Origin: Eledone cirrhosa
Taxonomy: Eukaryota
Direction of reading: 5' to 3'
DNA: 64,000 nucleotides
Assembly (NCBI GenBank): GCA_964016885.1
Contig: OZ024740.1
Location: forward strand, 77,872,001 to 77,936,000
The notes beneath the pieces are model-generated. The model was not told where the DNA came from. It ran no database searches and worked only from the letters and a program-made list of their open reading frames with translations. The position numbers and the translations under genes are program-made. Positions 1 to 64,000 of this stretch are shown one piece after another (position 1 is the stretch's first letter; each line of letters starts with the position of its first letter).

Positions 1-553
1 TAGGTTGGTAGCTAGGTAGGTAGGTAGGTAGGTAGGTAGGTAGGTAGGTAGGTAGGTAGGTAGGTTGGTAGGTTGGTAGGTTGGTAGGTAGGTAGGTAGG
101 TAGGTAGGTTGGTAGATAGGTTGGTAGGTAGGTAGGTAGGTTGGTAGGTTGGTAGGTAGGTAGGTAGGTAGGTAGGTTGGTAGCTAGGTAGGTAGGTAGG
201 TAGGTAGGTAGGTAGGTAGGTAGGTAGGTAGGTAGGTAGGTAGGTAGGTAGGAGGGTAGGTAGGGTTGGTAGGTAGGTAGATAGGTAGGTAGGTAGGTAG
301 GTAGATAGGTAGGTTGGTAGGTAGGGTTGGTAGGTAGGTAGGTAGGTAGGGTTTGTAGGTAGGTAGGTAGGGTTTGTAGGTAGGTAGGTAGGTAGGTAGT
401 TAGGTAGGTGTAGGTAGGTAGGTAGGTAGGTAGATAGGTAGGTAGGGTTTGTAGGTAGGTAGGTAGGTAGGGTTGGTAGGTAGGTTCGTAGGTAGGTAGG
501 TAGGTAGGTAGGTAGGTAGGTAGGTAGGGTTGGTAGGTAGGTAGGTAGGTAGG
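1..553 (+). repeat. (TAGG)n microsatellite, imperfect
   Basis: Direct reading: taggtaggtagg... with occasional TTGG/TAGA variants; runs off the window start. Confidence 0.98.
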
Positions 554-699
554 CATGTTATTAGCTAAATATAAAGGTACATAGGGTGTACATAGGGGTC
601 TTCATTTTAACTACTCGGGTAGAGTGAGAGAGAGAAAGAAAAAGTGAGAAGGAATGAGAAGAGAGAAAGAGAGGGGCGTCAACGGTGCTTTAGGGTAGA

Positions 700-916
700 T
701 GTGTGTGTGTGTCAGAGAGAGAGAGTGTGTGTGTGAGTATGTTTGTGAGTGTGTACGTGTGTGTGTGTGCGTGTGTGTGTGTTTGTGACTGTGCGTGTGT
801 GTGTGTGTGTGAGTGTGTGAGTGTGCGTGTGTGTGTGCGTGTGCGTGCGTGCGTGCGTGTTTGTGTGCGTGTGTGTGTGTGTGTGTGCATGTGTGTTCGT
901 GTGTGTGTGAGTGTGT
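700..916 (+). repeat. (TG)n/(GA)n compound microsatellite
   Basis: Direct reading; it accounts for the HT/CV-rich ORFs at 611-982. Confidence 0.95.
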
Positions 917-1371
917 AGGAAGTCCTGAGAGAGATAAATCTAATCGTATTGGAAAGTTAGCTCTAATCTTATTCATTGACAAGTGAAAGCTTCTGACCCC
1001 CTCACATGAAAATGTCGCCAGTCCATTGACAGGCGTATTGTTTGTGTAACCAGATCAACGCCTCCACACATTCTGCTGCTGCACATGGCTATATATATAT
1101 AGTCAGATGAAAAAGTAACTTAAACACCATTATACCTTTGAAATATGTATAATAAAATATACATTTTGATTATGAGAATATTTTTCATTTATTAATATTT
1201 TGAATAATATATGTGTAGGTATGTATATTTCCTCTGATAGTTTGTAATATTTTTACATAGATCTATATGATATACAAACCAACACACATATATATCCTAG
1301 AAACGATCGTAAAATGATGATTTTTTTAATATAAGTAACTTGTTCTTTGTTTTTATCCATTGTTTTTATTA

Positions 1372-2060
<689 letters not shown>

Positions 2061-2327
2061 TAAACAATGAGTTATATGATTTGTGGATTATTATTCAACA
2101 GAATTAATTTTATAACAGATTTGAAGCACTCTACAATATTTTTCTGGGGTATTATTAATATTAACTTTGCCTTTCATCCTTACGGGGTCGATAAAATAAA
2201 GTACCAGTAATGCACTGGATAATTGCTGGCCTTGTGCCTAAAGTAGAAACAATTATTAATATTAACAATATTAATAAATGGAAAATATCTCTAAAATACC
2301 ATATTTGCTTTAAATATGGTATTATAA

Positions 2328-2426
2328 CTAGTCCTGTAGAATCTCTTCTATATTAAAACTGTTATACTCTGCTATGTATTGAGTACCTTACTTACTGTGG
2401 TTACCTCTGATTCAACCCGGAATAAT
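2328..2426 (+). mobile_element. 3' fragment of the hammerhead-bearing short element at 26693-26825
   Basis: ctagtcctgtagaatctc-tctatattaaaac...tatactctgc-atgtattgagtaccttacttactgtggttacctc-gattcaacccggaataa is near-identical to 26723-26820. Confidence 0.75.
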
Positions 2427-2919
2427 GTATATATACCTCACCCTTCACTCACTCATTCTCTGTTACTACCTCTCCTCCTCCTCCTTCTTCCCGTTTGACC
2501 TGTTCGTAATTCTTTTCTTTCGCACCCTTGGTCTGGCAGGTCGCTTTTTTTCTCTCTCTCGTCTACGATTTCACAGAACTTACGGTCACCGAATTCACAG
2601 ACTAGACCCCTTCTTCCTCCCGTTAGACCTGTACGGAATTCCTTCCTTGCTTACATTCCAACCAGGTTTGATGGTCTTTATTCTCTCTCGTTCACGATTT
2701 CACCGAATTTAAATTCATGGAAATTTGGCACTTGAATCCTTCTTCCTCACTTTTCGTTGCTTCACCATTTTGTTTGTTTACACTCCCGTGTCCCCTTTAT
2801 TTACGTGTCCCAACGACTTTTTTTAGCCGTTGCTCGCACCAACCGGAGGTATATGGTCTTTAAAGCGATGAAATACCAATGATGGTTGGAAGATCACTGA
2901 TGAAGGACTAACTTTATTC

Positions 2920-2955
<36 letters not shown>

Positions 2956-2968
2956 TACAATGGATACC

Positions 2969-3011
<43 letters not shown>

Positions 3012-3016
3012 AGTAA

Positions 3017-3050
<34 letters not shown>

Positions 3051-3467
3051 TCCCCCTCTCCTTCTTAATTCGTTTCTAATTTTTTTTTTTTTTTTTTTCT
3101 ATTTTTTATTTTCTTTGCGCTTTTCCTTTTGTGTTTTTCTTGAAGAATACCCGATACGTTGAATGTGTAACTCACTCGCTTTCTGTTAAGCGCGAAACTA
3201 ATACGACTTCATGTTAATGCATTTTCTTGTTTGTTCGTTTCTCATTTTCTTGACATACAAATGTGTGTGTGTGTGTGTGCGTGTGAATAGAAAATATGTA
3301 TAAGTGGGAAAAATTAAAAAAAGGAAACGGTGCTCAATCAGGAAGAAGCTGGTATTTTATATTATTTATTTATGTCATACACGGAACAATTAGGTCACAA
3401 TTTTGATCCTTCTTACAATCTGGATATATGGTCAATATTGGACCTTGAATACTTAGGTACCACCTTT

Positions 3468-3655
3468 GTTTCAGGAGGGCCGTGGGAGCAGCGTCCTCAA
3501 ACACTCCTTCCAGCAGGTCCTAGAAGCAATCGTCTCCAACAGATCCGGCTGGATCTCCAAGTGAGACTAGCCAAACTCATATATGTTATCCAATCATCTT
3601 GCTCTGGGTCTACCTCTGTGTCTTCTGCCCATTGGTTTTGCCAGTAAAATCTCCC
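3468..3655 (-). mobile_element. RTE-clade (Expander/Rex3-like) LINE 3' fragment
   Basis: Similar to 11770-11975 and 22080-22160 (ttatccaa-catcttgct, gatccggctg, ggttttgcc-gtaaaatct). Confidence 0.7.
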
Positions 3656-3967
3656 AAGCGATTACTTTCTATTTTCCTTCCCTCTCTCCTCCCTTTTCCC
3701 AATAACTTACCTAGTTATTGAACGCTCTAGAGGTAGATATATTGTCTTTAAAGCGTTGAAATATCCGGGACCCCCAGTAGACAATTGATGAGGACCCTAC
3801 CTCCCCCCATCCCTCGTTCTTGATTTCTTCTTAATTTTAAGCCTACCTTAACTAGCAACTACACAGCCTTCCTATTCTCGATATATATATATGTATATTA
3901 CGTGAAATTCTTACCGCTCCTTCCTAACTAAGATTGCTTCGCTTCATCGCTTCCCACATTCATTATT

Positions 3968-4346
3968 GTGAATTGGTAGTATCGGTAGAGGGTTGGACGC
4001 CATGTTTTCTAGCATAGTTACGTCCCTTTACAGTCTGTGTTCAAATCCCGCCGAGGTTAACTTTGCCTTTCATCCTTACGGGGTCGATAAAATAAAGTAC
4101 CAGTAATACACTGGGATAATTGCTGGCCTTGTGCCTAAGTAGAAACAATTATTATCTATTGGATTGGCAGTATTGGTAGAGAGTCGGACGCCATGCTTTG
4201 ACGCACAGAGTTGCGGCCCTTTATGATCTGAGTTCAAATCCCGCCGAGGTTAACTTTGCCTTTCATCCTTACGGGGTCGATAAAATAAAATACCAGTCAT
4301 ACACTGGATAATTGCTGGCCTTGTGCCAAAAGTAGAAACAATTATT
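3968..4346 (+). mobile_element. Two tandem copies of tRNA-derived SINE family A (3968-4153, 4161-4346)
   Basis: A-box-like tggcagtattggtag and B-box gagttcaaatccc, conserved body gttaactttgcctttcatccttacggggtcgataaaataaagtaccagt, and tail gctggccttgtgcc-aaagtagaaacaattatt. A partial copy also lies at about 2160-2255. Confidence 0.9.
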
Positions 4347-4734
4347 ATCTATTTCATCTAACCAACAACATATATACTTCTAATTATATAAGAGAAAAAA
4401 TAATAATAATATTATGAATATTAATAAGGTAATGCTTTTTACCTCAATCTAAAATCACAATTTTGCACTTAACAACAATTCCATGCACAACCTGTTTTTA
4501 TTAAATGCTTGCTTTACGCCCAATATTTGAAATGGGGTCTCTAGTCTTATCATTTTTGAATTTGGTAAACTTTATTCTTTCCTATATTTTCTGAAGAAAT
4601 GCAGTTATATGTATTGTGTTAATAATTGTTAATTACATTTTTCCGATTGTTTTAATATTGAAATATATATCTCTATTATATAGGCATGCAATGATATATA
4701 TGAATATATATCATGGAAAGAATTCAATCGCGAA

Positions 4735-5050
4735 TATAAGCGACCGAAATGGAGTTATTCCGAAGGGTGTTTGAAGTAGCGTTACTCAGTAGAGTGCGCA
4801 GCAGCTCAGAGATCAGCGAGTTGTTTCAGGTAGAACCGCTCCTTCTCTGAATTGAAAGATCACAGCTCCGACAATACGGACATGTGGTTAGAATGTCCCA
4901 CGAAAGAATAACTGGACAGATTTTACAGACAAAAACCAGCCGGCAAGAGATCCACGGGTAGACCCCGAGCAAGATGGTTGAATAACATCCATAAGCTCGG
5001 ATGGTCATGCTTAGGGAGCCAACCGGATCTATTGGAGACGATGTGTTCTC
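4735..5050 (+). mobile_element. RTE-clade (Expander/Rex3-like) LINE fragment, decayed C-terminal RT region
   Basis: Reads ...VEPLLL*IERSQLRQYGHVVRMSHERITGQILQTKTSRQ, homologous to the 22124-22372 translation; W/Y-xGHVxRM is the RTE C-terminal motif. Confidence 0.8.
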
Positions 5051-5230
5051 CATTTGTTTCAATCAACGAAATTGTCTGTTCGTAAAGTTTGTCTTTCTCA
5101 AGGATATGATGCGCCGCCTGGTCCGAGAATCGAACTCCCAACTATACAATCGTGAACCCAGTGCTCTAACCATTACACCACGCGCCTTCACACCCATACA
5201 CAAACACATACATACATATACATACATACA

Positions 5231-5838
5231 TGGTGGCTGCCAACTCGTTTTCGAGTACGGCCACCACTTTATATCCATGTAGGAGAACCCCTACCGAAGC
5301 GCTGAACGAGTGTGACTTTTTACTCCAGCCAGCGACTTGAAAACTCTGGTACAAACACTACACTTGTGACAATTATTGACACATAGTTCTGGGCCCATGG
5401 TACCATGAGACGACAAGTGCAAAGACATCCCCAGATATAAAGCAATGCCTGTGCCGTGAAGCTTTTATAGTGAGCAAAGGCACTGCACAAAGCCAGTCCC
5501 ACTCTCTTAACCAAGATGATATTTACCAAAAAGAAGAACAAGTCAACATCATTGGATACCATCAGGGTTGCAGGTGTTATATCAGAGTTTTCCTTCTCCT
5601 AGAATTCTGCCTTGACAAAGGCTAAGGGTTCATCTCTCCCGGTGATTTGGGATGGCCATTGACTCTTAAGAGCTCCTTTGCCCTTTGACAGGTTTTGTTT
5701 TTAGTCCTGCAGGATGTCGAAAGTCACCCTCCTCACCAAGAAACCTTGGTGGGGTTGCCAGTTTAGTCGCCAACGACCCGACCATGAGACAGGTTGTACT
5801 GGGATACATGTTACCAGTAGCACCAACTGGTGACCTGA
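5231..5838 (-). mobile_element. Bipartite RTE-derived non-autonomous retroposon family 1, full-length (~608 bp)
   Basis: On the minus strand it starts tcaggtcaccagttggtgctactgg, contains the RTE 5'UTR-like ctaggagaaggaaaactctg and a C2H2-finger-coding segment, and ends in the stem-loop ctcgaaaacgag then gcagccacca(tgta)n. Flanked both sides by (CATA)n. Confidence 0.85.
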
Positions 5839-5916
5839 CATACATACATACATACATACATACATACATACATACACACATACATACATACATACATACA
5901 TACATACATACACACA

Positions 5917-6524
5917 TGGTGGCTGCCAACTCGTTTTCGAGTACGACCACTACTTTATATCCATGTAGGAGAACCCCTACCGATGCGCTGAACGAGTGTG
6001 ACTTTTTAGTCCAGCCAGCGACTTGAAAACTCTGGTACAAACACTACACTTGTGACAACTATTGACACATAGTGTTGGGCCCATGGTACCATGTGACGAC
6101 AAGTGCGGAGAGATCTCCAGATATAAAGCAATGCCTGTGCCGTGAAGCTTTTATAGTGAGCAAAGGCACTGCACAAAGCCAGTCCCACTCTCTTAACCAA
6201 GATGATATTTACCAAAAAGAAGAACTAGTCAACATCATTGGATACCATCAGGGTTGCAGGTGTTATATCAGAGTTTTCCTTCTCCTAGAATTCTGCCTTG
6301 ACAAAGGCTAAGGGGTCATCTCTCCCAGTGATTTTGGATGGCCATTGACACTTAAGAGCTCCTTTGCCCTTTGACAGGTTTTGTTTTTAGTCCTGCAGGA
6401 TGTCCAAAGTCACCCTCCTCACCAAGAAACCTTGATGGGGTTGCCAGTTTAGTCGCCAACGACCCGACCATGAGACAGGTTGTACTGGGATACATGTTAC
6501 CAGTAGCACCAACTGGTGACCTGA
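5917..6524 (-). mobile_element. RTE-derived family 1, full-length copy in tandem with the previous one
   Basis: Near-identical to 5231-5838, separated by about 80 bp of (CATA)n. Confidence 0.85.
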
Positions 6525-6584
6525 CATACACACATACACACATACATACATACATACATACATACATACACACATACATACATC

Positions 6585-6680
6585 CCGATTCAAGGGATGA
6601 CAATTTCTTTTCTTTTACAACCTTGCCACCAGGAAGGTGGCCGGTCAAAAATATACTCGAAATTAAGAGAAAGAGATAAC
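6585..6680 (+). mobile_element. 3' end of R4/Dong-like lineage 2 (last codons and 3'UTR)
   Basis: cgattcaagggatgacaatttcttttcttttacaaccttgccaccaggaaggtggccggtcaaaaa-atatactc-aaattaagagaaagagata is the reverse complement of 50146-50240; flanked by (CATA)n. Confidence 0.85.
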
Positions 6681-7144
6681 ATACATACACCGACAGAGCA
6701 AAAATTTTAGAATCCACAGGTGCATCAAGGAAAAAAACAACCATCTAACCTTAATTGTATCCTACCACAACCACTGTCGCGACTACTGCTACAGAGACTA
6801 CTACATCATCACCATTACTACCACCACTAGAACCTTATTTGAAGTAGGCTAGGGTGGTGTTAGGGTAACAGGTTAGAAATGTGTCAGAGGTCAACAAGGT
6901 CATGTTTCCCAACAAGTCTGCTGGTGACATCAGCGATTGAAGGTGACACACTGTCAGTAATGCTCTAGCTGTGATCACTGATACTGGTACAATAGCTGTT
7001 GCTGCTAGTGTTGCTGCTGGTGGTGGTGTTGTTGATGGTGGTGCCGTAGTGCTGCTGCAGTTGTTGGTAAGTGGATAGACGAATGGTTAATGGAAAGGCG
7101 GTGATATATACGCGATAGTGCTCCTACGTGTGCAGCACCATTCC

Positions 7145-7238
<94 letters not shown>

Positions 7239-7433
7239 ATACGGAGTTCGATTCTTCGTAGTGGCCGCTGACAGCATTTTTCCATCTGTAAAGTTCATTA
7301 CCTGATTTTTATAAGTTATTTTATAGCAACTGACAGTAATTTTCAGTTATTTTCCGTAACTGAGCTTCTGACATCTCATAAATTTATTTCCTTGGCGCTT
7401 AGTAAGTTTAAAATTTTGAGCTTCTCATACGAC

Positions 7434-7494
<61 letters not shown>

Positions 7495-7523
7495 GTATGT
7501 ATGTATGTATATATGTATGTTAT

Positions 7524-7941
7524 GTCAGGTCACTCTCGAGTGCTACTGGTAACATGTAACCCAGTACAACCTGTCTCGTGGTCGGGTCGTCGGCGACTAA
7601 ACCGGCAACCCCACCAAGCTTGCTTGGTGAGGAGGGTGATATTTGGACACCCTGCGGGATAAAATACAAGACCCGGCAAAGGGCGGAGGAATTCAGCAGA
7701 GTCAACGGCCATTCAAAGAGTACTTTTTTATTTATTTCACCTGGGAGTGAAAGGCCGCCAGTTGTTGTTACAACACCTTTCTAGGAGAGGGAAACTCTGA
7801 AAAAAAAAAAACCTGCGGCTTCGAAAGCATCGGATGATGTTGAACAGTTCTCCTTTTCGGGTAGTGCTTTCGATGCTCAGAGAGTGGGATTGGTCAAGTG
7901 CAAGGCCTTTCCCCACTTAAAAAGCCTTCAAAGCACAGGCA
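7524..7941 (+). mobile_element. RTE-derived family 3, 5' module; the 3' part is replaced by a SINE A fragment (7942-8070)
   Basis: Starts after (TATG)n with tcaggtcactctcgagtgctactggtaac; homologous to 59630-60035 (minus) and to the family 1 5' module. Confidence 0.8.
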
Positions 7942-8393
7942 CAGAGGTTAACTTTGCCTTTCATCCTTACGGGGTTGATAAAATAAAGTACCAGTAATGT
8001 ACTGGGGTCGATTTGATCGACTTTCCCCTCCCCCAAAATTGCTGGCCTTGTGCCTATATAAGAAACCATTCTTGTGTAAGTTTGTTTTGCTAGATAGGTT
8101 GAGAAAACTTTAAAGGATATTTCGAAAATAAATTATCGGAGCGTGGAGTAGATTGAAATTCTTAGAAAATGTAGAAATGTCAAAGGCAGAAAAATAGACG
8201 GAAAAAAGTGGACAGCAACCGCTACGAGTTCAATTCTTTGTTGAGGTTGCTTGCCATTTTTTCCCGTCAATAGGGGTATTTTATCCGATTTTCTGAGCAA
8301 TTATGTTTAGCAATCAACTGTTGTTACAGTTATTTTCTGAGTTTTAGATTCCTGCATTTTGTAACACTTAAAAAGTTATGCTTTATAATATAG

Positions 8394-8760
8394 TTGGAAG
8401 GGTGTTGTAGGTATATAGACAATATTTTTGTCCTGAACTGCGGACACTTCGATGGTTTACTGCGTATAATTTATCTTAGTAGATTAGAGGCCAGCAGGAG
8501 TTGTTGCGATGTAAATGTAGTTAATTATATAGACGTCACTATTGAAAGGGACACTGCGTCTGGTGGGAAGAGGGTATTTAATAAGACGAAGGATTTTAGT
8601 TTTTAAGTGGCCAGGATGTCTTTTGCATCCAGTCGTATCCTACAAAATAATGGGATATAATCTGTTTTCTAGCCAAATATTTAAGGTACGACAGGATTAG
8701 CAGTTAAATTAAGACTTTTATTGAGGATGTTAAAAGGTTGTTTGTACACATGATTTGACA
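8394..8760 (+). pseudogene. Decayed Penelope-like element reverse transcriptase fragment
   Basis: ORF 8394-8606 reads CRYIDNIF...IIY..RL...VNYIDVTI...VFNKTKDFSF, and after the stop and frameshifts it continues SSRI...GYNLFSSQI/LRYDRISS. This follows the PLE RT pattern RYIDDIF..IYP.EL..FLD..YDKRDDF.F..SNIP..YG.F.SQ..RY.RICS, recalled rather than searched. Confidence 0.7.
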
Positions 8761-8970
8761 AGATTATGATTAAAATAAATGTTGGGGTGCTTTTGTCTTT
8801 GCTTTGGAATGAGGAGTGAGAGAAAAAATTCGGGGATGTTTTCTGATTTGCAATAGATTAGCTGGTGGCTAGATGCTGGGCGGAGTAGTAAAAGCTGGGG
8901 TCAGCAAAGGGTGAGTGCTTCATAATATCAAAGGTTTAGTATTGTAAATATTATTTTAGTTCTCTTATGA

Positions 8971-9435
8971 GGGTGGTGGATGGCCAGTATTGGTAGAGGG
9001 TCGGACGCCATGCTTTGCAGCATAGAGTTACGGCCCCTTACGATATGAGTTCAAATCCCGCCGAGGTTAACTTTGCTTTTCATCCTTATGGGGTCGATAA
9101 AATAAAGTACCAGTCACGCACTGAGGTCGATTTAATCCACTTCCACTCACCCCCACAAAAAAATTGTTGCCCTTCTGCCTAAATCAGAAACCAATATTAT
9201 TATTTAAGTTCTTGTGAGGGCAGGGGGTTAGCAGTATCGGTAGAGCGGAGAACATGTTTTATGGCATCGAGTTATGGCCCTTTACGTTCTCTGTTCAAAT
9301 CCTGCTGAGGTTAGCTTTGCCTTTCATCCTTACGGGGTCGATAAAATAAAGTACCAGTAATGCACTGGGATTAATTTAATCGTCTTTCCCCTTCCCTAAA
9401 ATTGTTAGCATTGTGCCTAAATCAAAAACCATTAT
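8971..9435 (+). mobile_element. Two tandem SINE A copies (8971-9200, 9217-9435)
   Basis: Same A/B boxes and body as 4161-4346. Confidence 0.9.
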
Positions 9436-9929
9436 TTTGGTTCTCTTGTTAACTTTATTGTATTTTATGTAATTGTGAGTGTTTGGTGTTCCAGCGCCAT
9501 GGATTGTCAGAATCGTTAGAGAGTCAGGCTGCTTTGCAGTATCTGTTCCGGCACGGTACATAATGTGCTCAAATCTTGTCTCCTGTCGCTGAAAAAAAAG
9601 AAAAGATAACACGATACGCCTGGGGCACCTATCATTAAAAACCCAAGAGACCTATGAAATATAACCTCATAGGAGGCCAGTTAAATCTACGCAGGTGTGA
9701 GCCATAGCAACAACAACAAAACCTGAACCATTTACAATACAGGATGATGATAAAATAAAATAAAAAAAAAGATTGTGCTCTAGAATTTATGATCACATCA
9801 CACTTCGTATAACATCCTGTATTATTTACATTTAAATCTATTACAAAAAATACACAGTTCTAAAATTTCGCAAAATTGTATTTATTGAGGGTATATGTTG
9901 CTGTAGGGATAGTGAGTTACTCAGTTAAT

Positions 9930-10226
9930 AAGGGGTCCTCCGTCGGTTTCAATGGTGAGCATTCCAGCTGGTCAATTTATAAAACTATCTACATATTGTA
10001 TTAGCGTGTAAATGACTGAGTATCCCACAGGCACGCAATTCTTTGATTTATCCACATAAGGCTTGAATATACTCGAAACTATGGCAAAAGACACTTGACC
10101 AAGATGTTACCCTGTAGCTTGAGCCTAGGATCTCATAATTGAGTAACAAACTCTTTGAATTAGAGAGGCAACATTTTCTCCATTCTGTCCGCTGGGACGA
10201 CTTGGAGGCTTGTACATGGACTCTCT

Positions 10227-10304
<78 letters not shown>

Positions 10305-10725
10305 CCGAGCCCGCATCACTGGAGTAACGATGTTGAGCTGTACTGTTATTGTATTATACGTATAACTTAAAGGAAACTTATTGACTGGAGGTATGTTGCT
10401 TAACAAACTCTTCTAACGTCTATTCAACTGTATCCCACAGTTTCTAGCTGTCTATTTCACTTATAAAGCCAGCCTACCTTGTCCCGAAGCTATGGTAAAA
10501 GTTACATGGCTCAGATCTATCGCTGCGGAATCGAACTCGGTACATCATGTTGTGCGACAAGGCATCCCATACAGTATTTATCTGACCGATTTCACTCAAA
10601 AGGCTTTAGTTGAATCGAAGCTATGATTAAATACACTTGGCTAACATAACATGTTATGCAGTGGAATCAAACCTAGGGCCTCATTATTGTGAATCAAACT
10701 TTTCACCCTTAGGCCATACCTGCGT
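9930..10725 (-). mobile_element. Decayed SINE family C fragments around a (CA)n tract
   Basis: Repeated cccacagtttc...gtcta...tttcactca-aaggc...gaagctat-gtaaaagacacttg...gtggaatc-aacc, also at about 32190-32345; has a CORE-like ttg-caagtgtc on the minus strand. Confidence 0.6.
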
Positions 10726-11021
10726 TGTTCAGTTACTTAGTCAATCACTAACACAGATTTAGTAAGGACAAATTAGTCATAACCTTGTCATTAATGTTTA
10801 TCTCCTTTATATTGACATTAGGTTTTAAATATAGAAAGTTGTTAAAAATCCTAAGGTGACTGATTATTCATAGTTTTCAAGTCCCCGCGCCACCCCCATA
10901 CCCTTGCTTTAGCTGTACTTTTTTGATTTTTATTTGTTGCTACTGTTGTTATTTTTTCTCTATGCTGTTGTCTTCTTCAATTATTATGGTTATTATTATC
11001 TTTATTATTGTTATAATTATT

Positions 11022-11054
<33 letters not shown>

Positions 11055-11272
11055 AAGAAGTAGTAGTAGTAGTTGGTGCTTAAAGTCACGTCGGTTGTAT
11101 GTCTGACTGCATTGTTTCCTTTTCGTGTTTAAGATATGGTGGGATTTGAGAAAGATTTGGTCACTATTTCTTGGGAAAGGTTCCCTAAAGGGCTTTCAGT
11201 TTAATGGTACCAAGGGGCCTTTGAGTGCATCTAGCAGAATTCCCCTTAACACAAACATTTGGGTCAGTCAGT

Positions 11273-11483
11273 CGATCGACTTTCGTCAAATCGGACCGAG
11301 GAAACAATGTTTCCGTTGGTCTTTCCAATTGCTAATACTATCTAGTCGCAACTCTAGGTAGAAGAAGCAACGTAAAATAAAGTGTCTTGCTCAAGGACAT
11401 AACGCATCGCCTGGTCCAGGAATCGAACTCACAACCTCACGATTGTGAATCCAGTTCTCTAACCAATCAGCCACGCGCCTTCA
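11273..11483 (-). mobile_element. tRNA-derived CORE-like SINE family B
   Basis: Reverse complement of 33794-34008. Confidence 0.9.
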
Positions 11484-11669
11484 ATAAACATTTGGGTCCG
11501 TAAAGTCAAAAGAGTCACCATTGGAGCAACAGAATCATATTTATGGAGTCTACAAGACAGAATGATTTGGATGTGGGGTGGTCATGAGAGTAATGGAAGT
11601 ATAACACATGAAGCAGAGCTCTTCTCCGAACCAGAAATTAGGAAAATTGTAGCGTTTCAAGCTACAGGG

Positions 11670-12035
11670 CCTCCTCCTCCTCCTCCTCCTCCTCCTCCTC
11701 CTCCTCCTCCTCCTCCTTCTTCTTCTTCTTCTTCTTCTTCTTCTTCTTCTTCTTCTTCTTCTTCTTCGCCCACTTATTCCTGAAAGGGTCGTGGGGGCAG
11801 AGTTCTCAAACACTATTCCAGCGGGTCCTGTCAGGAGCAGCCGTCTCTAACTGATCCGGCTGAATCGCCAAACGAGATCAGAGATCAGCCAAGCTCATAG
11901 AAGTTATCCAACCATCTTGCTTGGGAACTGCCCTGGGTCTCTGCCGGTTGGTTTTGCCCGTAAAATCTGTTCAACGATTGTTTCCTGAGACATTCTAATT
12001 ACATGTCCGTAATATCGGAGCTGTGAGGTTTCAAT
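11670..12035 (-). mobile_element. Expander/Rex3-like RTE 3' end with (GAA)n/(GGA)n tail
   Basis: The minus strand ends cccacgaccctttcaggaataagtgggc followed by (gaa)n(gga)n; the body is homologous to 22080-22220. Confidence 0.75.
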
Positions 12036-12044
12036 TATTTTTGC

Positions 12045-12472
12045 TGGATTGGCAGTATCGGTAGAGGCTCGGACGCCAAACTTTGCAACATGGAGTTATG
12101 GCCCTTTACCGTCTGCGTTCAAATCATGGCGAGGTTAACTCTGACATTCATCCTTACGTAGTTGATAAAATGAAGCACCAGTAATACACTGGCCTAGTTG
12201 CCGGCCTTGAGCCAAAAGTAGAAACAAATATTATTGTTGGTAAAAACGATTAATTGATTAACTCCTCCACCAAAATTTCTAGCCTAATATTTGTTTCTAC
12301 TTTTGGCACAAGGCCAGCAATTACTCAGGGCATTACTGGTACTTTATTTTATCGACGCCGTAAGGATGAAAAGCAAAGTTAACCTCTGCGGGATTTGAAG
12401 TCAAAATGGCAAGGGCCGTGAATCTATGCGTCAACGCATGGCGTCCAAACCTCTATCGATACTGGCAATCCA
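12045..12472. mobile_element. Inverted (tail-to-tail) pair of SINE A copies: 12045-12235 (+) and 12286-12472 (-)
   Basis: Both carry the family A body in opposite orientation, about 50 bp apart. Confidence 0.9.
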
Positions 12473-12473
12473 T

Positions 12474-15400
12474 ATAGTACTGTAAACACTATAGTACTGT
12501 AGAAACTATAGTACTCTAGAGACTGTAGTACTGTAGACACTTTAATACTGTAGACACTATAGTAACGTAGACACTGTAGTACCGTAAACACTGTAGTACC
12601 GTAAACTCAGTAGTACTATAGACACTGTAGTACTGTAGACACTGTACTATTGTAGACATATAGTATTGTAGATGCTTTAGTATTGTAGACTCTATAGTAC
12701 TGTAGACACTATAGTACTGTAGACAATATACTGTAGAGGCTGTAGTACTGTAGATACTATAGTACTGTAGACACTGTAGTACTGTAGAAACAGTAGTACT
12801 GAAGATACTGTAGTACTGCAGACACTGTAGTACTATAGACACTGTAGACACTGTAGTACTCTAGACAATGTAGTACTGCAGACACTGTAGTACTGTAGAC
12901 ATTGTAGTACTGCAGACACTGTAGTATTGTAGACACTATAGTACTGTAGACACTGTAGTACTATAGAGACTGTAGTACTGTAGAAACTATAGTACTGTAG
13001 ACACTGTAGTATTGTAGACACTGTAGGTTTGCAGACACTATAGTAGTGCAGACACGGTAGTACTATATACGCTGTAGTACTGTAGACACTATAGTACTGT
13101 AGACACTGTAATACTGTAGACACTATAGTACTGTACACACTGTAGTACTGTACACACTATAGTACTGTAGACACTGTAGTACTGTAGACACAGTGGTATT
13201 GTAGACACTGTAGTATTGTAGACACTGTAGTACTGTAGACACTATAGTACTGTAGACACTGTGGTACTGTAGACACAGTAGTAATATAGACACTGTAGTA
13301 CTGTACACTCTATAGTACTGTAGACACTATAGTACTGTAGACACAATAGTACTGTAGACACTATAGTACTGTAGACACTATAGTACTGTAGACACTGTAG
13401 TACTGTAGACACTGTAGTACTGTAGACACTGTAGTACTGTAGACACTGTAGTACTGTAGACACTATAGTACTGTACACACTATAGTACTGTAGACACAGT
13501 TGTATTGTAGACACTATAGTACTGAAGACACTGTAGTATTGTATACACTGTAGTATTGTAGAGACTATAGTACTGTAGAGACAGTAGCATTGTAGAAACT
13601 GTAGTATTGCAGACACTCAAATAGTGTAGACACTGTAGTAGTGGAGACACTGTAGTACTATAAACACTGTAGTACTGTAGACATTGCAGTACTGTAGTTC
13701 TGAAGACACTATAGTACTGTAGACACTAAAGTGCTCAAGACACTGTAGTACTGTAGACACTGTATTACTGTAGACACTATAGTATTGTAGGCACAATAGT
13801 ATTGTAGACACAATAGTACTGTAGACACTAGTATTGTAGACACTGTGGTACTATAGACACTGTAGTACTGTAGACACTATAGTATTGTAGACACTATAGT
13901 ATTGTATACACTATAGTAGTGTAGACACTGTAGTACTCTAAACACTATAGTACTGTAGAGACTATAATACTGTAGACACAATAGTATTGTAGACACTGTT
14001 GTACTATAGACACTAGTAGTGCAGACACTATAGTATTGTAGACACTATAGTACTGTAGACACTGTAGTACTGTAGACACTGTAGTACTATAGAGACTGTG
14101 GTTCTGTAGACACGATAGTACTATAGACACTATATTACTGAAGACACTGTAGTACTGTAGACACTGTAGTACTGTAGACACTGTAGTACTATAGACACTA
14201 AAGTATTGTAGACGCTATAGTATTGTTGACACTATAGTATTCTAGAAACTAGTACTGTAGACATTATAGTACTGTAGACACTGTAGTACTATAGACACTG
14301 TAGTAGTGTAGATACTATAATACTGTAGACACTATAGTACTGTAGACACTGTACTACTGTAGACACTGTAGTATTGTGGACACTGTAGTACTGTAGGCAC
14401 TGTAACACTGTAGACACTATAGTCCTGTAGACACTGTAGTACTATAGACCCTATAGTACTGTAGACACTATAGTATTGTAGACACTATTATATGTAGACA
14501 CTGTAGTACTGTAGACACTGTAGCACTGTAGACACAGTAGTATTATAGACACTATAGTACTGCGGAACCTGTAGTACTGTAGACATTATAGTACTGTAGA
14601 CACTATAGTACTGTAGACACTATAGTATTGTAGACACTATAGTACTGTACACAGTGTAGTACTGTAGACATTGTTGTACTGTAGACATTATAGTATTGTA
14701 GACACTATAGTATTGTATACACTATAGTACCGTAGACACTGTAGTACTGGACGCACTATAGTACTGTAGACACTATAGTACTGTAGACACTGTAGTATTG
14801 TAGACACTGTAGTACTGTAGACAATATAGTACTGTAGACACTAGTGTACTGTAGACACAGTAGTATTGTAGACACTCAAGTAGTGTAGACACTGTAGTAG
14901 TGTAGACACTGTAGTACTATATACATTGTAGTTCTGTAGACACTATAGTACTGTACACACTGTAGTACTGTAGACACTGTAGTACTGTAGACACTATAGT
15001 ACTGTAGACACTGTAGTACTGTAGACACTATAGTACTGTAGACACTGTAATACTGAAGACACTATAGTAATGTAGACACTAGTATTGTAGACACTATAGT
15101 ATTGTAGACACTATAGTACTGTAGACATTGTAGTACTGTAGACACTGTAGTACTGTAGACACTGTAGTAGTGTAGACACTATAATACTGTAGACACTATA
15201 GTATTGTAGACACTATAGTATTGTAGACACTGTAGTACTGTAGACACTGTAGTATTTTAGACACTATAGTACTGCAAGCACTGTAGTTGTATAGACACTA
15301 TAGTACTTTAGACACTATAGTATTGTAGACACTATAGTACTGTAGACACTATAGTATTGTAGACACTATAGTACTGTAGACACTATAGTACTGTAGACAC

Positions 15401-18397
15401 TATAGTACTGTAGACACTGTAGTACTGTAAATATTGTAGTACGGTAGACACTATAGTATTGTAGACACTATAGTATTGTAGTATTGTAGACAATAGTATT
15501 GTAGATACTGTATTATTGTAGGGACTATAGTACTGTAGACACAGTAGTATTGTAGACACTGTAGTATTGCAGACACTCAAGTAATGTAGCCACTGTAGTA
15601 GTGTAGACACTGTAGTACTATATACACTGTAGTTCTGTGGACACTATAGTACTGTAGACACTGTAGTACTGTAGACACTATAGTGCTCTACACAGTGTAG
15701 TACTGTAGACACTATAGTACTGTAGACATTATAGTACTGTAGACACTATACTACTGTAGACACTATAGTACTGTAGACACTGTAGTACTGTAGACACTAT
15801 AGTAGTGTAGACGGTATAATACTGTAGACACTGTAGTACTATAGACATTGTAGTACTGTAGACACCATAGTATTGTAGACACTATAGTATTGAAGTACTG
15901 TAGATACTATAGTATAGTAGACACTATATTACTGCAGACACTGTAGTACTATAAACACTGTATTACTGTAGTCACTATAGTACTGTAGACACAGTACTAC
16001 TGTAGACTCTGTATTACTGTAGACACTGTAGTACTGTAGACACTGTAGTACTGTAGACACTATAGTACTGTAGACACGGTAGTTCTGTAGACACTATAGT
16101 ACTGTCGACACTGTAGTACTGTAGACACTATAATACTGAAGGCACTGTAGTATTGTAGGCACTGTAGCATTGTTGACACTATAGTACTGTAAACACTATA
16201 GTACTGTAGACACAGTAGTATTGTAGACACTCAAGTAGTGTAGACACTGTAGTAGTGTAGACACTGTAGTACTATATACACTGTAGTTCTGTAGACACTA
16301 TAGTACTGTAGACACTGTAGTACTGTAGACACTGTAGTACTGTAGACACTATAGTACTGTAGACACTGTAATACTGTAGACACTATAGTAGTGTAGACAC
16401 TAGTATTGTAAACACTGTAGTATTGTAGACACTATAGTACTGTAGACATTGTAGTACTGTAGACACTGTAGTACTGTAGACACTGTAGTACTGTAGACAC
16501 TATAGTACTGTAGACACTGTATTACTGTAGACACTATCGTAATGTAGACACTAGTATTGTAGACACTATAGTATTGTAGACACTATAGTACTGTAGACAC
16601 TGTAGTAGTGTAGACACTATAATACTGTAGACACTATAGTATTGTAGACACTATAGTATTGTAGACGCTGTAGTACTGTAGTCACTGTAGTATTTTAGAC
16701 ACTATAGTACTGCAAGCACCGTAGTAGTGTAGACACTATAGTACTGTAGACACTATAGTATTGTAGACACTATAGTACTGTAGACACTATAGTACTGTAG
16801 ACACTATAGTATTGTAGACACTATAGTACTGTAGACACTATAGTACTGTAGACACTATAATACTGTAGACACTGTAGTACTGTAAACATTGTAGTACTGT
16901 AGACACTATAGTATTGTAGTATTGTAGACAATAGTATTGTAGATACTATCGTACTATAGACACTGTAGAACTGTAGACACTATAGTATTGTAGACACTAT
17001 AGTATTGTATACATTATAATACTGTAGATATTGTAGTACTGTAGACACTATAGCACTGTAGATACTATAGTACTGTAGACACTGTAGTACTATAGACACT
17101 GTAGTACTGTAGACACTTTAGTATTGTAGACACTGTAGTACTGTAGACACTATAGTACTGTAAACACTATAGTACTGTAGACACTGTATTATTGTAGGGA
17201 CTATAGTACTGTAGACACAGTAGTATTGTAGACACTGTAGTATTGCAGACACTCAAGTAGTGTAGACACTGTAGTAGTGTAGACACTGTAGTACTATATA
17301 CACTGTAGTTCTGTGGGCACTATAGTACTCTAGACACTGTAGAACTGTAGACACTATAGTGCTCTAGACAGTGTAGTACTGTAGACACTATAGTACTGTA
17401 GACACTATAGTACTTTAGACACTATACTACTGTAGACACTATAGTACTGTAGTCACTGTAGTACTGTAGACACTATAGTACTGTAGACGCTATAATACTG
17501 TAGACACTGTAGTACTATAGACATTGTAGTACTGTAGACACCATAGTATTGTAGACACTATAGTATTGAAGTACTGTAGACACTATAGTATAGTAGACAC
17601 TATATTACTGCAGACACTGTAGCTCTATAAACACTGTATTACTGTAGTCACTATAGTACTGTAGACACAGTACTACTGTAGACTCTGTATTACTGTAGAC
17701 ACTGTAGTACTGTAGACACTGTAGTACTGTAGACACTATAGTACTGTAGACACGGTAGTTCTGTAGACACTATAGTACTGTCGACACTGTAGTACTGTAG
17801 ACACTATAATACTGAAGGCACTGTAGTATTGTAGGCACTGTAGCATTGTTGACACTATAGTATTGTAGACACTGTAGTACTGTAGGCACTATAGTACTAT
17901 AGACACTATAATACTGTAGACACTGAAGTATTGTAGACACTATAGTACTGTAGACACTATAGTACTGTAGACACTATATTACTGCAGACACTATAATACT
18001 ATAAACACTATAGTGTTGTAGACTATATAGTACTGCAGTCACTATAATACTGTAAACCCTATAGTATTGTAGACACTGTAATACTGTAGACACTGTATTA
18101 CTGTTGACACTATAGTACTGTAGACACTGTAGTACTGTAGATACTATAGTATTGTAGACACTATAGTACTGTAGACACTGTAGTACTGTAGACACTGTAG
18201 TACTGTAGACACTATAGTATTGTAGACACTATAGTACTGTAGACACTGTAGTACTGCAGACACTATAGTACTGTAGACACTATAGTACTGTAGACACTAT
18301 AGTACTGTAGACACCTTAGTAGTGTAGACACTATAGTACTGTAGACACTATAGCATTGTAGACACTGTAGTACAGTAGACACTGTAGTACTGTAGAC
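12474..18397 (+). repeat. 17-bp minisatellite array, ~5.9 kb, consensus GACACT(G/A)TAGTACTGTA
   Basis: Direct reading; the 17-aa periodicity (STVLQCLQYYSVYSTIV) of the spurious ORFs equals 3 x 17 nt. Confidence 0.97.
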
Positions 18398-18849
18398 CGT
18401 GTGTAATGTTGTACAAGATGTCATATCTTATAGAATATAATGTTGTATGTGTAGTACTGATTTATTCTACTGTACAGTGTATAGTGTTTTATATGTAGTA
18501 ACAACGTGTAGGCTTGTAATGTTTACAACATTATACATGTAATTTGAAAATTTGAATATGTCGTATTCTGAAACGTAGAACAAACCTTATGAATAGTCTT
18601 TGTGAAATTGGGTAATTTACCCATTAAGATGGAAATTAGTGGCCATAGTCTTAATGTTTAGTGCTGTATGTGTAGTTTTGTAGATGGTGTATGGTTTTAG
18701 AGCGTGTAGTGTCTGTATAAAATATTTCTGTAATATTTATGTCCGTTGTTGTAGAATGTGTTGTATTGTAGGTGAGTTTTCTTGATATGTAAGGAATCTC
18801 TGGTGTTTCATATTGTTAACAATGCTAGGTCATCGTGTTCTTACGACAG

Positions 18850-19216
18850 AATGTCGTTGTTATTGTTGCTGTTGCCTTACTTCATTTTGTCCATGCCATT
18901 GTTGTTATTTACTTATTGCTATTGTTAATGGTGTTGCTGTTGTTGTTGTTGTTGCTGTTGTTGTTGTTGCTGTTGCTGTTGCCATTGTTGGCTGCTGTTA
19001 TCGACGACGTTGTCGTTGCGGTTGTTGTTGCTGCTGCTCTTGTCATTGTTGTTGTCGTCGTCATTGTTGTTGTTGTTGCTGTTGCCATTATTGTTGCTGC
19101 TTTTGTTGCTGTTGTCGTCATTGCCGCATTGGTTATTTTTGTTGCTACTTTTGTTGTTGTTGTTGTTGTTGTCGTCGTTGTTGTTGTTGTTGTTGTTGTC
19201 GTCGTCGTTGTCGTCG

Positions 19217-19248
<32 letters not shown>

Positions 19249-19440
19249 ACCATTGTTGCTGCTGTCGTCGTTGTCGCATTGGTTGTTTTTATTGTTGCCG
19301 TTATTATTATCATTTTTTTTATATTGGTTATAAATATTGCTATGAACATTGTTGCTTTTCTTGTTTCTCTTGTTATTATGTTCGTGTTGGTTGGTGCTCC
19401 CATTGTTGTCGTCACTGCTGTTGCTGTTTTCATGTTCTTG
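18850..19440 (+). repeat. Cryptic (GTT/GCT/GTC)n trinucleotide region
   Basis: Direct reading; source of the poly-C/V/L/T ORFs. Confidence 0.9.
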
Positions 19441-19624
19441 TTCGAATTTCAGTTCACTTTTTCCTTTGTTTGTTTTTCAAATATTTTGCATAATTTTCGA
19501 GACACGCCGACATATAGAGTGATGTAAAGAATTTCACACATACGTACATACACACACATACATACATACATACATACATACATACATACATACATACATA
19601 CATACATACATACATACATACATA

Positions 19625-19765
19625 GTAAGGGTAAAGACCCCCTTCGGTCACGAATAACCATGGGATTTGCGCGTAGAAAGTTACCCTCTGAGACAAGCCG
19701 GGGCAAGATAGTTTGTGGAAAACCAGCAGTCGCCCATGGATACCAGTCTCCCCGCTCCACGTCAA
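19625..19765 (-). mobile_element. Short retroposon 3' fragment embedded in (CATA)n
   Basis: Unique ~140-bp island agtaagggtaaagacccccttcggtcacgaataacc... between two (CATA)n runs; resembles an RTE-type 3' end. Family assignment is tentative. Confidence 0.5.
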
Positions 19766-19812
19766 TACATACATACATACAGACAGACATTCAAACATAT
19801 ATACGTACGTAC

Positions 19813-19843
<31 letters not shown>

Positions 19844-19873
19844 CATACATACATACATACATACATACATACA

Positions 19874-20414
19874 TGATGGCTGCCCCTCGTTATCGAGTAT
19901 GGCCATTGCACGATATATCATTATTAATAATTATTAATTAATTCTATCGTGCAATGCCTGTGCGTGTAGATACTTGTTAAAGTGAGGAAAGACTGTGCAC
20001 TGAGCCAACCCCACTCTCTGGGCGACAGTAGCTATAACCCGAAGAGAAGAAAAGATCAACATCATCGGTAACTACTGAGCCGCAGGTTTTATATCGGAGT
20101 TATCCCAGTTTCCTGAGTTGCCTTCTAGAAGAATGCCCTGACAAAGGCTAGGGGTCCTTCACTCCCAGTGGTTTCACCGCGCGGTGCATGTGTATATAGA
20201 TATGTACACACTTTTAGATGGCCGTTGACTCTTATGAGTTCTTCCGCCCTATGTCGGGTCACTCATGAGTGCTACTGGTAACATGTAACCCAGTACAACC
20301 TGTTACATGGTCGGGTCGTCGGCGACTGAACCGGCAACCCCACCAAGTTTACTTGGTGAGGAGGGTGATTTTGGACATCCTGCAGGACAAAAAACAAACC
20401 TGACAAAGGGCGAA
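19874..20414 (-). mobile_element. RTE-derived family 2 with inverted 5' segment
   Basis: 3' end (minus) is ctcgataacgaggggcagccatca(tgta)n; 19874-20255 is in minus orientation and 20255-20414 is the 5' module in plus orientation. Confidence 0.8.
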
Positions 20415-20436
20415 CATACATACATACATACATACA

Positions 20437-20868
20437 TGGTGGCTGCCAACTCGTTTTCGAGTACGGCCACTACTTTATATCCATGTAGGAGAACCCCTAC
20501 CGATGCGCTGAACGAGTGTGACTTTTTAGTCCAGCCAGCGACTTGAAAACTCTGGTACAAACACTACACTTGTGACAATTATTGACACATAGTGCTGGGC
20601 CCATGGTACCATGTGACGACAAGTGCAGAGAGATCTCCAGATATAAAGCAATGCCTGTGCCGTGAAGCTTTTATAGTGAGCAAAGGCACTGCACAAAGCC
20701 AGTCCCACTCTCTTAACCAAGATGATATTTACCAAAAAGAAGAACGAGTCAACATCATTGGATACCATCAGGGTTGCAGGTGTTATATCAGAGTTTTCCT
20801 TCCCCTAGAATTCTGCCTTGACAAAGGCTAAGGGTTCATCTCTCCCGGTGATTTTGGATGGCCATTGA
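20437..20868 (-). mobile_element. RTE-derived family 1, 5'-truncated
   Basis: Identical 3' end; stops at gccattga followed by (CATA)n. Confidence 0.85.
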
Positions 20869-20910
20869 CATACATACATACATACATACATACATACATA
20901 CATACATACA

Positions 20911-22008
20911 TCATTGGCTCACAGGAGGACAGAAATACGAACCTAACCCATAATTTCTTTGTAGATGATTTGAGACGCTATGCCAAGAACATGGATGGGA
21001 TGAAGAAAAATCAACGTTCTCAAAGGACATAGGAATGGAGTTTGGCCAAGATAAATGCTCATATATGACTGTAAAGCGGGGAAAACCACAACCCAATCTA
21101 GAAACATTGTCATCAATGACCTGACTGTTTCACCGATATCTGATGAGGACTGCTACAGATACCTGGGGATAGATGAGAACATATCCTATAATGGTATCTG
21201 TAATAAAGAACGCGTAACCAGGGAATACTAGACCCGATTAAGAAAGATTTGGTCATCGGAACTCTCTGCGCAAAACAAAACAGTGGCTTACAATGGGTTT
21301 GCTGTGTCTGTCCTATCACCAACGTTTGGAATACTCAATTGGACGATAGACGAAATCCGAGCAGTTGATGTTGGAACTCGAAAAATACTAAACAACACCG
21401 GAACCTTGCACATCAACTGTGACATAGACCGCCTTTACTTGAAACGTAATCAGGGAGGCAGAGGCCTAACATTAGTCCAGACAGCATTTGAATGTCGCAT
21501 CATATCCCTCTGACAACATCTACGATTAGAGATTAGAGAAAAGGAGAACATTTATGCGGAACTGATGAGATATCTGCAGATACTCCACCCTGATTACACC
21601 TTCAGATGTGTGTCTGTTATTATTGGGACACTGGGGTATGTTAGTAACTGCCTCAATACAAATCTTGAGAAGCTAGGCTTCACAGGAACAGAAAGAACAC
21701 AACTAGTTAGGAAATTACAAGTACAATCTATTAATGGAACAGTAAAAATATGTAAAACATTCCAAAAATGTTGCATCTAATAACTGCATATACACATTTA
21801 CAGATACAAAGCATATACACATGCACACATACAACTCAAAACATACACATCCACACATACAATAACATCCATATCTACACATGCAGGCATGCATACATAA
21901 TCTACCTAGTTGATGTTGTGTAAATTCGAATGAGAGAGGCTTGTGTCTATGTTAGAAACCGACTCTCTCTCTCTATTTGTAAACATTTGTGAAATTATAA
22001 AACCAGAA
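20911..22008 (+). mobile_element. R4/Dong-like LINE lineage 1, 5'-truncated and internally deleted
   Basis: 20911-21525 matches RT-region 57586-58211 (THNFFVDD...YRYLG...); it then jumps to EKENIYAELMR...KICKTF and the 3'UTR ending gaaattataaaaccagaa(cata)n. Confidence 0.9.
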
Positions 22009-22079
22009 CATACATACATACATACATACATACATACATACATACATACATACATACATACATACATACATACATACAA

Positions 22080-22467
22080 CTCATGCATGTTATCCAACCC
22101 TCTTGCTCGGCGTCTACCCTGGGTCACATGCTGGCTGATTTTTTCCGTAAAATCTGTCCAGTGATTCTTTCCTGGGACATTCTAACCACATGTCCATAAT
22201 ATCGGAGCTTTGATCTGTCAATTCGTAGGAGTAGCAGATCTACCCGGAGTGCTTCTCTGATCTCCAAGCTACAAACTCTGTCAAGTAATATTACTCCAAA
22301 GACTCTTCGGAAGAACCATATTGCGGCCGTTTGTATTCGATTCGTGATCGTATTCTTTCGGTCATTACCCAAGATTCATGACCATAGGTAAGGGTTAGCC
22401 CGAATACCGAATTGAAGTTAGCGAATTTGACCTTTACACATACCTCCCTTCTTCTGATTCCCGAATA
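22080..22467 (-). mobile_element. Expander/Rex3-like RTE fragment
   Basis: Frames give KVKFANFNSVFGLTLTYGHESWVMTERIRSRI and FFRRVFGVILLDRVCSLEIREALRVDLLLLRIDRSKLRYYGHVVRM, with the RTE motifs L.YG.ESW and GHV.RM. Confidence 0.85.
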
Positions 22468-22816
22468 CAGGAGCTGGCGCATTACTGTACTTGCGGTTGG
22501 ATTTAGACCTTGAAGGCCCGTGGCACTTCCGGTTTCTGGGGGCCCGGGTCACTTCAGGTTTGAGGGGGCCCCTTATATACAAATAATTAGAATCCACAGC
22601 CCCCACTCCCCAAGTTTACATATCAAAGTTACCTTGACACAAGTAATTGTAATTGAAAAGTTATACAGACAGGCATTAAATTAAAAATTCTAACCATCCT
22701 GAAATTAAAAGGCCCAGCTGAGGGAACAAATAAATTGCTCCAGGCGTCGCTGGTAGGGCCCCCACTGCAAGGGACCCGGGGCTATTACCCCTTTTGCCGA
22801 ACTGCACTAGCTCCTG
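22468..22816. mobile_element. Putative hAT-like MITE
   Basis: Terminal inverted repeats caggagctggcgca and tgcactagctcctg, with subterminal gggccc motifs; no clean TSD seen. Confidence 0.6.
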
Positions 22817-23121
22817 AAATTCCTGGGAAATTATTATGTATGAAATTTAACTATACAAAGTTGTGTAACAACTCTGATCATTTAAGGTTCAGTAATGAGC
22901 CATGCTGAGGTGTGTGTGCTAGAGGGCTACCCACTAGCCTTTATGGCAGCAGCGGCCCTGCATATATGCATCCAAACAGGGACACAGACGAACAGACGCA
23001 CATATATGCAGGCATACAACCACATACGAATGTACATGCCCACACATATGTGTGTGGATGTATATGTATATATATTTGTATCTATATATTTATGCATATA
23101 TATATATACACATACACACAC

Positions 23122-24056
<935 letters not shown>

Positions 24057-24064
24057 TATGTATG

Positions 24065-24127
<63 letters not shown>

Positions 24128-24163
24128 TATATATATATATATATATATATTCATATATATATA

Positions 24164-24309
<146 letters not shown>

Positions 24310-24350
24310 TATAGTGTATATATATATATATATATATATTCATATATATA

Positions 24351-24493
<143 letters not shown>

Positions 24494-24546
24494 TCGCAGA
24501 CACACACATGTATGTATGTATGTATGTATGTTCGCAGACACACACA

Positions 24547-24582
<36 letters not shown>

Positions 24583-25014
24583 CAGATAGTATGAAAGAGA
24601 TGAGACTGATAGAACAAGAAAGAAAGGAAGAGAGAAACAAATAACAAACAAACAATCAAACAAACAAACAAAGAAAAGAAAGGAAAGTATGAATAAAAGA
24701 ATGAAGTTTGGCGCGCAAACGTAAGAGGCATCAAATAGATTTATGTCAGAGTGTGTAAAGGGACGGAATGTTGTAATATGTAAAAAGGGAGGAGAGGGAT
24801 GTGAGGCGAAGGGTGTTGTAGGTGGAGGCAAGTACGCGTATTAGAGGTATAGAGGAAGTGTGTGCATGTGTGTACGTGTCTGTGTCTGTGTGTGTGTGGG
24901 GGGGGGGGTTCATGAATGGACTGTATTTGAGTGATATGAGATTTGAATAAAACATTAATTGTATGATTCGTTGTGGCGGGTGCCTGGATAATATATAAAT
25001 ATATATATATAATA

Positions 25015-25087
<73 letters not shown>

Positions 25088-25249
25088 ATATGTATATATA
25101 TGAGATATATATAATGAATATGTGTATGCGTATATGTATGCGTATATATGTATATATGTGTATGTATGCATGCGTATATATGTATATATATGTATGTATG
25201 CGTACATATGTATTTATATATATATATATATATATACATATATATAAAT

Positions 25250-25312
<63 letters not shown>

Positions 25313-25380
25313 CTTATATATTCCAATACTGGAATTGAAATATCAAGACCGTAGAGGTATGTCATATATCAAATCATATA

Positions 25381-25446
25381 TTTTATCTGACGAGGACGTA
25401 CTGAAAAAAAACAACTCAGTACCTTCGAGATATATATATAATAAAG
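25381..25446 (+). ncRNA. Hammerhead-like ribozyme motif with degenerate GAAA
   Basis: tttat-CTGACGA-gga-c-gtactga...tcagtac-cttc-GAGA-tatatatata-ataaag; stem I tttat/ataaa and stem II gtactga/tcagtac. A diverged sibling with the same downstream tail lies at about 1101-1208. Confidence 0.55.
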
Positions 25447-25493
25447 CATATATTTTGATTATGTGAATATCTTCATTTGTTAATATTCTGAAT

Positions 25494-25576
<83 letters not shown>

Positions 25577-25723
25577 CTAATATAATTGTACGTTTAATCA
25601 ATACATATAAGATATGTATCAATAATGATCCTCAGAAAAAACACGAAAGTCTTTTGTTTTAGAGCATCCATAATAGAAAATAATTTTAAACGATATATAT
25701 ATATTTTTTAACAGAGACTTAAA

Positions 25724-25847
25724 CATACTGACGAAGAGAGCCATAGTCTTAATTGATCCTTCACCATAATCGATGATTGGTGATCGATACCAATCATTGT
25801 AATCGATGGTGAATTCTTTTTGGTCCTCGGAAACTGATCTGTCTGTG
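25724..25847 (+). ncRNA. Type I hammerhead ribozyme with intact core and ~95-nt stem II
   Basis: cata-CTGACGA(25728)-a-gag-agcca...tcaccat..atgattggt-gatcgat-accaatcat..atggtga...tggtc-ctc-g-GAAAC(25830)-tgatct-GTC(25841)-tgtg. Confidence 0.75.
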
Positions 25848-25975
25848 ATTGGATGGTCATATTTGGAAGTACGACCATTTAAATATAACGCATTCGTTGT
25901 GTGAGCAATGTTTTTAATATTTTTTCTATATTTATATATGTATTAAAGCCTGGTTACTTTCTCAAATGATATATG

Positions 25976-26028
<53 letters not shown>

Positions 26029-26150
26029 CCGAGGACCGTGCGATTTCAGAGTCAGGTTTGATCACCATATCGATCGTGCCTCGAGCTGGTCGCCCGAGAA
26101 ACAATTGTAATAAGTCCAATAAATTCCCTTCGTTGCAACACTGATTCTCT
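26029..26150 (+). ncRNA. Long-stem-II hammerhead-like element, family H1 copy
   Basis: CCGAGGA...gatttcagagtcagg...atcgatcg...ctcgagctggtcg...GAAAC-aatt-GTA followed by aataaa; homologous to 38264-38357 (-) and 39850-39941 (+). Confidence 0.6.
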
Positions 26151-26352
26151 TTTTTCTGTGATATATATATTATATATATATATATATATGTGTATATATA
26201 TATATATGTATATATGTATATATATATATAGCTAATAAATGAAACAAAACAAAACTAACACATGAATGCAAAGTAAACATTCGTTGTGGCGGGTGCTTGG
26301 ATAATATATATACATATATATATATATGTGTGTGTGTATGTGTGAGTGTGTG

Positions 26353-26389
<37 letters not shown>

Positions 26390-26546
26390 GTGTATGTGTA
26401 TATGTATATATATGGATATATATGGATATACGTATGTGAATATATGTATATATGTGTATGTATGCATATGTTTATATTTATATACTGTATATATAATGTT
26501 TATATTTATATATATATATATGTTTGTGTATGTATATATGTATATA

Positions 26547-26634
<88 letters not shown>

Positions 26635-26635
26635 T

Positions 26636-26748
26636 ATATAGATGAGATTCTACAGGACTAGAACTGTTTCATTCTTTAGAAATCATCAGGATTCCTGATG
26701 ATTTCTAAAGAATGAAACAGTTCTAGTCCTGTAGAATCTCATCTATAT
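26636..26748. repeat. Perfect 113-bp palindrome (56-bp arms, 1-nt centre at 26692) containing a minimal hammerhead core
   Basis: atatagatgagattctacaggactagaactgtttcattctttagaaatcatcagga-t-tcctgatgatttctaaagaatgaaacagttctagtcctgtagaatctcatctatat, with CTGATGA at 26695 and GAAAC at 26714. Confidence 0.92.
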
Positions 26749-26826
26749 TAAAACATTTATACTCTGCAATGTATTGAGTACCTTACTTACTGTGGTTACC
26801 TCCGATTCAACCCGGAATAACGTACT

Positions 26827-26865
<39 letters not shown>

Positions 26866-26881
26866 TATATGTTTGTGTGTG

Positions 26882-27071
<190 letters not shown>

Positions 27072-27407
27072 TATATGAACAGCAATGAACTAATTAACTA
27101 CCTATCTCTGACTTGCGTCTTGTTTTCATTGTCCTATACACAAACATGGATATATTTATATGTATGTGTGTCTGTGTGTAATTGTTTTATATGATGTTGA
27201 CTAACTAGGGTTGCGTATGCAACACCCCTATCAGTAAAGGGTGATGTAATTAGGGTCAAGCACTCAACGTCATGCGTATCCTTCCGTTTCTGATGTGGTA
27301 GTCTATGATGTAGTTTACATCCAATAATGATAAAAATGTGAATGCTAGATGTAGATATTCATATTTCATCTCATTCATAGTTCATTTTATTCCATAATCC
27401 ACGCATT

Positions 27408-27542
27408 ACTATGTCCTTGAGCAAGACACTTTATTTCACGTTGCTCCTTCTACCTGGAGTTACGACCGATAGATAGTACTAGCAATTGAAAAGACCAACG
27501 GAAACATTGTTTCCTCGGTCCGATTTGACGAAAGTCGATCGA
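27408..27542 (+). mobile_element. SINE B 3' half
   Basis: tgtccttgagcaagacactttatttcacgttgctcc...gacgaaagtcgatcg. Confidence 0.85.
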
Positions 27543-27562
27543 CAAAATAATAATAATATATA

Positions 27563-27905
27563 TACAGTGTACACCCGACATTCGTGGACCCGGTTAGTCT
27601 CAGAATTTTCCTAAGAACCTACCTAATAATTGTTCGTGGAAACCACCGCATATTCGCGGAATCGTAAATATCTTCCGCGCTTTTTTTATGGCTTTTCTCG
27701 TGGCAATATATATTTTTAACAATATACTGTATTTGCCGGCCTATTGGACGCCCCTTCGTATTAGACGCTCTCTTTTTTTAAAATTATATTTTACATTATA
27801 TTTTGACGTTTATAGGCATTTTTTATGGAACACGTCTAATATTCGCGGTTTCCTGGTCTTCGCGGGTGCTCACGGAACGTAATCCCCGCAAATACTGGGT
27901 GTATA
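27563..27905. mobile_element. Putative Tigger/pogo-like non-autonomous DNA element
   Basis: ta-cagtgtacacccgacattcgtgga at the left and ccccgcaaatactgggtgtata at the right form imperfect TIRs; repeated attcgcgg motifs inside. Confidence 0.5.
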
Positions 27906-28145
27906 TATATATTTCCTTCTGGTTATTTAGATGATATACATAACTTCAGGGGAGAACCCAAAAGGTTCCAAATCACTTTAAAATATTATTGTTTTCTCAA
28001 TTTGTTAAGGAATGTGTAAATTTATGTGTACATTTACCCAGTCTCGGTTAATTCTATACATACACCATACATATATACATATATATATATATATGTGAGG
28101 AGTTGAGTGCTTATGTTTGTATACATACATACATACATACATACA

Positions 28146-28175
<30 letters not shown>

Positions 28176-28176
<1 letters not shown>

Positions 28177-28765
28177 GGTGGCTGCCAACTCGTTTTCGAG
28201 TACGGCTACTACTTTATATCCATGTAGGAGAACCCCTACCGATGCGCTGAACGAGTGTGACTTTTTACTCCAGCCAGCGACTTGAAAACTCTGGTACAAA
28301 CACTACACTTGTGACAATTATTGACACATAGTGCTGGGCCCATGGTACCATGTGACGACAAGTGCAGAGAGATCTCCAGATATAAAGCAATGCCTGTGCC
28401 GTGAAGCTTTTATAGTGAGCAAAGGCACTGCACAAAGCCAGTCCCACTCTCTTAACCAAGATGATATTTACCAAAAAGAAGAACGAGTCAACATCATTGG
28501 ATACCATCAGGGTTGCAGGTGTTATATCAGAGTTTTCCTTCTCCTAGAATTCTACCTTGACAAAGGCTAAGGGGTCATCTCTCCCAGTGATTTTGGATGG
28601 CCATTGACTCTCAAGAGCTCCTTTGCCCTTTGACAGGTTTTGTTTTTAGTCCTGCAGGATGTCCAAAGAAACCTTGGTGGGATTGCCAGTTTAGTCGCCA
28701 ACGACCCAACCATGAGACAGGTTGTACTGGAATACATGTTACCAGTAGCACCAACTGGTGACCTG
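28176..28765 (-). mobile_element. RTE-derived family 1, near full-length (small internal deletion)
   Basis: Near-identical to 5231-5838; flanked by (CATA)n. Confidence 0.85.
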
Positions 28766-28843
28766 CCATACATACATACATATATACATACATACATACA
28801 TACATACATACATACATACATACATACATACATACATACATAC

Positions 28844-29160
28844 ATGATGATTGCTGCCCCCTCGTTATCGAGTATGGCCATTGCACGATATACCATTATT
28901 AATAATTATTAATTAATTCTATCGTGCAATGCCTGTGCGTGAAGATATTTTTTAAAGTGACGAAAGACTGTGCATTGAGCCAATCCCACTCTCTGAGCTA
29001 CAGTAGCTATAACCCGAAAAGAAGAAAAGATCAACATCATCAGTAACTACTGAGCCGCAGGTTTTATATCGGAGTTATCCCAGTTTCCTGAGTTGCCTTC
29101 TCCTAGAAGAATGCCCTGAGAAAGGCTAGGGGTCCCTTACTTACAGTGGTTTAACCGCGC
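28844..29160 (-). mobile_element. RTE-derived family 2, 5'-truncated
   Basis: Near-identical to 19874-20182. Confidence 0.8.
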
Positions 29161-29684
29161 GATCGGGTGTCCAGCCCGACTATTTCTATGTCCCCGCGCA
29201 TATCATACACATGCACCCATGCATATACACATATACACACACATGTACATGTGTATATACATATTTACACACATATATACATACATATATACATATGTGT
29301 GGGGGGGGGGGGGCAGTCTGTTTGCATGTGCGTATATATATATATAAAGTAGAGGAAATAAGATAGAATACAAAGAAATGAATATACCTTGCTAGTAACG
29401 GAGAAGGAGGAGCAGAGAGAGAGTAAGACTAATAGAAAGAGAGAGACAGAGACAGGGAGAACACATAGTGGAGTAGAAAGAGAGAGAGGGAGAGGGAGAA
29501 AGCGGGGCAGGGAGGTTACGTTGATAGGTGGCGTGGGAGATGGTGGTAGTGGTGGCGGGGAACCTGACTTGAATTAAAGAAAAGATGAATGGAACAGAAG
29601 TAGGACAGGAAAAGGTGGTGTTGTTGGGGGGAAGTAGAGGTGTAGGCCTGTGTCGTAACATTTGTAATACTGCTCGTAGTAGTA

Positions 29685-31133
29685 GTGGTGGTGGTGGTGT
29701 GAGGGTGGTGGTGGTGGTGGTGGTGGTGGTGTGAGGGTGGTGTTGGTGTGAGGGTGGTGTGGTGGTGGTGTGAGGGTGGTGGTGGTGGTGTGAGGGCGGT
29801 GTTGGTGGTGTGAGGGTGGTGTTGGTGGTGTGAGGGTGGTGTTGGTGTGAGGGTGGTGGTAGTGGTGGTGGCGGTGTGAGGGTGGTGGTGGTGTGAGGGT
29901 GGTGTGGTGGTGGTGTGAGGGTGGTGGTGGTGGTGTGAGGGTGGTGTTGGTGGTGTGAGGGTGGTGTTGGTGGTGTGAGGGTGGTGTTGGTGTGAGGGTG
30001 GTGGTAGTGGTGTGAGGGTGGTTCTGGTGGTGGTGGCGGTGTGAGGGTGGTGGTGGTGGTGGTGGTGGTGTGGTGGTGGTAGTGGTAAAATTGGTGTTGG
30101 TGTGTGGGGTGGGGTATGGGGGGGTATGAGAGTGGTGTTGGTAGTAGTAAAATTGGTGGTGGTGTTGGTGATGTGATGGTGGTGTGAAGGTGGTGTTGGT
30201 GATGTGATGGTGGTGTGAAGGTGGTGGTGGTGGTGGTGGGGTAAGGGTGGTGGTGGTTGGGTGAGGGTGGTGTTGGTGATGTGAGGGTGGTCTTGGTGGT
30301 GTGAGAGTGGTGTTGGTAGTGGAAAATAGGTAGTGGTGTGAGGGTGGTGGTGGTGGTGTGAGGGTGGTGGTAGTGGTGTGAGGGTGGTGTTGGTGGTGTG
30401 AGAGTGGTGCTGGTGTGAGGGTGTGAGGATGGTGCTGGTGGTGGAGGTTGTCGACGCCGTGGTGGCGGCGGTGTTGGTGGTGGTTTGTGAGGGTGGTGCT
30501 GGTGATGTTGGAGGTGGTGGTTGTGGTGGTTTGTGAGGGTGGTGCAGGTGATGTTGGAGGTGGTGGTTGTGGTGGTGGTGCGTGAGGGTGGTACTGGTGG
30601 TGGAGGTTGTCAACACTGTCGTGGTGGTGGTGGTGGAGTTGGTGGTGGTGTTTAATGGTAATGCTGGTGGTGGAGGTTGTCAACACGGTGTGTGAGGGTG
30701 GTGGTGGTGGTGGTGATGTGGGAGGGTGGTGGTGGTCGTGGTGGTGGTGGTGGTGTGTGAGGGTGGTGCTGGTTATCTTAACCGTGGTGATGGTGTGGGT
30801 GAGGGTGCTGGGGTGGAGGTTGTCGACGCCGTGGTGGTAATGGTGGTGGTGGATGTGGCGTGAAGGTGGTGCTGGTGGTGGTGGTGGTAGTAGTGATGGA
30901 AGTAGCTTTTAAAAATGGTGGTGGTGGAATTGTTTTGGTAGAAGTGGTAAATGGTGTTTTAAAGTTGATAGTAATGGTATCGTGGCACTGATGATGGTGG
31001 TGGTGGTAATGGTATGGTGGTAGTGGTATAGTGGCAGTGGTGGTGATATGGTGGGAGTATGGTGGTGGTAGTAGGTTGTTGTTGTTGTTGTGTTGGCGGT
31101 GGCGGTGGTAGTGATGATGGTGGTATGGTGGTG
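29685..31133 (+). repeat. G-rich (GGT)n-based cryptic minisatellite with recurring GTGAGGGTGGTG
   Basis: Direct reading; source of the H/P/T-rich antisense ORFs. Confidence 0.9.
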
Positions 31134-32859
31134 ACAAAAGGTAAAATCGACTTCTTGTACTTGCGTCAGCATTTACCTAAGATGGATTAGCGGGCTCTTG
31201 CCAGTTCAGCCACAGCAAGATGTACGGAGTGCGCGCATGCACGTCGTTCAACAGGCATGGGTTAAGCCGGTTCCTACCAGTTCGTCCACAGCATAACGAA
31301 GGTGACCGCCAATGGACGGCGATCACATACGTCTGACATTAAAAAAAGACGAGTTGAGCCGGCTCTTACCAATTCATCCACAGCATGCTGATCGGAGCCC
31401 ACTCATATACGGCGATCAGAGACGTCGGACGTTCAACAGACGTCTAGCGCAGATAGAGTGAACAAGACACGCTTCCAGCGGTGGACACCATGTTTGCGAG
31501 TTCAAGATATCTGCTCAAAATTTGAGGCAAAGTTAACTTCGGCATGACTGGATTAACCATAAACAAAATAAGCATATGCTAGAGCATCAATGGACGTGGG
31601 ACAATTTTATTAAAATGAAATGTATTTGTCATTCATTTTTCTTTCTACAGACTTTATACATGGGTGGGGGGAACCACTGCTTATGGCTTGAAAAGGACAT
31701 AATCCGACCCTTGACCTCGTCGTGGTTTAAACTCTGCCCTGAGAGTCGGAACAAATATCATGAGATATTCTATCCAAGACTCTAACCATTCTATCAATTT
31801 ATCAGAGTTCGTGGTAAAAATCAATATTTTTCTGTCAGGTTTTGAGGTGATGAATTCTAAATGACGTCATTATTTTCCTTGTTGTCAGATCTAATCATAC
31901 TAAGTTCCTTAACTTTCAGTTGCAAATATAACTATAGCTCATACAGGAACAACTACAATATTAATACATTATATTTGGCATGTAGCTGTGATTTGGAATG
32001 GACTTTCGCCGGTTTCGACGATGAATGTTTCACTTGATCGTCTAACGGAACAACCTGCTCCTAAAATTAATGTGTAAATGGCAGAAAATTACACAGAAAC
32101 GTGCACCTTTAACGTAATTTACAAGGAAATTCAGCGGAACACCGTATGTGACAAGGCTAGCTCTTTGAATTACAAATACTGTCGATCTGATGGGCTTCCA
32201 AACAGCTTCTGTCTATCCAGTTTCACTCACAAGATGTAGGTAGACCTGAAGCTATGGTAAACGACACTTCCCAGTATTCCATTCTGTGGGATCAAACCGG
32301 AGATTTAATGATTGCGAAGCAAACTCCTTAACCATTCGGCCAGGCAACGTCAACAGCCGTGTTTTACATATTTAATGGATACAGGCACGACTAAAAGTTT
32401 AAGAAATTCGTTTTGTAATCATAAAGTCCCAGGTTCTATCGCATATCTGGGGGTCTATGCCTTTACCATAGCCTCGAGTTAACCAAGGTCTTTTGAGTGA
32501 AATTATTGAGACGAAGACAGAGTAGACGTCTATTGGGTGGATTTTTCTTTTTTTCAGAATAAGTTTAGCCCGTGGGTGGGGAGGCAGCCCAAACACCTCC
32601 AGGCATAGAACTCATCACCCTCTCCCATCCCTCTAACTTTCTTCCGTAATCTCATAGTCTTTGCTCTCTCCCTCCTTTTCCTCTCATTTATGGTATTTAC
32701 AGCCCTTTCTCCTACTTTCCTATACAGATAGATCTGCCCGTCTTAAACCCTTCCTACCTCTGTTCTCTACTTGGTTTCCTTTTTATCCTTTTTCTTTCAT
32801 ATTTCCATCAATATTTGTAATGCTATTTATACATTTGTGAATTGATTTATTGTCTGTAA

Positions 32860-32964
32860 TTCTTCTTCTTCTTCTTCTTCTTCTTCTTCTTCTTCTTCTT
32901 CTTCTTCTTCTTCTTCTTCTTCTTCTTCTTCTTCTTCTTCTTCTTCTTCTTCTTCTTCTTCTTC
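32860..32964 (+). repeat. (TTC)n microsatellite
   Basis: Direct reading. Confidence 0.97.
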
Positions 32965-33793
32965 ATACATGAAGTGGAAGTTCATTCGATCAAACAACTG
33001 TATGCCCATCGTCGAAACCGGTGGAGGATCCATCCTCAAATATTAATCTAAAGCGTTTATAATATTTTATTCTCGAACTAACGAGGTGGACTGCTACTTA
33101 GCCACTGAATATGCTTGAAATAGCAGCCAAATTTCCCTCGAGTCACACGCTATCGTCATAAAAAATGAAATGTTACATTAAAAACTCAATCTTTAAAGTC
33201 TGTTTATGGACTGGAGATTCATCAGACTAGAACCATAGAGCTTTAAGAGACTGGGAGTACGAACCCTCTCTAGATGGGACACCAGCCCGTTGCAGGGTTT
33301 AACCTCCAGGCATTGCTGCTATTCCTTTTTTTCAATTGATTAAATTGGAGCAACATGAAATGAAGGACATTGCTCTAGGACACAATGTGACATGTGATGA
33401 AGCAATAGCACCCATAAAATGATAGTTGTGAGCGCAATACTTTAACAGACGTACTGTATCTGGAGAGAGAAAAAGATTGGATGGTCCTAGGTCTGCTCCA
33501 TGGAGACTGACCTGGGGCTAAACAACAACATATTTGCATGTATATTTACACACACACACACACATATATATGTGTGTGTGTGCGTGTGCATGTGTGTGTG
33601 TGTATAATATATATATAATGAATATATATAATAAATATATATGAGTGTTTGTATATAAATATATATATATATGTAAGTGTATGTGTTTGTATTTATATAT
33701 ATGCATACATACTTGCATGTATACATACATAGATACATGCACACATACATATATAGATGCATACGTACATACTTGCATGTATACATACATAGT

Positions 33794-34008
33794 GTGAAGG
33801 CGTGTGGCTGAGTGGTTAGAGAATTGGATTCGCAATCGTAAGGTTGTGAGTACGATTCCTGGACCAGGCGATGCGTTATGTCCTTGAGCAAGACACTTTA
33901 TTTCACGTTGCTCCTTCTACCTGGAGTTGCGACCGATAGATAGTATCAGCAATTGGAAAGACCAACGGAAACATTGTTCCCTCGGTCCGATTTGACGAAA
34001 GTCGATCG
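33794..34008 (+). mobile_element. SINE B, full-length (tRNA head and CORE-like body)
   Basis: A box tggctgagtggttag, B box gagtacgattcc, CORE-like tgtccttgagcaagacactt, and 3' gacgaaagtcgatcg. Confidence 0.9.
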
Positions 34009-34082
34009 TTCCTATACATACATAGTTACATGCACACACACATACATACATACATACATACATACATACATACATACATACT

Positions 34083-34467
34083 TGGTGGCTGCCAACTCGT
34101 TTTCGAGTACGGCCACTACTTTATATCCATGTAGGAGAACCCCTACCGATGCGCTGAACGAGTGTGACATTTTAGTCCAGCCAGCGACTTGAAAACTCTG
34201 GTACAAACACTACACTTGAGACAATTATTGACACATAGTGCTGGGCCCATGGTACCATGTGACGACAAGTGCAGAGAGATCTCCAGATATAAAGCAATGC
34301 CTGTGCCGTGAAGCTTTTATAGTGAGCAAAGGCACCGCACAAAGCCAGTCCCACTCTCTTAACCAAGATGATATTTACCAAAAAGAAGAACAAGGCAACA
34401 TCATTGGATACCATCAGGGTTGCAGGTGTTATATCAGAGTTTTCCTTCTCCTAGAATCCTGCATTGA
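34083..34467 (-). mobile_element. RTE-derived family 1, 5'-truncated
   Basis: Same 3' end; truncated near ctagaatcctgc. Confidence 0.85.
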
Positions 34468-34491
34468 CATAGATACATACATACATACATA

Positions 34492-34686
34492 TACACATGC
34501 ACACATACAACTCAAAACATACACATCCACACATACAATAACATCCATATCTACACATGCATGCATACATACATATCTACTTAGTTGATGTTGTGTAAAT
34601 TCCAATGAGAGAGTCTTGTGTCTATGTTAGAAACCGACTCTCTCTCTCTATTGGTAAAACTTTGTGAAATTATAAAACCAGAAGAA
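34492..34686 (+). mobile_element. R4/Dong-like lineage 1, 3'UTR-only copy
   Basis: acatacaactcaaaacatacacatcc...gaaattataaaaccagaagaa(cata)n. Confidence 0.85.
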
Positions 34687-34752
34687 CATACATACATACA
34701 TACATACATACATACATACATACATACATACATACATACATACATACATACA

Positions 34753-35347
34753 TGGTGGCTGCCAACTCGTTTTCGAGTACGGCCACTACTTTATCTCCAT
34801 GTAGGAGAACCCCTACCGATGTACTGAACGAGTGTGACTTTTTAGTCCAGCCAGGGACTTGAAAACTCTTGTACAAACATTACACTTGTGACAATTATTG
34901 ACACATAGTGCTGGGCCCATGGCACCATGTGACGACAAGTGCAGAGAGATCTCCAGATATAAAGCAATGCCTGTGCCGTGAAGCTTTTATAGTGCATAAG
35001 GCCAGTCCCACTCTCTTAACCAAGATGATATTTTCTAAAAAGAAGAACAAGTCAACATCATTGGATACCATCAGGGTTGCAGGTGTTATATCAGAGTTTT
35101 CCTTCTCCTAGAATTCTACCTTGACAAAGGCTAAGGAGTCATCTCTCCCAGTGATTTTGGATGGCCATTGACCCTTAAGAGCTCCTTTGCCCTTTGACAG
35201 GTTTTGTTTTTAGTCCTGCAGGATGTCCAAAGTCACCCTCCTCACCAAGAAACCTTGGTCGAGTTGCCAGTTTAGTCGCCAACGACCCGACCATGAGACA
35301 GGTTATACTGGGATACATGTTACCAGTAGCACCAACTGGTGACCTGA
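34753..35347 (-). mobile_element. RTE-derived family 1, near full-length
   Basis: As 5231-5838. Confidence 0.85.
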
Positions 35348-35436
35348 CATACATACATACATACATACATACATACATACATACATACATACATACATAC
35401 ATACATACATACATACATACATACATACATACATAC

Positions 35437-36307
35437 CTGATTCATAAAAGAGATAGGGATGCAGGCAAAACACCTAGATGTGATAACAAGTGCAGACTCT
35501 GCAGAACTAACATCGAGGATATCACCCATGTCATCAGCAGCTGCCCAAAGATGTCATCGCGGTACTATCTACCTATGAGGCATGATGTAGTGGCCAAAAC
35601 ACTGTACAATGCAGTTCGTAAAAAAGATAGCCCCGATGATAAACACATTAAAAGCTACAACAATGTGGAAGACATCCATGTACATAATATGAAAGAGTAC
35701 TGGTGGAATGTTCCAGTAAAAACCACAATAAAATGCAGGCATAACAGACCAGATATTATGATATGGGACAGGGAGAAGAAAACATGCACAGTAGTGGAAA
35801 TTAGCTGCCCAGCAGATGCCAATAAAATATCAAAGTTTAGTGAAAAGGAGAATATTTATGCAGAACTGATGAGAAATCTCCAGATACTCCACCCTGATTA
35901 CACCTTCAGATTTATGCCTGTGATTATTGGGGCACTGGGATATGTTAGTAACTGCCTCAATACAAATCTTGAGAAGCTAGGCTTCACAGGAACAGAAAGA
36001 ACACAACTAGTTAGGAAATTACAAGTACAATCCATTACTGGAACAGTAAAAATATGTAAAACATTCCAAAAAGTTTGCATCTAATAACTGAATATACACA
36101 TGTACAGATACAAAGCATATACACATGCACACATACAACTCAAAACATCCACATCCACACATACAATAACATCCATATCTACACATGCATGCAGACATAC
36201 ATATCTACCTAGTTGATGTTGTGTAAATTCCAATGAGAGTCTTGTGTCTATGTTAGAAACCGACTCTCTCTCTATTGGTAAAACTTTGTGAAATTATAAA
36301 ACCAGAA
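35437..36307 (+). mobile_element. R4/Dong-like lineage 1, 5'-truncated, with intact CCHC and RLE coding region
   Basis: Open frame CRLCRTNIEDITHVISSC...MRHDVVA...RPDIMIWD...VVEISCP...EKENIY...KICKTFQKVCI*, followed by the 3'UTR and (CATA)n. Confidence 0.93.
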
Positions 36308-36333
36308 CATACATACATACATACATACATACA

Positions 36334-36386
<53 letters not shown>

Positions 36387-37490
36387 CCGAAAGTGACTTT
36401 CCTTTAATTAAGCTCTTCACTTATCTGTCAACTTGTATCATTTCTTCACTCCTAAACAAACAATCATAACTGAAACCTATCTTCACGTTGTAAAAGTCTT
36501 TCCTCCTTCTAAACATATTTTACTTTCTCTCACTTGGTCTTGGTGATTTCTCGTTGATGTTTTTGTTATTTAGTATCTCTCAATGTGGCAGTCTATATCA
36601 ACAATCCATAACTATTGGTGAAGCGGTAAAGTATTTTTTAGAGTTATTGTTCCCTAGTATTAACCATTTTCTGACCGTGTTCCTAATGAAATACACACTG
36701 TTTCATTTAATGAATGAAAAATGTTGAGGGATTTACTAGAATTATTAATTATTCCAGTACTAAAATAGTAATTTAACATTTACAAAATTTTGTCGGAAGA
36801 TGTTAATTTAAATAAGAACCGTGCAAAATGGGTGGTTTTGGTTCATAGAACCAGAGCAGATTTTGATCAGGTTTGTCATCAAAAGGTGTCAATTCTTTCA
36901 CATTTCAATATATTTCATGCTTTAGTTTCGAGAGTGAAGGTGTGCGACCTTGTTATGATGTTGGACTCACGAACGAATGCAATGCTAAGGGTTCGATTCC
37001 TAGATCGAGTGGCATGTTGCTCCAGTCTAGTCAACTGAAAATAACTATCTGCAGTAGCTAGGGAGAGCCTTGTACACCCTGTCGTTTAATGACAATGATA
37101 CCGGAACATGCTCTTGTTTGATGAGCCTCTAGACTTTAACCCTTTTTTAAATGTTCTTGTTTCTATAATCTGTGGGGTTCTTCTGTGTGCGTCTGTCTAT
37201 CTTTTTTGACCCAGGTGTAATTTACACGATTTTTTCAAAATATATATTAAAATATAAATTTAAGTATATAAAGGATAACAAAATATCGTTATAGGTAATC
37301 CAATTAGAGGTTGTGAATACTTCTTATTATGGATAGTTTTAGCGTACGGCGTTGCTTGACTCAACAAGAGGTTTACGTAGATGACGAGTTTATAGTTTCA
37401 CTTGAATTCCTATGTAAGTTTATCTTGGCGTAATAAAATTGAAAAAATGGAGAATAACATGGTCAACAGTACAAAAAAGGGCATTTATTT

Positions 37491-37602
37491 GCAGTCTAAC
37501 AATTGTTTCACTGATAGAGTTGTCTAAAAATTGCTGAACACTAAAAACAGTGCCACTCAATTTTAAATACGATGTTAACTCTACTAGATCATCGGAAACA
37601 GT
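37491..37602 (-). ncRNA. Hammerhead-like motif with long stem II (one core substitution)
   Basis: Minus strand: ctgttt-CCGATGA-t-ctagtagagtt...tggcactg-tttt-tagtgttca...aactctatcag-t-GAAAC-aatt-GTT-agactgc-aaataaa. Confidence 0.6.
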
Positions 37603-37826
37603 TTCACATTTGTGTGTGTGTTTATATAGGTATATATATGTATATATATGTATATATATATGTATATATATATATGTATATATATATATGTTTATATATG
37701 TATATATATATATGTATATATATATATATGTATATATATATACGTATATATAGGTATATATATGTATATATATATATATGTGTGTATATATATATGTATA
37801 TATATACGTGTATATATATATGCATA

Positions 37827-37914
<88 letters not shown>

Positions 37915-38059
37915 AGACAAACCACAAACCCTCCATGTCAATTCTACTTTTGAAAACCATAAGAACTGTGAAACCGGTAAAATAAATAAATAAATATTCT
38001 TAAAAAGACTCCAGTTGCATTTTCGATTTCTTTTCCTCATATATAGTAGTAGTAGTAGC

Positions 38060-38132
<73 letters not shown>

Positions 38133-38263
38133 AAGGTGCAACTGGATCGCGTTCACATGTGGTATGCTGAGATGAGCACTCGATGCTACTGGAGAGCAGC
38201 GTATCGATAATAATAATTGAGGAACAAAGAATCAGTGTTGCATCATATATATATATATTTAAT

Positions 38264-38357
38264 CACATATTACATGTGTTTCACTGCCGATCAGCTCGAG
38301 AAAACGATCGATTATGTTGGTTCCTGACTCTGGAATCGAAAGCTCCTTAGGTATGTG
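38264..38357 (-). ncRNA. Long-stem-II hammerhead-like element, family H1 copy
   Basis: Minus strand: cacata-c-CTAAGGA-gctttcgattccagagtcagg...ctcgagctgatcggcagt-GAAAC-acat-GTA-a-tatgtg, with stem I cacata/tatgtg. Confidence 0.65.
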
Positions 38358-38394
38358 TTGTCGCAAGTAGACCCACGTAGAAATGTTGCCGTGA

Positions 38395-38860
38395 GTCGTA
38401 CTTTTATTTTATCGACCCCAAAAAGTACGTAAGCAAACTTGACCTCCGCTGGATTCCAATTTAGAACGTAAAGCAGTGCTACCCAACCTATGGTCATATG
38501 GCTAAAATAGGCCATGGCAAATTTCAGGTGGGCCTCAGAAATTTTATAATTTTTACTGGGCCACCAGGCTAATATATGAGCCCCAGCTTATTGTATGGTC
38601 CATGGAGTTTTTATTAACAACTAGTCCTTAAATTAATGAAATTAAATGTATGTAAATAAGTTTAATATATTTAGATTATAAAAATTTAATAATTACTTAG
38701 TGTTTAAATAGCTATAATAATTTCATGGGCCACAAAAAATTCTGGTTTCAGAGTGGGCCATGAGCTAAGAAAGGTTAGTAAACACTGACGTAAAGAGCTG
38801 TAACAAATAACACAATGAATTTGTCCGACGCTCTAACGATTCTGCCAATCCACCGCCTTA
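38395..38860 (-). mobile_element. Diverged SINE A copy split by a MITE
   Basis: gtacttt-tattttatcgacccc...aaacttgacctc on the left and gtccgacgctctaacgattctgccaatccaccgcc on the right. Confidence 0.75.
38474..38787. mobile_element. hAT-superfamily MITE with 8-bp TSD
   Basis: TIRs cagtgctacccaacct and aggttagtaaacactg; ACGTAAAG duplicated at 38466-38473 and 38788-38795. Confidence 0.9.
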
Positions 38861-39258
38861 ACATTGTCACACATAATAGAAAGGAACTTAATCCTGCTTT
38901 TACATGCGCGCTTGCGTTTGTGCATACTATCGCACCTGCGATTGTTCTCATTTTTTCCCCCCGTTCCTTCCTCTTTTCATTCTTTATCTTTCAGCGTGAG
39001 AAAAGAGTATTTTTGTTGTTGGTGTTTCTTTCAAAAAAGCATAAAGTTAGATTTAATTTCAGTGAATGACAGAAGCTCATTTGTTGATTCGGGTCACAGA
39101 GAATGTACAACTGCATCCTGGTACGTACCACACGAAAATATACATGTGTATTTGTGTATGTGCGAGTCAGTGTGGATATGTATGTGCATATATGTGTGAG
39201 TTGCGTATATGAATAGGTATATATATCTGAAACTATGTGTAAGTATGTGTGCATATGT

Positions 39259-39308
<50 letters not shown>

Positions 39309-39354
39309 ATATATATATATATATACATGCATACATATGCACACATACTTACAC

Positions 39355-39396
<42 letters not shown>

Positions 39397-39477
39397 GATA
39401 AACAAAAATAACAATACAATTAGTACAGTATATAGAAGGAATATATTAGACTAACGCTTGAAATAGCAGGAAGATGG

Positions 39478-39515
39478 TCTTAACGTTTCGGACGTTAGTC
39501 CTTCATCAGAAAAAG
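39478..39515 (-). ncRNA. Canonical minimal (Penelope-type) hammerhead ribozyme
   Basis: Minus strand: tttt-CTGATGA-a-GGAC-taac-GTCC-GAAAC-GTT-aaga, with a palindromic AACGTT stem III. The same ctgatgaaggactaac occurs truncated at about 2897-2912. Confidence 0.8.
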
Positions 39516-39546
39516 AATGAGAAATTAAAAAGATTGAAAGGAGTGT

Positions 39547-39629
<83 letters not shown>

Positions 39630-39849
39630 TGTGTGTGTGTGTGTATGTGTGCGCGCGTGTGTGTGTGTGCGCGTGTGTGTGTTAGTTATGTGTGTAACAA
39701 CAGTTACAGGCGGCGCGCTGTTCGAAGCACTCAATGCTGTTACGAGGACCGATTGTATTCCAAAGTTACGGCTGTAGTGTACAGCTGTAATATGCTGCAA
39801 CAGTGACTTCGATTATTTTATATATATATATATATATATAAACTGAAGT

Positions 39850-39941
39850 CTGATGAGCTTTTGATTCCAGAGTCGGGCCCGATCGATAGAGATCGAACGT
39901 TGAGCTGATCAATCACAAAACGCGCGTCACGCCTGAATAAA
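39850..39941 (+). ncRNA. Long-stem-II hammerhead-like element, family H1 copy
   Basis: CTGATGA-gcttttgattccagagtcggg...gatcga...tgagctgatc...c-AAAAC-gcgc-GTC...aataaa. Confidence 0.6.
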
Positions 39942-40090
39942 TTTAATTATAATTTAACACCTTGTCCCTACTTATTATTACTATTACTATATATATATAT
40001 AACTTCGCTTTGCTAATATGCAAATCAGAACGGTCAGTCACTGTATATTTTAGAAAATATCATATTTTCACTCGCTCTGACAGTTGGCAG

Positions 40091-40156
40091 GTGAACAGTG
40101 AACTGTACTGATGAAGAGTAATACCCAGAATCATTAGTGTCTGCAGTTCTGTTTAC
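40091..40156 (+). ncRNA. Type I hammerhead with long stem I (GAAA changed to GAAT)
   Basis: gtgaaca-gt-gaactgta-CTGATGA-a-gagt-aat-accc-a-GAAT-cattagt-GTC-tgcagttc-tgtttac; gaactgta/tgcagttc and gtgaaca/tgtttac pair. Confidence 0.7.
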
Positions 40157-40279
40157 ATGCCAACATAAGAGCAAGAATGAGGGGCTCATTCTACTGATGT
40201 GGCTTTAAAAAAGAGGCTTGTTTGCATAATTTGCAAACGAATCGAATATTATTATTAATATTCTAAAAACTCAAATTAC

Positions 40280-40333
<54 letters not shown>

Positions 40334-41009
40334 TAAAACCATGACCTTAAGATTGTAAGCCCAACATCCTAACCTCTAGACTATGTGCCTGCATTCCCAA
40401 ATAGCATGCCCCATATATATATATATATATATAATTTTTTCTCTCAAATTTCATTTACAAAGCATTAGACACTCGTCCAAGTTGCAATGGGGTGAAATTT
40501 AAGCCAAAGCCACGACTGTATTCCTTTTGGTTTTGTCCTATAACATTGATATCCTGTGAACAACTGACTTCCACAACGGACCATGTTTATATTCTTTGTT
40601 TTTGTTTGTTTTTGTTTTTGTTTTTGTTTTTGTTTTTGTTTTTGTTGTTCCGAAACAACAATATCAGGTCTGTTTTAGTTTTAAATTGTCTGCTGTTTTG
40701 TATGTATTTCTTCCGTTACTTTACATTATGAGTTCAAATCCCGCGAAGGTCAACTTTGCCTTTCATCCTTTAAAATGCCATAGAAATGCCGTATGTCAAT
40801 ACGGCGCCCCTAATATTCCCTCAGAAGTTACGGGACCATGCATTCATGCTACAGTCAACGCAAGATGTTAAGAAATGTGTCAGTCTTCTATGACAGGAGT
40901 TTAGAATTGTCTGTTTTCCGGCTCAAGTAACCATGTAGCACCGTGTTATTCTCATGTATGTATGAATGTAGGTAGATAGGTAGATATGTAGATATGTACG
41001 TATGTATAC

Positions 41010-41042
<33 letters not shown>

Positions 41043-41093
41043 TGTATGAATGTAGGTATATATGTAGATGCATAGATATGTACGTATGTATAC

Positions 41094-41126
<33 letters not shown>

Positions 41127-41176
41127 TGTATGTATGTATGTATGTATGTATGTATGTATGTATGTATGTATGTATG

Positions 41177-41715
41177 TGCTACTGGTGCTACTGGTAACAA
41201 GGTTTCTTGGTGAGGAGGGTGACTTTGGACATCCTGCAGGACTAAAAACAAAACCTGTCAAAGGGCAAAGGAGCTCTTAAGAGTCAATGGCCATCCAAAA
41301 TCACCGAGAGAGATGACACCCTAGCCTTTGTCAAGGCAGAATTCTAGGAGAAGGGAAACTCTGATATAACACCTGCAACTCTGATGGTATCCAATGATGT
41401 TGACTTGTTCTTCTTTTTGGTAAATATCATCTTGTTTAAGAGAGTGGGACTGGCTTTGTGCAGTGCCTTTGCTCACTATAAAAGCTTCACGGCACAGGCA
41501 TTGCTTTATATCTGGAGATCTCTCTGCACTTGTCGTCACATGGTACCATGGGCCCAGCACTATGTGTCAATAATTGTCACAAGTGTAGTGTTTGTACCAG
41601 AGTTTTCAAGTCGCTGGCTGGAATAAAAAGTCACATTCGTTCAGCGCATCGGTAGGGGTTCTCCTACATGTATATAAAGTAGTGGCCGTACTCGAAAACG
41701 AGTTGGCAGCCACCA
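41177..41715 (+). mobile_element. RTE-derived family 1, rearranged 5' end
   Basis: Plus-strand copy between (TATG)n runs; ends gagttggcagccacca-tgtatgtatg. Confidence 0.85.
41548..41655 (+). other. 35-aa C2H2 zinc-finger mini-ORF within RTE-derived family 1 (remnant of an RTE ORF C-terminus)
   Basis: ACC-ATG-G context; MGPALCVNNCHKCSVCTRVFKSLAGIKSHIRSAHR* matches C-x2-C-x3-F-x8-H-x4-H. Confidence 0.6.
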
Positions 41716-41815
41716 TGTATGTATGTATGTATAGGTAGGTAAGTATGTGTATACAGATATATATGTATGTAACATCATATGTGTATGTTTTTATTTGTGT
41801 GGTTGTATACAAGTG

Positions 41816-42010
41816 TAATAATTGTTTCTACTTTTGGCACAAGGCCAGCAACTACCCAGTGTATTACTGGTACTTTATTTTATCGACCCCGTAAGGATGA
41901 AAGGCAAAGTTAACCTTGGCGGGATTTGAACTCAGAATGGCAAGGGCAGTAACTCTATGCGTCAAAGCATGGCGTCCGACCCTCTACCGATACTGCCAAT
42001 CCCCCGCCTT
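41816..42010 (-). mobile_element. SINE A, full-length
   Basis: Reverse complement of 4161-4346. Confidence 0.9.
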
Positions 42011-42034
42011 TGTGTAATAATACAGCTTGCAACT

Positions 42035-45000
42035 AACTGTTGTTTTTGTTGCCCTTGTTGTTGTCGTCATTGTAGTTGTTAGTGTTGTTGTTGTCGTCAT
42101 TGTAGTTGTTAGTGTTGTTGTCACTGTCGTTTTTGTCATCGTTGTAGCTGTTAGTGTTGTTGTTGTTGTCACTGTCGTTGTTAGTGTTGTTGTTGTCGTC
42201 ATTGTAGTTGTTAGTGTTGTTGTTGTTGTCACTGTCGTTGTTAGTGCTGTTGTTAGAGTTGTTGTTGTTGTTGTTGTTGTTGTCACTGTCGTTGTCATCA
42301 TTGTAGATATTAGTGTTGTTGCTGCTGTCGGTGATATTGTTGCTGCTGTCGGTGCTATTGTTGCTGCTGTTGTTGTTGTTGTTGCTGCTGTTGGTGCTAT
42401 TGTTGCTGCTGTCGGTGCTATTGTTGCTGCTGTCGGTGCTATTGTTGCTGCTGTTGTTGTTGTTGTTGTTGCTGCTGTTGGTGCTATTGTTGCTGCTGTT
42501 GGTGCTGTTGTTGCTGCTGTTGTTGTTATTGTTGCTGCTGTCGGTGCTATTGTTGCTGCTGTTGGTGCTATTGTTGCTGCTGTCGGTGCTATTGTTGCTG
42601 CTGTTGATGCTATTGTTGCTGCTGTTGTTGTTATTGTTGCTGCTGTTGGTGCTATTGTTGCTGCTGTCGGTGCTATTGTTGCTGCTGTCGGTGCTATTGT
42701 TGCTGCTGTTGTTGTTATTGTTGCTGCTGTCGGTGCTATTGTTGCTGCTGTTGGTGCTATTGTTGCTGCTGTCGGTGCTATTGTTGCTGCTGTTGGTGCT
42801 ATTGTTGCTGCTGTTGTTGTTATTGTTGCTGCTGTTGGTGCTATTGTTGCTGCTGTCGGTGCTATTGTTGCTGCTGTCGGTGCTATTGTTGCTGCTGTTG
42901 TTGTTATTGTTGCTGCTGTCGGTGCTATTGTTGCTGCTGTTGTTATTGTTGCTGCTGTCGGTGTTATTGTTGCTGCTGTCGGTGCTATTGTTGCTGCTGT
43001 TGGTGCTATTGTTGCTGCTGTCGGTGCTATTGTTGCTGCTGTTGGTGCTATTGTTGCTGCTGTTGTTGTTATTGTTGCTGCTGTCGGTGCTATTGTTGCT
43101 GCTGTTGGTGCTATTGTTGCTGCTGTCGGTGCTATTGTTGCTGCTGTTGGTGCTATTGTTGCTGCTGTTGTTGTTATTGTTGCTGCTGTCGGTGCTATTG
43201 TTGCTGCTGTCGGTGCTATTGTTGCTGCTGTTGGTGCTATGGTTGCTGCTGTTGTTGTTATTGTTGCTGCTGTCGGTGCTATTGTTGCTGCTGTCGGTGC
43301 TATTGTTGCTGCTGTCGGTGCTATTGTTGCTGCTATCGGTGATATTGTTGCTGCTGTTGTTATTGTTGCTGCTGTTGTTATTGTTGCTGCTGTCGGTGCT
43401 ATTGTTGCTGCTGTCGGTGTTATTGTTGCTGCTGTTGTTGTTGCTGCTGCTGTCGGTGCTATTGTTGCTGCTGTTGTTGTTATTGTTGCTGCTGTCGGTG
43501 CTATTGTTGCTGCTGTTGGTGCTATTGTTGCTGCTGTCGGTGCTATTGTTACTGCTGTTGTTATTGTTGCTGCTGTCGGTGCTATTGTTGCTGCTGTCGG
43601 TGTTATTGTTGCTGCTGTTGTTGTTGTTGTTGCTGCTGTCGGTGCTATTGTTGCTGCTGTTGGTGCTATTGTTGCTGCTGTTGTTGTTGTTGTTGTTGCT
43701 GCTGTCGGTGCTATTGTTGCTGCTGTTGTTGTTGTTGTTGTTGCTGCTGTTGATGCTATTGTTGCTGCTGTTGTTATTGTTGTTGCTGCTGTCGGTGCTA
43801 TTGTTGCTGCTGTTGGTACTATTGTTGCTGCTGTTGTTGTTGTTGCTGCTGTCGGTGCTATTGTTGCTGCTGTTGGTGCTATTGTTGCTGCTGTTGTTGT
43901 TATTGTTGCTGCTGTTGTTGTTATTGTTGCTGCTGTCGGTGCTATTGTTGCTGCTGTCGGTACTATTATTGCTGTTGTTGTTATTGTTGCTGCTGTTGGT
44001 GCTATTGTTGCTGCTGCGGTGCTATTGTTGCTGCTGTTGGTGCTATTGTTGCTGCTGTTGTTTGTGTTGCTGCTGTTGTTGTTATTGTTGCTGCTGTCGG
44101 TGTTATTGTTGCTGCTGTTGTTGTTATTGTTGCTGCTGTTGGTGTTATTGTTGCTGCTGTTGGTGCTATTGTTGCTGCTGTTGGTGCTATTGTTGCTGCT
44201 GTCGGTGTTATTGTTGCTGCTGTCGGTGCTATTGTTGCTGCTGTTGTTGTTATTGTTGCTGCTGTCGGTGTTATTGTTGCTGCTGTTGTTATTGTTGCTG
44301 CTGTCAGTGCTATTGTTGCTGCTGTTGTTGTTATTGTTGCTGCTGTTGGTGCTATTGTTGCTGCTGTTGGTGCTATTGTTGCTGCTGTCGGTGCTATTGT
44401 TGCTGCTGTTGGTGCTATTGTTGCTGCTGTTGTTGTTATTGTTGCTGCTGTCGGTGCTATTGTTGCTGCTGTCGGTGCTATTGTTGCTGCTGTCGGTGCT
44501 ATTGTTGCTGCTGTCGATGTTATTGTTGCTGCTGTCGGTATTATTGTTGCTGCTGTCGGTGCTATTGTTGCTGCTGTCGGTGCTATTGTTGCTGCTGTCG
44601 GTGTTATTGTTGCTGCTGTCGGTGCTATTGTTGCTGCTGTCGGTATTATTGTTGCTGCTGTCGGTGCTATTGTTGCTGCTGTCGGTGTTATTGTTGCTGC
44701 TGTCGGTGCTATTGTTGCTGCTGTTGTTATTGTTGCTGCTGTCAGTGCTATTGTTACTGCTGTCGGTGTTATTGTTGCTGCTGTTGTTGTTGTTGCTGCT
44801 GTCGATGCTATTGTTGCTGCTGTTGGTGCTATTGTTGCTGCTGCTGTTGTTGTTATTGTTACTGCTGTTGGTGCTATTGTTGCTGCTGTCTGTGCTATTG
44901 TTGCTGCTGTTGTTGTTATTGTTGCTGCTGTCGGTGCTATTGTTGCTGCTGTCGGTGCTATTGTTGCTGCTGTCGGTGATATTGTTGCTGCTGTTGTTGT

Positions 45001-48000
45001 TATTGTTGCTGCTGTTGGTGCTATTGTTGCTGCTGTTGGTGCTATTGTTGCTGCTGTTGTTGTTATTGTTGCTGCTGTCGGTGCTATTGTTGCTGCTGTC
45101 GGTGCTATTGTTGCTGCTGTCGGTGCTATTGTTGCTGCTGTCGGTGATATTGTTGCTGCTGTCGGTGCTATTGTTGCTGCTGTTATTATTGTTGCTGCTG
45201 TCGGTGCTATTGTTGCTGCTGTCGGTGCTATTGTTGCTGCTGTCGGTGCTATTGTTGCTGCTGTTGTTGTTATTGTTGCTGCTGTCGGTGCTATTGTTGC
45301 TGCTGTTGGTGCTATTGTTGCTGCTGTCGGTGCTATTGTTGCTGCTGTTGATGCTATTGTTGCTGCTGTTGTTGTTATTGTTGCTGCTGTTGGTGCTATT
45401 GTTGCTGCTGTCGGTGCTATTGTTGCTGCTGTCGGTGCTATTGTTGCTGCTGTTGTTGTTATTGTTGCTGCTGTCGGTGCTATTGTTGCTGCTGTTGGTG
45501 CTATTGTTGCTGCTGTCGGTGCTATTGTTGCTGCTGTTGGTGCTATTGTTGCTGCTGTTGTTGTTATTGTTGCTGCTGTTGGTGCTATTGTTGCTGCTGT
45601 CGGTGCTATTGTTGCTGCTGTCGGTGCTATTGTTGCTGCTGTTGTTGTTATTGTTGCTGCTGTCGGTGCTATTGTTGCTGCTGTTGTTATTGTTGCTGCT
45701 GTCGGTGTTATTGTTGCTGCTGTCGGTGATATTGTTGCTGCCATCGGTGCTATTGTTGCTGCTGTTGTTGTTATTGTTGCTGCTGTCGGTGCTATTGTTG
45801 CTGCTGTCGGTGCTATTGTTGCTGCTGTTGGTGCTATGGTTGCTGCTGTTGTTGTTATTGTTGCTGCTGTCGGTGCTATTGTTGCTGCTGTCGGTGCTAT
45901 TGTTGCTGCTGTCGGTGCTATTGTTGCTGCTATCGGTGATATTGTTGCTGCTGTTGTTATTGTTGCTGCTGTTGTTATTGTTGCTGCTGTCGGTGCTATT
46001 GTTGCTGCTGTCGGTGTTATTGTTGCTGCTGTTGTTGTTGCTGCTGCTGTCGGTGCTATTGTTGCTGCTGTTGTTGTTATTGTTGCTGCTGTCGGTGCTA
46101 TTGTTGCTGCTGTTGGTGCTATTGTTGCTGCTGTCGGTGCTATTGTTACTGCTGTTGTTATTGTTGCTGCTGTCGGTGCTATTGTTGCTGCTGTCGGTGT
46201 TATTGTTGCTGCTGTTGTTGTTGTTGTTGCTGCTGTCGGTGCTATTGTTGCTGCTGTTGGTGCTATTGTTGCTGCTGTTGTTGTTGTTGTTGTTGCTGCT
46301 GTCGGTGCTATTGTTGCTGCTGTTGTTGTTGTTGTTGTTGCTGCTGTTGATGCTATTGTTGCTGCTGTTGTTATTGTTGTTGCTGCTGTCGGTGCTATTG
46401 TTGCTGCTGTCGGTGCTATTGTTGCTGCTGTCGGTGCTATTGTTGCTGCTGTTGGTGCTATTGTTGCTGCTGTTGTTGTTATTGTTGCTGCTGTTGTTGT
46501 TATTGTTGCTGCTGTCGGTGCTATTGTTGCTGCTGTCGGTACTATTATTGCTGTTGTTGTTATTGTTGCTGCTGTTGGTGCTATTGTTGCTGCTGCGGTG
46601 CTATTGTTGCTGCTGTTGGTGCTATTGTTGCTGCTGTTGTTTGTGTTGCTGCTGTTGTTGTTATTGTTGCTGCTGTCGGTGTTATTGTTGCTGCTGTTGT
46701 TGTTATTGTTGCTGCTGTTGGTGTTATTGTTGCTGCTGTTGGTGCTATTGTTGCTGCTGTTGGTGCTATTGTTGCTGCTGTCGGTGTTATTGTTGCTGCT
46801 GTCGGTGCTATTGTTGCTGCTGTTGTTGTTATTGTTGCTGCTGTCGGTGTTATTGTTGCTGCTGTTGTTATTGTTGCTGCTGTCAGTGCTATTGTTGCTG
46901 CTGTTGTTGTTATTGTTGCTGCTGTTGGTGCTATTGTTGCTGCTGTTGGTGCTATTGTTGCTGCTGTCGGTGCTATTGTTGCTGCTGTTGGTGCTATTGT
47001 TGCTGCTGTTGTTGTTATTGTTGCTGCTGTCGGTGCTATTGTTGCTGCTGTCGGTGCTATTGTTGCTGCTGTCGGTGCTATTGTTGCTGCTGTCGATGTT
47101 ATTGTTGCTGCTGTCGGTATTATTGTTGCTGCTGTCGGTGCTATTGTTGCTGCTGTCGGTGCTATTGTTGCTGCTGTCGGTGTTATTGTTGCTGCTGTCG
47201 GTGCTATTGTTGCTGCTGTCGGTATTATTGTTGCTGCTGTCGGTGCTATTGTTGCTGCTGTCGGTGTTATTGTTGCTGCTGTCGGTGCTATTGTTGCTGC
47301 TGTTGTTATTGTTGCTGCTGTCAGTGCTATTGTTACTGCTGTCGGTGTTATTGTTGCTGCTGTTGTTGTTGTTGCTGCTGTCGATGCTATTGTTGCTGCT
47401 GTTGGTGCTATTGTTGCTGCTGCTGTTGTTGTTATTGTTACTGCTGTTGGTGCTATTGTTGCTGCTGTCTGTGCTATTGTTGCTGCTGTTGTTGTTATTG
47501 TTGCTGCTGTCGGTGCTATTGTTGCTGCTGTCGGTGCTATTGTTGCTGCTGTCGGTGATATTGTTGCTGCTGTTGTTGTTATTGTTGCTGCTGTTGGTGC
47601 TATTGTTGCTGCTGTTGGTGCTATTGTTGCTGCTGTTGTTGTTATTGTTGCTGCTGTCGGTGCTATTGTTGCTGCTGTCGGTGCTATTGTTGCTGCTGTC
47701 GGTGCTATTGTTGCTGCTGTCGGTGATATTGTTGCTGCTGTCGGTGCTATTGTTGCTGCTGTTATTATTGTTGCTGCTGTCGGTGCTATTGTTGCTGCTG
47801 TCGGTGCTATTGTTGCTGCTGTCGGTGCTATTGTTGCTGCTGTTGTTGTTATTGTTGCTGCTGTTGGTGCTATTGTTGCTGCTGTCGGTGCTATTGTTGC
47901 TGCTGTCAGTGCTATTGTTACTGCTGTTGTTATTGTTTCTGCTGTCGGTGCTATTGTTGCTGCTGTCGATGTTATTGTTGCTGCTGTTGTTGTTGTTGCT

Positions 48001-48395
48001 GCTGTCGATGCTATTGTTGCTGCTGTTGTTGTTATTGTTGCTGCTGTCGTTGTTATTGTTGCTGCTGTTGGTGCTATTGTTGCTGCTGTTGTTGTTATTG
48101 TTGCTGCTGTTGGTGCTATTGTTGCTGCTGTTGTTGTTATTGTTGCTGCTGTCGGTGCTATTGTTGCTGCTGTCTGTGCTATTGTTGCTGCTGTCGGTGC
48201 TATTGTTGCTGCTGTCAGTGTTATTGTTGCTGCTGTCGGTGCTATTGTTGCTGCTGTCGGTGCTATTGTTGCTGCTGTCGGTGCTATTGTTGCTGCTGTT
48301 GTTGCTGTTGCTGCTGTCGGTGCTATTGTTGCTGCTGTTGTTGTTGTTGCTGCTGTTGGTGCTATTGTTGCTGCTGTTGTTGTTGGTGGTAGTGT
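42035..48395 (+). repeat. 21-bp minisatellite array, ~6.3 kb, consensus GCTATTGTTGCTGCTGT(C/T)GGT with (GTT)n variants
   Basis: Direct reading; the antisense frame reads (TAATIAP)n. Confidence 0.97.
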
Positions 48396-48587
48396 TGTTC
48401 TTGATATTTAGCCACAGGTCAATCTTGGCTGAGAAGACCCCTGGACAAAAACGTTCTTCCCGTTTTTTTTTTGTTTTTTTTTTGTCACCTCGACAATTGT
48501 CTACCTTGGACTATTATATTAGAAGTGGTCTTCCCTCTTTTCAAATAGTACGCTGTAGATTTAGGGCGATTTAGGCGAGATATATAT

Positions 48588-48860
48588 ATCGACTTTCGTT
48601 AAATCGGACCTAGGAAACAATGTTTCCGTTGGTCTTTTTTGTTGCTAGTACTTTCTATCGGTCGCAAACTCCAGGTAGACAAAGCAGCGTGAAATAAACT
48701 GTCTTGCTCAAGGACATAACGCATCTCCCCGTTCGGGAATCGAACTCACACCTCACGATTGCGAATCCAATTCTCTAACCATTCAGCCATGCACCTTCAA
48801 ACAACTGTGAAGACCAACGGAAACATTGTTTCTTCGGTCCGATTTGACGAAAGTCGATCG
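48588..48860. mobile_element. SINE B (-, 48588-48798) followed by an inverted SINE B 3' fragment (+, 48811-48860)
   Basis: aagaccaacggaaacattgtttc-tcggtccgatttgacgaaagtcgat is present in both orientations. Confidence 0.85.
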
Positions 48861-48949
48861 AGAAATTTTTGCTCAGTGACTCTCATTAACTCATAGCCAT
48901 TAGTGATAATATGTAATATGTTGTGTATATTGTAAGACGAATACTCCGT

Positions 48950-49457
48950 ATGTGTGTGTGTATATATATATATATATATGAGTGAATGCGTTCGTTTGTG
49001 GGGTGAGGGGCAAAGTGCGTACTCATGAGTCTGTGTGTGTCTGTGTGTGCGGGGTGGGGAGTACGACATCTTTGTGTATTTGTGTGTATGCGTGTATGTA
49101 TGTGTATGTGTGCGTGTTTATGTGTGCATATCTGTGTATATATGTGTGTATGTGTGTGTGTATGTGTGTATGTGTGTGTGTATAAGTGTGTATGTGTGTG
49201 TGTGTGTATGTATATATGTATATGTATGTGTGTGTATGTGTGCATATGAGTGTATATATGTGTGTGTATGTATATGTGAGCATATGTATGTGTGTGTGTA
49301 TATATATATATATATGTGTGTATGTGTGTATGTATGTGTATATATGTGTATATGTGTGCGTGTGTTTATGTCCTAGTTATAGTTATGGTTTGTTGTTTTT
49401 GTTAGTATTTTTTCTTTTAATATCACAACACAATGGGTCTCTTTATTCTCAAAGCTG

Positions 49458-49515
<58 letters not shown>

Positions 49516-49567
49516 AACACAGGCATATACACGCTCATATGCGCACACACACACATATATATATATA

Positions 49568-49610
<43 letters not shown>

Positions 49611-50045
49611 GTATGCATACTTATATAATTGTGTTCATATAGAAAATTATGAACGTCTGTTCAAATAGTTTTTCATACACACACACACATGCACAAACGA
49701 ACATACACACACATTCACACACATACACGCACACACACAAACATAAACATACACACGCTCACATAAACACACATACACACAAACATATCACACATTCACA
49801 TACAAACATAGATACATATTCACACACATACGCAAACATAGCACACGCACATACACAGACGTGCACAAACACACACATACACACAAACACATTCACACAC
49901 ACACAAACATACACACAAACATATCATACGTACACACACACATACACAGACGTACACACATACACACATATTCACGCAGAATCACACATATACACAAACA
50001 TACACAGAAACATATCACACATACACACACGTACACACACATACC
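48950..50045. repeat. Degenerate (TG)n then (CA)n microsatellite field
   Basis: Direct reading. Confidence 0.9.
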
Positions 50046-50145
50046 ACAATAGTGTCGTTTGACAATAATTTGACACCGACTACATCACCGTGACCCCCAC
50101 AGCATATTACCACACAGTATCTATTCCATCACAAGGTATATGTAT

Positions 50146-51007
50146 ATCTCTTTCTCTTAATTTGAGTATATTTTTTTGACCGGCCACCTTCCTGGTGGCA
50201 AGGTTGTAAAAGAAAAGAAATTGTCATCCCTTGAATCGCAAGAATGTTTTGCAAATTTTGAAGGTGCCAGCTATCGCAGCCATTTGTAGACTATGAATTA
50301 GGGAGTTGCGCTCTTTGTCCGCAAATCCAAGTTCAGTCATACTTTGGTCCAAGCGGGTTGGTATATAACCCGTAGCTCCAATATTGATGGGTATGAAGCT
50401 AAAGGTGTATCTTGGATACTGGATTTGTAAACTCCTCATCAATGGTCCGTAGATGTCCTCCTTCTGCTGTATTTTTCTGACAACGTTTACATCAAGTGGG
50501 CAGCTGATCTCCACAACAGAACACGTTTTCAATGTGTGGTCCCAAACAACAATATCAAGCCGGTTGTGCTTTAATTTGGTGGCAGTTTTTATTTTCAGGT
50601 TCCACCAGTATTCCTTAGTGCCATCTGTCTCAATATATTCTTCCTCGTTTGTTGTTAATTTTGTTTTCCGAAGTGCGTTCCAGATGGTTCTAGCTATCCC
50701 ATCGTCTCTCATGGGGAGGTAGTAGCGAGATGACATTCTTTCGCAGCTGGCAACAATGTGGCTTACATCCTCGATCTTTGTTTTACATAGCCTACATTTA
50801 TTGTCAGGTGATGGCCCTCCCCTTTTGTGCAGCAGATATTTGGTAGGGAGTTCTTGTTCCTGTATTGCATAGAGATATCCCTCAAGGTGTGATGTCATAA
50901 ACTTGTCGGAACTCCATGCCAGGCTTTTTGAGTGGTTTATCCCATCTATGGTCTGCGTTTTACGTCTCAAGTATCCATGCACAACTTTTTCTGTAAATTG
51001 GTCAATT
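50146..51007 (-). mobile_element. R4/Dong-like LINE lineage 2, 5'-truncated
   Basis: ORF 50224-50982: EGYLYAIQEQEL.TK...CRLCKTKIEDVSHIVASC...MRDD...RLDIVVWD...VVEISCP...KEDIY...KICKTFLRFKG; distinct 3'UTR with a gccacc/ggtggc hairpin. Confidence 0.9.
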
Positions 51008-51110
51008 ATGTATGTATGTATGTATGTATGTATGTATGTATGTATGTATGTATGTATGCAAGTATTTGTGTATGTATGTATGCAAGTATTTGTGTATGTA
51101 TGTATGTATG

Positions 51111-51144
<34 letters not shown>

Positions 51145-51208
51145 TGTATGTATGTATATAGGTATGTGTATGTATGTATGTATGTATGTATGTATGTATG
51201 TATGTATG

Positions 51209-52105
51209 TTCTTCTGCTTTTATAATTTCACAAATTTTTTCCCATAGAGAGAGAGTCGGTTTCTAACATAGACACAAGACTCTCTCATTGGAATTTACAC
51301 ATCAACTAGGTAGATTATGTATGCATGCATGCATGTGTAGATATGGATGTTATTGTATGTGTGGATGTGTATGTTTTGAGTTGTATGTGTGCATGTGTAT
51401 ATGCTTTGTATCTGTACATGTGTATATGCAGTTATTAGATGCAAAATCTTTGGAATGTTTTACATACTTTTACTGTTCCAGTAATGGATTGTACTTGTAA
51501 TTTCCTAACTAGTTGTGTTCTTTCTGTTCCTGTGAAGCCTAGCTTCTCAAGATTTGTATTGAGGCAGTTACTCAGTGCCCCAATAATCACAGGCATAAAT
51601 CTGAAGGTGTAATCAGTTCTGCATAAATATTCTCCTTTTCTTTAATCTTTAATATTATATTGGCATCTGCTGGGCAGCTAATTTCCACTACTGTGCATAC
51701 TTTCTTCTCCCTGTCCCATATCATAATATCTGGTCTGTTACGCCTGCATTTTATTGGGTTTTTACTGGAACATTCCACCAGTACTCCTTCATATTATGTA
51801 CATGGATGTCTTCCACATTGTTGTAGCTTTTAATGTGTTTATTATCGGGGCTATCTTTTTTACGAACTGCATTGTACAGTGTTTTGGCCACTACATCATG
51901 CCTCATAGGTAGATAGTACCGCGATGGACAGCTGCTTATGACATGGGTGATATCCTCGATGTTAGTTCTGCAGAGTCAGCACTTGTTATCACATCTAGGT
52001 GTTTTGCTGCAGCCCTATCTCTTTTGTGAATCAGGTATTTCGTGTTAATCTCCTGTTCTTGGATTGCAAAAGCGTATCCTTTAAAGTGGGAGCCATATAG
52101 CGGTT
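51209..52105 (-). mobile_element. R4/Dong-like lineage 1, 5'-truncated with small deletions
   Basis: Reverse complement of about 58478-59400; bounded by (TATG)n. Confidence 0.9.
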
Positions 52106-52129
52106 GTATGTATGTATGTATGTATGTAT

Positions 52130-52862
52130 ATAATTGTCACAAGTGTAGTGTTTGTACCAGATGTTTCAAGTCGCTGGCTGGTCTAAAAAGTCACACTCGT
52201 TCAGCGCATCGGTAGGGGTTCTCCGACATGGATATAAAGTAGTGGCCGTACTCGGAAACGAGTTGGCAGCCACCATGTATGTATGTATCCCAGTACAACC
52301 TGTCTCATGGTCGGGTCGTTGGCGACTAAACTCCCCCCCCCCACCAAGGATTCTTGGTGAGGAGGGTGACTTTGGACATCCTGCAGGACTAAAAACAAAA
52401 CCTGTCAAAGGGCAAAGGAGCTCTTAAGAGTCAATGGCCATCCAAAATCACCGGGAGAGATGACCCCTTAGCCTTTGTCAAGGCAGAATTCTAGGAGAAG
52501 GAAAACTCTGATATAACACCTGCAACCCTGATGGTATCCAATGATGTTGACTTGTTCTTCTTTTTGGTAAATATCATCTTGGTTAAGAGAGTGGGACTGG
52601 CTTTGTGCAGTGCCTTTGCTCACTATAAACGCTTCACGGCACAGGTATTGCTTTATATCTGGAGACCTCGCTGCACTTGTCGTCACATGGTACCATGGGC
52701 CCAGCACTATGTGTCAATAATTGTCACAAGTGTAGTGTTTGTACCAGAGTTTTCAAGTCGCTGGCTGGACTAAAAAGTCACACTCGTTCAGCGCATCGGT
52801 TGGGGTTCTCCTACATGGATATAAAGTAGTGGCCGTCCTCGAAAACGAGTTGGCAGCCACCA
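52130..52862 (+). mobile_element. Two 5'-truncated RTE-derived family 1 copies in tandem (52130-52275, 52286-52862)
   Basis: Both end gagttggcagccacca; each begins within (TATG)n. Confidence 0.85.
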
Positions 52863-53192
52863 TATAGGTATGTATGCATGGATATATGTATGTATATATA
52901 TGTATGCATATATTTGTATATGTATGAATGTAAGTATGCATGTATGTATATAGGTATATATGTATGTATGTATTTATGTATGTTTGTATGAATATAGCTA
53001 TGTATGTATATATGTGCGTTTGTATGTATGCATGTATATATGTATGTATATATGTATGTATGCGTGTATGTGTGTGTGTATGTGTATATGTGTGTATGTA
53101 TATATGTATGTGTGTGTGTATGTATGTATGTATGTGCCTAAGTGTAAACGTCCGAGTGTGTGTATTGTATTACATAGGTTTATGCGTGTTAA

Positions 53193-53254
<62 letters not shown>

Positions 53255-53430
53255 AGTGTATGTTGAAGAATATATATCGTCCTTTAGTAGATTATCACTA
53301 ATGTTGTGATCTGTGATTTATACATACATAGACACACACACATACATACATACACACATACATACATACATACATACATACATACATACATACATACATA
53401 CATACATACATACTTACATACATACATACA

Positions 53431-53831
53431 CCTTCAGATTTATGCCTGTGATTATTGGGGCACTGAGTAACTGCCTCAATACAAATCTTGAGAAGCTAGG
53501 CTTCACAGGAACAGAAAGAACACAACTAGTTAGGAAATTACAAGTACAATCCATTAATGAAACAGTAAAAATATGTAAAACATTCCAAAGATTTTGCATC
53601 TAATAACTGTATATACACATGTACAGATACTAAGCATATACACATGCACACATACAACTCAAAACATACACATCCACGCATACAATAACATCCATATCTA
53701 CACATGCAAACATGCAGACATATCTACCTAGTTGATGTTGTGTAAATTCCAATGAGAGAGTCTTGTGTCTATGTTAGAAACCGACTCTCTCTCCATTGGT
53801 AAATCTTTGTGAAATTATAAAACCAGAAGAA
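53431..53831 (+). mobile_element. R4/Dong-like lineage 1, 3' fragment
   Basis: TFRFMPVIIGAL...KICKTFQRFCI* followed by the 3'UTR and (CATA)n. Confidence 0.9.
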
Positions 53832-53931
53832 CATACATACATACATACATACATACACACATACATATACATATATACATACACACATACATACATACAT
53901 ACATACATACATACATACATACATACATACA

Positions 53932-53962
<31 letters not shown>

Positions 53963-54186
53963 GCATACATACACACATACATGCATACACACATACATAT
54001 ACATTCTCACATACATACGCACATACATATACATACATACAAACAAACATACACGCCTACATGCATATATACATACATACGTACACACATATTTACATAT
54101 ATACATACAATCATACAAACATACATATATACCGACATACAAACGCATAGATAATTACATACATGCATACACATACTTACATACAA

Positions 54187-54432
54187 GCCCCATAGTGGAA
54201 ATCAGTAGCCCAGCAGATGTCAATATAATGCTAAAGATTAGCGAAAAAGAGAGTAATTATGCTGAACTAATGAGGAATCTGCAGATACTCTACCCTCACT
54301 ATACCTTTAGATTTGTACCTGTGGTCATGAGGGCTCATGGATATGTTAGTAATTGCCTCAGTACACATCTTGAAAGGATAGACTTCACAGAACCAGAAAG
54401 AACATGGTTAATTAGGAAGTTGCAAGTACAGA
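54187..54432 (+). mobile_element. Diverged R4/Dong-like RLE fragment
   Basis: IVEISSPADVNIMLKISEKESNYAELMRNLQILYPHYTFRFVPVVM...LIRKLQVQT. Confidence 0.8.
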
Positions 54433-54471
54433 CCATACATACATACATACATACATACATACATACATACA

Positions 54472-55290
54472 AGACTCTGCAGAACTAACATCGAGGATAT
54501 CACCCATGTCATCAGCAGCTGTCCAAAGATGTCATTGCGGTACTATCTACCTATGAGGCATGATATAGTGGCCAAAACACTGTACAATGCAGTTCGTAAA
54601 AAAGATAGCCCCGATAATAAACACATTAAAAGCTACAGCAATGTGGAAGACATCCATGTACGTAATATGAAAGAGTACTGGTGGAATGTTCCGGTAAAAA
54701 CCCCAATAAAATGCAGGCATAACAGACTAGCTATTATGATATGGTACAGGGAGAAGAAAGCATGCACGGTAGTGGAAATTAGCTGCCCAGCAGATGCCAA
54801 TATAATATCAAAGATTACTGAAAAGGAGAATATTTATGCAGAACGGATGAGATATCTGCAGATACTCCACCCTGATTAGACCTTCAGATTTATGCCTGTG
54901 ATTATTGGGGCACTGAGGTATGTTAGTAACTGCCTCAATACAAATATTGAGAAGCTAGGCTTCACAGGAACAGAAAACACAACTAGTTAGGAAATTACAA
55001 GTACAATCCATTAATGGAACACTAAAAGTATGTAAAACATTCCAAACATTTTGCATCTAATAACTGCATATACACATGTACAGATACAAAGCATATACAC
55101 ATGCACACATACAACTCAAATCATACACATCCACACATACAATAACACCCATATCTACACATGCATGCATACATACATATCTACCTAGTTGATGTTGTGT
55201 AAATTCCAATGAGAGAGTCTTGTGTCTATGTTAGAAACCGACTCTCTCTCTCTATTGGTAAAACTTTGTGAAATTATAAAACCAGAAGAA
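54472..55290 (+). mobile_element. R4/Dong-like lineage 1, 5'-truncated
   Basis: LCRTNIEDITHVISSC...MRHD...VEISCP, an in-frame stop at about 54877, then the 3'UTR. Confidence 0.9.
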
Positions 55291-55375
55291 CATACATACA
55301 TACATACATACATACATACATACATACATACATACATACATACATACATACATACATACATACATACATACATAC

Positions 55376-58300
55376 AACTACAGCCATGTTGAATAACTGG
55401 TTATTCTTCTAACTATATCTACTGAAGACACCTTTTATTCGAATTCGTAGAGATATCCGACTAAATACATAATTCATTTTACAAGGATTTGCTACAAACA
55501 GCATGGCTTAACACAACATCAACAACAAAATTAAGGAAGTACCGAAGACAAATAACAAGGAAGGTAAACAAACTTTATTCAGTTGTAGCTACAGAAGAAA
55601 CCGAAATTATAAATCGCATTTCTCTTGGAGTTGCGAACTTAATAATGATTTATTTAATTGTTATAATAATGTCAAAAAACAATCCCTCTATTGGCTATAT
55701 GAACAGAATGAAGCTACACTGGGGCAAAATGCACGCAGAGCTAAATTATTTCACAGCGAAACAATTACGTCAACAAGCGACGCTTGTTGAACGTAAAAAT
55801 AAGATAAATATTATTAATTGTAAGTCCCCCACAACAAATATGTTATCAACAACACGTGCTACAGGTCGCCATGCTACTAGACTTCCTAACAGCCAGGTCG
55901 AACAGTGCCTTGAAGCAACTATGCCTGTAAGAAATTTGACACCACCTGTACCATCTAAGTCTACCTCGAATGCTGAGGAAAACACTATCGATAATAATAA
56001 TAATCGAAGAAATAATAATAATAATCGAAGAAATTTGACACCACGTGTACCATCCGAGTCTACCTCGACTGTTGTGGAAAATACTATCGATAAAGATAAT
56101 CAAAAGTATAAACAATTGAAAATTTCCCTCAACGAAATCTTACAGAGAGAAATTAATTTATGTATAAATATCTCTCTTGCTGAACGTATTAAAACGACAA
56201 TGTTTAATAAAAAACCAAATAATGAAATATTACGTGTTATTGACGAAATAGGGGATGAATATTTACGAAGGATAAAAAACCCAACATTTTGGCAAATCAA
56301 CGCCTGTTTATATGCCTTAGCAACGACAGTGAAGCATTATCTTGGTGATAGCAGAGATATTAAGAACAGAACACCACCAAAAATACCATCATATATAACT
56401 AAAATAGAAAAAAAGATTGCTGACCTACGAAAAAACATAGGATATGTGACAATGCTCCTTACATGCAAACAAACACAAAAAAAACTCACTTCTCACCAAC
56501 AAAAAGTGAAAAATAAAATAGAGACGATGTTTGGTAACAGTAGAACCAGAACTTTCCAATATAAGCTGATCACCCTCAAACAAGAATTGAGAGCTGGTAG
56601 CGAAAAACGCCGAAACCTGAAGAAGGTAGATGAGAGAAAAGTGCTTAATAAAAGATTCAGACGAAACCAAACATCAGTCTATAGAGATATGAAGGGCAAA
56701 ATAATAAGTGTCACTGAGGCCCCATCCCAGAAAGACATAGATTCCTTTTGAAGCAAAATATGGAGTGAAAAGAAGAATTTCAACCAAGATGCAGTGTGGC
56801 TAAGAGAAATCCGAAAGGACTATTGCTCCTACACTATTACAAAAACATACGAAATAAGTGAGGGTACACTTGAGACTGTGATAGGAAAACTCCAAGATAA
56901 GAAAACACCAGGAAGAGACATAATTGTTGGCTACTGGTACAAAAAACTGATATTCTATCGCAGGTATTCTATCGGAGGCATCTTACTGACCTCTACCAAC
57001 AAGTTCTTAAGGGAGATACACTTATACCAGAATCGTTGACATTAGCACAAAAATTACTGGTCCCCAAGAACAAAGACACCCACTTGGCAAAAAACTACCG
57101 ACCCATTGCATGCCAGAACCTGATGTATAAGATGTATACAGCCTGCCTGAACCTATTCCTCCAAGATCACTGTGAAAATAATAGCATCATCACAGATGAA
57201 CAAGCAGCTGGAAAGAAAGGGGTTTGGGGATGTGCTGAACAACTCCTAATCAACAAAACTGCGATGTCGGAGGTGCGACAACTTAGGAGGAATATGGCTA
57301 CAGTCTGGCTGGACTACAGGAAAGCTTTCGATTCTGTTCCCCACTCTTGGATGATAGAGGCCCTCCAACTTGCTAAAGTCCCAGACATTATTGTCAGAGC
57401 CATAGAGAGGCTGTCTTCTTCTTGGGCTACTATCCTAAGGTTAACGACAGAGAGGGAGGACTCTATTTTCACTGATAAAATAAAATATTGCAGGGGTATA
57501 TTTCAGGGGGACAGTCTCTCTGTGATATTATTCATCTTGTCATTAAACCCCTTGTCCTTTCTGCTCAAGAAATGTGAGGGATACATCATTGGCTCACAGT
57601 TCAGAAATACGAACCTAACCCATAATTTCTTTGTGGACGATCTGAAACTCTATACCAAGAACATGGATGGGGTGAAGAAAAATCTTGACCTGGTTACAAC
57701 GTTCTCAAAGGATATAGGAATGGAGTTTGGCCAAGATAAATGCTCATACATGACTGTAAAGCGGGGAAAAACAACAACCCAATCTAGCAACATCGTCATC
57801 AATGGCCTAACTGTTTCACCGATATCTGATGAGGTCTGCTACAGATACCTGGGGATAGATGAGAACATATCCTATAATGGTATCTGTAATAAAGAACGCG
57901 TAACCAGGGAATACTACACCCGATTAAGAAAGATTTGGTCATCGGAACTCTCTGCGCAAAACAAAACAGTGGCTTACAATGGGTTTGCTGTGCCTGTCCT
58001 AACACCAACGTTTGGTATACTCAATTGGACGATAGACGAAATCCGAGCAGTTGATGTTGGAACTGGAAAAATACTAAAAAACACCGGAACCTTCCACATC
58101 AACAGTGACATCGTCCGCCTTTACATGAAACGTAAGCAGGGAGGCAGAGGCCTAACATCAGTCCAGACAACATTTGAATGTCGCATCATATATCTCCGAC
58201 AACATCTACGAACTTCGAAGCGTAGGAGCCCGTTTCTCGAGCAAGTCTATCTGCATGAAACAGATAAGATCATGAGAGTTGGGAAGGAACTCCTCGAGAG

Positions 58301-59401
58301 ATATTGCCTGTGTGATAATCAAAAACTCACACCCAGGGATGTCGCTCAGCAGTATCGCAGTGAATCCATGGATGAAAAACTGCATGCTTATCAGCAAAAG
58401 ATCATGCATGCATATGTTGCCAGGAAGCTCCAGAGTGAGAGTAATATAGATAAGGAAAGTAGTCTATCTTGGACCAACAACCGCTATATTGGCTCCCACT
58501 TTGAAGGATACGCTTTTGCAATCGAAGAACAGGAGATTAACACGAAATACCTGATTCACAAAAGAGATAGGGATGCAGGCAAAACACCTAGATGTAATAA
58601 CAAGTGCAGACTCTGCAGAACTAACATCGAGGATGTCACCCATGTCATCAGCAGCTGTCCAAAGATGGCATAGCGGTACTATCTACCTATGAGGCATGAT
58701 ATAGTGGCCAAAACACTGTACAATGCAGTTCGTAAAAAAGATAGCCCCGATAATAAATACATTAAAAGCTACAGCAATGTGGAAGACATCCATGTACATA
58801 ATATGAAAGAGTACTGGTGGAATGTTCCAGTAAAAGCCCCAATAAAATGCAGGCATAACAGACCAGATATTATGATATGGGACAGGGAGAAGAAAACATG
58901 CACAGGCGTGAAAATTAGCTGCCCAGCAGATGCCAATATAATATCAAAGATTACTGAAAAGGAGAATATTTATGCAGAACGGATGAGAAATCTACAGATA
59001 CTCCACCCTGATTACACCTTCAGATTTATGCCTGTGATTATTGGGGCACTGGCGTATGTTAGTAACTGCCTCAATACAAATCTTGAGAAGCTAGGCTTCA
59101 TATGAACAGAAAGAACACAACTAGTTAGGAAATTACAGTAAAAATATGTAAAACATTCCACAAATTTTGCATCTAATAACTGCATGTACACATGTACAGA
59201 TGCAAAGCATATACACATGCATATATACAACTCAAAACATGCACATCTACACATACAATAACATCCATATCTACACATGCATGCATACATACATATCTAC
59301 CTAGTTGATGTGTAAATTCCAATGAGAGAGTCTTGTGTCTATGTTAGAAACCGACTCTCTCTCTATTGGTAAAACTTTGTGAAATTATAAAACCAGAAGA
59401 A
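55376..59401 (+). mobile_element. Near full-length R4/Dong-clade non-LTR retrotransposon (~4.0 kb) in (CATA)n
   Basis: Single ancestral ORF: N-terminal GYM.RMK..W...H.EL..FT.KQLRQQ (R4-type Myb-like), F[W>*]SKIWS, RT motifs NYRPIAC, WLDYRKAFDSVPH, GIFQGDSLS, FVDDLKLY, YRYLG, then CCHC, RHD and RPDIMIWD..KISCP..KENIY; (CATA)n at both ends. Confidence 0.95.
55489..59175 (+). pseudogene. Disrupted RT-RLE polyprotein of the R4/Dong-like element
   Basis: Segments 55489-56751, 56794-57039, 57036-58673 and 58689-59105; premature stops at 56749, 58671 and 59103, and a frameshift from the tandem duplication tattctatcg at about 56950-56975. Confidence 0.9.
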
Positions 59402-59515
59402 CATACATACATACATACATACATACATACACAGACACATACATACATACATACATACATACATACATACATACATACATACATACATACATACATACAT
59501 ACTTCCATACACACA

Positions 59516-60035
59516 TGATGGCTACACAAACTCTGCTAAGAGTATTGCAATCCCTTGTCAGATTATAGAGTTTGGTGCACTTTTAGGCTACGGCCAGCCA
59601 CACAAACCTGTAACAGATCCAGAACAAGCAATGCCTGTGCTTTGAAGATTTTTAAGTGGGGAAAGGCCTTGCACTCGACCAATCCCATTCTCTGAGCATC
59701 GAAAACACTACCCGAAAAGGAGAACTTGTCCAGATCATCGGATGCTTCCGAAGCCGCAGGTATTTTTCAGAGTTTCCCTCTTTTAGAAAGGTGTTGTGAG
59801 AACTGGAGGCCATTCACTCCCAGGTTTTAAAAAAAAGTACTATTTGGATGGCAGTTGTCTCTGCTGAGTTCCTCCGCCCTTTGTCGGGTCATGTATTTTA
59901 TCACGCAGGATGTCCAAAAATCTCCCTCCTCACCAAGCAAGGTTGGTGGGGTTGCCGGTTTAGTCACCGACGACCCGACCATGAGACAAGTTGTACTGGG
60001 TTACATGTTACCAGTAGCATTCGAGAGTGACCTGA
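59516..60035 (-). mobile_element. RTE-derived family 3, full-length
   Basis: The minus strand starts tcaggtcactctcgaatgctactggtaac and ends actcttagcagagtttgtgtagccatca; flanked by (CATA)n. Confidence 0.8.
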
Positions 60036-60065
60036 CATAACATACATACATGCATACATACATAC

Positions 60066-60225
60066 AAGTTAAATTACAGTCCATTGATGGATGTAAAAAT
60101 ATGTAAAACATTTCAGAAATTCAGCATGTAATAACTGTATATACACATGTGTAGATACAAAACATATGCACTTATACATATACAACTGAAAATATACAGA
60201 TCCACACATGCAATAACATCCATAC

Positions 60226-60308
<83 letters not shown>

Positions 60309-60400
60309 TATATCCAGACATATGTATTTACCTAGTTTAATCTTGTTCGTATGTTAGAAACCGACTCTGTCTCTCTTTCTCTATTTGGACAAAATTATCA
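60066..60400 (+). mobile_element. Old R4/Dong-like 3' fragment
   Basis: gtccattgatggatgtaaaaatatgtaaaacatt...tatgttagaaaccgactct matches the lineage 1 ORF end and 3'UTR. Confidence 0.7.
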
Positions 60401-61249
60401 AATAATAAATGGCACGGCGTGGCATGGAACGGCATGGTATGGATCGCACGGTCTTGAGGGGGTCGTAGGGGCGCCGTATTAACATACGGCGTTTCTTGGG
60501 TATTTTTTTAAACATGGCGGAACCCAATCCTCTCCAGGTCTGAATTCAGCAAATTTCTTACAGGGTGAGAGAATGGAGTTGAGAAAGAGATATAGAGCAA
60601 GAATCGACCTCAGTACTTGAATCGACCTGGAATGAAAGGCAAAGTTGACATCAGAGAGATTTGAACTCAGAGAGCAGGGAGCCGAAACGAATACCGCAAA
60701 GCATAATGGAAGGGTAAAAATATGTAAAATATTCCAGACGTTTAGCATGTATTATGTACATATAAAGTACTATAGACATGTAAATATATGTCCACACACA
60801 TTGAAGGATCAGAAAGATGTTTTATCCACCTTGTAGATTAATAAACCCCGCCAAAAATGAACTGAGTACTGTTAGCAAACACGTTCTCGACACCATAAAT
60901 CTAAATATTAAAAATAGCATGGAATTATCGCATCACTGCCATCAAGGGAATTAATAGAGAAGAAAATAAAGCATTCTGTGTATTTATTCAGTTCAATATT
61001 ATGAGATTTTGCCCATCAGTTTTTACATTCCTTTTCAAGTAAACCTTAGATTTCAGTAACACATTCCCCATTATTGTGAATACTGATATCATCAAAATAA
61101 TGTTCAACAGATAGTCATTCGTGTTTTATGGCAACTCCTAAGTAAAAAAAAAAATATTTAAAAAATTAAGGCGATGAAATGATCATATCTCTATGGGAAG
61201 CTTTGGTGACACCGAAGTCTGCAATTTAAACGACTCATATATTTTAAAC

Positions 61250-61330
61250 CAGGCATGGGCAACCTTTTTCGAGAATCGGGCCGCATGATATATGGCTCAC
61301 CATCAAGCGGGCCGCAAGCGCTAATTTACA
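61250..61330. mobile_element. Isolated hAT (Charlie-like) terminus
   Basis: caggcatgggcaacc with subterminal cgggccgca twice; no partner TIR found in the window. Confidence 0.45.
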
Positions 61331-62409
61331 TTCGTGCCACATTAAAAAAAGGTGGGTAACTCATGTTGTTTTGATTTGTTTCTTCAAAATTCGTACACGT
61401 TGTTTTCCTCGATCGTAAAAATGATAGAAAGATAAATCACGACTGAAAAGTTGGGGTAAACAAACTACATTTTCCTACCAGTCAAACATTCCATAAACTG
61501 TTCAATAAGAATTCAGTCAGATTTAGTTACAGTTGCTTGGAAAGCAACACAAACAAAATATGCCACCATAACCAAAAATATAGAATTATATATACCTCAA
61601 ATCAACTAACAGAATACAGAATACATTTGCAGCAAATGTCCGTTCGGTTCACTTAATGGTAAATACCTTACCTTGTATACTGAACTAAAATATATACCAC
61701 GTCTGGCACCGAGAATAACTTTACAGAACTCAAAAAGGAATACATTTAAAACGAGATATACACAGCATATTCACTCATTTCGATAGAGATATATTAAATT
61801 GCATCTCCCGATCTCTTTATACATGGAAACTTAAGAACAGTGGAATTTACAACATTCGTATACGTTGGAGAATTGTTGAAACTGCAATCCTATATTATAT
61901 AAGTATAATCAAGAGATTATACATATGTCTTATGTATGGCTGAGAAATGTAATATTTTGATGTAACTCTTCAAAATATTATTCAAACAAAATTGGAAATT
62001 ATAAACACATCTGGACATGAATAAATACCCATTAAAAAGGTCAGTTCTTTAGTAAACAGGGTAAGTAGGGCCCTACAATCATTCATACAGAACAATACAG
62101 AAATAGCAATCCTGCAACAACAACATGGCAATGATACTCCTTTGAGAGCACTAAACAGAGTAAGTTTATAAGTGACTATCCCTAATTACCAATCCTCACA
62201 TAATAGTAGATACCTTATCGTAAGTGAGAGACAGGTAAATTGACTATTTCTACCAGAGACCACTCCACCGTTCTACCTGGTGTTGCTATGCACACCACCT
62301 CTTCTAAAATAACTGCACCCCAAACATTATTACCTGATCAATGATAAATGTAGGATAAGACGGGGTTTTTGTTCCTGAATCGTTTATCTAAGTTCACCCA
62401 TTCATTTCT

Positions 62410-62450
62410 TGTCAACTGAACAAACGCATAGAGCGTGAAACGCCTTTAGT
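62410..62450 (+). ncRNA. Degenerate minimal hammerhead motif
   Basis: CTGAACA-a-ACGC-ataga-GCGT-GAAAC; one core mismatch. Confidence 0.45.
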
Positions 62451-63783
62451 GACGGAGCGAATCAGCATGGAGTGAATATGTATATATAGATATAATACAT
62501 GTGTGTGTGTGTGTGAAAGAGAGAGAGTAAGTACGTATGTATAAGTGTGTGTGTGTATGAGTGTGTCAGTGTGTAAGTTTCTGTGTGTGTGTGTGTGAGT
62601 ATGTGTGTATATGTGTGTGAGCATGTAAGTGTGTGTGAATATATATGTATGTGTATGTGGGGGGGCGTATATGTGTTTGTAAGTGCGTGTGTAAATGTGT
62701 TTGGGAATGAGTCTGTAAGTGTGTATGTGAAAATGTGTGTATGTGAACATGAATATGTATGTGTGTGTAAGGTATGTGTGTGTGAGCGTTTCACCGGAGA
62801 AATCTTTCACGCTGTGATGTTCTGCTTGGTTAGGGTGAAACTTTCAATTGATATGTACAGTAGAATGCTGTGGTGTGTATAAAATCGATTAAATCGATAT
62901 AAATGCTCGACTGGTGTCCATTTTACCAAGCTCGGAGTAGAAGAGAAGAAAGAGAAGTAAATAAGCAAAGAAGGAGAGAAGGAGAGAAGTAATGAAAAAA
63001 GGTTAGCGTTGTATAGAAAGAATAGTGACAGGAATAAGGATATGTGGGTGAGTAGAGATACAGAACAACAGTGACAGAGTGAAAGCAAGAGACGGGAGGA
63101 GGAGAAGCGGGTAGATTAATAGAAAGAGAGAGGAGGAGGCGAAGGGGTTTCAATCAATAGCGAAACGCGCGTAACCAATCAATCTAAACTATAATAAAGT
63201 AAGGAGCGCGGGACTGCGTACGGTTTATAATTTTTTATCTCATTGTAAAAGAAGTTGGATTACTTTGAATAAATAATGAATGAATATTACATAATTTATC
63301 TACTAAATTTCGTGACTGTTGATTAAATATATTTTGTTTATTTAAAGATTCACTTCTTTAAAATTTCTGAAATGTCAACACTTCCGGTTGGCCATCGATT
63401 AAATAAACATACTAATTTTCTGTCACTAATTTTCTCCTAATGCAGTTTATATATAATATCGTCTTTTTTTAATGTATCATGGATTACGTTACTGATTAAA
63501 TAAGACAGTGTAACACAGTCTTCGTTCAATTTCTATGGGGTGGTTTTTCTGCTAGTAAATGTAATGAAGGCTTAACAAATCGTCCTTGCATTATTATATA
63601 ACACTCTGTCTAGCTCTACACCTCGCCACTGACGTGAACCTAAACATCGAGTGCTCACCTGGGTGAACCTACAGTAACTATACGTTACACTCCCTGGGTA
63701 TATATATATATATATATATATATATAGGATAACAAGGTATCGTACAGCCAACCATGTTATTCTTCATTCTTTTGCTATATATT

Positions 63784-63890
<107 letters not shown>

Positions 63891-64000
63891 ATTAAAAAGT
63901 GTTGGGACTTGACGGCTGGGCTCAGATAGGAATTAGCTGATGAAACGGCAAGAGCTCAGCTGTCGGTTCATGACTCTTTATAATATAACCATACTCTGCT

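Follow-up and report, generated by a model that had tools for sequence, protein, structure and literature searches.

A dead copy of an abundant R4/Dong-like retrotransposon lying between (CATA)n arrays in Eledone cirrhosa

The window analysed here is a 64-kb stretch of the Eledone cirrhosa genome, and it contains a 4,025-bp copy of an R4/Dong-like non-LTR retrotransposon (55377-59401, plus strand; hereafter the window copy) with (CATA)n arrays at both ends, one of about 22 units on the 5' side, taken as the target (55290..55376, plus strand), and one on the 3' side (about 59402..59516, plus strand). The window copy is truncated by 86 bp at its 5' end as compared with 29 other genomic copies that reach a common start further upstream. 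The remainder of the 5' UTR (55377..55502) is followed by a single ORF (55503..59176; 1,229 codons in the family majority sequence), which is broken by four stops (55509, 56749, 58671 and 59103) and three frameshifts (about 55667, 56951-56964 and 59134). The ORF carries an RxY motif with a predicted three-helix Myb-like domain (55593..55815, the end being approximate and the frameshift near 55667 crossing the domain), a reverse transcriptase (RT) core (57063..57854; Pfam RVT_1, E 2.6e-24), a CCHC zinc knuckle of the form C-x2-C-x8-H-x4-C (58605..58658) and the RPD...E...K core of a restriction-like endonuclease (RLE; 58860..58979), in which the conserved acidic position near 58911, an E, is replaced by K. 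The 3' UTR (59177..59401) is CA-rich, ends in CCAGAAGAA and includes an inverted repeat at about 59319-59369 that was spotted by eye and not by folding. The window copy differs by 2.2% from a 13-copy majority sequence; it is a defunct member of an abundant LINE family, with a slight 5' truncation. The single-ORF element of about 4 kb proposed in the first-pass annotation was thereby confirmed in extent, and sibling copies do supply sequence across some of its damage. The damage is heavier than the few lesions, two with sibling codons, that had been described: seven lesions break the ORF, and the siblings in the window cover just the three most 3' of them. With four lesions lacking sibling cover in the window and the 5' 86 bp absent, the claim that the element can be largely reconstructed from the window was overstated.

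Seven copies with complete 3' ends were present in the window, the window copy and six siblings. A 5'-truncated sibling lies directly upstream of the window copy and shares its array (54472..55290, plus strand), and other 5'-truncated siblings lie between CATA arrays (53427..53831, plus strand), on the opposite strand with arrays that read CATA on its own strand (51209..52107, minus strand), at about 35433..36307 (plus strand) and, with an internal deletion, at 20906..22008 (plus strand). The sixth is a short 3' UTR piece whose start is ambiguous within CA-rich sequence (34488..34686, plus strand). The copy given in the earlier annotation as 35437-36307 was indeed open through the CCHC and RLE, over 216 codons. 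All seven copies end in CCAGAA(GAA) and run directly into CATACATA, in agreement with the 3' ends first described, the extra GAA being present in five and absent in two and the minus-strand copy having one substitution within the end motif; CATA repeats also lie 5' of all seven. Besides, the array 3' of the 35433 copy (36308-36386) consists of (CATA)7 and then (CTTA)n, the latter being the repeat targeted by the family's nearest relatives elsewhere. A related R4-like subfamily is represented by more diverged pieces (77-86%) at 54195-54424, ending in a CATA array at 54434, and at 60040-60377. A zf-RVT match in a frame of 330 codons (50224-51219, minus strand) falls immediately downstream of the minus-strand copy and probably marks another LINE fragment.

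Short elements, about 500-600 bp in length, also adjoin many of the window's arrays. X1, a 596-bp non-autonomous element that is likely RTE-derived, occupies the same arrays in the opposite direction (34752..35347, minus strand). Its copies, often 5'-truncated, lie between (TATG)n arrays on the minus strand (5230-5838, 5916-6524, 28175-28765, 34752-35347), and copies of the same kind occur on the plus strand (41198-41716, 52283-52863). Families X2 and X3 are related to X1 and have its middle in common, and an X3 element abuts the 3' array of the window copy in the opposite direction (59517..60040, minus strand). The X elements have one fixed and one variable end, from which their orientation was read as opposite to that of the LINE, and they carry arrays at both ends in mirror orientation to it. 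The 3' end of X1 had 12,652 exact matches in the genome, and an X-type end, searched with a loose pattern, was found within 250 nt downstream of 30/93 copies of the LINE. A 5'-truncated LINE fragment (L115:1150-2080) with C-terminal C2H2 fingers has its 3' part in common with X1 and stands back to back with the window LINE family across one array; no RT was seen for this fragment. From its motifs and by analogy with an octopus RTE that has a C2H2 finger and a 3' microsatellite (PMC9115989), the X1 family is likely RTE-like, presumably with an endonuclease different from the RLE of the LINE.

The 24-mer at the 3' end of the LINE had 2,634 exact matches in its own genome (3.0 Gb) and its reversed control had 0. 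Among these rows 2,118 reach CATACATA after at most 4 nt; double listings make up a few percent (3 among 100 rows shown). Twenty loci were fetched as a full-length set, of which 12 were complete, and with the window copy these made up the 13-copy majority sequence of 4,129 bp with its one open frame running from the first ATG. The copies differed from it by 1.6-4.7%, in a set biased toward close matches. Intact ORFs elsewhere, a check named in the first-pass annotation, were looked for in 190 own-genome loci, a small sample of thousands of copies, and none was found among them; the longest stop-free frame in these loci had 1,134 codons and belonged to a 5'-truncated copy starting in microsatellite, and one genomic copy spanned 1,223 codons interrupted by one stop. 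For a full-length copy, 30/30 bins were covered by contigs from four public runs (three studies), and the depth over them rises toward the 3' end, as 5' truncation predicts.

Beyond the window, the R4/Dong-like architecture held up in its RT, CCHC and RLE and in a structural match to R2. Models were built with alignments from the two open pieces of a single genomic copy. The model of the C-terminal half had a pLDDT of 93 and matched R2 structures best (E 3e-16, TMq 0.67), against just 7e-4 for L1. Over 57 aligned rows the CCHC and the P and K of the endonuclease core were conserved in 57/57 and the D in 56/57. No APE endonuclease was matched in Pfam, the C-terminus having an RLE fold instead. 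The model of the N-terminal half showed a confident three-helix unit at residues 44-98 followed by a disordered linker. The C2H2/CCHC pattern is absent from this unit, which can be aligned with N-terminal regions of proteins from Bombyx and other insects. Pfam Myb had no match in 40 proteins and Foldseek with the N-terminal half returned RT matches only, and the same region of the relative L191 lies nearest to Myb clusters by features (Atlas 0.84), a lead by which the domain may be called Myb-like.

The flanks were examined at the first 100 sites of the 24-mer listing, all on one contig, and 93 were kept after dropping five in the window, one with its 5' end outside its locus and one that was unfetched. 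At least two pairs of near-duplicates are among the 93, and an array was called where at least two same-strand (CATA) units stood at the junction. Same-strand (CATA)n followed the 3' end in 88/93 copies outside the window and preceded the 5' end in 77/93, that is in 15/15 full-length and 62/78 truncated copies, as compared with 159/2,790 (about 6%) at random flank positions. The antisense repeat was found at 1/93 of the 5' ends and 0/93 of the 3' ends. The truncated copies ranged from 171 to 3,958 bp in length and carried arrays on both sides irrespective of where they were cut short; the 5' array was absent in 16/78 of them, some of which look interrupted by later insertions. Of the 77 5' arrays, 11 were preceded by the 3' end of another LINE copy, 23 by an X element and 42 by neither, and one stood at the edge of its locus. 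The repeat as a 3' tail only was ruled out, truncated copies having 5' arrays too: a tail alone cannot place the repeat before arbitrary truncation points, hence the repeat behaves as a target and not just as a tail. The (CATA)n specificity first proposed from the window was borne out by these counts, which are also decisive against the contrary outcome named with it, of most copies being without (CATA)n flanks. None of the three contrary outcomes listed in that annotation was observed, the flank counts alone giving a decisive answer. There is good support for the window LINE being an RLE retrotransposon with specificity for both (CATA)n and orientation.

A protein search gave 716 relatives of at least 1,034 residues, and identity reached up to 55% among the 120 of them that were listed. 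Among the matches listed, the nearest species-labelled protein of ordinary length was an uncharacterised RT protein of Bombyx mori (35%, E 1e-102); no named Dong protein occurred among the cluster members and the Bombyx mori match is not shown to be Dong itself. From a scan of metagenome contigs 80 loci were kept. Three of these showed (CTTA)n, on both sides (L191, 54% identity), at the 5' end (L192, 52%) and at the 3' end (L194, 42%; without the Y of the RxY motif), and the three contigs may come from one host, given their shared record series. Many loci at about 30-44% identity lie near (TAA)n; this label was given to 13 loci from repeat positions, with junctions inspected for L203 and L210 only. 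The window element was far closer to the TAA-flanked and insect proteins (29-37%) than to R2. In a quick tree of 54 rows (26/80 loci, 27/120 proteins and the window element), midpoint-rooted with no outgroup and no named references, a clade of 20 rows (SH-aLRT 100, stem 0.51) took in the window element, 3/3 CTTA rows and 0/13 TAA rows. A motif R-x-Y-x(4-6)-W ahead of the first helix was present in 29/34 clade proteins and 0/86 others, the pattern having been tightened after its first version scored 19/34, and the five clade proteins that have no such motif appear to miss the N-terminal domain. The RxY is a marker of the clade, and marking a clade need not mean causing the choice of target. The CATA and CTTA elements form one well-supported branch, marked by RxY, which is likely a part of the Dong/R4 group with a preference for tetranucleotides.

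Dong is listed as TAA-specific (PMC3812793), TAA being given as its target in 'most' insects, molluscs and cnidarians (PMC7998251), and R4/Dong elements are described with a Myb/SANT-like N-terminal domain and no zinc fingers (PMC7998251). Like Dong (Bombyx Dong, DongAg, DongBg and ostracod Dong1/2, of the R4 clade), the window family has a single ORF with RT and RLE, a microsatellite target and an N-terminal domain that is Myb/SANT-like, as far as the Myb lead goes, and free of zinc fingers (PMC7998251). With the CCHC, the C-terminal position of the RLE and insertion into a microsatellite, where R4 elements enter rDNA or microsatellite, the window family likely belongs to the R4 clade. It is not Dong in the strict sense: Dong lies in (TAA)n, whereas the window family lies in (CATA)n and on a separate branch with the RxY motif. 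The R2 clade, which is defined by N-terminal zinc finger(s) with Myb and a 28S rDNA target (PMC13586686), was ruled out. R2 elements (R2Bm, R2Tg, R2Pm) offer the best structural match of the thumb-CCHC-RLE region and the model for the mechanism, whereas their RT similarity is just E 1e-24 to 1e-12, and the window family has no N-terminal zinc fingers and lies outside 28S rDNA. The R1 clade with Waldo was also ruled out by the C-terminal RLE fold and the want of an APE match in Pfam. The difference from the (TAA)n of Dong that had been suggested for the target was upheld, yet ACAY microsatellites, a class that takes in the ACAT repeat seen here, are already the target of the unrelated Waldo (WaldoAg1/2, WaldoFs1; PMC3812793). 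Waldo is an insect element of another clade with an APE-type endonuclease, so a target in common with a family that has a C-terminal RLE is convergent. Some HERO and Togen families also target microsatellites (PMC4640811). Dong-R4 elements are abundant and recently active in octopus (PMC13282606, PMC8967140), with five recently active families and 1,129 insertions in O. vulgaris (PMC13282606) and one full-ORF Dong consensus in O. bimaculoides (PMC9115989); the available portions of PMC13282606, PMC8967140 and PMC9115989 give no target sequence for them. The window family may be among these octopus families. Our literature search, with Repbase, Dfam and supplements outside its scope, found no paper that assigns Dong/R4 a tetranucleotide target. 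There are precedents for the class and the mechanism, and for the repeat motif too, and what is new here is likely a tetranucleotide target variant within known Dong/R4-type elements, with the RxY motif as an addition.

Elements of the R2 group nick their target and then reverse transcribe their RNA from the 3' OH. Following this model, we consider it probable that the window copy is a dead member of a high-copy non-LTR retrotransposon that enters (CATA)n in a fixed orientation, likely by an RLE nick of the TATG strand and target-primed reverse transcription. The N-terminal Myb-like domain with its RxY would read the repeat, the RLE would nick the TATG strand and the RNA would be reverse transcribed from that 3' OH. 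The nick would be placed so that the element's 3' end meets the array directly ahead of the C of CATA. At the 3' junction the sequence is uniform (GAACATA in 75/93), and in two relatives the base preceding CTTA differs from the A of the repeat, which sets their joint just before the C; the window family would by analogy have the same phase. Synthesis of cDNA would often stop early, its end joining the upstream array by short microhomology.

An alternative is that base pairing and not protein finds the target, a read-through (CATA)n tail of the RNA annealing to any TATG strand that is nicked or slipped. The RTE-like X elements speak for it: they too have these arrays on both sides, in mirror orientation, so that the specificity need not derive from the RLE. 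Microhomology at the 5' junctions is likewise above chance. Sixty of the 78 truncated copies could be scored, 32 being clean and 28 having unexplained bases and left out of the mean; the clean junctions overlapped the repeat by a mean of 2.0 nt against 0.83 expected, and by at least 3 nt in 9/32 against 8.9% expected (P 0.0015). Full-length 5' junctions also vary, some of them with short repeated starts. Against this account stand the uniform 3' junction, a target type that follows protein phylogeny and the N-terminal motif, and the mostly target-specific habit of RLE clades (PMC4640811). We judge it unlikely that pairing acts in place of the protein. The two can work together, and pairing of the tail may help in a way that is not separable here from protein recognition.

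The long arrays may on the other hand be a product and not a target, if the element entered short CATA-like seeds that were duplicated and then grew by slippage. Many 3' arrays of just 7-16 nt would fit, as would three loci (L123, L130, L149) at which the first 3' units recur upstream with their variant base. A periodic target hides a target site duplication, and variant duplication was seen in 10/59 copies as against 6.6 in shuffles, which was not significant (P 0.09). The lengths of the 5' and 3' arrays (medians 46 and 48 nt) were uncorrelated (rho 0.16, P 0.12), and 34/77 upstream arrays already adjoin another element, all of which makes growth from seeds very improbable. That insertion was random and escaped purging only in microsatellites, in which this genome is rich, is scarcely credible, as survival bias yields neither strand nor motif choice and is already largely refuted by the orientation bias (same-strand repeat in 77/93, antisense in 1/93, and a single repeat type occupied among the many in the genome).

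With targeted entry into (CATA)n preferred, the family would be part of a Dong/R4 branch that has left (TAA)n for C(A/T)TA repeats. A wider proposal can be put forward tentatively, and we hold it to be possible and yet doubtful: that a distinct Dong/R4 branch in multiple hosts exchanged (TAA)n targets for the tetranucleotides C(A/T)TA, that the RxY arm ahead of the Myb-like domain is the determinant, and that the landing pads are shared with RTE-like elements entering backwards. Target change in RLE retrotransposons is a standing problem that bears on gene-insertion tools, and CATA and CTTA families at 54% protein identity beside TAA relatives provide a natural contrast of one base together with a short candidate motif open to test. 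Targeting would in addition go some way toward accounting for the load of element stacks centred on CATA in the genome.

Some minor features were recorded as well. Bombyx Dong has an HDV-like ribozyme at its 5' end (PMC3774820). Rfam returned no ribozyme match in five loci with full 5' ends and four relatives, only microsatellite-driven noise of miRNA type, and our own pattern search, run with no positive control, was empty. By eye the 5' UTRs at L033:1412-1505, L192:57-145 and L191:101-190 seem alike, with a short GC hairpin and then a long AU-rich one, of which the consensus fold of the three 5' UTR starts, on a poor alignment, kept just a 4-bp hairpin, the first. The first 170 bp of the TAA-type loci L203 and L210 appeared, again by eye, to hold tRNA-like sequence directly after the repeat, L203 having no Rfam match. 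In three full-length copies (L042, L045, L053) the first bases of the element recur upstream as short repeats interspersed among CATA units, which suggests repeated template jumps at their 5' junctions. Finally, the window holds two satellites, one with a 17-bp unit in about 350 copies (12473-18397) and the other with a 21/63-bp unit and open frames of >1,500 codons (42038-48385).
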